From the NCBI RefSeq assembly GCF_028641065.1, contig NC_073383.1, positions 47,492,001 through 47,556,000 of the forward strand: 64,000 nucleotides of DNA, read 5' to 3'. The position numbers and the translations under genes are program-made. Shown one piece after another: positions 1-64,000 of the stretch. Every line of letters starts with the position of its first letter. Within the stretch, counting starts at the first letter, position 1. This DNA comes from Leucoraja erinacea. Its lineage: Eukaryota. Under the pieces are notes generated by a model that searched no databases, was not told the DNA's origin, and worked only from the letters and a program-made list of their open reading frames with translations.

Positions 1-399
1 AACAAACAACTTTTCTTTGAAATTAATTAAATCTCCATTTAAAAAAATGTAAAATTCTGTCATTACAGGATGCAAGCATCCCAATGGAGGTAGGGCAGGA
101 AGATGAAAACTATAATGGATTTAATAGAAAACAGTACTGTGTTCTAAAAGTTTCAACAACTGGTCCAGGAACCCTGAATTTGCAACATTAGACTGTACAT
201 TTTTTAACACTGCACTGATTCCTAAACTTCATTTTTCCAAGCATATTTAACAACAATAATTAACATTTTATCAGCTGGCAGGTACAGACATCAGCAAAGC
301 AAGCTGTGTTTGCAGCTATAGGTTTTATTCAGCAGGAATTTTCAGAAAAATGAGAATGAACAAGCCTCCCAAAACACTACATTCAGTAGCTGTTCATGC

Positions 400-980
400 A
401 GCAGTTGCCTGCATCCCAATTGTATTAACATTGAATTCTCCAGTCCCTGGTATCCTTCCCCACTCCTTTCTGATCTATCAGGTTCTCTCTCACACAGCTT
501 TCTTTCCACTTCACTTTCTCCCGCATCACCCAGTTCCTTTCCCCTACTCCATCTGATGATCACCCATCCCTATTGTCTTACAGGTGCACTATTTCTCCTC
601 CTGTCCCTCCCACAATTATTCTCCTCTACCCACCTTCCCTCCTTCTGGTTCTACATGCCACTCCTCGCACTTCCTTTCTTCTCAGATTCCACCATCTGCA
701 GTCCTTATCACTTCTAGCCTTTGTGACCATCTCCAGCCTCCACTCCTCCACCTGAGTCGCATACCTCCTTACCTGGATCCACCTATCACTTGCCAGCTCT
801 TTCTCCACTCCTTCCCCATATCTCTTTCTATCAGCTATCTCCCCTCTATTCCAGTCTTGAAGAAAGGTTCCGACCCGAAACAATGTCTGTCCATTTCCCC
901 CCACAGATGCTGCCTGCCCTGCTGAATTCCTCCAGCACTTTAGTTTTTGCTCAAGATTTCAGCATCTTGTGTCTCCTGTT
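400..980 (+). mobile_element. Degenerate Penelope-like element 3' end (ORF C-terminus, pyrimidine-rich tract, tail)
   Basis: Peptide SCLHPNCINIEFS resembles the end of Penelope-type ORFs (recalled consensus about LQPxGMNIEFS). It is followed by the tail family seen across the window, with a decayed hammerhead-like core at ~857-885. Confidence 0.6.
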
Positions 981-2107
981 TCTTTTGTTGTCTATGAAAT
1001 GATATTGATAAAGATAGCAACTATGCACAGAACTCCTATTTTAATTGTACAGGAATGCATAAGTCTCAGTCTTTTGCACAGCAAATTAATGTCGAATTGC
1101 AATTGTGCTCTGTTATTGGAGATTAGACCTGGTGCAAGTTCATTGATCATTTCAATGGAGAAGAAATGTTGCAAAGGAAACAGGTAAGATCGAATGGTAA
1201 TTTACACGTTTTTATTTGCATTAGTTTCTTGTGTTTTAAGTATTTCTTAAGGTTTTCAATTTAATAGTACCTTTGTTTTTTAATAGTTCACTCAAATTCA
1301 AGCTGTTTGACAACTGGTTTGGCCTTTGTCTCAAAGCTAGTCAACCAGCAAGAACCCAAGTGTGGGAAGAACAGGTTCAACAGGTGGATACCTGACAAGT
1401 GCAGGCAGTGGGTTGCTTTGTAGACATTTCTGTCTATTGTGTTAGGCTGCAACACCGTTGAATGTGTAACACAGTTAAACCATCCAACAATTCTGGTCTT
1501 CTATATAAAATGATCAGAGCTCAATGGAGTACTAACTTTACTTGCTAAACTATGGTTACTCAACTCAACTATCACTACTTGAGAGGCGTCACCAACCTAA
1601 TGCTTAAGGGGTAATACATTCTCTTTATAAAGAATGATCTGTATTAAAATAGTATTCATGAACTAGCATATAAATATTAACATGTAGCTCGGCAATATAT
1701 ATTCTGCTGTAGTGTACTGGAATAGAATAAGGACCACACTGGATTTTTAGCCTTGTGACATTGAGTGGAATCTAGGTCAGACCTCAGTGATTAAACCCAT
1801 CTAATTGTAGCAACTCTGAACATCCAAACAGAAAGAAACTTGTCTTTGTCTCATCAGTCTCCAGTGGGAATGAGTGAACAATATAACATTGCCATACTTT
1901 TAAGAAAAGCACTTTGGGTAGCCGATGAGATAAAAAAAACACAAAAATAAAATAAACTTCTGAATTTTGAAAGTGCATCCCAATTCCAAGCCTGCCTCTA
2001 TTTTAAACATATTGATGACTCCACTTGGTTTTCCTCTTTCTCTGTTCAACCCGTAAGTAATATAGGCAAATTTGTGAAAACAGTTCCTTGGTTTCCATCC
2101 CACTCAT

Positions 2108-2799
2108 TCCAGCATCTGCAGTTCCCTCTTAAACACTGTGTATACTCTACTGCGTTATCTCTTCAAGATATGCCCACCTTGAAGAAGTTCTCCTCTTCTC
2201 TCCGGAGACAGTTTCACAACCTCCTCTCTAACTGTCCCCCATCTGTGATCCCTCCTGCCCTCCAACTGTACGCTGTCTCCTCCCATCCCCCAGCCTTCTG
2301 GCTACTCCTCCTTTTCCCTTTCTTGTCCCCACCCACCCCCGCCCCCGATCAGTCTGAAGAAGGGTTTCGGCCCGAAACGTTGCCTATTTCCTTCGCTCCA
2401 TAGATGCTGCTGCACCCGCTGAGTTTCTCCAGCTTTTTTGTGTAACCTTCGATTCTCCAGCATCTGCAGTTCCCTCTTAAACACTGTGTATACTCTACTG
2501 CGTTATCTCTTCAAGATATGCCCACCTTGAAGAAGTTCTCCTCTTCTCTCCGGAGACAGTTTCACAACCTCCTCTCTAACTGTCCCCCATCTGTGATCCC
2601 TCCTGCCCTCCAACTGTACGCTCTCCTCCCATCCCCCAGCCTTCTGGCTACTCCTCCTTTTCCCTTTCTTGTCCCCCCCCACCCCCCCCCCGCCCCCGAT
2701 CAGTCTGAAGAAGGGTTTCGGCCCGAAACGTTGCCTATTTCCTTCGCTCCATAGATGCTGCTGCACCCGCTGAGTTTCTCCAGCTTTTTTGTGTAACCT
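2108..2799 (+). repeat. Tandem dimer (~348-351 bp unit) of a non-autonomous Penelope-derived element, each unit with a hammerhead-like core
   Basis: agcatctgcagttccctcttaaacac starts at 2111 and 2459. ctgaagaagggtttcggcccgaaacgtt starts at 2354 and 2705. The two units are nearly identical. Confidence 0.85.
2354..2381 (+). ncRNA. Putative minimal type-I hammerhead ribozyme core (further copies at 2705, 3923, 15506, 34720, 38356; decayed at ~857 and 54384)
   Basis: CUGANGA box, stem II (GGG...CCC), GAAA, short palindromic stem III (AACGTT/ACGT) and an NUH site (GUU or GUC). Minimal hammerheads are known in Penelope-like elements. Stem I pairing is weak by eye. Confidence 0.6.
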
Positions 2800-3921
2800 C
2801 CTTGCAAACATATCCTGACACACATTTCTGAATACAAACATTGCACCACAATGTGCATGTGAATGCAGGCAGCATTTTATTTTAAACTAGCAAACATTGT
2901 TTTCAAGCCAGACAACTGTTTGTGATTTCTACCCACTAAAAATAGAGTCTTATTGGAAGCAAATGTTTGTGGAATGCAATCATACAGTGGCTTACTTCTA
3001 ATTCACATCGACGACAAAGGGGAAAAGGAGATAGTGATCAGCAGAGAGAAGGAACTAGATAGAGGAAATTAAGGTAAGGAGACGGCTGTTTTAAAACAGA
3101 TTTCAGAGTTTAATAAAAACAAGCAAAATGAAAGAAGTTTGATGGTTTAAAAAAAAGCTGACAATCACAGTTATGACACTACTGAAACAAAAGAAAAGCA
3201 AATGCAATAAATAAACACAAAATTGATCAGTCCAAGAATGAGAGCAGAAATCTATCATGCTGAACAAGCTAAAATGCTCACATTCCCACATTACACTTCG
3301 CTTGAGTGAAATGAAGCTTAAATACCAGCTAATCTTGAAAATAAAATGCACCCCTTTTTTGCCATTAACAACTTTTGACATTTAAAATGCTTTATCAAGC
3401 TAATACAAATATGATTTAGAAAATACTTTTTTGAGAACTCTGATTCGGTGAATCACTCCGAAGCAAAAATCCCAAACTATATTCAGCTGGCATGATGTGA
3501 AATTGATATACAAGTACAGGTATTTAAATATTAGGAATAACTAAAATGGAAATAAACTATATATTTTATAAAAACTAACTATAAAATAACACCAATCTTT
3601 ATTTCTATCCTCACTTCCTAATCACATTAAATATTTTATAAATAATAACTTGAATTTGACCCCTGTTTAATCCTAAATATTTTCCCTTCAAATGCTTCCT
3701 CCTTCCTGGGGAAATGTCAATTTTGGAAGCAGCAACATTTTTGAAATAAACTACTTTTCCATCATTAAAAACATCTAAAAGATTGGAATTACAGCAACTG
3801 ATTTAGTAACAATGACAAAGTCAACCAGCATGGGTCCTTACAATTGTACATTGCTCACAGAGAATGGGTGCAAAGTGATAGAACGAGGCCAACATATAGA
3901 CAGGACAACACATATTTTGTG

Positions 3922-4014
3922 TCTGAAGAAAGGTTTCGATCCGAAACGTTGCCTATTTCCTTCGCTCCTTAGATGCTGCCTCACCCGCTGAGTTTCTCCA
4001 GCATTTTTGTCTAC
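3922..4014 (+). mobile_element. 93-bp Penelope-tail mini-element with a 13-bp TSD
   Basis: Flanked by cacatattttgtg at 3909-3921 and 4015-4027. Begins 1 nt before the CTGAAGA core. Confidence 0.8.
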
Positions 4015-4035
4015 CACATATTTTGTGCCCAATAT

Positions 4036-7000
4036 TCAAGAGAGTTTATTGTCATATGTCCCAGATAGGACAATGACATTCTTGCTTTGCTTCAGCACAA
4101 CATAATATAGTAGGCATGAATACAGAACAGATCAGTGTGTCCATATACCATTATATAAATATATATATACACATGAATAAATAAAACAGATTAAGTGCAA
4201 ATAAACAGATAATGGACTATTAATGTTCAGAGTTTTGTTTCAGTTGAGTTGAATAGCCTGATGGCTGTGGGGAAGAGCTATTCCTGACCCTGGACGTTGC
4301 AGTCCTCAAGCTCATGTACCTTCTACCTGAAGGTAACAGGGAGACGAGTGTGTGGCCAGGGTGGTATGGGTCCTTGATGATGCTGCCAGCCTTTTTGAGG
4401 CAGCGACTGTGATAGATCCCCTTGATGGTAGAGAGGTCAGAGCCGATGATGGACTGGGCAGTGTTTACTACTTTTTGTAGTCTTTTCCGCTCCTGGGCGC
4501 TCAAGTTGCCGAACCAAGCCACGATGCAACTGGTCAGCATGCTCTCTATGTGCACCTGTAGAAGTTAGAGAGAGTCCTCCTAGACCCTAGACATACCGAC
4601 TCTCCGTAATCGTCTCAGGAAGTAGAGGCGCTGATGTGCTTTCATTATAATTGCATCAGTGTTTTCGGACCAGGAGAGATCTTCAGAAATATGCACGCCC
4701 AGGAATTAGAAGCTCTTGACCCTCTCCACCATCGACCCGTTGATATAAACGGGACTGTGGGTCCCCATCCTACCCCTTCCAAAGTCCACAATCAGTTCCT
4801 TGGTTTTGCTGGTGTTGAGGGCCAGGTTATTGTGCTGGCACCATTTGGTCGATCGGTCGGTCGATCTATCTTCTATCCTCCGACTCATCCCCATCACTGA
4901 TACGTCCCACAACAGTGGTGTTGTCAGCGAACTTGATGATGAAGTTCGCACTATGACCGGCTACGTAGTCATGAGTATAGAGTACAGCAGGGGGCTGAGC
5001 ACGCAGTCTTGAGGTGCTCCCGTGCTGATTGTTATCGAGGCTGACACATTTCCACCAATACGAACAGTCTGTGGTCTGTGAATGAGAAAGTCGAGGATCC
5101 AATTGCAGAGGGATGCACAGAAACCCAGATCTGAGAGATAGGTAACCAGCTTGGAGAGGATGATTGTATTAAATGCCAAGCTTTATTCAATGAATAACAG
5201 CCTGACATATGAGTTTTTGTTATACAAGTGGTCCAGAGCGGAGCGGAGAGCCAACGAGATCGCATTCACCGTTGATCTGTTCTGGCGGTAAGTGAACTGC
5301 AGTGGGTCCAGGTTTTTGTCGAGGTAGGAGTTGATTTGCGCCATGATCAACCTCTCAAAGCACATCATCATCACCGACGTTAGTGCCACTGGTCGATAGT
5401 CGTTGAGGCACGTCACCTTGTTCTTCTTGGGCACCGGTATAATTGATGCCCTTTTAAAGCAGGTGGGAACCTCAGACCTCAGAAGTGAGAGGTTGAAAAT
5501 GTCCGTAAAAACTCCAGCCAGTTGGTCCGCACAGGTTTTTAGAACACGACCGGGTATACCATCAGGTCCAGGCGCTTTTCGTGGGTTCACCCCTCTGAAG
5601 GATTTTTTGACGTCGGCCTCTGTGACTGAGACTGAAATACCATCAGAGCGAATGAGGGCTCGGGAAGGCACATCAATAGGGAAGGCACCCTATCAAACCG
5701 TGCGTAAAACGCATTGAGCTCGTCAGGGAGTGATGTTTCGCCGACATTCGAGCTGCCTCCTGATTTTGCCTTATAGGAAATGATTGCATTCAGGCCCCGC
5801 CACAGCTGCCGAACATCTGTCTCATCATCCAGATTGGAGCAGAAGTCCCTTTTGGCCTTTTTGATGGCCTTACCGAGGTCGTATCTGGACTTCTTGTAGA
5901 CCACTATATCATCAGACATGAATGCCCGGTGTCTGGTCTTCAGAAGAGTGCGGATCTCAGAGTTAATCCAAGGCTTCTGATTGGGAAACACTCGGATGGT
6001 TTTTGTAGGGATGCAGTCCTCCACACATATCTTTATGAAGTCTGTAACGACTGTGGCATATTCGTTCAGGTCCGTTGCCGAGTCCCTGAAAATTGCCCAG
6101 TCTACAGACTCCAAACAGTCCTGCAGTTGTTCCTCTGCACCCCCCTCGACCAGCTCTTTACAGTCCTCACTCACCTCTGGGGGTGTGCTCTTCAATTGCT
6201 GCCTGTAGGCAGGAAGCAGCAGCACCGCTGTATGGTCGGATTTACCGAAGTGAGGGCGAGGGATAGAGCGATAGGCATCCTTGATGGTGGTGTAGCAGTG
6301 GTCGAGGGTGTTTGATCCTATGGTGCAGCAGGAGACATGTTGGTGGAAGTTAGGGAGCGATTTCTTGAGGTTTGCTTTATTGAAGTCCCCGGCTATGATG
6401 GTAAATGCCTCGGGGTGTTTATTGACCACGGCGTGCAGCTCCTCCAGTGCCAGGCGGACATCTGCCTGGGGTGGGATGTAGACCGCAGTCAGGATTATGG
6501 AGGTGAATTCCCTTGGAAGGTAGAAGAGGCAGCACTTCACCGCCAGATGTTCGAGGTGTGGAGAGCAGGAGTTGGACAGGACTGCCACATCTGAGCACCA
6601 CGCAGAGTTGACCATGAGGCAGACGCCCCCTCCTCTCCCTTTCCCAGATGCCTGTGTACGGTCCATACGGTGGATGGAGAACCCTTCAGGCTAGATCACT
6701 GAGTCTGGGGGGCTGGGGGTGAGCCATGTCTCTGTGAAACAGAACACAGAGCATTCCCTCAGCTCCCTTTGATAAAGCAGCCATGCCCTTAAGTCCTCCA
6801 CTTTATTTTCTAGTGACTGTACGTTGGCCAGCAGGATAGTAGGGAGAGGGGGCCGAAGTCCCCTCCGCTTCAGTCTGACCTGGAGCCCTGCCCGACGGCC
6901 ACGTTTCCTTACTGCATGGAGCCCTCCTCGCTCTTTACAGGTACAGTACTTACGGGTCTCCGCGAGGTCGGGGAATCCCGAGATCGCGAATTCCCATACA

Positions 7001-7335
7001 GTCGGCACCTCCAGCTCCGTTGCTGCTGGGGGATCCTGCCCGACGGCTTCAATTCCGGACTCCCTGAAGGCCTCCCGGATGTTTGCAGGTAAGGTTCTTG
7101 CTGTGCCTGCGCTCCTCTGCGAGGTTGGGGAATCCCCTCTGACCGGGGATTTCCTTACCGGCGCTAACATCGGGAGTTCTCACTAGCGCTAATGCATTTA
7201 AATGCATTAGCAGCTCGCTACTTACGGCGTTGATTCTAGTGGATTTCCTGATGCAGGTGAATTCATAAATGCTGCATCTTACTGTTTATCTTTGTGCTGT
7301 TCGCAAATTGTCCCCGCAGGTATGCGCCATCTTAT
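4036..7335 (-). mobile_element. Near full-length Rex1/Babar-type LINE (APE endonuclease plus RT), disrupted by stops and frameshifts
   Basis: ORF pieces 6691-7170 (ILLANVQSLENK, CFTETWL), 5587-6666 (VYIPP, AGDFN, SDH), 5183-5671 (KAPGPDG, DYRPVAL), 4961-5179 ([10 protein letters not shown]), KFADNTT, and C-terminus 4220-4555. 3' tail gacaataaactctcttga; 5' aagatggcg motif at 7325-7333. Confidence 0.9.
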
Positions 7336-7512
7336 ATCTTTTTATAACAACCTCTGCCTCAAATGAAATAGTAGAAGAGTCCATCAAGGGGCGTTTATTT
7401 ATTGAAACAGCTTATGTATGGGTTAAAATAATCATGTGTTGACAAAGCCAATAAATTCAGCACATGGAATTTAAGAAAATGACTGAGGGTTTGCGTCCTA
7501 CAGTGTATTTAT

Positions 7513-7828
7513 AGGGCGGCACAGTCTTATAGCGCCTGAGACCCTGACATGCCTTATAGCACCTGAGACCCCGGATAGACCCTGACCACGGGTGCTGTCT
7601 GTACGGAGTTTGCTCGTTCTCCCTGTGATCATGTGGGGTTTCTCTGGTTTCTCCAGTTTTCTCCCACACTCCAAAGACATACAGATAGGTAGGTTAATTG
7701 ACTTTGGTAAGCTTATAAAATTGTCACTAGTGTGTAGGATAGTGCTAGTGTACAGGTCGATCGTTGTTCGGCGCAGACTCGGTGGGCTGAAGGGCCTGTT
7801 TCCGCAATGTATCTCTAAAGTAAAGTAA
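7513..7828 (+). mobile_element. tRNA-derived V-SINE (HE1-like) with CR1-type tail
   Basis: 5' gggcggcacagt, V-domain-like gtacggagtttgc...ctcccacactccaaagac, 3' gggctgaagggcctgtttcc...(taaag)n. A decayed minus-strand copy lies at ~40250-40432. Confidence 0.75.
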
Positions 7829-8559
7829 CATTTGGCTGTGTCATTCCAGAATCAAAGACATCTTTACTGATATGTTGCCAACCCTGCAGCCAGATCAATC
7901 TTTATTTCCCATTGGTTTTTGGTTGATTAAGAAGTCAATTTGTTTTAGAAAATCAATAAAACTATCTTTTTCATTTGATCTATTACGAAAATGGAAGAAG
8001 TGTTCTTAACTTTTTAAAGAAATAAGAACGCAAAATCAAAGTTGAAATAGTAAGAGCATGATCCAGTAAGAAAATTATAATGAAAAGAAAAATGGGAAAG
8101 TAATATTTAGAATCTAAATTTAAAAATCTAAAACATTTTCAAATAAATTATGAGCTCTAACATATAAGCATTATTTTCAATAATATTTGCATATATTTCA
8201 ACTGAAACTTGCCCATAGCCTGAGAGAGTTAGGTTCTGGATTTACTGGCATGTTAAAGAACAAGGATTAAATTCCAGCTGAATTACATTTAAAATAAATA
8301 CAGACAATACAACATGCATAAAATGTACCCCCATTTTCTGTAAGTAACTCTAACTTTAAAACAAAACAGGGGAAGTATAAAATTTATTAAATATAAAAAT
8401 ATTGTTAATCCCTGTAAACTCACTGTAAAAGAAAGATAAAGTGCTTGGAATTCATCACTTATTTCAGTGCATACTAAGCTAACATCATTCCCATGGATAG
8501 AAACAATAGCTATTTCTGGAACGACATCAAAACGTAAAGAGGACTGAACTATACATTAC

Positions 8560-8680
8560 CTAGTAGCTTCTTACTGTCTAGCTTCTGTCTGTTCAATGGA
8601 TTAGTGCCATACAATAATGCGTGCTGCTCCGAATGAACAGTTTGCAGTTCCTCCAACGATGCTTTTCTTCCTCTGATGCA
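8560..8680 (-). CDS. HDAC4: HDAC4 exon (121 nt, phase 0-1): [40 protein letters not shown](G)
   Basis: Not in the ORF track; translated manually. Continues the previous exon in frame and matches HDAC4 [41 protein letters not shown]. Acceptor tttctgcag| and donor |gtaatg. Confidence 0.96.
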
Positions 8681-9020
8681 CTGCAGAAATAAAGACAAAT
8701 GTAAGTACGTCTATATCATACAAATTAACAAAACATCCTCAAAGATTATTTCACGAGATTTTCAGTGATATTTCTAACAATGCAATCTATCATCCTGTAA
8801 CTACTGTCAATATTATCTATGGAGTGAAAGAGTTCAGAGATATATTGAGAGGAAAGATAATAAAAGAAAAAAGTGAATCAAAAGAATATGCAACTATCGT
8901 GAGCAAACATACCATTAGATTAAGTGGTTTCAAATTTGTCATACTATAAAGCAATAGCTTGATTTGTTGACAAATGTCATTATTATTTTGATAGAAGTGC
9001 ATAACCAAGAATGTCATCTC

Positions 9021-9190
9021 GGGCAAAACTGTAGATGCTGGAATCTAGAGCAAAAAACAGTGCTGAAGGAAATAAGTGGGTCAGGCAGCATCTATAGGTA
9101 AGGGTCTGGTGGCTTGGCATTTTGCTGGTTGTCTGTACAATCAGGCACAGATGCTGTCCTACCCACTGAGTTCCTCCAGCACTTTGTTTC
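9021..9190. mobile_element. Fold-back (two inverted halves) Penelope-tail insertion with an 11-bp TSD
   Basis: aatgtcatctc at 9010-9020 and 9191-9201. Inverted tail halves (tcaggcagcatct... / ...agatgctgtcctacccactgag). Confidence 0.65.
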
Positions 9191-10001
9191 AATGTCATCT
9201 CAGATATTACTTTTAAACACCAGACTTCTTATTTACAAACAAATGAAAATCACAAATTTAAAGTACTTTTTAAATAGAGTAAATTCATTGTAGGAATTCA
9301 AGAGCAGAAATAGAGGCCCATAGAGAAAAACAAATCAATGTTGGTAGAAGTGTTATTTTGTCATTCACAATCCTGCTGCCCCCTACTGTTTCAATATTCC
9401 CTGCAGGCTGTGAAACAAATGTCTTTGTTAACAGCAGGGGGTTTACTTGGTTCTGCTTAAATATAAAACAATACTTGTTTGGGACATAATGGATAAATAA
9501 GTGATTACTAAATACCTTTGTCATCATATGTCATGGCATATAAAATTCTTAAAACTCCTAATTGCATAAACTAGCATAAATAATTTTATTAAAGCTGTTC
9601 ACTTACTGCATACCCCAAACAAATTTAATGTTGGTGGTTTGTGTTATGTTAAGTTTTGAAAATTACATGAACTAATTAATCCACAATCTGCATGACTAGG
9701 TCTTTCCATCAGCAAGACATACGCTTGGTTTTCAGTGATACAATTTGGCTGGGATTCCACTTTAATATTCAATTGACAAAAATTTAAATGCAAACCTCAG
9801 TAATTTTTAGTAAATTAGCTTACGATAAACATCATTGAAGTTTATCTTTATATAGTGCACCTACAAATATTTTACTGCAACAGTATAATTCTAACAAATC
9901 ATAATCTAGTTGCCCAAAAAGGATTCTGCTTGGATAATTCTCCTAGCCGAAATGTCACCCATTCCTTCTCTCCAGAAATGCTGCCTATCCCGCTGAGTTA
10001 A

Positions 10002-10975
10002 GGGCCTGTCCCACTTAGGCAACTTTTTTAGGCGAGTGGATGAGACTCTAAGCTCGCCACATGTTCACAGGTGGTCTCTGGTGAGTCTCCTTCATGGTCG
10101 CGAGTAGTTCCCACATTCTGGGAACTAGGTCGCCGCAAATTTTTCAATATGTTGAAAATTTTTCTGGGCCCAAAAATCGATAATCCTGTAGTCGTAGGTG
10201 CAGTTGTAGTGGGGTCGCCATGTAGTTATGGGTAGTCGAGGTAGTTGTAGGTAGTTTTAGTTAATCACCTTTGCTGAAAAATTCATTTTTATTGGCTCAT
10301 TAGGGAAAAAAAACGTAAGCACGAGTTTTCAGAACCAAGGATAACCGACCAGTAATGTTAAATGCCCGCCAATCTTCACAGCCGTGTCTTAAAAGTGTCT
10401 CCATTCCTTGTCCCTCATTCTCCCCCCCCCCTTTAAAGGACTTACCATACAAGAGTCAAGAGTCAATTTAATTGTCATTTGGACCCCTGGAGGTCCAAAC
10501 GAAATGCCGTTTCTGCAGCCGTACATTACACACAAATAGACCCCAGACACAACATAATTACATTTAACATAAACATCCATCACATAGCTGTGATGGAAGG
10601 CCAAATAAACTTCTCTCTCCACTGCACTCTCCCCCCCCCCCCCCCCCCCCGATGTCAGAGTCAAAGTCATAGCCCCCGGCTGGCGATGGCAATTGTCCCG
10701 CGGCCATTAAAGCCACGCCGGGTGGTGCGAGGTCGCACACCGGGTCTTGATGTTGGAGCCCCCGGTGTGCGCTCGCAGAGTCCGCGGCCATTCCAGCCGC
10801 GCGGGGCAGTGGTGTCAGGCCCCGCTCCAGGAGCTCTTTGACCCCGCAACTCGGGCGGGAGAAGTCGCCGCCGCAGAAGCCCCGAAAAGCGGTCTCCCCC
10901 CAGGGAGCCGTGGGCTCCCGGCGCCGTCGTGTTACACTGTGCTAGCCGCCTGTTCATCGCGGTGTGTGTCTGTAT
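10002..10975 (+). mobile_element. Non-autonomous DNA transposon fragment (PIF/Harbinger-like terminus gggcctgtcccact), interrupted by a GC-rich retroposed insert
   Basis: The terminus follows ttaa and is shared with 37483-37765 and 36190-36723. The insert at ~10451-10930 has a (aagagtc)n/ttgtcattt LINE-like tail in minus orientation. Confidence 0.55.
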
Positions 10976-10979
10976 GACC

Positions 10980-11130
10980 TTTTTTTTTTTTAATCTTATT
11001 TATATAGCACATTTTTAGTCAACTTGCATTGACCCCAAAGTGCTTCACATAATTACATTACATTTACACACAGGCAAAGGTGGGTGAAGTGTCTTGCCAC
11101 AAGGACACAACAACAGTATGCACTCCACTC
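10980..11130 (-). mobile_element. SINE fragment with an L2-type 3' tail and poly-A
   Basis: Reverse strand reads ...tgtgaagcactttgg...aaatgtgctatataaataag-(A)n. Internal gtgaagtgtcttgcc.caaggacacaac motif typical of fish SINEs. Confidence 0.5.
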
Positions 11131-14100
11131 TAATGAGAAGAAAGAGAGAGACAAAGGGAGACAGGTTTTGGAAGGAGATTTAAACACTCTCATGACTTTT
11201 AAATAATTTGGGAGAGAATGTATAGGATAGCATCTAGGGTTGGTAGTCATGTCTAAAGCCAACAAAACAGCTAAAGCATCCAGTAGCATTTGAGGTGAGG
11301 CAAAGGTGGAATCAGACGATGTTCCTCCTCCTGTTAAAAATTGAAAGGAAGCAGAAACTCTTCCACCAGTAGGAAAATGTCAGATTTGCAAAAATACCTC
11401 CAACACAAGATGAAAACCAGACATATTACCCTGCTTTTCACCTGCAGTCAGAAGAGCAATAAATGTCACTGAACTTAAAGAATATTGTTCCATCACAACA
11501 GAAGGATAATTCATTATGCATTAAGTGGTAAAACATGCCTGACTTCCTTGTCTAACTTTCCCTGAGCAATACCATATTTATGTTTCTATAGCAATATGTT
11601 CTGAAGGTGAGAATTATTTAACAGAATGGGACTTAAGCATGTTAAATATGTAAAAATATTTAATTCATTCATGTGACTTAAGTTATTAAAAGCTTTCATG
11701 AAACATTCCCTGGTGCACATCATGTCACCATTCGCACCTGTAACTGGTAATGCAAATCTTCAATGTTCAAGGAAGGATAAACTTCGAATATCACCGATTT
11801 ATCTACGGTGTTTAGATGTGGCCAACTTTGCTCACGTTTTTATTTTAAAAATTGTACCATAAAAAAGTTGAACCTTCATTTTGCAGATGTTAAAAAAATT
11901 CACTACATTCTGTGAGACATCCAACAGTAACTTGATTTTCCATTTGCCTACTTTCCCGAATGCTCTATACCTAACTTTCACCTCTGAAATTATTAATGAT
12001 TTAATGTATGAAAATACTTCCTTCAACATAGATTTTTAATCATTCGCCTTCTGCACCAGTGTCGACCCATTGTGGATTATGTCCAAATTCAGACTGCCAG
12101 TTCCTTGCTGTTTCAGGCTGATCCCGCTGCTGATCTGGAGGCTTCTCTCAGGCATATGCTCCGACTGTTTCACACCAGGCGACATGAGCACAGCCAGCTG
12201 AAAATATACATTTGTCTTCATGTTGTGAAATAAGTTTTGTGACTTGCTAAGCTACATCGTTCACTCTCAACCGCACCGTGACAATGAACTTGTGGTGAGG
12301 TTCCAGACAGATGAATCAGTGCAGATTCTCAGACTCTAGTTCAGTGATTAGTCCTACCTGACGTGTTTATACAATAGAATGGTTCAGTACAAAAGCACTC
12401 TTGAGCTTCACTCAGATGCTTCACTCCATAGATTTGTACAAAAACTTAAGTGACACTTTAGTGGAGCTGCTGAGGTGATGTCTGTCAGAGGCGAGATTAA
12501 GCCAAAGCTCACACTGTTTTCTTGAGGACAACAAAATATCAAAATAATTTGGTAATATTTTGAAAAGCAAAGGAACATCCAAGTGACCTGACCAATATTG
12601 ATCCGTTACTTGTCATTATGGAAAGAAAACCATGTACATTATTTGTGGCAGCTTGGCTCAGAAATTGGTCATTGTGTTTGTTACAAAAAATTCCAGTACT
12701 TAAAAAAATCCTGTAAGGATGTGAAGTGTCCTGTAAATGCCAAATGTTGCATCTTTCCATATTTAAATTTCATTTTACCCTAATTCTATGCAGGAAGATA
12801 ATTTTCCTAATCTTTCTAGTTTATCGCTGGAATAGCCCTTGGTTCCCAGTTGGGCTGCTTTCAAAGACTTTCAAGCTATGCCTCCTGCCCATTTACAATT
12901 AATTGGGTTATTTGGCCATACCAGCAATCTTTTTTTAAATACACAAATATTTTCCCTTAACGTTTTGTTATTTTTATTTTCCCCTCTTCCAGGCTTCTGG
13001 GCCAATAATCGCTAATGCTATGGTCTTAACTGCTGTCTCTGGGGAGGTTCATTGTAGGATGTCCACATTTCTCTTCCATGCTTTTATAGAACACCCAAGA
13101 ACCCATTTTACCATAAATGGTTATAATTTAATCTTTTGTATTGTACCAGTTGTACTGTTGCTTTTAAACTTTTCTAGCAATCTCGAAATGGTAAATATTC
13201 TTCAAATAGTTTTGGATCAGGAAATAAACATTTTCTATCATGTTCTAAATGAGATTTGCACGTATGCAAGTGAGGAAACATCATCAAAACATCACTATAT
13301 GATTATCTGTTGTTTCATGTTCTATGTTTACATATGTTCTATGAATGAGGAGAATGATTCCACGTAAGAAAAAAGGAAAAAAGTTAGAAGGGGGAAGAGA
13401 GAGAGAGAAGTAAAAGCAACATTAAAGAAACTTCTAGAGGTACTACTTCCTGGATATTTTCAGTGTATCTCAGCATTATAGTGTTCAACACCAATTCTAA
13501 ATTAGGTTATCTGCAACAAAAGTTGCAAAATTGATCAAAATTCAATGTAAAAGTCTTAGGATGGTTCATGACTCAAAAGAAGCACTAAAGTGGTACTTGC
13601 TGATTCCAGTTGACAACATTCAATTCAGTGCACCTCCTGACATTTTGTTACATAGCAATCAATGGGAAGCTCATGGCAAAGAGAAGCAACACACATTACG
13701 GTTGCCATCTCCCATTCCGGGTTAATGCCGTATTTCCAGGACGTGCTTAATATTTTTCAACTCAAAAGACTTTGTACCATTGTCATTTTCAGTGACCAAC
13801 ACTGCGGGTAGGGATGGATCCTTATCCTGCAAGTCCCAGTCTATGAAATGCACACTGGGAGTAAGATTCTGCACATCAGATGGACAAGACACCCACAAGG
13901 CTCACTGTAAGAACAGCCTGGCAAGAAGTGGCACTAGTGATATTTTCCAGAAGGCCCTAAATAATGGAGAAATGTGGAAAAAAGCTTAATTTCTTCGGAG
14001 TGATGAACAGTCCATTGTTTATTCCAGAAATGTGTTGTTATTCATATGAATATGTATTTAATGCCAAGGTCTAAGATCTCAGAGCAAGGCACCACTCCCA

Positions 14101-15417
14101 CCAAGGAACAGATGTTGTCAGAAGTCATTTCAGTAACTGTATCACGGAATCATTTGCACAGCTGGACCTGCAGAGTGGGACGTGAAGAGTGCGTGCGTGA
14201 AAGAGCGAGAGAGTGAATGAGACCTGGGTTACCATACGGTGTGCTATGTTTGTGATAATGATCGTTGACATGCTATGAAGGTCACATGGGTTGCATTGGG
14301 CCAATGATTTTCGGGGTGTGGTTTGAAGAAGCCTCTCTCATCGGGCAGTTCCTTAAACCCCAGGTTGACAATGCTTCCCTGTTCTGCTCAGCTGGATGAT
14401 AAAACTGGAGTCTGAGCAGGGAAACCTCCTGGTCCTGTTGTTTTTCAGGCTCGGGTGCTCCTTGCAATTTGCTCATCATTCCTGAATACAGCTTCTGATT
14501 TAAAAGATGGTGCTGTTTGCAACACATGATGCAGACTGATGCAGGAAATTAAACTTCAACCAGAAGTTTACATATGTTCTATGAATGACACTTCCAATGG
14601 CCTTTTCCAACACTATCCTGGTTCTTACACCTGCTCTCGGTAGCTGCACTGGTGGGAGTAGCTATGGAAGTAGATTCATGAACCAAAAGTAGGATGGACA
14701 ACTCACAAATCAAGTCTAACAAGGCAATTAATCAACCATTATGCATGTACCAAAAGCTGACAGACAATGCCTGAACCAAGTCTGACCCTGACAATCATTA
14801 ACCAAACCCCATGAATCAAAAGGCGAAAAAGGCAGCTGTAGGTGTGCAAGTAGATGGCTGTGCACCTTTGAATATGCCTAATGCTCAAAATGCCCAGCAA
14901 TGCAGTCTCTCTCAGTGTGAACTATTTATGCATTATGCCTGCCGTATGAAGAAATTTGTCGCATGATCTTCAAGAGGCTGGAAATGGCTACAAAATGAAA
15001 ATGTTTCCTGGACATGAAAATATGCAGGTTCCTAATAAGATCCGTTATTCTCTCCTGTGCAATCAAATGCTGGCAAATTCCAATGCCCAAGATTACATAT
15101 GGTCCTCATTGAAAACGATGTAGATTAAATAAATTTTGCAAATTCAGTTCCTGGGGTGATTTCTATGATGCTAGAGTGAGCAGCATAATGAACGGTGGAG
15201 ATCAGAAAGAACGTGCAGTGAGGCAGATGAGTCAACATGACTCAAGGCACGAGTATGCGGCTTTACGTCTCTCGTATCTTACGTATTACGTATCTCACTG
15301 AAGAAAGCTTTGGAAAGCCAAAGCGCATGGATCATTTAAGAAGCCCAGGTAGGTTGCAATGGCTCTGAATGCCATCTGGCAGTGCAAACTTCACTGAAGG
15401 GCATGTCTTTGTGTTGA

Positions 15418-15599
15418 GCTGTCTCCTCCCACCCTCCTATCCGCCCGCCCTCGGGCTCCTCCTCCTCCCCTTTTCTTTCCTTCTTCCCCCCCACCCCCCA
15501 TCAGTCTGAAGAAGGGTTTCGGCCCGAAACGTTGCCTATTTCCTTCGCTCCATAGATGCTGCTGCACCCGCTGAGTTTCTCCAGCAATTTTGTGTACCT
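15418..15599 (+). mobile_element. Penelope-tail element with an intact hammerhead-like core at 15506-15533
   Basis: Same tail as 2108-2799. Possible TSD tgtctttgt on both sides. Confidence 0.75.
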
Positions 15600-16279
15600 T
15601 GTCTTTGTCTTCTGTTCCGAGTAGTCTGCCATGGCTAAAAGACACTCCTTTAACTCCTCCAGTTAGTGATGTTGTTACTGAGACACCCAAATTTAATTTC
15701 CCTTATGATACAGAAGGAGTCTAGTTCAGGTATCAGACAATTGCATCAATCCAATTCCCCCACTTATTTACCCTGTAACCTATTCTCTCTCACATGTCCC
15801 TTGGAATGATATCCCAGCTCTAGAGAAAACACTTCCTATTAATTGAAGTACATTTTGCAGACTTTGGAAGATGGCTGAGCAGTCTGAAATCAGCTCTGCT
15901 GCCCAGCCCACTCCCAATGTCAGCAGTGTTTTCCTTTAAATTTCAGGAAAAAAAAACAAGCACAATCTAGTTTAGCTCCGCGTTGCCTATTCTGTGATTC
16001 AGTGTGAAGATTTGAGCTCCAATTTACATTGATACAGCCAGAAATGTCCATTAGCTTATGCCAGGTATAATGAAATTTAAGTACTTAGTCTAATTTTATG
16101 AATGTTTCAATTTCGCCCTGGAACAATTGCTAGTGCAAAGGATCTTTGGTGCAATGTGCTTGGGTAAATATCAATGTTCCCATGGTCAGTATCTTAAAGA
16201 TCTATATTCTTGCTACACAAAGTACGTGGCATGGGAGAAGAATGGTTAACCCATTTGAACTTAAAGATTTTATTCAATG

Positions 16280-16455
16280 GATATTTTTAAGGCAGAGATA
16301 GATAGATTCTTGATTAGTATGGGTGTCAGGGGTTATGGGGAGAAGGCAGGAGAATGGGGTGAGGAGGGGGAGATAGATCAGCCAGGATTGGATGGTGGAG
16401 TAGACTTGATGGGGTGAAAGCCTAATTCTGCTCCTATCACTTATGAACTATGAAC
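16280..16455 (+). mobile_element. CR1 LINE 3' end fragment
   Basis: ggatatttttaaggcagagatagatagattcttg...ggggagaaggcaggag...tctgctcctat and a short tandem tail. Confidence 0.7.
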
Positions 16456-18723
16456 ATATTTTGGGGTCTTGTTTTTTTTTACAGTTGGAAGCTTTTACAA
16501 AGAACACAATATATTTAGATGTCAATATCGATAATAATGCTTAAAAGGTCAATGAAGGATACACTGCTGACATTACCAAAACTCACATAATTTATATGCT
16601 TTCCTATGTACTAAAGAAGACTACAAAACATTAAAAGGCTTGTTCAAATATTGATAAATTATTTACCCTTGTCATGAAATACCTACTCAAAAGTAAAAAC
16701 ACTTTCCAAAATAGTTACATCTCATGCAAGCAAGGGGCATATTTAATTTAAGGTCTGACAACTGACAGATATAACAATATGTACAACTGTGTGTGTGACT
16801 ACAAAGGCACATCTCTAGATAGGCGATAATCATATAGGCCTTTTATAAAATTCAATGGCACATGGAAACAATCTAATCCAAATGTATACTTCAGTTTCTT
16901 TCTATTTATACTTCCTCCATATGTCATACTGTTCAAAACAGTCATGCACCAGTATACTTCTTTTGTAGGTAAAAGTTCAAATGGATTGGTGCCATCATTG
17001 TGCTGAGCTGCATGTCTTTGAAATTACAATAAAAATATGTTTGTACTTAGTGATACCAGGTTTAGTTTTAAGCAAACCAAGAATGGCCTCACCCGATGAA
17101 TATTGTCTGTTGCACTACATGAAGGCCTATTGTTTCATAAACATAATCAACTGAAATATTTTTGAGATTTTATTTACTTTAGAATGTATGCACTAACATA
17201 ATTAAAAAGATATGCAGCTCACCATATAAATTAATTTTCTCCTGCCACAAAGGCATAGGAATAGAATGCGAGTGCATACGCAAATATAAATCTGAACTCT
17301 CTTGTTAAAAAGGGGGGTAATATAGTTTATAAAATGACAAGTAATGGTTAATGAATTTCACAGAGGTCCAATGTACATATATTTTGCTATACAACTATAT
17401 TAGTATTTACCAAATTGTAAATGGGAAGAATTTAATTTAGAAGTAAAATCTCTTAAAATCCTCATAAAACACTATGTGGCGAAAAATAATTGTGGACCTC
17501 GTCTATTAACAGTTACCTTTCTTTTTAAATAAAGTGTGTTAGCCAACATTTCATCAAGGAACACATATACAGTAAAACACGATGGAAAAGCTGAGAATGA
17601 AATAATTGAGTACTTCCAAATATGAACAATGTCTGGTGAAACTGGACTTGATGGCACAGAAGAGTCAAAACAAAAACAGGAATCTGAACTAAAATGTAAG
17701 AATGTGGAAAAGACTCAGCAAGTCAGACTTCGTGCATGAAAAAAGAAAAACTTAATGCTTCAGGTAAAGATCCGATGAAAGATCATGTAATGTACAAAAC
17801 AAGGGATGGAGGGGAATACTTGGTAAAACAAAATAAATTATATTAAATCAAATTTTACTTCAACACCAAAGGCTATTTGAGTCCATTTAGGTGATTTTGT
17901 TTTCTGTAAATCATTATTTAAATTAAAATTGTTTAACATTGCCTTTCAAGGCATCTGAACTATCTACTTCAGATCATATTTGGTATTGGCTATTTCTGTT
18001 ATTTATTTTAAAATAACGTATAGATGACTAAAATGAGCAGGCTTTTAAATAGGTAGCTTGGGAAATCCTTGCTTAGTGAATGAGTGATTCAAATCATATT
18101 GAAAGTAATGACAGATTATGTTACAAGAAAATGACATTAATTCAGTAAGTAAATGTTGTAAAGTGAAACTGAAGACATTACCCCTAGTCATTGGTTTTAG
18201 TAAATATGGGAACTTATAAGGTTTACTCCAAACATGTCAGTGGGTCCAGTCAAGCTGGATAAAAAGCCTACAGAAAGCATGAGCTTATGTAAAGGTCACT
18301 GATTCCTGATGGAAATTGTTCATTCAATTGTGAGCATAACATAAATGCATTTATTGTACAGGTAAAGGAATCAACTATCTCTGACATTAACAATTGTCTG
18401 CTGGGAAACACTGACCTATTTCAGGCTAATGCTTCCTTAAAAAAAAAAGATCTTGTTCTTTGATATTGAGTATTTGCAATCTGTGGTGCATTAGAAATCA
18501 ACACATGTACTGAAGTATAGAGTGAAGTGTCAAATCAGAAACCAAAGATAATGGATCCCAATTACCCGTATTTCCCGGCAATGAATACACTATTTTTTAC
18601 CCTAAAATAAGGCCCGAAAATGTACCTGTGTCTTGGAGGCCGAAGGTTAGATTGTTAGCCAAGAAAGATAGACTTGGCTATCCGTCAGTACACCGGCTGT
18701 AAAAGGACAGCACCGTTGTGGGA

Positions 18724-19510
18724 GGAGTGTTCCTTCCACAGCATGTGGGGAGCCCGGGTCAGCACGGCTGTCTCGCCAGAGGTAAAGTTGCGTGGAGGGC
18801 AGGAGCATTGAAAAGGACGGGGTCGGGGATCATACCAGCAACTTACTCAGTAGCTCGGGTGGCTGCGAGCGGCCGCCAGGACCGAACAGCGGAACTGCAG
18901 CTAGACCTGGGGGCTCGAAGGCAACCTGGGAACTGCAGCTAGTTCCGGGGCTCGCAGGCGACTTGGGAGCTGCAGCTAGTCCTGGGGCTCGCAGGCGACT
19001 TGGGTGCTACAGCCAGTCCCAGGGCAGGCGACCTGGGAACTCCAGCTAGTCCCGGGGCTCGCAGGCGACCTGGGCGCTACAGCCAGTCCCGGGTCAGACT
19101 ACCTGAGCATTACAGCTAGTCCCGGGGACGCGAAGGATCTGGGAACTTTGTGGACAGCACTGCTGGGGGGGGGGGGGGGGGGGGGGGGGAAGAGTTCCTT
19201 CCACAGCATGTGGGGAGTCTGGCCCGGGTCAGCACGGCTGGGCCGCCAGGGCTAAAGTTGCGGGGAGGACAGGAGCGTTGAGAAGGAGGGGGTCGGGGAT
19301 CATGCCAGCAACTCACTCAGTAGCTCGGGTGGCTGCGACCGGCTGCCGAGACCGGACAGCAGAACTGCAGCTAGACCTGGGGCTCACAGGCGACCTGTGC
19401 GCTATAGCCTGTCCCGGGGCAGGCGACCTGGGCGCTACAGCTAGTCCCGGGGACACAAGGGATCTGGGAACTGCAACCAGTCCCGGGGCACGCAGGCATT
19501 CTGGAAACTG
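18724..19510 (+). repeat. Two ~460-bp blocks, each ending in a ~35-40-bp GC-rich minisatellite (gctagtcccggggctcgcaggcgacctggg...), separated by a poly-G run
   Basis: ttccttccacagcatgtgggg occurs at ~18730 and ~19195. Repeated units at 18890-19150 and 19360-19510. Confidence 0.8.
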
Positions 19511-19714
19511 CAGAAAACTAATTGAAAAATGTGAAAACTATGTATTATTAGTATATTATTACTAATTTATGTATTATTAGTATGTATTATTACTAATTTA
19601 GTTAGTATGTATTATTACCTCCATTTATCAACTATGGAGATGGATGTAGCCCGCCATCTGCTCACAAACATGGGTCCTGGCCCCTATGTAAAAAAGGTTG
19701 CCGACCCCTAGACT

Positions 19715-20135
19715 AGACTCTAGAATTTAGAAGATTGAGAGGGGATCTTATAGAAACTTACAAAATTCTTAAGGGGTTGGACAGGCTAGATGCAGGAAGA
19801 TTGTTCCCGATGTTAGGGAAGTTCAGGACAAGGGGTCACAGCTTAAGGATAAGGGGGAAATCCTTTAAAACCGAGATGAGGAGAACTTTTTTCACACAGA
19901 GAGTGGTGAATCTCTGGAACTCCCTGCCACAGAGGGTAGTTGAGGCCAGTTCATTGGCTATATTTAAGAGGGAGTTAGATGTGGCCCTTGTGGCTAAGGG
20001 GATCAAGGGGTAGGGAGAGAAGGCAGGTACGGGATACTGAGTTGGATGATCAGCCATGATCATATTGAATGGCGGTGCAGGCTCGAAGGGCCGAATGGCC
20101 TACTCCTGCACCTAATTTCTATGTTTCTATGTTTC
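19715..20135 (+). mobile_element. CR1 LINE 3' end (young-looking)
   Basis: ORF 19735-20013 RGDLIETYKILKG...RVVNLWNSLP; (tttctatg)n tail. Confidence 0.9.
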
Positions 20136-21198
20136 TAAACCAAACCCTTGATCCTGTCCAGTCAGCCTTTTTTCAAAATTTAGCAACTCAAAATAGGGGT
20201 GCGTCTTCGACGCAGGTGTGTCTCCATTGCCAGGAAATATGGTACTTTCATCTACCATGCATATATTTTTTTAAAGTAATTAAACATAATAATCTGCAAC
20301 AACACTTCCAGCTTTTTTTGTATATTTGCATAATTTTTCACTGGTCTCTTCCCTCTTATAGGAACATTGCTTCCAATGTCCTCTATCCCTTATTTGAAAT
20401 AGAAAAAACACAAGATATAGATGCGACTGCTCTGCCATTCAATCAAATCATGGCTGATTTTTGTTTTTCCTTAATAACCATAATCTATCAATCACTGTCT
20501 TGATTTACTCAGCAACTGACCCTCATGGAGAATTCCAGACACCCTAACCTCTGGGCAAAGAAATGTCTTCTTATCTGCATCCTGAGTGGCTGACCTCTTA
20601 TTCTGACAGTGCAACTCCAGGCTTAGACACACCACCAAGCAAAACATCAACTCCATACACTTGTAAAGGTTTAGGAACTTTCTATGTTTCATAGATAACT
20701 TCCCATTTTTCTAACTTCAGAGAGCATAATCCAAGTCTCCTCCATTTACAAAATGAAACAAGAAAAAAATAAAGTTATGAGAATATCGTTCCTTAACTAT
20801 CGAGCCCGTTTCATTTTGTTTTGCATGATGAATTGTAAAAGCACTGCTGCAGACTGGAGCGTTTAGATTGCCTGTAATACATCCAAATCCATGAAGCCAG
20901 GACTATGTTCAAATGATTTATATCAAGTTCTCACATCAGATTTAATGACCATCATTTGTTATGCTAATAAATTAACACAGGTACTGTCTGTGCAGATTTC
21001 AAATGGCTTTAACACAATTCAGAGGTAACTTGATCAGAGTAAATTAGTAATTTAAGATTTAAATTCTGCTCATGAAGCTACTCAAGTTTGTATTTCAATT
21101 TTGCAAAAGACTATTCTAAACCATTCAACAGTGGCGGCAACAGTTTGTTTTACATTTAGACTTGAATCAAGAAGCTCTTGACTGTGTTTGGAAATTAC

Positions 21199-21332
21199 CT
21201 CACATTTGCTGCGTAGGCCTGTCTCTTGCAGTCGAGACCAGATACTCTGGATTCTCCCAGCATGTTCAGGGTGGCTATTTGTATTGCCACAAGTGCAATG
21301 GTGCTTCAACATCAGAGTATCATAAACAAGAC
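21199..21332 (-). CDS. HDAC4: HDAC4 exon at the start of the deacetylase domain (134 nt, phase 1-0): [45 protein letters not shown]
   Basis: Class IIa structural zinc ligands C-x-C...H and the HPEHAGRI motif. Acceptor tgatag| and donor |gtaatt. Confidence 0.97.
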
Positions 21333-21807
21333 CTATCAGAGGAATGAAAAAAAAGGTCAATAAATAATTCACCATAAATACATTAAAAAAAGTGAAACAT
21401 ACAAAAAAAAGAACACTTCATTGGAATTGATAACTATAACAAGCATTAAACATTTGTTTACTCAAGAATCTGATTTGTTGCCTTTTGATTGTCAACCTAT
21501 TGCACCGTAATTCTTTAAAAAAAAAATCATTGTTATTAATTAAGGAAAAATTAGCCTAACAGAATAGCAATGAGAACAAGGAAGCCAATTTTACTCACAT
21601 ACCAGTGGACAATTTAGAGTTCTCATTATGAGGATGGGCTTTTTCTGCAGCAATCAGTATCGGGACACTTGTTCCAATACGAGTAAACATATCAAAACAT
21701 GAGAAGACCATTCAAGTCACTCCACCATTAACAACATCTGATTGTAACCATATTTCTCCAATCTCGTCTTGGCATACGTATTTAATTTTTCGACAAATAT
21801 TCATCGT

Positions 21808-21975
21808 ACTCAAAAAACAAAGTGCTGGAGGAACTCAGCAGGCCAGGCAACATCTGTGGAGGGAATGGATAGATGACATTTTGGGTGGAGACCTTTATTC
21901 AGATTGTACATATGTGTTCCTCCAGCAATTTGTTTTTTTGCTCAATATTCTAGCATGTGCAGTTTTTGTGTCTCC
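21808..21975. mobile_element. Decayed Penelope-tail insertion (fold-back), with a degenerate hammerhead core on the minus strand
   Basis: Reverse strand ctgaataaaggtctccacccaaaatgtc. A similar minus-strand copy lies at 23575-23695. Confidence 0.6.
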
Positions 21976-22658
21976 ATGATAATACTCAGTTAGGTTTGGA
22001 AATAGCGACAATTTCCAGTGCATGCAAAGGTTCCAATTAGTGGTCAGGGAATTTTTCTACAGCCACCACTTAGAAACATAGATTGATTAGTGCATGATAT
22101 TTAATTTAATTTGATGTTGGAATCAGTGTCCTCTCAATGATCAAAAGTGCCTTCTTTACCCAATCTTGTGCAATATTTTGAGCTCAATCATAATAAATTT
22201 AATTTCTGAAGAGCAATCAACTCTATGGAATAGATTTTCCAGAGAATTCAAATACATAGATAATGTTTTTTAAAGGGTACACACAAGGCATAACCCAGAA
22301 GACCTTGGGATCAATCAAGACCCCTGGATTTATCTGGCCACAAAATAAGGACCTCAGATTAGACCGGAAGGAGAAACTGAACATTTCAGAGCTGATTTTC
22401 TCCTTTCACAGATACTGCCTGATCCTCTGACTGCTTCTTTGTGAGAGAGATCTGGAGTTTCTGCCAAGAGCTGAAAACAAAGGCTTTAGCTTTTGCAGTT
22501 TAACTGGAGAAACTGGATGCGTTTCCATGGACAGATGTCCAACAAACAATCTGAAGACATGGAGATAGCAAAGAGAGATTGGTTTAGTCAGTGACCTCAA
22601 ACTTGGGATAATAACTTAATTATCTAAAATGTGGGCGTAAGTTGTACAATATTTTTCA

Positions 22659-23003
<345 letters not shown>

Positions 23004-24329
23004 TCAAGTTAAAGTAATCCTCAAATTAAGCAGAAAGTTTACTTTATTTACTCAGTTTTATTTTTGATTACTCCCCGGGGTGAGCCACATCTTTTTCTGA
23101 TCACAGCAGTATTTTCACCAGTCCCAGTGAGCTTTAAATGACATATAGCTTTTTTTCTATCATTGAGAAGGGGCAGGAGGATTACAGGAGACCTCGTATC
23201 ACATTTTGATTAACAACTTATTTAAAGAATAAACAAATGAGTGGTTTGATATATTTACTCAGACACATTTACAGTAGAATTAAACTGCCTGGTCAGTTTC
23301 TCCAAAAGAAATCAATGCACACAATCCTTATGCTAAATTTTTCTTGTGAATTAATCTTTGTGTAAATATTAATACTTATTTTAATACTTTCAATTGCAGT
23401 GGGAGTTAGAGGTGTACTGTAAATGTTCAAATCTAAATACCCATTTCAAGCATTTCATTAATTTAAAACCTCGGTTAACAGCAGTTACTGCACCTAAATT
23501 TAAAACAACTAATTTCACAATGAACAATATATGTAATGCCATATAGCTAAGCTTACTTGGGTTACTTGTACTAAAAAGGAACTGCAGATGCTCGTTTTAC
23601 CAAAGAGACACAAAATGCTGGAGTAACTCAGCAGGTCAGGCTGCATTTTTGGACATAAAGGATAGGTGACGTTTTGGGTCAGGACCCTTCAGATCTTCTT
23701 GGTTTACATGGCTTGGTTACCCATTCAAACCTATAACTTTGGAGGTTGACAAACCACTAATCTGAGCTTTATTTTGTTGGGAGGGGATATGGAATTTAAC
23801 TGTACATAACTTCCTTCCTACTGGTTAAAGCTTTCTGCATTTCCGCTTGCCATTTCATCCACTGACTTTTAAGATGGAGAGACGAGTGACCTGTACAAGA
23901 ACAGAAGTAGAAAACACCAGCCTTCCGTTTTGTGACATCTGGATACAATTAATTGACAAAATGGTACATAATTGATCCTGAGAATGAAATTTTGACCAAA
24001 TATAATAATGTTACTTAAGCCAGGCAATATTATGATGAAAATAACTGCCAGGACTGACGCACTAAGAGAAAAATAGTATCAATGCCCATCGATGACATGT
24101 TCATGTCAGCAAAAAATTAAATGAACGATTACCAGTTGTACTTGTAAAATAGTAACAGCATATTGTGTTGTGGTGTCATTTGTTATTGACACAGCAATGT
24201 AATTAAATGATTTATTTCCCGATAAGTTCTAATGCTTTGGAGAGAAATTAAAAGAAAAATAAATAAAGTGTCTACAGATATGAAAATGCAGGAACTTGCT
24301 CCACAACTTGTTATTGAGTAATACAAAGA

Positions 24330-26280
24330 AAGGGCCAACATATCCCAAATTAGTATTTCAAACATACTAAATCTTACAGAAGAATTTGGTTCCTTTTCAG
24401 GATATGGAATAAACTGGAACAAAAGTGAAATTATGTCAATAAAACCTCAAGATTCGACACACCTTCTAAAATTTCCTTTTAGAATTGCTACAGAAAAATG
24501 TAAATATCTTGGAGTTTACGTAATTAGAAAATATCCTTCTTTATTTCAAGCAAATTTTCCACCATTAATTACCAAACTAAATGCCCTTATTCAATTTTGG
24601 AAAACGCTTCCGATCTTCCTCATAGGTAGAATAAATGCCATAAAGATGATCTTCCTTCCACAAATCCTGTACCTATTTCAATCAATACCGATTTATCTCC
24701 CTAAAAATGTTTTTTTTAAACTCGATTCTGTGATCACAAACTTTATTTGGGATTGCAAAACTCACAGAATCCATAAACGACATTTATGTAAACCCAAAGA
24801 AATTGGCAACTGGCTCTCTCTAATTTTTTTTACTATTACTGGGCAACGAATATTAAAAATATAATCTATTGGATGGACGACACATGCCAACAGGTAAACT
24901 GGCTAATAATGGAGAGAGAAGATTGTTTTCCTTTTAATATAGGCGCGATTCTTCTCTCTCCAGTAAATAGGAAAAAATCAGCATATGAGAAAAATACGAT
25001 AATCCATAGCACCTTACAAATCTTGAAACAAGTGGTCAACCCTTAAATTGAGAAATGTATCTCTTCTCTTACCAATCACCAACAATCCCTCATTTAAGCC
25101 GTCTACTTTAGACAAGGCGTTTATACAATGGGAAAGCTTAGGAATTAAAAAGCTGGGAGACCTTTATGAGATGGGGACTCTCCTCTCATTTCAAGAATTA
25201 CAGTCGAAATATCATCTGAAAGGTAACCAATACTTTAGATGTTTTCAAATACGAGACTATCTGAAACAACATACCCAAGACTGTCAATATATGGTTCCAG
25301 ACATAGACGAATGCATGAATAGAAAGTCGGATTCAAATAAGTTAATACCGTACCTTTACAATGCCCTTTTAAATAGACAAACCCCATCGTCGGAAATAAT
25401 TAGGCGAGCTTAGGAAGATGAACTGGGCCTAACAATTTTAAAAGATAGTTGGGAGGAAAGCCTTCTATATATACACAACTGTTCTCTTAATGTTAGGCAC
25501 TCACTAATACAATTTAAAATACTGCATAGACTTTATTATTCAAAGTCTAAACTGAATAAGATCTTCCCAAATGTCTCCCCTATTTGTGATAAATGTCTCC
25601 TTCAGGAAGCAACCATAACCCACTCTTTTGCCTCCTGTATAAAGTTACACAATTTCTGGAGGGGAATATTTGAAATTTTTCCTAAAATACTTAAAATAAA
25701 ATTGGACCCCGACACAGAATTGATCACACTAGGTACATCAGAAGCCTTTTCTGTGCTAACATTATTTCAAAGACGTTTCCTTAACTGTGGCCTGATAACG
25801 GCGAAAAAACGAATACTTAAATTTTGGAAACACACATCAGTCCCTACTATGAAGATGTGGATTACAAACATGTCCGAGACACTACATTTGGAAAATATTA
25901 GGCTTGTCTTGGCAGAAAAACCAGATCAATTTTTTAAGACATGGACACCCTTCACCGAATTCTTACAAGGATAATATGGCGCAACACAAATTTAGATTTA
26001 TATCCGATTCTGGGTTGGGTGAGGAGGGTGGAGGGGGGGGGACGAGGGGCAGGTTTATCTCCACTTTCTTTTTTCCTCTTATATCTTTATTCACTTTTTG
26101 GCCACACTACTTTGACAGTCTAGGGATCTTTTCTATGTACTTTATCGAGCTATCTTTTCACTTCTCACTTTTCCCCTCTCTTGTTCTTTCTCTCTTCTTT
26201 TCTCTAATTTTCAAGTTAAAAGGTTAAAATTGAAGCTGTACAATAATTGTATAATTTTAGATGCCAAATAATAATGAAAA
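24330..26280 (+). mobile_element. L1/Tx1-type LINE ORF2 3' half (5'-truncated, decayed)
   Basis: KYLGV...LIGRINAIKMIFLPQILYLFQSIP, C-terminal CDKC...HSFASC knuckle, then a G-run and T-rich 3' UTR. Confidence 0.85.
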
Positions 26281-26595
26281 CACATTTGTAATTGACACTA
26301 CGAAAATAACAATCAAGGGAACTTTTCACAAGGGACAACAATAGTCTCCAAGTCCCATCAGAAGGTTTGTTACTCAAGTATTACAAATAAAATTGAGTAT
26401 GCAATACTCTATAGTTACATAAACGTGTTAAGTGCCATTGTGTGTGTGCATGCACACACTGTGGGATATTCAAATTTAACAGCACTCGTATAAAGAGCAC
26501 AACTATTTCAATGAAATCTATCTGTCAGTTCAAAGTATAACTTTGTACTTTGAACTGGCAGCTCTTCTTTCACCTTGTAATTCATTTGTATTATA

Positions 26596-28379
26596 CAGTG
26601 CCCCCCATAATGTATGGGACAAAGACCCATCATTTATTTATTTGCCTCTGTACTCCACCATTTGAGATTTGTAATTAAAAAAAAATCACATGTGGTTAAA
26701 GTGCACATTGCCAGATTTTTAATAAAGGATATTTTTATACATTTTGGCTTCATCATGTAGAAATTACAGCAGTGTTTATACATAGTCCCCCCATTTCAGG
26801 GCACCATAATGTTTGGGACACAGCAATGTCATGTAAATGAAAGTAGTTATGTTTAGTTATGCAAGGATATTGTTGCATATCTTTTGCATGCAATGACGGC
26901 TTGAAGTCTGTGATTCATGGACAACACTAGTTGCTGGGTGTCTTCTCTGGTGATGCTTTGCCAGGCCAGTATTGCAGCTACCTTTAACTTATGCTTGGTT
27001 TGGGGGCTAGTCCCCTTCAGTTTTCTGCTCAGCATATAAAAGGCATGCGCAATTAAGTTCAGATCAGGTGATTGATTTCACCACTCAATAGAATAGTTTC
27101 TTTATTGTCATTGTAACATGAGCCATGTACAACGAAATTTAAAAATGTCAGCCAGTCAGTGCACCATTCAAACATTTCTAAAAGCTAACGATACATACCA
27201 GGTAAAATATTAAATGATAAACAACTAAATAAATATCACGAAAATAGCACACATAAACACCCAGCCCTCCATCCTTCTGTCGATTTCACAGTGTACCACA
27301 GTCCCTTAGTTTGTCTCGCCCCTAAAAATAATTTACTATTTTTTAGCTTTAAAAACTCCTTTGTTGCTTTAGCAGTATGTTTGGGATCATTGTCTAGCTG
27401 CAGAATGAACTGCCAGCCAATGAGTTTTGAGGCATTTGTTTGAGCCAGGACCTTCAGCAGCCATACATGCCCAGGCCATAACACCTCCACCACCGTGTTT
27501 CACAGATGAGGTGGTATGCCTTGGATCTTGGGCAGTTCTTTCTCTCCTCCATACTTTGCTCTTGCCATCACTCTGATATAAGTTAATCTTCGTCTCATCC
27601 GTCCATGTCCTTTTTTCCAGAACATTCTTTAAGTACTTCTTGGCAAACTGTAACCCGGCCATCCTATTTTTGTGGCTAACCAGGGGTTTGCATCTTGCAG
27701 TGTAGCCTCTGTATTTCTGTTCATGAAGTCTTCTGCGGACAGTAGTCATCGACAAATCCATACCTGACTTCTGAATAGTGTTTCTGATTTGTCGGACAGG
27801 TATTTGAGGATTTTTCTTTATTATAGAAAGAATTCTCTGTCATCAGCTGTGGTCTTTCTTGGCCTGCCAGTCCCTTTGCGATTAGTAAGCTCACCAGTGC
27901 TCTCTTTCTTCTTAATGATGTTCCAAACAGTTGATTTGGGTAAGCGCAAGGTTTGGCTGGTATCTCTAACAGTTTTATTCTTGTTTCTCATTCATAATGG
28001 CTTCTTTAACTTTCATTGGCACAACTTTGGTCCTCATGTTGATAAATAGCATTAAAATTTTCCAAAGGTGATGGAAAGACTGTAGGAAAGACTAGGTGCT
28101 GTGAGTTCACTTGCACCTGCATTAAGGAGGCATTTAAACTCGCCAGAACAATTAGAAACACCTGTGAAGCCCTGTGTCCCCAACATTATGGTGCCCCTGA
28201 AAGGGGGGACGATGTATACACAGCTGTAATTTCTGCATGGTGAAACCAAAGTGTATAAAAAAACACCCTTTAAAAAAATCTGACATGTGATTTTTTTCTA
28301 TTACAACTCTCATATTGTGGAGTACAGAGGCAAATAAATAAATGATGGGTGTTTGTCCCAAACATTATGGAGGGCACTC
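26596..28379 (-). mobile_element. Tc1-family DNA transposon with long IR/DR-type TIRs and a decayed transposase
   Basis: TA|cagtgccccccataatg...cattatggagggcactc|TA. TIRs of ~230 bp with an inner repeat (cataatgtttgggacac). Peptides VRRRL...ARCKPL, WTDETKIN, SVKHGGGGVMAW, LQLDNDPKHTAK. A LINE-tail insert sits at ~27090-27330. Confidence 0.92.
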
Positions 28380-28544
28380 TATATATTTGAGATTAAAATG
28401 TCAATTATGAATGGAAAAAGGATATTTTAAAGAGTATTCATGTTCGGGTTCCTTGAAATATTTGAAAATAACGGGGAAACAAAATATATATTTTAAGCAG
28501 ATCTCATGTTGTCTTACTGATGGACCATATGGACCAAATGTTCT

Positions 28545-30590
28545 TTTTTTTTTAATTTATTTTTATTTATTAGAAGTAGTATACAAAAATATAAGCAGCG
28601 GCATATGGCATAATACAGTTATTGTACAGCTTCAATTTTAATTTTTAGCTAAAGTTTTTAGAAAAGAAGAGAGAAAAAGCAAGAGAGAGAAAAGGTGGAT
28701 GTGCAAGAATAGAACCCCTAGACTACCAAGTTGGTGTAGCCAAAGAGTGTGTAAGTAAAATAAATAAGAAAGACGTAGAGAAATAAAAAGACAAAAACAG
28801 AAAGAAAAACAAAAGGTGATGATATACATGCCTCGTACCCCTCCCCACCCATCACGTAATTAGATTTAACTCCAAAATTGTGTTGCACCATACTATCCTT
28901 GTAATATATCAATGAATGGTGGCCATGTCTTCGAAAAATGTTCTGGTTTTTCTGCTAAGACAAGTCTATATTTTTAAGATGTAGTGTCTCAGACATGTTT
29001 GTAATCCACATTTTAAGAGCAGGGGCAGATGTATGTTTCCAAAATTTGAGTATTAGTTTTTTCGCCATTATCAGACCATAATTGAGGAAACGTCTTTGAA
29101 ATATTGATAACTCAGAGCAGGCTTCTGACGTTCCTAGAATAATCAGTTCCATGTCGGGGTCCAATTTTGTTTTTAATATTTTTGAGAGAATTTCAAAAAT
29201 TTCTCTCCAAAAGTTATGTAATTTTATGCAAGAGGCGAAGGAATGTGTTATAATTGCTTCTTGAAGGAGACATTTGTCACAAATAGGAGATACATTTGGA
29301 AAGATCTTATTCAGTTTAGACTTTGAATAGTAGAGTCTATGCAGTATTTTTAATTGAATTAACGTATGTCTAACGTTAATCGAACAATTGTGTATATATA
29401 AAAGGTTTTCTTCCCATCTGTCTTTTAGAATTTTTAGGCCTAGTTCCTCTTCCCAGTCTCTTCTAATTACTTCTGACAAAGGGATTTCTATATTTAGAAG
29501 GGTATTATACAAATATAATGTTAAGTTGTTTGACTCTGAATTTTTATTCATACATTTGTCTAGTATATCTGGCAGCAAAGTTTGGTAGTCTTGGGTATAT
29601 GTTTTCTGAAATATCTGAAATATTGATTACCTTTCAGGTGATATTTCGACTATAATTCCTGAAATGAGAGAAGAATTCCCATCTCGTAGAGATCTCCAAG
29701 TTTTTTGATTCCTATCTTTCCCAATATGTAAATGTTTTATCTATAATAGATGGCTTGAACAAAGGGTTAGTGGCTATTGGTGAAAGAAGAGATAAATTTC
29801 TTAGTTTAAAAATTGATTTTACTTGTCTCCAGAGTCGTAGAGTGCTGTGAATAATCGGATTTTTATCATATAGTGTGTTCTTCAAATTTGATGGGGAGAG
29901 AAGAATCGTGCCTATATTAAAAGGCGAGCAATCCTGTCCCTCCATTATTAACCAGTTTACCTGTTGGCATGAGTTGTCCAGCCAGTAAATTACATTTTTA
30001 ATATTCGTTGCCCAGTAATAGTATAAAAAGTTGGGGAGAGCCAATCCGCCTGTTTCTTTGGGTTTACATAGTTTATGAATTCTATGTATTTTATAATCCC
30101 AGATAAAGTTTGTAATCAGAGAATCAAGATTTTTTTAAACATTTTAGGAAGATACATCGGTATTGATTGAAATAAATACAGAATTTGTGGGAGGAAGATC
30201 ATCTTTATAGCATTTATTCTGCCTATTGGAAACAATGGGAGTGTTTTCCAAAATTGAATAAGAGCGTTTAATTTGGTAACTAAAGGCGGGAAGTTTGCAT
30301 TGAATAGAGAGGTATATTTTCTGGTTACCTGAACACCCAGATATTTGAATTTTTCCGTAGCAATTCTGAAAGGGAATTTTAGAAAATGTGTAGACTCTTC
30401 AGGTTTTAATGATATAATTTCACTTTTGTTCCAGTTTATTCTATATCCTGAAAAGAAGCCGAATTCCTCTATAATATTTAATATATTTGGAATACTAACT
30501 TGAGAATTGGTGATATATAATAATACATCATCTGCATATAATGATATTTTGTCATTGGAGTATTTAGAATGATAGCCTTGAATGTTTGGA
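28545..30590 (-). mobile_element. L1/Tx1-type LINE ORF2 3' half, same family as 24330-26280
   Basis: YADD at ~30526-30539 (reverse strand), ORFs 29712-30044 and 28955-29578, A-rich tail at ~28545-28570. Confidence 0.87.
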
Positions 30591-31579
30591 TCTGGATTAA
30601 ACTTTCTTACAGTGAATCACATGGAATAAACTTTGGGATCAATCTACTGACATTAACTGGACAATAATGTCCAGTATTAGCTTGTTGAGGAAAGTGCCAA
30701 GATTTCCATTGCTGATCATTTTCTAGTTAATTTAGTTTAAAAAGGGGTATTTTTGCAAATTGGATGAAAACAGGTTAGATACAGGATCAATCTAATTTTG
30801 TTTCATCTTTGTTATTCACCCCCCTGGTCTTAAACACGGTAAATAATTTGTTAGAATTTGAGTCCACAACCCCCAAGAGAAAAGCCAGAAAAAATGCTGG
30901 TATTGGTGGAATAAAGGCCCACATTCTGTGGGGACTATTGCCAATGCTTGCAATCAGCCATTATAGGATTACCTCCTAAACACAAAGTAGCAGTCAGCTG
31001 TTTTGGTGATGGTGACTGTGCTTCTCATAAGAGATCATTTTGTAAAATGTGGGCAATTACCACTAATATCACTGCACTAGAACTAACCTCTTTATAGGAA
31101 TAGCATCTCTACTTGTTTCAATGGAGGGAAAGGCTCAGAGAGGCTATGTGTAGCCAGCAGTTTTAAAATGATTAATCTACCCTTTTGCCTTAGTTTTTGT
31201 TTTGAAGATATTCTTAATGAAATTCAACATAATGAGCATCTATTAATGTCTCTGTCAGCCAGCTAAGCAGGTTAGAGATTCGTGGCGGAGGTGTGTTTGG
31301 AGGGGGGGAGGGGGAGGGTAGATGAATGGAGAGGATGTAATTTGAACAACTTCTTGATATTTTGTGGACCAGGCTTATATCATCCTATACTTATAAACAC
31401 ACAGGAGTCCATTCAGTGCAGCGCATTAGGTTCATGTAACTCCCATTCGAGGAATTTAATTGGTCCCACTACTCTTCTCCTCATTAACCTGCCACCCTTT
31501 TCCATCGCCAACACTGAAATGACATTACATTGTACAAAGCTCTGTGTACACAGAATTACATTTCCCACACCACTTCCTA

Positions 31580-31975
31580 TAACCATATAACCATATAACA
31601 ATTACAGCACGGAAACAGGCCATCTCGGCCCTACAAGTCCATGCCGAACACATTTTTTTTTCCCCTTTGTCCCACCTGCCTGCACTCATACCATAACCCT
31701 CCATTCCCTTCTCATCCATATGCCTATCCAATTTATTTTTAAATGATACCAATGAACCTGCCTCCACCACTTCCACTGGGAGCTCATTCCACACCGCCAC
31801 CACTCTCTGCGTAAAGAAGTTCCCCCTCATATTACCCCTAAACTTCTGTCCCTTAATTCTGAAGTCATGTCCTCTTGTTTGAATCTTCCCTATTCTCAAA
31901 GGGAAAAGCTTGTCCACATCAACTCTGTCTATCCCTCTCATCATTTTAAAGACCTCTATCAGGTCCCCCCTTAAC
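31580..31975 (-). mobile_element. CR1 LINE 3' end
   Basis: ORF 31525-31944 (TRGHDFRIKG...FFTQRVVAVWNELP); (tatatggt)n tail. Confidence 0.88.
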
Positions 31976-32190
31976 CTGCAAATTTAGGATTCTCACTTAA
32001 TGATAATAGGGCAGGAAAGACGAAGGATGAAATTGGAACTGGCCTACAACACAAAATGTTTATTTTGCGTAATAGACTTGGGAATTTCATGTATCAAGCA
32101 TCTGTTTATGGTGGTGTTCTGCAAGTGAGAACACTTGCAAGTGTATGTTTTGCATGCATTTTGTCTGATATAAACCTTGATATTAGCTGA

Positions 32191-32385
32191 GATAGACACA
32201 AAATGCTGGAGTAACTTAGTGGGTCAGGCAGCATCTCTGGAGAATATGGAAAGGTGACATTTCAGCTCCAAAAACATCACCTATCCATGTTCTCCAGAGA
32301 TGCTGCCTGGTCTGCTGAGTTACTCCAGCATTTTGTGTCCACCTTTGGTATAAATCAGCATCTGCAGTTCTTTTTTATTACTTTA
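32191..32385. mobile_element. Fold-back Penelope-tail insertion with TSD atattagctga
   Basis: gacacaaaatgctggagtaact...ggcagcatctctggagaa and its reverse complement ttctccagagatgctgcc...agttactccagcattttgtgtc. Confidence 0.75.
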
Positions 32386-32869
32386 TATTAGCTGATTTCC
32401 CATTAATTTACTGAATAAAATATTTTTGCGAAATTACACTTTTTTCTGTATTGTGTCAAGATTGTACTGGGTGCTGTTAATATTGCTCCATGTGTGGAAG
32501 AGGGTGAAATACCCCACCAACATTATTCAGTCGTCCTTTAGGGGGCAACATTGAGACAATGCAACTCTAAATTAATTTACCTTCTTAACTATGACAAATA
32601 TAATTGTAGATGCTGGAAAGTGAAAGCAACTCCAAGCAGAAAAGAAAGGTTGAACAGAAAAGATTGAAGAGTAGGTGACACAAATTACCCAAATAAATTT
32701 ATCTGATGCTGTAGGTACAGTATCAGAAAGAGATTATTGGGTCACTGCTGTATGTTGGTTTTATTTAAATACAGCAATTATTATAGAACTTTGGAACAGA
32801 GGGAACCCATTTTTAGTTACTTTGGGAGCTGGTAAATAAGGAAATGTTTGAAAAAAAATGTTAATTTTT

Positions 32870-34650
32870 GAGGAGCATTTCCACAACAACTCTGACCCCA
32901 GGCGCATGTGGCAAGGAATCAAATCCCTTGCCGATTATCAGAAAGTTAACACCCCTCCCCCAGACAACGACACCCTGCCTGATGAGCTAAACCACTTCTA
33001 TGCTCGCTTTGACCGAGACAACAAAACCCCAGCCATTAAAGTTGCTCCACCCCCGAATGAACAACCTCTCAGCCTCTCCACCTCTGCTGTACAAGATGCA
33101 CTGAGCAAGGTGAATGAGCGCAAAGCTGCCGGCCCCGATGGCATCCCTGGCCGGGTGCTTAGGGCATGTGCTGGACAACTATCCCCAGTCCTCGCCGACA
33201 TTTTCAATCTCTCACTGGCCCAGGGTGTTGTCCCCACTTGCCTCAAGACATCAACCATCGTGCCAGTGCCCAAACAGTCAGCTACAGGGAGTCTCAACGA
33301 TTTCCGCCCAGTGGCACTCACCCCTGTCATTGCAAAGTGCTTTGAGCGGCTGATCTTGGCTCACCTCAAAGCCAGCCTCCCCCCACACTGGACCCCCATC
33401 AGTTTGCCTACCGGACCAACAGGTCTACAGAGGACGCCATATCGGCGGCCCTACACTCTGCCCTGACCCACCTGGACTACAACAACTCCTACATCAGGCT
33501 GCTGTTCATTGATTTCAGCTCTGCCTTTAACACCGTCATCCCAGCCAGCTTGATCACCAAACTCAGTGGACTTGGCATCTCCACCTCCCTCTGCAACTGG
33601 ACATTGGACTTCCTCACTAACAGACCACAGTCTGTTAGGGCCAATAATCTCACCTCCTCCACTATAACACTGAACACCGGAGTGCCACAGGGCTGTGTGC
33701 TCAGCCCTCTCCTCTACTCCCTCTTCACCCACGACTGCATCCCAAAGTACGGATCCAACGCCATTATTAAGTTTGCTGACGATACCACGGTAGTAGGACT
33801 GATCAGCGACAACGATGAGTCAGCCTACAGGGATGAGATCCAGCACCTGACGTGCCCGACAATAACCTCATCCTCAACTCCAAAAAGACGAAGGAGATTA
33901 TTGTCGACTTCAGGCAGACCAGAGGAGGCAGTCATACCGCCATCCATATCAACGGGACTGAGGTGGAGCGCGTCTCCAGCTATAAATTCCTCGGAGTACA
34001 TATCTCGGAGGACTTGTCCTGGTCCCTCAACACCTCCAAGCTGATCAAAAAGGCACAGCAGCGCCTTTACTTCCTTAGGAGGCTCAAGAAAGCCCACCTG
34101 TCCCCCCAGATCCTGACCAACTTTTACCGCTGTACCATAGAGAGTATCCTGACCACCTGCTTCACGGTATGGTACAGCAGCTGCACTGCTGCGGACAGGA
34201 AAGCACTACAACGGGTGGTGAAAACCGCGCAGCACATCATCGGTGCCCCGCTCCCTGCCATGGATGCCCTCCACCGAAAACGGTGTCTGAGACGGGCTGG
34301 GAAGATCATCAAAGACCCCTCACACCCCAACCATGGACTGTTTGCCCTCCTCCCATCAGGGAGGCGGTACAGGAGCCTCAGGTCACGTACCAGCAGGATG
34401 AGGAAAAGCTTCTATAACAACACAATCACACTGCTGAACTCGGAGTCCCGACGATAGATTTCTCTGGTCCCTCCGTCCCCCTTTGTTTAATCATTCTGTA
34501 TTTCCTGATTATTCTGTATCTTCTCTCTTTCCATTTTTTTTTTGTTTTTTTTTTCTCTTTATGTACAACTACTACGGACTGACGCAAAACTGCATTTCGT
34601 TGTACTGATACTTGTATTTGTGCGATGACATTAAAGTTGAATTGAATTAA
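32870..34650 (+). mobile_element. Rex1/Babar-type LINE, 5'-truncated RT region with frameshifts
   Basis: ORFs 32858-33466, 33550-34044 ([17 protein letters not shown]) and 33852-34457; (ttgaa)n tail. Confidence 0.9.
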
Positions 34651-34710
34651 TTTTGAATACATTTCCTAGAATGATCTATCATTGCAGTCTGTAATGATCT
34701 ATCATTACAG

Positions 34711-34814
34711 TCCATCTGTCTGAAGAAGGGTCTCGACCCGAAACGTCACCCATTATTTCGCTCCATAGATGCTGCCTCACCCGCTGAGTTTCTCCATCAA
34801 TTTTGTCTACCTTT
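34711..34814 (+). mobile_element. Penelope-tail mini-element with an intact hammerhead-like core (34720-34747, GUC site)
   Basis: ctgaagaagggtctcgacccgaaacgtcaccc; tcattacag on both flanks (possible TSD). Confidence 0.75.
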
Positions 34815-35524
34815 TCATTACAGGCACAGCCAAGTAATCCATATTTCTAAAGCATGCTAACTGAAATAGCTTGTGTGCAAACACCAACATCTGTCCTTTC
34901 TCCCCACTCTACAGTGGAAATGCATTTTATTTAAAATTTTGTTTTTGCTGTAAACATTTAGAGCATAGCCCGTGGTTACATTGTTGATCGGGGCTGAGAA
35001 ACTAAGGAAAGCACCTGCTGAGGCTTTGAAGTGGGCAGATTAATAGCTGACTCCTGCATGCTTTGAATTCCATACAGAGTAATTTGTAATCAAGCTGAAC
35101 AGTGCTGCTCATTAGAGATAAAACAGACCCTTTCCAGAGTTGAAATATATGTTTCATTAGCTTGTTCCTATTTAAAAAGGAATGTGATTTAAATGAGACT
35201 TAGAAATATTTAAACAGCATGTTTTTTTATATTAAAAAATAACCTAGAACTACAAAATTGGCCTTTCTGTTTAAATTGTAGGAAGGTTTACATTAGAGAC
35301 ACTTTTGCTGGGTTTCTAATTATCAAAACTCTAGCTTCTTAAGGAAAAGGTACATATTCATTCACTACCGTAATTTCTCATCAAGAACTCGTTCCTTTTC
35401 TCAGCCCTCTGGAGTATACTATATTATCTGTGATTCCTGCTCTGTGGATTAATGTCATGAGAGAGGATGAAAAGGTAGCAAATTGTTCAGTCAATATAGT
35501 GGTAGACAGATAGTTCTCTGGGTC

Positions 35525-36150
35525 ATAGAGTATTGCAGTGTGGAAACAGGCTCGGCGGCCCAACTTGCCAACATGTCCCAGCTACACTAGTCCCATCTGC
35601 CTGCGCTTGGTCCATATCCCTCCAAACCTGTTCTATCCATGTACCTGTCTAACTGTTTCTTAAATGTTGTGATAATCCCAGCCTCAAATACCACCTCTGG
35701 CAGCTTGTCCCATACACCTGCTACCGTTTGTATGACAAACTTACTCCTCGGATTCCTATTAAATCTTTTCCCCTTCACCTTGAACCTATGTCCTCTGGTC
35801 CTCGATTCCCCTTCTCTGGATAAGAGACTCTGTGCATCTACCCGATCTATTACTCTCATGATTTTGTACACAACTCATCCCCCTGCGCTCCAAGGAATAG
35901 GGAGAGAAACAACCTCTCCCAATAGCTCACACCCTCTAGTCCTGGCAACATCCCCATAAATCTTTTCTGAACACTTTCAAGCTTGACAATATCTTTCCTG
36001 TAACTTGGTGCCCAGAATTGAACACAATATTCTAAATGCGCTCACCAACATCTTATACAACTACAACATGATCTCCCGACTTCTATACTCAATACTCTGA
36101 CTGATGAAGGCCAATGTGCCAAAAGCTTTTTTGACCACCTTATCTACCTG
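35525..36150 (-). mobile_element. CR1 LINE 3' fragment
   Basis: ORF 35587-35871 YKIMRVIDRVDA...SRTRGHRFKVKG. Confidence 0.85.
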
Positions 36151-36189
36151 AATATTATCAGAAAACCTGCATTTATAGACATCTAAACC

Positions 36190-36723
36190 TCTCAATAAAT
36201 TGTCAAAGCTAGTTGTAAGACATTAAAGAGAGAGAAGGGGAGAGAGAAGGGGAGGAGGAGAGGAGAAGGGGTGGAGAAGGGGAGGAGAAGGAGAGGAGAA
36301 GGGGTGGAGACACTTTTAAGAAGCCAGACAACTTATAATAAAGTTTAGCAGGAATTTTACATTACCGGTCGGTTTCATTGGTCCTGGAAACTCCAATGAG
36401 CCAATTAAAATGCCCGGTCAGCGAAGGAGATTGCCTACGACTGCCCTCGACTGCCTGTAACTACATAGCGACCCCACTCCACTGCACTACGAGTTCAAAA
36501 GAACCATGCCAACCAATTTTTACTTGCGGAAAACTTTTCATCATGCTGAAAATTTTCCTTCACCAAACTGAGGCCACGAGTATGCGGGAACCTCCCTCGA
36601 GCAAGGAGAGTTCCAGTGACCACATAGGACCTCTTAGGACCACGTGTCGACCATGCTGCGAGTTTGAGTCGAGGACAAACTCTTCTAAACTCGCAGATTA
36701 GGTCGCCGCAGTGGGACAGCCCC
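36190..36723 (-). mobile_element. Harbinger-like non-autonomous element fragment, related to 10002-10450
   Basis: Ends in gtgggacagccc; the internal segment resembles the reverse complement of 10325-10400. Confidence 0.55.
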
Positions 36724-37249
36724 TTTATTTGGCACCTAAAGTTTTTTCTTTCCCCTCTTCATACACGTTCTTGTCTGAAAACCCTACAATCGGCTGGATC
36801 TTCCTGGATCCAGCTGCCCATCACTCCCACCTGCCCAAATTCACAAAGGCCTGATGTGGAGAGATGATCTTCCAGTTAGATGCAACGCCCAGACAATAAA
36901 ACTTTTTTGTTTTCTATGCAAAGTAATGACATCGCCCACACAGCAGCCAAGAGTTATTCTCATCTCTACACCGTTTAGGTGAGTTCTCAATGTTACAACC
37001 ACTGCATTATTTTAGTTTAAAAAAGTTAACTTTACCTCTTTCATCTATATAAACGGTGTCAATTGTCAAACATATTTGTTTTGAATTGCTTTGAATACAC
37101 CAATGTTCTTCATTGGTCATTGTAACCACACCGTTCTCTATGTACTCAACTGGAGTCCTCTCAGTTAAATGTGAATCACACTGTACAGTTGCTATGTATC
37201 CCAAATCTCTTCATACAGTTGAAATTCCAAGAACCTGCATATTTTCTGC

Positions 37250-37447
37250 CTCAGAGGGCGGTGGAGGCAGGTTCACTGGATGCTTTCAAGAGAGAGGTAG
37301 ATAGGGCTCTTTAAAATAGCGGAGTCAGGGGACATGGGGAGAAGGCAGGAACGGGGGGATGATCAGCCATGATCACATTGAATGGGGGTGAAAAGTTGTG
37401 TCAGTGGGCCAAATGGCCTACTCCTGCACCTATTGTCTATTGTCTAT
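37250..37447 (+). mobile_element. CR1 LINE 3' end fragment
   Basis: tctgcctcagagggcggtggaggc...aatggcctactcctgcacc and a (tattgtc)n tail. Confidence 0.75.
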
Positions 37448-37482
37448 TTTAAGTGCATTTATCTCTCATGGGATTTTAAAGC

Positions 37483-37765
37483 GGGCGTGTCCCACTGTAC
37501 GAGGTAATTCAAGAGTTCTCCCGAGTTTCCCCTGATTCGAACTCGTAATAGCCACTCGTAAGGACTCGGGGCTCTCGTGGACATTTTTCAACATGTTGAA
37601 AAAACTTCACGAGGTTATCACGTTTCCCGAGTACCTGCCGCAAGCGTTACGAGCCGCTAAGAGACGTCCCGAGCTCCGACGTACCCGCTATGTACTTACC
37701 ATGAGATTAATTTTTTTTTTAACTCGGGAGAGCTTTTGGGTAAACTCGTATAGTGAGACAGGCCC
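37483..37765. mobile_element. MITE (PIF/Harbinger-like) with ~45-bp imperfect TIRs
   Basis: gggcgtgtcccactgtacgag...ctcccgagtt / aactcgggagag...ctcgtatagtgagacaggccc, followed by ttaa. Confidence 0.75.
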
Positions 37766-38179
37766 TTAAGTGTGCAACCAGTGAAGAAAGTACACAAGGT
37801 TTTCATGCCAAAAATAACATATGGAATGGAATGTTCCTATGTATCTTCTTGCAGACAGGGGTCACCATTGAGCTGTCTTGCAGGGGAAAGCAACATAAAA
37901 TTGAGTGTAGCAAGCAACCTAATATCAAAGGAAAACAAAGATAAATTGAAGACTTAACTGGAAAACCCTGACAAAACCAGTGCATAAAATCTTGCTAGAA
38001 TAATTTGCAGCACAACTGCCTTAAGGTGCCAAGTAAAGTTTATGTGAAGAACACATAGCCCATGTGAGTAAATGTTCAAAACTAAAGATCACTAAATACA
38101 CAAGGTTTGATTGTTACACTTAAAACCTGGCATAATTCACCAAATGCTGGTTCAACTAAACTTCACCATCAAACACAGA

Positions 38180-40205
38180 AATAGTGTTGGGGATAAGCCC
38201 CCAAATCTGAATAAAGCACATAATAAAGGCATGATGGCTATGATGAATTGGGAAACTACATTAAAAACACAATGAACAAGCAATTCTAAAAATAGGGTTC
38301 ACAAGTAACAGATACCCCTTAAAGGCACAAGACAAACAGAAACAGAAAGATCAGTCTGAAGAAGGGTCTCGACCCGAAACGTCGCCTATCCCTCCTCTCC
38401 AAAAATGCTGCCTCACCTGCTAAGTTTATCCAGCATTTTTGTCTACCTTTGATTTTTCCAGCATCTGCAGTTCTTTTTTAAATGAGTGTTCTAACCAAGT
38501 TGTCAAGTTAAAAATAGCATTAGATTAAAGGAAAAGTCCAACAACTGTCCTAAAAAAGTGAGGCTTGGGGAAGATTTCAGAATTCAGCAAAGAATCAAGG
38601 AATTGATGAGGAAGGGGGAAGGAGAATATTAAAGTAGTCCATCAAGAAACAAGAGCAGGCTATAGAATCCTCCGTAAGGTATATACAAAGGAAAAGATCG
38701 GCTTAAGTTAATGTGTATTCCTTACAGACCGAGACAAAAGAAATGGCAGATAAATTAAATCAATATATTTACATCCATCTTTATGGCAGAAGCCACTGAG
38801 AATGTCATGGAAACAGAGCATTACAATGAATGGGTAGCTGAAAGAAACCAATGTAGGTGAACATTTTTTATTGAAGAGGTGGGAATGAAAGGCCATAAAT
38901 CTACAAGACTTGATGACCCAAATCTTAGGATACTAAAGGAGTTGACAATAAAAATTGTGGATCATCTCCTAAAATTCCATCAATACTAGAGTGGTTCTCT
39001 CAGATGGATTTTAGTAAATGGTAACCCACTTTAGGAACGAAGGAAAGGGAGAGAGATAATACAGAATTATAGACCAGTTGATCTATCATCAGTAAAAAGA
39101 GAAATACGGGAATCTATTGAGATAATTGTAATAGGGCACTAAGATTCAGGAAAATGTGAGGCGATCCACTTAGGAGAAATAAATTATGAAAAGGCTATAA
39201 GGAAGGTACAAAGTTAGGTCAATGGAGTGGGGAAAAAAAACTGTGAGACTGGTTGGGAAACTGTGAGATTGGCTGGGAAAATAAAAAAAAAATATTTGAA
39301 TGGTGAGAAATTGCAAAATTCTAAGATCTAGAGTAATCTGGGTGTGTTTGACTTACAATATACCTAGTATGCAGTAATTAGGAAAGTTAACAGAATGCTA
39401 TTGTTTATTTATGAGGAGAACTGAATGTAAAATAGTCAAGAGAGTCAAGAGTGTTTAATTGTACTGAAAACAGAACAATGGAATTTGTACTTGCTAACAA
39501 GCCTGTAACACTGTTATGCTGCTGATGGTTATGCTTTAGTTGTGGAGGACATTATTTAACAATGTGCAGAATAAATGATATTACTGCCAGCCGATAAAAG
39601 GCAGGTTGTCTTATGAGGTTAGGCTTGTTTCTGCTGATGTTTAATAGAGTAGGATACAACAACTGAAATATATAAGTGCTTGAGGGGTTGTATATTTCAT
39701 CTGGTTGGATGAATGTGGCGAGGAAATTCCCTCTGGTGGGAGAATCTAGCATTAAGGAATAAAGAATAAGACATAATCTAATAAAGATGTTGGTGACAAA
39801 TCTTTTTCTTTCATAACACAACTTTCACAGGTGACAGATTTGCCATTCAAGGAGAGACTGAGTAGACTGCGGCTGTATTCTCCAGAGGCTGGAAGATTAA
39901 GAGATCACATTGGCACATACAAAATTCTTAAAGGGCGCCACACATTAAATATGGGGTAAATGTTTCCACTTGCTGAGCGGTCTCGAATTAGAGGCACTGT
40001 ATCAGAAAATGTGGCAAATATGGTGCATATGTGGAATGAGCTACCAGTGGAAGTGGTAGACGTGGTCTAATAACTTGGATAGGCAAGATTTGGAGGGATG
40101 TTAACCAGGTGCAGGCAGGTGGGACGAGCTTGTTTAGGCAACATTATCAGCTTGGATGTGCTGGGCCGAAGGGCCCGTTTGCATTTTGTATAGTTCCATG
40201 ATTCT
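38180..40205 (+). mobile_element. Old, heavily decayed CR1 LINE, interrupted by a Penelope-tail element (38350-38480) and other inserts
   Basis: Residual motifs gaattatagaccagt (NYRPV) and a CR1 3' end tgggccgaagggcccgttt. Hammerhead-like core at 38356-38383. Confidence 0.6.
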
Positions 40206-41399
40206 ATATTCATCAACTCACTACCAATTCTCTGGTCTCCTACCCAAGGGTAAGGGATAATTTACAGTATCCACCCAGCATGAGTTTGGGAAGTGGGAGG
40301 AAACTGGAGCTCTTACAAGAATCCCACATGGCTTCAGGGAGAGCGTGCAAACTCTACGACCTCATTACCAGGACTCAGGATCAAACTCTGGTTGTAACAT
40401 TGATGAGGCAGCAGTGCAACCTGCTGTGCCATTGTCAGATTCAGAGCTAGGAGCTGCAAAGTAACAGAAATCATTCAAAATGCAAAGCCTCAAGCAAATG
40501 TGCAGAGGGCCTATAAAAAGGGTACGATTTGTTGTTTAAAGCCATTTGCACCCAAGAAATTGTATATATGCTTTTTGTTATGCAAGAATAGTCAAAATAT
40601 GATAGGAACAGATGATCACTATTTGGACTGAGGATATCTTGCCACAAATATTTTCATCACAACCTCAATCATCTTACCTGTGCTCCACAGAACTAGATTG
40701 CTATATATCAACCTGCCTAGGATACTTGTAGATTTTGGTCAGTATTCAATGAACCTGGGTCCAATCCTTCCATCGCTAGAGTTCTGTTTATGTGGATCAC
40801 AGCCAATCCACAAAGCCAGCTGAATTGAATAAACACATGAAGCCAAGATGTGTTTATCTTTGGCACAGACCACACACAATTCATGATCCAGAGTGTCTAT
40901 TTATTCTTTTGAATACGTGCAAAATATATTTCACAGCTGATTGCACTCAAGGAACTTCTATAGTGCGATTTACAATTAGAAAAGTACAGCAGGCAGCAGT
41001 GAAATAAACCAGACAGGTCCATTGCTAAAATGGGATTTGTTGTTTGCATTTTTGCATTTGTGTTAAAACTATGAATTACCAATTAAAATTAAAGGAGCAA
41101 TTTTAACTCACAGCCACAAATGGATGAAAGCACAACATCCCTAACTGGAAAAGTTATGGATCTGACAGTTAATAATGTGTGATCATCTGAAGACAAGCAG
41201 CAGCAGATGCTAGAATCTTGAGCAAAAATCAAACAGCTGGAGGAATACAGCGGGTCAGGCAGCATCTGTGGAGGGAATAGACAGACAACATTTTGGGTGG
41301 AACAACAGTAGTTGGAGGGATGATAAGGATCACTGTGTTCACCATCATTGAAGAATAATCAACAACAAAAGTGCATATGTACAACAATCAGGTAGAGTA

Positions 41400-41950
41400 G
41401 CTCACACCCATGAAATGTACATCCTGCACCAAGCAAAAACTCTTGGGTGTTTCCAGTGTCCCGATGACGTACAGAGTGTCATCAGATGAAACAATTTAAA
41501 GTCTAGGTTGTTAAGATCGAGCAAGATCTGTTGGTACTGTGGTCTACTCATGAGGCTGACAGGCTCAAGGAAGTATAGACTGAGAAACTGGACAACTTCC
41601 AACCAGTGTATAAAAGACCAAACAGATATTTTGGTGATCAACTTGCTCCTTTGCCAGTATTCACTCCCTAGGGAGTGCAGCCAGATCAAAACTACAGCAC
41701 TGTAAGTGGATCAAGTATATAAAGAGGGAGAAGGAAAGTCATTAGAGGCAGCAGAGATGTTTCTAAGGTGACAGGTAAGATTTCAGAATAGTATGTCACC
41801 TGCCTTGGTGACAGAATGAAAGATATCACTGAGCAGCTGCAGGACAATTTGTAGAAGAGTGAACAACCAGAGGCAATCTTCACATTGGTATTGGTGATGT
41901 GTAGAAAAAGGCTTGCAGGATGATTTAAAGTAATTGGGGGTGTTTAAGAA
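41400..41950 (+). pseudogene. Decayed CR1-type ORF1 relic (esterase-like region)
   Basis: Frameshifted peptide about VCHL/PGDRMKDITEQLQD...EQPEAILHIG, resembling CR1 ORF1 SGNH-esterase CLPGARVxDV...EQPEVVVHIGTND. Confidence 0.45.
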
Positions 41951-43082
41951 AGAACTGCAGATGCTGGAAAAACTCAACGGGTGAGGCAGATGCTGGAAAA
42001 ACTCAACGGGAGAGTTCCGTTGGGGGACCAGGCCTCCCGTAGGGGCTATGGGTGAGTGGTGGAATATTGCGTTGGGTTCCTCCCGTGTGACAGGGACCCA
42101 ATGGGTCCCACTTGGTCTAGCATATTACTAAAACTCTTATCTTATTTGTATGCGTGCATGCGTGTGAGGGTGATCCCAAAACGATGCCAAAAACGGTATA
42201 CGATAGCGCTACAATTTTTGGCCCACCTTACCATTGTCCAGGCGTGTGCTGTGGCATGTTTCGTTCTGATTGATGTTATATTTTACAAGTTATTACCATT
42301 TTAAACTTTACAAAAACTACTTTTACACAAATTGCTTTTCCACGCCCTGCCCGTTAGCCGTCACAGTGGGATCCCGAATATAATTTACATTAAAAATAAT
42401 GATTTTCAAAAAAATCTGTTTCAATCAAATTCTTCCGTTTTCATTCACAATGACATCACAATGAGGTCACGAATCTCATTTACATAAAAAAATTACGATT
42501 TAAAAAAGACTCAGTTTTAATCAAATTCTTGTGGGGAGGTTTCATTTAAAAACAAACAGCGATTTTTATTGTGGGGGGGTGGGGTTGGTGCGAGGTGAGT
42601 AGGGAGCAGTTTGCGCAGTTGGGGGCTATGGGTCAGTGGTGGAATATTGCCTCGGGGGATGGGGCAATATTCCACCTGGTCTAGTATCTATCTATCTTTC
42701 TATCTTCTATCTATCTATACATAACTAAAACTCCGATCTTGTACTCTTCTGGTTTGCGTGGTTTATCTCACTCACAAACTCCTCTGTCCCCTCCTCAAAG
42801 TAACTTGTCTACACTCTATCCCACCACCGGCGGTGGCCGTGGGGGGGAGGGTTCAGTGCAGGCCACAATCCCGTCTCTCTCTCCCTCACTCAACCCTTCA
42901 CCCGGCCCGCCTTCTGCGGCAATGGTGGTCCCGTCTACCCGCCCCCCAGGGTGAATGGCGGCGACCATCCCTCCTCCGCTGCCGCTACTGTAACTCACCC
43001 TCATGGCCCTCTTGGATGAGATCTCCACCAGCTCGTCGAAATTCGTGGGGCTCACCGTGCCGTACACCGACTCCACCACTCC

Positions 43083-43115
<33 letters not shown>

Positions 43116-43389
43116 ATGGCAAGGCCTGGAGGTGGCAGCGAGCAGGCAGGCAGGCAGGCAGGTAAGGCACATGTGAGCGGCAGCAGCGGCGGTCGGGCAG
43201 GACGGGGACGGGCCGAGTGGCGGCTGGGCTGAGGGAGGGAGTCAGGTTGCAGGGTGGCTGAGCAGTTTGTGAGAAGTTTGAGTAACACACACACGCACGA
43301 TACAGATTGATCCAATCGTTAAGTCAACGGGATCTAAACCACAGCGAACTATGAATGACCTGTGGAGGAAGGAACTGCAGATGCTGCTT

Positions 43390-43870
43390 TTTATGGAGGG
43401 AGGGAGACGTGAGGGAGGGATTGGGGAGAGGAGGAGGGAGAGGGGAAAGATCCTGGTGAGGTGAAGAGGGAGAATGGGGGATTGAAGGAGAGGAGAGGGT
43501 AGGGAGGGAGAGGGGGGAAGTGGGGGAGGTAGGGAGGGAGAGGGGGAAGTGGGGGAGGTGAGGAGGAAGAGTATGGGAGGAGAGGGGAGTGGGGGAGGTA
43601 GGGAGTGGGGAATAGAGGGAGAGGAGTGGAGTGGGGGGGGTGGGTCAGGTGGGCTAGTGGGGGGGGAGGATAGGCGGAGGTGAGGAGTGGGGGATAGAGG
43701 GGGTAGGAGGGGGGTAGGGAGTGGAGAGGAGTAGTGGAGGGAGGGAGGGTGATTGAGGTTAGGGGAAAGGAGAGGGAGAGATGAGGGAGGGATTGGGGAG
43801 GGGAGGAGAGGGGAAAGAAGAGGGAGGGTGAAGAGGAGGGGGAGGGAGTGCTGGGGATGAGGGGAGATGA
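43390..43870 (+). repeat. G/A-rich low-complexity tract inside a Helitron-like unit (a second tract at 45240-46340)
   Basis: Dense GGG/GGGG runs separated by A/T. Confidence 0.85.
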
Positions 43871-44179
43871 ACCGCGCCTGCGCAGTTGGGGGCTATGCGT
43901 GAGTGGTGGAATATCGCGTGGGGGAACGGGTTGCGTTGGGGGAACGGTTGAGTGGTAGAATATTGCGTTGGGGGAGCAGGCCCAACGGGTCTGCACAGTC
44001 TAGTATATATTACTAAAACTCTCATCATGTTTATTTGTATGCGTGCATGTGAGTGTGATCCCGAATCTACGCCAAAACAGTACACGATAGCGCTAAACAT
44101 TTTGGCCCATCTTACTCACCATTGTCCTGGGGTATGCTGTGGCAAGTTTCATTCAGATTGATGTTATATTTTACAAGTT

Positions 44180-44856
44180 TAAAAAAAATTGTGCAAGAAT
44201 AAAACATTCGGCATGTAAAATTATACAATTATTGTACTACTTCAATTTGGACATTTTAACCTGAAAATTAGAGAAAACAAGAGAGAAAGAACAAGAGAAG
44301 GAAAAGGTGAAAAATGAAAAGATAGGACCCCTTGACTACCAAAGTAATGTGGCCAAAGAGTGAGAGGTAAAGCAAAAAAGAAAAAAAAAGTAAAAAAGAA
44401 AAAAGTGGAGATATACCTGCCCTCGTCCCCCCCCCCCCCCCCCATAGTTGGAGGGTGGTCCATGTCTTGAAAGATTGATCTGGTCTTGAAACATTGATCT
44501 GCTGCAATACAAGCCTAATATTTTCCAAATGTAGTGTCTCGGACATGTTTGTAATCCACATTTTTACTGTAGGGGCCGATGTGTGTTTCCAAAATTTAAG
44601 TATTAATTTTTTTGCCGTTATCAGGCCATAATTAAGGAAACGTCTTTGAAATAGTGTTAGCTCAGAACAGGCTTCTGACGTACCTATAGTAATCAATTCT
44701 GTGTCGGGGTCCAATTTTATTTAAAGTATTTTAGAAAAAATTTCAAAAATTCCCCTCCAGAAATTATGTAGCTTTATACAGAAGGCAAAAGAATGAGTTA
44801 TGGTTTCTTCCTGAAGGAGACATTTATCACAAGTAGGGGAGACATTTGGGAAGATC
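44180..44856 (-). mobile_element. 5'-truncated L1-type insertion with a 16-bp TSD, nested in a Helitron-like unit
   Basis: ttatattttacaagtt at 44164-44179 and 44857-44872. ORF 44268-44714 is near identical to 25702-25974. Confidence 0.9.
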
Positions 44857-47125
44857 TTATATTTTACAAGTTATTCCCATTTTTAACTTAACATTTAAAC
44901 AGCGCCCTCACCACTTGCCCCGCCCCCACTTGCCCCATTTACTTGACTGGTATCAAAAAGGACACCCCACGGGTCCTCAGCGTTGCCTTTGCACAATTTC
45001 AGACCACCATCTTTTTTTCCTCGCCTCATGGACACAACGGCTCCATGGGTAAGTTTCCTTTAATTTTACTGCTGCTCCAGGCTCGCAGGGATCCAGGGCC
45101 TTGGCGCTTAGGCTGGGGCTGGGTCTGCGGCGCTGCTGCTGCTCCAGGTCTGGGGGCGTGGAGAGGCCGTGTTGAGGATCCGGGACTCGGGCGCTGAGGC
45201 TGGCTCTGGCGGTTGGCGGCGCTGCTGCTCCGGGCCCACAAGGAGGGAGAGGAGCCGGACCTTCGTGATCCTGAGGAGGTGAGGAGGGAGAGTGGGGCGA
45301 TTGGGGAAGAGGAGGGCAGTGGGCGAGGTGAGGAGGGAGGTGGGGGATAGAGGGATAGGAGGGGGGTAGGGAGGGGGAGAGGGGTTATGGAGGGAGGGAG
45401 GGAGGGAGGGAGGGAGTGACTGAGGATAGGGGAAAGGAGAGGCTGGGAGAGGTGAGGGAGGAGTGGTGGAGCTGAAGGATAGAGGGAGAGGAGGGGGGGT
45501 AGGGAGGGGAACGTGAGGGAGGTGTTGAGGGAGCGTGGGGGTAGGAGGGGGGGGGATAGAGGGAGAGAGGACGGGGGAGTGGGAGAAGTAGGGAGTGGGG
45601 GATAGAGGGAGAGGAGGGCAGTGGGGGAGGTGAGGAGGGAGAGTGGGATGAGGGAGATGAGGAGTGGGGGAGCAGGGAGATAGAGGGAGAGGAGATGGGT
45701 AGGGAGGGAAGGGCGGGGAGAGCTGCGCCTGGAATCCGGGGCCTGGGCGCTGATGCTGGGTCTGGGGGCGGCGGCGTTGTTGTTGCCCCGAGCTCGGGCT
45801 GCGATGAGAGACCCGCGCGGGGGATCCGGGGCCTGGACACTGACCCTGGGGCTAGGGGCGGCGGCGCTGCTGCTCCCGGGCCCGCGTGGAAGGATAAGAG
45901 CGGGACCCATGAGATCCTGGGGAGGTGAGGAGGAAGAGTGGGGGGAATGAGTGAGAGAAGGGGGTAGGGAGGGAGAGGGAGGGAAAAGTGATGGAGGTGT
46001 GAAGGGAGTGTGGGGGAGGCGGGGGGGGGATAGGGGGAGAGCAGGGGGAGGTAGGTAGTGGGGGATAGAGAAGGGCAGTGGGGGAGGCGAGGAGGGAGAG
46101 TGGGTGGGTGGGATGGGGGAGGTGAGGAGTGGGGGAGGTGGGGGATAGAGGGATAGGAGGGGGGAAGAGAGGGCAGTGGGGTAATGGAGGGTGGGATGGA
46201 GTGACTGACGGTAGGGGATGGGAGGGAGGGATAGGTGAGGGAGGGAGTGGGGAGGGGTGGAGGAGAGGGGAAAGAAGAGGGAAGGTGAAGAGGAGGGAGA
46301 GGGAGTGGTGGAATGGAGGAGGATAAAGGTAGGAAGAGGGATGGCGAGGCGCAGTTGGAGGAGGGTTGCCGTGACTCATGTCACAATGGGGATCGCTAGC
46401 GGGAACACGTCAGCCGTGCTTACGCAGTTGGGGCTATGGGTGAGTGGTGGAATATTGAGTTGGGCGACTGCGCCCAACGGGTCCGCACCTGGTCCAGTAC
46501 ATATATATTACTGAAAGATTTTGCATTTTAACAGATGAAGACTGCAAGATGTGACGCTTAGTCACTACATTTGCCAGAAAATTTAATATTTATCCACTTA
46601 CGTCACTGAATTTTTGGGCGTTAACTCTTTGGGATAAATATTCGGTCTAGATGCTATAAGGACTTTCTCAAATTTCTCAGGAGGTCCCTGTGTCTACCTC
46701 TGACATGTGCTTAAGCCCACAGCCATTGATTCTACCTTGTCATCTACCTACTGTCTGCATGGTGTGCTGATAGTTTCCTCTAAATAAAACCATCTGGACA
46801 GCTGCTGCAGACTTCCCATATTGTGAGCCTACACCAAGTTATATCCTGCGCAGGTACACAAATAATTGCGAGATATTAGTTACCAAGAGAACGTGCGGCC
46901 CTTTTCACTTTTGTTAAATAGTGTTTGATTTATTTGCTTAAATAAAAGTTAAAAACCTTTTACATTTATTTCCACTTTTAGAAAAAACGCCTGATTTTGA
47001 CTGTTTGAAAGGCATTTGATAATGGTGACATCTCTGACACTAAGTGAGCCTGGGAACATAGCAGGCCGCCAAGGCCACCTTTAGTGCAGCAGGCAGTTTC
47101 GACAAAGCCCCTAAACACTATATTG

Positions 47126-48443
47126 CCTGACGATGCCACAGTTGTGAGACGAATTACAGATGGTGATGAGTCAGAGTATAGAAGTGAGATCGACCGACTG
47201 ACCATATGGTGCCAGCACAACAACCTGGCTCTCAATATCAGCAAAAGGGGAAGGTTGAGGACCCACAATCCTGTTTACATCAATGGGACAATGGTGGAGA
47301 GACTCAAACATTTCAAATTTCTGGGCGTGCATATTTCCGACGATCTTTCCTGGACCAGCTCACTGATGCAATCATAAAGAAAGCACATCAGCGCCACTAC
47401 TTCCTGAGAAGATCACGGAGATTCGGTATGTCAAAGAGGATTCTCTTGAACTTCTACAGGTGCACAGCAGAGAGCATATTGACTGGACCTGAACGTCCAG
47501 GAGCCGAAAGGACTGCAAAAAGTTGTAAGCACTGTCCAGGCCATCACCGGCTCTGACCTCCCCACCATCGAAGGGATCTATCGTGGTCGCTGCCTCAAAA
47601 ATGCAGCCAACATCATTAAAGACCCACACCATCCTGGCCACACACTCATCTCACCACTGCCATCGAGAAGAAGATACAGGAGCTTGAGAACTGTAATGTC
47701 CAGGTTCAGGAACAGCTTCTTCTTTGTATTAAACACTACAACCACCGGATCACTTACAAAATCCTGATCCTCACCTACAAAGCCCTCCACCATCTGGCCC
47801 CCCCCATATCTCACTGACCTCCTCTCCCCCTACCAACCCTCACGGTCCCTCAGATCCACATCAGCCGGTCTCCTCTCCATCCACAAATCCAACCTCCAAA
47901 GTTTTGGGGACAGAGCCTTCTCCAGGGCAGCTCCCAGGCTCTGGAACTCCTTCCTCCAACTGATCCGCAATTCCATGTCCCTCACCATCTTCCAGTCCCG
48001 CCTCAAGACCCATCTCTTCACCTCTGTCTATCCTTAGCCCCACGTCCCCCTCCCTTTTCATCTGTGCATTAATTCCCTCGTATTGTGTTTTGAATTGAAT
48101 TCTGTCTTTACTTTGTGTACTAGTCATGTCTCTACTATTTATTTCAATCCCCTTACGTGTTTTTCCTCTACTTGCTAAATTTTTGTAAGGTGTCCTTGAG
48201 ACTCTTGAAAGGCACCCATAAATAAAATGTATTATTATTATTATTACAACCTCATAAGCTATGAACTACAATAGGCTATTATTATTATTATTATTATTAT
48301 TATTGCACTGTTATTGTTTGGGGGGTTTTTCTGAGTTTTTGTTATATTTTTTATTATGATTACATATTCTGTTGTGCTGCAGCAGGTAAGGATTTCATTG
48401 TTCTATCTGGGACATATGACAATAAAACAATACACTGGTCTTG
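47126..48443 (+). mobile_element. Rex1/Babar 3' fragment split by an L2 insertion
   Basis: DDATVV...WCQHNNLALN...[14 protein letters not shown]. The sequence resumes after 48246 and ends in ctatctgggacatatgacaataaa, the same tail as the 4036-7335 element. Confidence 0.8.
47737..48246 (+). mobile_element. L2 LINE 3' end
   Basis: RITYKILILTYKALHHLAP...RSLRS...RAFSRAAPRLWNS; 3' stem-loop aaggtgtccttgagactcttgaaaggcacc and a (tta)n tail. Confidence 0.85.
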
Positions 48444-48444
48444 A

Positions 48445-51293
48445 CAAAATGGGAGTATAAGGATGGAGTTAAAGGGTAAGTGAGTACAGGAAAAGTTACA
48501 AAAGACTCCCGAATTAATGGGAAGGAAAGTTCGAGAAAGGATAAGAGAGTAAGGTCAGGGCCAATAGTGAGAGGGGAGGTGAATACTGAAGTTAAAGTGT
48601 TGTATATGAATGCGCGAAGTATAAGAAATAAAGTGGATGAGCTTGAGGCTCAGTTAGAGACTGGCAAGTTTGATGTTGTGGGAATTACAGAGACACGGCT
48701 GCAAGAGGACCGGGGCTGGGAACTGAATATTCCTATCGAAAAGAGAGACAGGTGGGCAGAGGGGATGGGATCGCTCTGTAGGTAAGGAATGCAATTCAGT
48801 CCCTTGCGAGGGATGACAGAAAATCAGGAGATGTAGAGTCAGTAAGGATAGAACTAAAGAAATGTAAGGGTAAAAATACCCTAATGGGAGTTACCTACAG
48901 GCCCCCAAACAGTAGCCTGGATACAGGGTGCAAGTTGAATCAAGTTAAAATTGGCATGGAGAAAAGGTAATGCTACAGAGGTTATGGGAGATTTCAACAT
49001 GCAGGTAGATTGCGAAAATCATGTTGATGCTAGACCCCAAGAAAGTGAGTTTGTGGAGTGCCTCCGAGATGGATTCTTAGAGCAGCTTGTACTGGAGCCA
49101 ACCAGGGAGAAGAGAATTCTGGATTTAGTGTTGTGTAATTAACTGGATTTGATAAGGGAACTCCAGGTGAAGGAGCAATTAAGAGGTAGTGACCATAATA
49201 TGATAAGTTGTAATCTACAATTTGAGAGGGAGAAGGGAAAATCGGAAGTGTCAGTATTACAGTTGAGCAAAGGGGACTATGGAGGCATGAGGGAGGAGCT
49301 GGCTAAAGTTGACTGGAAAAATACCCTAGCAGGGATGACAGAGGAACAACAATGGCAGGTATTTCTGGGAATAATACAGAAGGTGCAGGATCAGTTCATT
49401 CAAAGAAGAAGAAAGATTCCAAGGGGAGTAAGAGGCGATTGTGGCTGACAAGGAACATCAGGGACAGTATAAAATAAAAGAGAAGTACAATGTAGCAAAG
49501 ATGAGTGGGAAGCAAGAGGATTGGGTAATGTTTAAAGAGCAACAGAGGATAACTAAAAAGGCAATATGGGGAGAAAAGATGAGGTTCGAAGGTAAGCTTG
49601 CTAAAAATATAAAGGAGGATAGTAAAAGTTTCTTTAGGTATGTGAAGAGGAAAAAATTAGTTAAGACAAATGTGGGTCCCGTGAAGACAGAAACTGGTGA
49701 ATTTATTATGGGGAACAAGGAAATGACAGACGATTTGAACAGGTACTTTGGATGTGTCTTCACAAAGGGAGACACAAACAATCTCCCAGATGTACTGGTG
49801 GCCAGAGGACCTAGGGTGACACAGAGGAACTGAAGGAATTTCACATTAGGCAGGAAATGGTGTTGGGACTGAAGGTTGATAAATCCCCAGGGCCTGATGG
49901 TCTGCATCCCAGGGAGGTGGCTCTAGAAATCGTGGACGCATTGGTAAATATTTTCCAATGTTCTATAGGTTCAGGATCAGTTCCTGTGGATTGGAGGGTA
50001 GCTAATGTTATCCCACTTTTAAAAAAATTAGGGAGAGAGGAAACAGGGAATTATAGACCAGTTAGCCTGACATCGATGGTGGTGAAGATGCTGGAGTCAA
50101 TTATAAAAGGTGAAATACCGGCACATCTGGATAGCAGTAACAGGATTGGTTCAAGTCAGCATGGATTTACGAAGGGGAAATCATGCTTGACTAATCTTCT
50201 GAAATTTTTTGAGGATGTTACCAGGAAAATGGAGAAGGGAGAGCCAGTGGATGTAGTGTACCTGGACTTTCAGAAAGCCTTTGATAAGGTCCCACATAGG
50301 AGATTAATGCGCAAAATTAGAGCACATGGTATTGGCAGGTAGGGTACTGACATGGATAGAAAATTGGGTGTCAGGCAGGAAACAAAGAGTAGGGATTAAC
50401 GGGTCCCTTTTAGAATGGCAGGCAGTGACTAGTGGGGTACCACAAGGCTTGGTGCCGCAGCTATTTACATTATACATTAATGATTTAGATGAAGGGATTA
50501 AAAGTAACATTAGCAAATTTGCAATGACACAAAGCTGGGTGGCAGTGTGAACTGTGTGGAGGATGCTATGAGGATGCAGGGTGGCTTGGACAGGTTGGGT
50601 GAGTGGGCAGATGCATGGCAGATGCAATTTAATGTGGATAAATGTGAGGTTATCCACTTTGGTGGCAAGAACAGGAAGGTATTATCTGAATGGTAAACAC
50701 AAAATGCTGGAGAAAAACCTTTGATTTAAACCAGCATCTGCAGTTCTTTCTTACACACAATATCAGAAAAGTGGAAGTACAATGAGATCTGGGTGTCCTT
50801 GTACATCTGTCACTGAAAGTAATCATGCAGGTACAGCAGGCAGTGAAGAAAACTAATAGCATGTTGGCCGTCAAAAACAAGAGTTGAGTATAGGAGCAAA
50901 TAGGTCCTTCTGCAGTTGTACAGGGCCCTGATGTGACCACACCTGGAGTATTGTGTGCAGTTTTGGTCTCCAAATTTGAGGAAGGACATTCTTGCTATTG
51001 CTAATGGTAGGCCATTAAGAACAGAGATGCAGAATTTTTTTTTCACCCAGAGAGTTGTGAGTCTGTGGAATTCTCTGCCTCAGAAGGCAGTGGAGGCTGA
51101 TTCTCTGGATGCTTTCAAGAGAGAGTTAGAGAGCTGTTAAAGATAGAGTAAGATAAAGATAGAGTCAAGGGATATAGGGAGAAGGCAAGATCGCAGTACT
51201 GATTTTGAATGATCAGCCATGATCACAGTGATCATGATCACAAGATCACTGGCTCGAAGGGCTGAATGGCCTACTCCTGCACCAATTGTCTAT
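48445..51293 (+). mobile_element. CR1 LINE ORF2 (APE plus RT), largely complete but decayed
   Basis: VLYMNARSIRNK, VVGITET, MGDFN, GSDHN, KSPGPDG, NYRPVSLTS, GKSCLTNL, YLDFQKAFDKVPH, SGVPQG, and a CR1 3' end. Small Penelope-tail insert at ~50695-50760. Confidence 0.92.
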
Positions 51294-51480
51294 AAGAAGC
51301 CTACAGCCAATCTTAATTAAAATGAATAGTATTATGCACGCACCACTGACCAATAACATGAAAATATTTTAATTACCCTCATCTTTGATTTCCACACAAC
51401 TTGCTATACTCAGCTGAACTTGAACAAAAAGTTGACAATAACTCTAGAAATGTTTTATGATGGTCAAAACACTAAATTAC

Positions 51481-51750
51481 CTGTCTGAAGAGTAATTCCT
51501 GTTGTTCAGCCTGTCTCTTTCTTTGTTCCAGCTCCAGTTCCTGTTGCTCTCGCTGATCATCTTCTTCATCACTTTCAATTGGTTCTTGTTTGACCTGTAC
51601 CACTTTGGTCACAGTTGCTGACTCATTTTCGTTCATACTTCTGTCAGAATACTGTTCTTCTGGCATGGCTTGATGTTCTCTGAGCTCCTCTTCTGTTTCT
51701 TCGGGGTGACTTTCATGCTGCCTGGGTTGTTCACTAGGCTTTGGAATCAG
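51481..51750 (-). CDS. HDAC4: HDAC4 internal coding exon (270 nt, phase 0-0): [27 protein letters not shown]...[13 protein letters not shown]...QQELLFRQ
   Basis: Translation matches the recalled human HDAC4 segment [27 protein letters not shown]...[14 protein letters not shown]...QELLFRQ. Acceptor tttgacag| and donor |gtaatt on the minus strand. Contains the VKQE SUMO consensus. Confidence 0.95.
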
Positions 51751-52524
51751 CTGTCAAACATATGCAGTGGAGATGTCACACTTTAGCTTCATACCCTATT
51801 TTCTGTCACAATATTTATCCCTCTTGAAAGTATCAGATTTGAATAAAACAGCATTATTTTTCCCCCAGGATTGACTGATTCTTTCCTATATGATCAACTC
51901 AAAAATTAATTATCGATAAACTTGCAGTTTTGTTTGATAATCATATACATCACTCATCAACGAAGCGTGCTATTAAGTCAGTACAAGCTTAAAGTAAATC
52001 TGAAACATAAAATGTATATCATAATTCCGATGTTCCAGCTGACAACTCACATATTTTAACTGAATGTGTACAAGTAAGCTTTAAATATTTATAAAGAATA
52101 TAATAATAACTTGAAGAACTGAGAAACACATGTTTTATCTGAGAATACTTAATGAAAGTTCAAAAATCCAAACTAACAAGCCTGAGGAGATTTAATTTAC
52201 AGTCCAAGAATTAATTGACATTTATTGTGTTGTTTGACTCACAAAGCTGAACTACACCAACATTTTAATGTTTTTTTCTAATCTGAATATCCCATATCAA
52301 AAGGATTGATAATAACTACACATTTTTAAATTTGTGCAACATTCAGCTTAGTGTAACAAATGAAATATGCAATACTAAATGAATAAACTCACAGCTTCTG
52401 ACAAATGCAAAAATGGTGATCTGAGCTGCTGTGGCCAATAATTATGCAACAAGACCTGATAATCTTTTTAGGCAACAATATATAAAGAGCAAAAAATATT
52501 TCCGTCGCTAAAGACTGTCTAACC

Positions 52525-53737
52525 AATAAGTGAGTTCGGTATTCCGACTGCGCATGCCCAGGTCAAAGGTCACTATGCATAAACATTGCTGGAAAGCAGT
52601 GGTGCTGTGTACAAAGAGACCTTCATTTCTTCCTTTTTTTTTCCAGCTTTGATTCTTCTAGTTAAGAAAATACATTCGAACTATGAATTAGTTGTATTTA
52701 TTGTTCCTTTGTTAAAAGCTAAGATTATTTTTGTTGTTTTTATTGCTTTATGCTTTGGTGAGTGAGTGAGATTGTGCTCATCCGTGGTTCGGAGTCGGGC
52801 CCAGGTCTCCGGTGCTGCAGGCGCTTTTGAGTTGCTGCTGGGCCGTCCACATCCCCTCCCGTGTGTCCCGCCCCTGTCCTGGGGCGGGGAGGAAGACAAG
52901 CTGGCTGCGCCTCTCTCCTTGTCCAGTGGCTGTCGGTTGGCCCCCTCGGTGCTGGCGAGGGCTGAGCACCGTTCATCGGCGAGGATGGACATGGGGGGCT
53001 GCGCTGGCTCGGCAGTCAGGCGGAGTTGAGCTGGGGTTGGCACTTCTTCTCCGCACTAGTTGTGGGCCTGGGGCCGCGGTTGTCGTCGGTCCGGGGTTGT
53101 CGGTTGGCCCTGCGGGACAGGCGAAGTTGACCTGGGGTTGACGCTTCTTCTCTGAGCTGGCTGTGGGCCTGTGGCCACAAGCGATGTTGGACGTCTCTGG
53201 CCATCCCCCAGGCGGTCCAGTGGTGGTTCGGCAGCGCATGCGGCGCCGGGGACCCGTGTTTGATCCTGGCTGCGAATGAGGCGCGGGTCTGTGTGCACGC
53301 TCTCCCGTCTCCCACTCGCAACTGCCCCCTCTTTCTCGCTGTTACACTTCGCTCTCCCGCTACCTGTTCCTTTGGGGGGATGAGAATTTGACTATTTATG
53401 GGAGTCTCTCTCGAATCAAGAATTTCATTGTTCAGTCGTATTCATAGATGAGGCTGAAGAATCCCATTGCCTTGAAATGAGCAGAATAGTGAATTTCGAC
53501 TCAGAAACTATCATCGTTGTGTTCCTGTCTGGAATACATTAATCATCCTATAATGTGACCACACGGCACACCCGTTCCTCAGATTAAATATATTTTTACA
53601 CATAAATTATGAATAAAGACAAGAATATATACAAAGTTTCTTCAGTCAGTGCTTCGTTTGCTTTTTCTTTATGGTGAATGACCTTTCATAAATCCCATGA
53701 ATCCTTGCGTTTTTTCGGAATACCGAACTCGTTTATT
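52525..53737. mobile_element. Unclassified ~1.2-kb element bounded by inverted repeats, with a GC/CpG-rich core
   Basis: gagttcggtattccga (52532-52547) and tcggaataccgaactc (53715-53730) form a perfect 16-bp inverted repeat. Further imperfect symmetry inside (aaaggtca/tgaccttt). Confidence 0.55.
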
Positions 53738-54202
53738 ATTCTTGCCATAGAATTGCTGAATCCTCCACTGATATATCTTCAGGTTCGGCACTGACCAGAA
53801 ATTTTACTGGACCAGTCGTATAAATAATGGCCACTCTTCAGGTCAGAGTGGTGTCTTACAGTAATTTTTCTTCTGGCTCTCCCAATACCTCTCAGGCATC
53901 TACAAGACACATGTCTACAGTGAGGGTAGAAATCTTCCGATCGAACTCCCCACCTCAGTCACATATCCTGACCTGAAAATGATATGCCATTCTTTCTGTC
54001 ATTCTATCATTGGATCGAAATGCTGGAGATCCCCACATAAACATATGATCTACAGCAATTCAATGTGATTCACTGTTGTGGTCTCAAGGATGATTAGGAA
54101 TAGTTATGAAATGCTGGCTATTCTCCTAATGCATCATGCTATGAATGGTTACAAAAACAAAATCACTTGAATACTCAGGAGATAAAGCGAGTATAACAGG
54201 CA

Positions 54203-54479
54203 GACATAAAATGCTGGGGTGACTCAGCGTGACAGGCAGCATCTCTGGAAAGAAGGAATGGGCAACGTTCCCCAGAGATGCTGCCTTTCCTGCTGAGTTA
54301 CTCCAGCATTTTGTGTCTACCTTTAATTTAAACTAGCATCTGCAGTAGTTTCCTACACAAGTATAACAGGCAAGTATTTCCACCTGAAAAAGGGTTTTGA
54401 CCCGAAACGTCACCCATTCTTTCTCTCCAGAGATGCTGCCTGTCCTGCTGAGTTACTCCAGCTTTTTGTGTCTATCTCC
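54203..54479. mobile_element. Two adjacent Penelope-tail insertions: a fold-back copy (54203-54359, TSD agtataacaggca) and a direct copy with a mutated core (54384-54479)
   Basis: TSD at 54190-54202 and 54360-54372. Core ctgaaaaagggttttgacccgaaacgtcaccc. Confidence 0.75.
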
Positions 54480-55577
54480 TATTCCACCATGATTTTGAAA
54501 TCAATTCTACTTCACAAGAATGGATATTGGGGTCATAATTATTCATCTTATTACAAACAACTAAGGTAAGATCAAAATTAATATTGTCTAAGATTTCTAA
54601 TAACACAAAGAAAGGTAGCATTATAGGCATGTAGATTGGTGGATAAAATGTTTAAATAGATTTAATGGATTTTAATGATGCCATTTAAATGCTGTTTTAC
54701 TGGAAGATCCAAAGAGACACATGCTTCATCTATAAAGATTAAAATATGGTCAGATACAGAAAAAAAAGATTAATGAAATGCTGGATTTTACCCCTGTAGA
54801 ACTGAAAAATAATAGTTTAAGCATTTCTTCACTGCTTTGCAAAGTTCTGCTTGGAGTAAGATTCAAATGAACTCAATGACAGTTCTGGGCACCATACTTA
54901 GAGGAATATACTGGTAACAGAGATAGACCAATGCTGAATGACACCCTAATTCCAAGAAAAAGAGTAAACAAAGGGAATACACACACCGGGGCTGTATTTC
55001 CTAGAGTTTAGAAAGTTAAGGGATTTTCAATGTAGGTTTTCAAGACATTGAAGGAAATAGGGGGAAGAGAGAAACGATTTCCTTTGCTAAGTGAGGTTGG
55101 TCTAAAAATGAAACCCTGGCCTTTCAGGATTGGCATTCAAAGATAATTCTATATACAAAGGATGGCTGAATTTCTCAACCCCTTGAATACAGCATTTTAA
55201 GAATTTTAAGAAATTGACAGATTTCTGTGATAATTAATGTTGGATTAGACTCGAGTGCTAACTGGCATACTATTGTGCCTTTTTCCATAATGAGCACTAA
55301 CGTTATAGTAATAAAATTTCAAACCTTTCAAGAACATTTTTATTATATAATCTTAACCACAAATACTAACAGAAAACTAAATATGTGTTAAAAATAATTG
55401 AATTCCACAAATCCTGTGTGCTTCATTCCCATTATCTTTCTTTCATTTCTATTTGTTGTCTATGCTAAGCTTCTAATAATTAAAAAACCTCCTTCTTTGG
55501 TAACTCTTCATTTTAAGAAACTAATAAATCATATTTTTTTTGTCTGCATATGAACGAGTTAATCAACAATGCTTATG

Positions 55578-56060
55578 CCTAAATTGGATAAGATCTTCCC
55601 AACTGTCTCCCCTATCTGTGGTAAATGTCACCTCCAAGAAGCTACCTTAACCCAATCCTTTGCATCCTGTATAAAGATACAAAACTTCTGGATAGGAATA
55701 TTCGATATCTTCTCTAAAACACTTAAAATTAAACTGGAATCAGATACAAAACTAATAATTTTAGGAATGTCAGAGGCCTGTTCTAAGTTAACGATATTTC
55801 AAAGACATCTCAGTTTATTTTTTTCTTCTTTCTCTTTTTTCTTCTTGCGCTTCTTTGGTAGTTCAGGGGTCTTTTCTTCGCTCTCTTTTGCATCTTTCTT
55901 TTTTTTCATCATTCTTTCCTTTTTTCTCTTTTTTCGATTTATGTATCAATTTATAAAATGTTAAAAATTAAGCTGTACGAAAATTGTATAACTCTCATGC
56001 CGATTGCTTTATTCTTGTACAATTGCTTCTAATAAAATAACAAAATAAAAACAAAAAAAC
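55578..56060 (+). mobile_element. Short L1-type 3' fragment with TSD
   Basis: KIFPTVSPICGKC...SFASCIKI and an A-rich tail; aacaatgcttatgcc repeated on both flanks. Confidence 0.8.
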
Positions 56061-56342
56061 AATGCTTATGCCATTGATACAACAAAAAGCATATTATTTC
56101 TAGAGGGTTACTGAAAACATTCATATGGCTAAACACATGCAAAATACTGCATACATTAAAAAAAAAAAAAATTGTATAATCTATTACAAACTATTCAAGT
56201 TATTAAGTTTTTACCTATCACTGAAGTGACTTTCAGTATTTGCCCTTAGGATCAGGGTATGGTCACAGGAGTTCAGTGTGGACATTAGTAAATAGTAAAT
56301 GCATGCTGCAGTAAGGTCTTCAAAATGGGTGACACTAGGTAT

Positions 56343-56727
56343 TCCAGGACAAGGGGTCACAGCTTAAGGATATCCAGGACAAGGGGTCACAGCTTAAGGA
56401 TATCCAGGACAAGGGGTCACAGCTTAAGGATATCCAGGACAAGGGGTCACAGCTTAAGGATAAGGGGGAAATCCTTTAAAACCGAGATGAGAAAAACTTT
56501 TTTCACATAGAGAGTGGTGAATCTCTGGAACTCTCTGCCACAGAGGGTTCATTGGCTATATTTAAGAGGGAGTTAGATGTGGCCCTTGTGGCTAAGGGGA
56601 TCAGAGGGTATGGAGAGAAGGCAGGTACGGGATACTGAGTTAGATGATCAGCCATGATCATATTGAATGGCGGTGCAGGCTCGAAGGGCCGAATGGCCTA
56701 CTCCTGCACCTAATTTCTATGTTTCTA
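56343..56727 (+). mobile_element. CR1 3' end whose 5' junction carries four tandem 30-bp copies
   Basis: (tccaggacaaggggtcacagcttaaggata)x4 at 56343-56462; the remainder is near identical to 19850-20135. Confidence 0.9.
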
Positions 56728-57995
56728 TACTATCATTCCTTCACAGCTTTGTTAATTGTTAGATGTGCATCATGGAAAACAGAACCAGCAACTTGTGAAC
56801 GCTGTAACTTCAGGAGTCACATTAAATATATTTTATAAGGACATTCTTCAAAAGGAGTTTTACTTTTGACCTTTTGAAAAAAATGAAATACATGATAAGA
56901 CAGTACCTGTTTTTTTTTTATTCTTCTAATAGCAAAAGGAAGTTCAACTTCATGGCCAGTGATTCTCACTGCCAAAACAATATACATTTTCCTTTTATGA
57001 TCTATCTTGCAAACCAAGATTTGTATCTTATCTGAGTACTCATGGCAATCCCATTTCTGCTAATAATGCATTGAGTATTGTCCAGTCTTGTTTTTTGGAA
57101 TAGAGACACACGGATATTTAAACCTTGTCTTCCCTGAAGAGCTGACCATATCTAAGAGAACTCAGGTTCAGGAAATTAAACTATTATTTATAAGAAAAGA
57201 GATAAAACACAAGTCGTAGGGTCATAATGCATCCCCTTACGCCCCACAATCTGTTGTTAATATTGAACCATAAGGCAGGGCTCCACAAGAAAGTTCAACT
57301 TGCCTTTTCCTACAAATTTCCTTTTTATCATTTATCTTAGAAAACATAAAATGTAGTTTCAACAGAGATATGCTCTGAGTATCCCAACACATCTGACCTG
57401 TCACAATCAAAGAGTAAAGCAGTCCATCCATCCTCCTTTTGTCTTTAGTTTCTAGTGGCCCAAGCCAGAGGAAAGTACCACCCAGTGGGGAATATACCGA
57501 AAAATAGTTCCATCCTGGAATCAAGTAATACATCATGAAACTAAAATAAAATGCAATAGACATGTATTTCAATTTGAAAACAGCGCAGTTGCATTTATTT
57601 GATGGACCGAATGTGATTCACATTCAAATTTACTCTATTATTTCAGTCAGTTTCAACTTTTTCTATTCTACAGCAATTTAAAATCTAACCTTTGAAATGA
57701 ATAATTCAAGTGTGTGCTCCGCCTTTCATTCCTGATGCGTAGGTATCTGGAGCATTGTTAAGTTGACTCAGAAAACAGATTGATACATGAAAAGTTAAAA
57801 GGCATATGGAGGGACTCAAATAAAGGACTCATCTTTATTTATGACCAATTGTTTATTGAATTGGAGTTTAAACTGGTAGTTTACTTCGGAGTCACGTGAG
57901 TGACTACGAGAAGAACCCGCCAGGACGCATGAGTGTCATATCGTCTCACGCATTGCGAAACAACACTTCCTGTGTGTTGCTTTACAGGAAGAACC

Positions 57996-59462
57996 ATGGA
58001 CAAAACTAAGAAGTCCACAAGGGCTGCGTCTAGGCTGCCTGGGGAGGACCGCGGAGTTGCGGGCAGCCAGCAGCGGCCGACTGCACTGGAATCGGCAATC
58101 GAGCGATCAGCAGTTCCCGACTTGGCACCTGCGCCGGCCAGATCAACACCATGGCCGGGCGGGAAGGCCAAACAAAAAGCGGATAGGCCCATTGACTCGG
58201 ACGAGTCGGGCTGTGAGGAGACACCGCGGGTGGCTAGCGACTGTGATCGCTTAGGCCACATGGAGCGGCCTATGGAGCAGATGCTCCAGCGTGACAGACT
58301 CCGGGAGATGGAGTCTAGTCACCATGGGTCTTTTAATATGCCCATGGCAGCACCTTTCTCAGGGCTGCATAGTGCATCTCCCTCGACAGAGGGGAGTACT
58401 AGGAGCCATTTCTGGGCTGGCTCCGAAGAGGGGTTGGCTGAGGACTCAACAAGTGTGCTGGGGGTGCAAGAACAGGAAAACCTGCTGGATAAGGTGTCCA
58501 AATTTGCATTGCCAGCGCAAACAGGACAGCCATTGCAACCCAAACCAGCAGCAAGCATAGATTACCTCTCGTTTAACAAGCTGCAAGAGCAGGCTGTGCT
58601 GGACACAACTGCCAAATATGTGGCACCAGAAAATTGTGTCTCCCTCAATGATCCCGTGGTGAACAGTTCCATCTGGGGGTACATTGGTGCGGGCATCAGA
58701 AGCCAGGAGATCAAGCTACAAAAAATCCTCAAGCTAATGACTTCAGGAATTACAGCATTTGCCCTGTCAATGGATGGTAAGGAGATGTCAAGAATTACAG
58801 CAAGACGCTCTGGCACTCTTCTGCAATACGCAGTTTGAGATTAACAGTCTCAGGAAGAACGCCATCTGCCCAGCGTTAAACCCCAAGTTTGCAGGGCTGT
58901 GCAAACCTGGTAATACAAAGCCACCAATATTGCTATTTGGGGGCAACCTGTCTAAATGGCTGTCGGAAGGGAGAGTGGACGCTGGCGCGCTTTAGCTGCC
59001 GCTGCTCTCTCTCTTCACATTATGTTTTTGATTTTTTGTCTTTGGAGCGAATTCCGTCTTTAATTTGTGTATTGGTGATGTCCTTATTATTTATTTTACT
59101 CCGACTATATGGTTTGTCTCTCTTGTTAATTTTCTGTAAGGTATCCTTGAGACTTTGAAAGGCGCCCGCAAATAAAATTTATTATTATTATTATTATTAA
59201 ACAGGTCAAAGACCTCGACGAGGAGGCTAAAGCCGTCGTGCTCATGAAGGCTGCATCGGGCAAGGCCTCCCACCTGCGGCGACAGCACCCCTACGCATCC
59301 ACCAGCAGATCAAGATACACAGACGCTGGTGAAAGCTCAAAGGCCGGGCAACCAGGACAGAGGTCTTTTTTAGGCCATGGGTCAGACCGGCCTTCGTGGA
59401 AGATGCGCCAACCCCACACTCCGGCGCCTCTACCTCTACGGCGACAGAAGAAGAAGAAATAA
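57996..59462 (+). pseudogene. DIRS gag-like ORF1 (frameshifted, interrupted at 58956-59198)
   Basis: accATGg start. ORF 57933-58838 continues in another frame (EINSLRKNAICPALNPKFAGLC...LLFGGNLSK|QVKDLDEE). Confidence 0.7.
58956..59198 (+). mobile_element. Short L2-tailed SINE-like insert in DIRS gag
   Basis: atggctgtcggaagggagagtggacgctggcg..., then the L2 stem-loop and (tta)n. Matches the 3' part of 61594-62576. Confidence 0.8.
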
Positions 59463-59479
59463 ACACTCCACTGGTAACT

Positions 59480-61405
59480 ATGGAGGTAGGTGAGTCTGGT
59501 TCCTTCCAAAAAACAGGAAGTTAATAATACACAAATTGGTGGTAGGTTACACTTCTTTTGGGATGCATGGAGTGCTATAACTACTAACACTTAGATCCTG
59601 CACAGTATTCAGGGCTATGCAATCGAATTTGTGCACAAAAAACATCCTCCTGTTCAGCATGCACCGAACCGAACGTTCGTGCTTTCACGACAGGAAAAAC
59701 TGGGAGCACATGCTGAGCTGAAGAGGCTATGTGCTAAGGGGGGTAATTGAGAGATCCCAACACGACTCTCTGGAATTCATTCAAATATCTTTCCAAAAAA
59801 TAAAAAAGATGGTGGTTGTCGCATCATTATAGATTTGACCAAACTGAATACATTTTTGCAGTATATTCATTTCAAAATGGAAACCTTTGTTACTGCCAAA
59901 CAATTGATTTCCAAAGGCTACTTCATGGCTTGCATTGATTTAAAAGATGCATACTATTCGGTGCCTATACGGAAGGATCAAAAGCGATATTTAAAGTTCA
60001 ACTGGATGGGGCAGCACTGGCAGTATAGAGCACTGCCTAATGGTCTAACATCTGCCCCAAGACTATTTACCAAAATTTTGAAACCAGCCCTAGCGTTTCT
60101 TACAGAAGCACATGGTCATGGCTTACCTAGATGACATATTAATTGTGGGGAAAACTGGATTTAGCAAAATCAGCTGTATCAGCCACCAAACAATTGTTTG
60201 AAAAAATGAGGTTCATCATCCATCCAGTTAAATCTAAGCTGACGCCTTCCACTACTATGGATTACTTAGGGTTCACCATTGATTCAGTTCACATGTCGGT
60301 GACTTTACCTAAGGGCAAGGCAGCAGACTTAACTGAGGCCTGTAACAACCTCATTGTCATCAGTGAACCATCAATTTGACAGGTAGCAAGGGTGATTGGC
60401 AAAATTGTGGCTCCCTTTCCAGCCACACAGTTTGGACCTTTGCATTACCAAAATTTACAAAGGGCAAAGGTGCAAGCACTCAAATTCTATACTGGTCATT
60501 TCGATAGGCCAATGAAGCTACCAACCAAAGCAATTACGGAATTACAATGGTGGAGGCAAAATATTCAACATTGTTCCAGCCCTATCATTGTCAGCAACCC
60601 TTCAGTGGTGCTACAAACTGATGCCAGTGCTCACGGTTGGGGTGCTACTAATTCCATCTCCAGTTATGGAGGTAGATGGGAGGCACATGAGGCATCTTTA
60701 CTTCAGACACTTGGCATAAACTACTTAGAAATGTTAGGTGTGTTCTATGGGCTAAAGGCATACTGTTCAGAAATGCATCACCTGCATGTCCGCCTACAAA
60801 TTGACAACACCACCGGGGTGGCATATATTAACCATATGGGTGGAATCAAATCGATATCATGTGATGATCTGGCTAATACAATCTGGCAATGGTATATTCA
60901 TAAAAATATTTGGATATCAGCTAGTTACCTACCAGGTAAACTCAATACAGTGGCAGACACCAGGTCACGAAGATTCAATGACAACATCGAATGGATGTTG
61001 GACCGCAAAGTGTTTGCTGATATTGTAGCACGATATAAAACACCAGATATCGATCTATTTGCATCTCGGCTTAATCGCCAGTTGCCAAATTATGTTTCTT
61101 GGGAACCAGACCCTGCGGCAGCAGCGATGGATGCATTCTCGCTGCACTGGGGGAAATTGTTTTTCTATGCATTTCCTCCTTTCTGCCTCATCAGTCGGGT
61201 CTTACGCAAAATACAACAAGACTCGGCGTCTGGTATTTTGGTAGTGCCCGATTGGCCTACTCAACCATGGTTCCCGGTGATACTCAACATGGTCTGGGAA
61301 CCATCTATCTCCATTCCGAAACGGCCAGATTTGTTGGTTCATCCTGTAACGGGCGAAAGCCACCCATGCCATGACAGGACAAATCTGTTGATTTGTAGAA
61401 TCTAA
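59480..61405 (+). pseudogene. DIRS RT - RNase H - N6-adenine methyltransferase-like ORF
   Basis: IDLKDAY, LPNGLTSAPRLFTK, YLDD (60124-60135), LQTDAS.GWG, INYLE, QIDNTT, PGKLNTVAD, DLFASRLN, YAFPPF, LVVPDWP. Confidence 0.9.
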
Positions 61406-61422
61406 AAAGACCACTTCTGGAC

Positions 61423-63330
61423 ATGGGGCTGATGGACCGAACTATGAATATGATCACAGCGGCTCACAGGCAGTCCACTAAACAACAATATCTGGCATAC
61501 ATCAGGAAGTGGGAGAAATATTGTTCTAGGGCCAACATCACATACTGTACGGCGAACGTAACGTATGTTCTGGAATTCCTGGCTAGCCTTCATCCTGGAG
61601 GAGGAGCCATCCTGGGGAACGGCTGCTAACCAGCAGCTGTCCATTCAATTCACTTTTTTAATTAGTTTTTAGTGAATTTTGTCCTATGTTTGTTGGGGAA
61701 TTTGACTTTTTTATGTCAGGGGGAAGGGGGAAACTATTTTCTAGGTCCCTACTTGGTCGGTGAGGCAGCTTTTTCCCCGGGCTGCACCGTCGACCCGTCC
61801 TTGCGGCCTACCAGCGGGAGTGGAGCGGCGTTTTTCCTGTCGGGGACCGCCCAGCACCTTCAGCTTCGGTGGCGGCACAGCGCTGGAGCGCCATCGCGGA
61901 GCGGAGGTGGGCGATGCCTTGCCTGGGTCGCCGCGCTGGGTCGCCGCGCTGGAGCTCCGGTATGCTGAGACCGCCGTGATCAACACCGTCGAGCTGCGGG
62001 ACTGTGGAGCGGCCAGCTGCGGGTGGCGGCGCCGACTTTAACATCGGGAGCCTCGGAGCACCAACCGACGCGGCCCTGTCAGCTTCGGAATGCCACGGAT
62101 CAGCCGTTACAGCCGTCCCAGCCGCTGTGAGGACTCTCCCGACGCCGGAGCAACACCACCCGACGAGAACGGCCAGGAACATCGGGCCTCCGTAGAGGCA
62201 ACTGTGGAGGCCTCAATAGGCCTGACTATGGGAGAACTGGGAATGGGGACTGGACATTGTGCCTTCCCCCACAGTGGTAACCATTGTGGGGGGATGTTTT
62301 TTTTTTGTGTGTAAATGATTATTTTACTCTGAGTCAAAGATGGCTGCCGGAAGGGAGAGTGTACGCTGGCGGGCTTTAGCTGCCGCTGCTCTCTCTTCAT
62401 ATTGTGTTTTTGATTTTTGTCTTTGGATTGAATTCTGTCTTTAATTTGTGTACTGGTGATGTCTTTACTATTTATTTCATTCCGCTTACATGTTTTTACT
62501 CTATTTGCTAAATTTTGTAAGGTGTCCTTGAGACTCTTGAAAGGCGCCCATAAATAAAATGTATTATTATTATTACTATGATGAAGGGCTCAGTTATAGT
62601 GCCATAAACTGCGCCAGGAGTGCCCTTTCAGCATATTTGTGGCAAGGACCAGAGGGTCACTCTGTTGGGTCTCACCCCCTGGTAACCAAACTTATGAGGG
62701 GAATATTTAATACCAATCCCCCTAGGACCAGGTATTCCCATATCTGGGATGTGAGTGTAGTCCTAACGCTGCTGAGGAGTTGGTCACCAGCAACAGCTCT
62801 GTCCCTGCAAAGACTAACTCAAAAAAGTCATGCTGATGGCATTGGTTTCAGCACAACGAGTCCAGTCATTACATAAATTAAGACTGGACACGATGTCCAT
62901 TTCAACTAGCAAAATAACCTTTTTCATCCACGAATTGGTAAAACGGAACAGACCGGGATCATCTAGCCTCAAACTGGAATTCAGAGCATACCCGATAGAT
63001 GATCGTCCATGCGTTATGACGCATTTATTACTATACATGAAGGTCACTAAACAGCTCAGAGGAGATGGCATACTGCTCAGCCATAAACAGCCCCATAAAA
63101 GGGTATCTTTACAAACTATTTCCAGATGGCTTAGACAGGTTTTGGCGGTTGCCGGGGTGGATACTAACATATTTAAATCTCACCTGGGCTGCAGCTACAT
63201 CTTCAGCTAGGGGATTGAAGGTAGCCATGGACCACATCCTGGGGGCAGCAGGATGGTCCAAAGAGAAACCTTTCAATAATATTATAACAAACCAGTGGTC
63301 AAACCTGCGACGTTTGCAGAATCTATTTTA
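61423..63330 (+). pseudogene. DIRS tyrosine recombinase ORF (interrupted at ~61594-62576, frameshifted)
   Basis: STKQQY...W.KYC...VLEFLASLH|YDEGLSYSAINCARSALS...SAQRVQSL...ISRWL...FKSH...AAATS...ILGAAGWS. Confidence 0.85.
61594..62576 (+). mobile_element. ~1-kb GC-rich non-autonomous retroposon with an L2 3' tail, inserted in the DIRS YR
   Basis: Removing it rejoins the YR peptide. Its last ~150 bp match the L2 3' UTR at 48090-48246. Confidence 0.8.
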
Positions 63331-64000
63331 AGTTTTGTCCTATGATTTACCTCATATAAAGGGGCTATAATTTGTTTGTTAATAAATTCATCATAATTTT
63401 TCAATGACTGATTCATGTTTGAATATGTCAACATAATTCCTCCCTTAGTCAACCACGGCAATCTGTGCGGCATGGACTCGTTCCACGGCATGAAATCACA
63501 GAGCTTTAAAATCTTCACGTAGTCACTCACGTGACTTCGAAGTAAAATAGTAAGATTAATCGAGAACTTACCAGTTTGAAGTTTGATCTTTATTTTATGA
63601 GGAGTAACGTTGAAGGATTACGTGCCCTCCACGCCCACCCTCAATCATAAAGTCAACTGGTAACCTAGTTCTCTAATCTTACTATGTTCAGTTCACTTAC
63701 TGTTATCTGTGATTTCACACCACTGCTTTGAAGATTGACACGCATGCGTCCTGGCGGGTTCTTCACGTAATCCCTCAACGTTACTCCTCATAAAATAAAG
63801 ATCAAACTTCAAACTGGTAAGTTCTCGTTTAATCTTACTATTAAAGATAGTGTTTCACATGCTAAGATTCAGTTCAATCTAATCACCAGTTTGCTCAGAC
63901 TCAGCAAATGCATTTGAATTTACACGAGTTCCTGTCCAACTGTAAACTTTGGATGAGCATAAACTCCTCCAATTAAGCAATGGAAGTGAAGACTAAAGTC

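Follow-up and report, generated by a model that had tools for sequence, protein, structure and literature searches.

A probable Penelope-derived tandem of two minimal hammerhead units in the genome of Leucoraja erinacea

The tandem insert and its host gene

The stretch analysed here, hereafter the window, comprises 64,000 nucleotides of the Leucoraja erinacea genome (assembly GCF_028641065.1, contig NC_073383.1, positions 47,492,001 to 47,556,000 of the forward strand). At 2108-2799 it contains two head-to-tail units of about 350 bp, each with a hammerhead core. A preliminary description of this DNA had reported two near-identical tandem units with cores 351 bp apart and a short ATG-initiated stretch in each; both observations were reproduced, the units being 97.7% identical with a period of 351, and the ATG-initiated stretches starting at 2170 and 2518 with the translation given there. 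The features of the locus are as follows.

2108-2455, plus strand: unit 1, starting 7 nt into the tail extension of the family
2456-2799, plus strand: unit 2, its 3' end falling where sister copies end
2108-2135, plus strand: tail extension (30-40 nt in the family), at the 5' end of the insert, with a step in depth at about 2135
2170-2271, repeated at 2518-2619, plus strand: head, ATG-initiated, 34 codons, likely the start of the parent element's ORF
2272-2448, repeated at 2620-2799, plus strand: 3' tail, pseudo-LTR-like, with polypyrimidine tract, hammerhead and conserved hairpin region; a solo copy begins at the same motif
2354-2381, plus strand: minimal hammerhead core 1, predicted cut after 2381 (GUU)
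2449-2455, plus strand: 7-nt family linker from tail to head, present once in the insert and at neither flank
2705-2732, plus strand: minimal hammerhead core 2, predicted cut after 2732 (GUU)
about 8560-8680, minus strand: HDAC4-like exon recognised by short motifs, the closest exon found 5' of the dimer along the gene

The insert (692 bp) amounts to 1.99 units, and the unit is 53% GC and 69% pyrimidine. Compared with unit 1, unit 2 lacks 2 nt at the head/tail junction (2274-2275), has a poly-C tract longer by five C and shows one A/C change, with 0 substitutions outside that tract. The indels of unit 2 (-2, +5) cancel in frame, for which the chance is one in three, leaving a frame of 77-78 codons in both units (2170-2403 and 2518-2754), and both frames stop at the same point past the hammerhead. 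The dimer is confirmed as real in sequence. A DNA contig of organism B spans the left junction from 1750 to 2135 with 0 differences; no contig of the runs spans the whole tandem, and the dimer is absent among the 38 rows that TRF returned at the settings of this analysis.

On the minus strand, an HDAC4-like exon within 21082-21417 matched HDAC4 chains at E 7e-24. A Pfam search of 148 minus-strand frames recovered no deacetylase exon, and short motifs found one. Motifs of the later part of the HDAC4 catalytic domain were not found in the 64-kb window, which would place the dimer in the intron that follows the exon at 8560-8680; the dimer is thus likely to have been inserted antisense in an HDAC4 intron.

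The tail family, the head and their junction

The hammerhead tail had 19 matches in the 64-kb window, representing 18 insertions when the dimer is counted once, and the core is intact in five of these 18. One solo copy, at 15418-15599, shares 97.9% identity and begins at the motif found at 2272. Target duplications were present in three of four sister copies scanned, namely 13 bp at copy 3921, 9 bp at 15418 and 9 bp at 34712, and the scan found none at copy 38349. The 3' end of the dimer, 2799, lies within a few bases of the ends of copies 3921, 15500, 34714 and 54384, and copies 38349, 852, 23608, 41231 and 32272 carry an extension of 30-40 nt beyond that point, so that the family has two end types, one 67 nt past the hammerhead cut site and the other 30-40 nt further. 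Of the copying by a Penelope reverse transcriptase (RT) that had been proposed for this DNA, the part supported is that the ends were made by an RT. An optional tail at either end of insertions has been described for Penelope-like elements (PLEs) (Craig et al. 2021, PMC8557442), and in an anole PLE a two-ended pattern has been ascribed to a pair of internal sites at which the RT starts (Frangieh et al. 2024, PMC11167929).

Several minor observations were made on this family. The tail extension can pair with the sequence just past the hammerhead (2401-2466) in a hairpin that encloses the family end point and recalls the stem-loop where the anole RT starts; this hairpin recurs in five of six single folds, with compensatory change in 0 of 15 pairs among six copies. 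Tail copies stand in adjacent inverted arrangement at 32196-32338 and 54208-54471, as described for PLE insertions. Among the tail copies of 852-54471, all five insertions with intact cores are on the plus strand, antisense to HDAC4, and those with broken or truncated cores are divided between plus (6) and minus (7); age, and whether all of the window is intronic, are confounders of this skew (Fisher one-sided p = 0.054), which would fit selection against sense, cleavable copies.

The depths of organism B contigs were 35 for the flank, summing to about 3e7 for the tail and 3e4-1e5 for the ATG stretch; these sums, which are not copy numbers, indicate a head that is itself multicopy but much rarer than the tail. 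In two contigs the match to the head stops at 2269-2270 and 43-49 unlike letters follow, and the solo tail copy starts at the 2272 motif, which together indicate a unit in which head and tail meet at about 2271/2272. The fusion of an ORF start to a tail, as previously suggested, therefore stands as far as the joining of a multicopy head to the family tail is concerned. The ATG lies 137 nt past the predicted hammerhead cut site, and the peptide of the ATG stretch may be the start of a Penelope ORF. Of the five variants listed within the ATG frame, four are synonymous third-position changes (chance about 0.045), which would modestly support derivation of the frame from a coding parent. The earlier assignment to a Penelope ORF start has indirect support only, and protein searches returned no relative of the ATG stretch. 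DNA pattern searches of viral and metagenome contigs gave 0 matches, and no autonomous partner (RT plus GIY-YIG) was found. Judging by the type of hammerhead, the pattern of ends and known features of these elements, the dimer is likely a shortened PLE.

The hammerhead and its predicted activity

A loose core pattern had seven matches in the 64-kb window, compared with a mean of 1.0 and a largest value of 4 in 100 shuffles, and six of the seven belong to the hammerhead-tail family. Numbered by hand, the core comprises C3-A9, an extra A after A9, a 4-bp helix II with G10.1-C11.1, G12-A14 and the GUU triplet, and a palindromic ACGU at 15.2-16.2 in both units allows a dimeric helix III by ACGU/ACGU pairing. 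The extra base, the G10.1-C11.1 pair and the palindrome agree with the minimal hammerhead of Penelope type originally recognised at this locus, and stem I, which had looked weak by eye, is indeed interrupted, helix I consisting of 2 bp beside the core, a 2x2 internal loop and 3 bp. Over 10 copies in the window, 85% of the three-helix cells are paired (slid controls, 2.5-43%), with covariation not above shuffles (113-415/500). A covariance-model search, which the preliminary description had proposed as a check, did not recover the motif: the Rfam scan of 1-6000 gave no hammerhead match at E<=10, and none of its eight matches at E 1.7-9.9 was a ribozyme.

The minimal hammerheads of PLEs described by Cervera & De la Pena (2014, PMC4209133) share with the dimer the core, the extra base after A9, the G10.1-C11.1 pair and the palindromic helix III, and they occur mostly as solo copies from truncated elements, as does the tail of this family. 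They differ in that their helix I is described as having 4-5 bp, whereas that of the dimer is interrupted; in that helix II of the dimer is short (4 bp, compared with 7-8 in Schistosoma); and in the spacing of cores, which is about 3 kb in PLE pseudo-LTRs and 351 bp in the dimer (PMC4209133).

Since the solo copy at 15500 is 97.9% identical, GUU appears to be a trait of the subfamily rather than decay at the dimer, and most of the depth of the sequencing runs at 2381 likewise reads U. A GUU triplet is cut more slowly than GUC.

The preliminary description went on to suggest that a plus-strand transcript of this locus could cleave itself twice and release a 351-nt circular RNA. No positive evidence of either event was obtained: host transcription is antisense, the predicted circle is weakly paired, and RNA ends do not pile up. 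The RNA runs X23 and X21 showed no place with many molecule ends, despite 6588 and 7381 reads over 2381; these are poly(A)/oligo-dT and single-cell libraries, of which 5% and 1% were used, and because circles are poorly sampled in such libraries the result is a weak test for them. Most reads over the hammerhead tail come from other copies. Head coverage in X23 was 14-17 reads at 2225-2274, many head reads differing from the dimer sequence, and neither run had reads at 1975-2099. The family reads of the single-cell run X21 were strand-biased about 3.5- to 19-fold at 2250-2424, which oligo-dT priming on antisense A-runs could cause, and the bias was given no weight.

In folding predictions, the circle is 40% paired (z -1.6), and five of 100 shuffles fold as well. 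In co-folding of the dimer, another check proposed at the outset, the double-hammerhead fold lay 20-25 kcal/mol above the minimum, since the cores are near-palindromic and the one anneals to the other; however, GUC-type copies are similarly disfavoured (13-20 kcal/mol), so the penalty is generic and does not single out the dimer. Published minimal hammerheads cut weakly as dimers (PMC4209133), the hammerhead of the anole PLE cuts only with protein (PMC11167929), and one of nine Xenopus retrozyme dimers was cleaved (Li, Clavereau & Pollet 2026, bioRxiv 10.64898/2026.07.22.740005).

Origin of the dimer and its relation to known elements

The linker at 2449-2455 occurs once, between the units and at neither flank, so that one inserted unit could not have supplied it and the template was likely already tandem or circular; letters similar to it come after the tail in copy 38349 and in the loose ends of each of the four runs. 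In addition, the insert has the layout of non-autonomous PLE copies, with one end at the RT start point, the optional 30-40-nt tail at one end and units head to tail. With moderate confidence, we therefore read the dimer as a young non-autonomous PLE insertion, likely copied by RT from an uncut RNA that was already tandem. The age rests on organism A, one contig of which matches the left flank up to 2108 (five substitutions and three gaps in 319 nt) and continues for 1171 letters at single-copy depth, a length close to the 1121 nt that separate 2800 from the next repeat. The length of this run-on, rather than its letters, suggests an empty site in organism A, a relative diverged by about 1.6%, and hence a likely young insertion. 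The dimer lacks a target duplication, the best word in common being 6 nt long and 17 nt from the end, and no source array was seen.

The path to such an insertion may have been as follows. A shortened unit would have formed earlier, when the tail extension, the 5'UTR and the first 34 codons became fused to the element's final ~180 bp, and a source array elsewhere would have given rise to a multimeric transcript of it. An RT supplied by an autonomous partner would then have primed at the usual start point of the family, 67 nt past the hammerhead site, and run through both uncut hammerheads, ending 7 nt before two units were complete. The hammerheads would have come with the pseudo-LTR and, unless protein assists them, are predicted to cut slowly or not at all; the dimer is probably a passive copy. 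An uncut multimeric transcript is favoured over a circle as template because the units differ by indels and because, in the anole PLE, the RT copies mainly uncut RNA and mutation of the hammerhead does not abolish insertion (PMC11167929), although a circle explains the sequence nearly as well.

A circular template is central to the view that the locus is an active retrozyme, in which the plus-strand double hammerhead would free a 351-nt monomer that circularises, the dimer being its rolling-circle RT copy. Both cores are intact and able to pair through ACGU/ACGU, GUU is listed among the cleavable triplets in the literature, an insert of 1.99 units crosses both cut sites as would be expected from copying a circle for more than one unit (model in PMC4209133), and, as in tandem PLEs, a promoter could be provided by the unit lying upstream. 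Nevertheless, we regard this view as unlikely in light of the lack of RNA ends piling up in X23 and X21 (a weak test for circles) and the low head coverage there, the circle's low pairing, matched by five of 100 shuffles, the unfavourable active fold (with the similar GUC-type copies), the indels between units, and the poor cutting of published minimal hammerheads as dimers, including eight of nine uncut Xenopus dimers. A related proposal, which we hold to be decidedly unlikely, is that a currently mobile mini-Penelope family, reduced to what mobilisation requires, namely pseudo-LTR, tail and an ORF start serving as RT-binding signal, spreads through a 351-nt circle produced by protein-assisted self-cleavage, the dimer again being a rolling-circle copy.

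Other explanations would do away with a family of such units or with the insertion of a tandem. Head and tail may have met only once, through template jumping of the RT as this copy inserted or at a single source locus; contig joints in both organisms show other head-to-tail fusions at many different points (2133-2137 to 2347-2363, and 2202 to 2348), which rest on sides of 18-29 letters and were flagged as weak, and none of the contigs listed bridges 2271/2272, these being 16 of about 170,000 and too small a sample for absence. The same 2271/2272 junction, however, is present twice in the dimer, and a fused template must have existed before copying ended, which makes a single joining quite unlikely. 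Tandem duplication in place of one inserted unit, by slippage or unequal exchange, would account for the near identity of the units, and satellite-type expansion of PLE ends has been proposed (bioRxiv 10.64898/2026.07.22.740005), but the linker at neither end of the insert would then require a later precise loss, and organism A appears to be without even a monomer; such duplication is very improbable. Least credible is an error of assembly, whether a false duplication or the collapse of a longer array: no contig spans the tandem, and the units differ in low-complexity tracts where long reads err, yet the left junction was confirmed in organism B DNA and the family linker would not arise by false duplication. 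A possible collapsed longer array would leave the reading of the dimer unchanged.

Among known elements, the dimer, read as a PLE copy made from tandem RNA, resembles the non-autonomous Chlamys elements such as MRC1, which occur in multicopy head-to-tail insertions (PMC8557442), and the anole Poseidon element PAc, in which two RT start points likewise bound a tail of 30-40 nt downstream of the hammerhead (PMC11167929). In PAc, however, hammerhead and start codon overlap and the RT begins 111-118 nt inside the ORF, whereas the end points of the present family precede the ATG (PMC11167929). The dimer may accordingly be compared to a non-autonomous PLE, and would work like one whose autonomous partner is unseen.

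As to retrozymes, tandems with two complete type I motifs are counted as such in a recent preprint, which derives them from PLE pseudo-LTRs and reports retrozyme-type repeats with a mean of 363 bp in the one chondrichthyan sampled (bioRxiv 10.64898/2026.07.22.740005). Vertebrate non-LTR retrozymes as described there share with the dimer the two-unit tandem, a type I hammerhead, canonical or minimal, and homology to PLE ends; the dimer unit is close to the chondrichthyan mean in length, but seems to keep a start-of-ORF stretch besides the pLTR. By this computational definition of 2026 the dimer counts as a retrozyme, having two consecutive complete motifs with MFE of -6.0 to -10.6 kcal/mol (threshold < -5), values that do not belong to the hammerhead fold and motifs that were found by a loose pattern rather than the rnabob model of the preprint. 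The non-LTR retrozymes of coral and axolotl also carry a type I hammerhead in head-to-tail units, which measure 150-450 bp, but their hammerheads are canonical, with loop 1-loop 2 contacts and fast cleavage, whereas that of the dimer is minimal, and they have GC < 50% and highly paired, abundant circles, compared with 53% GC and 40% pairing in the dimer unit (Cervera & De la Pena 2020, PMC7229834). The dimer thus departs from the functional description of 2020 in three features, the canonical hammerhead, GC < 50% and the highly paired circle.

Of the earlier suggestion that this would be a chondrichthyan retrozyme-like family, the PLE-type dimer stands, and the novelty is weakened by the repeats reported in one chondrichthyan in the 2026 preprint, whose chondrichthyan families may already list that of the dimer. 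PLE-derived hammerhead dimers are already known, chondrichthyan ones included, and the dimer is one more. Our literature search found no paper on hammerhead ribozymes of Penelope in cartilaginous fish; the whale shark genome paper counts Penelope among its elements, and PMC6765202, PMC3138052 and PMC8455134 were also drawn on. The dimer illustrates neatly, in what is likely a young insertion, the step that has been proposed to lead from PLE to retrozyme, and its once-only linker indicates that the tandem predates insertion. If cleavage and the circle were shown, it would provide a natural 350-nt unit for testing the copying of PLE tandems from circular RNA, and a route to the in vivo role of the minimal hammerhead.

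A bacterial promoter scan was set aside, the host being a vertebrate. Elsewhere in the window, frames for an endonuclease or a reverse transcriptase mark decayed elements of LINE type at 4220-7180, 32850-34460 and 47050-50990, and L1/Tx1-like remnants were recognised by eye at 24320-26000 and 28950-30620. DIRS-like remains at 57900-63200, also identified by eye, include RT, RNase H/methyltransferase-like and recombinase-like frames, a region in which Pfam gave a weak PCIF1_WW match only. A fragment of a Tc1-like transposase was likewise seen by eye on the minus strand at 27387-27839.
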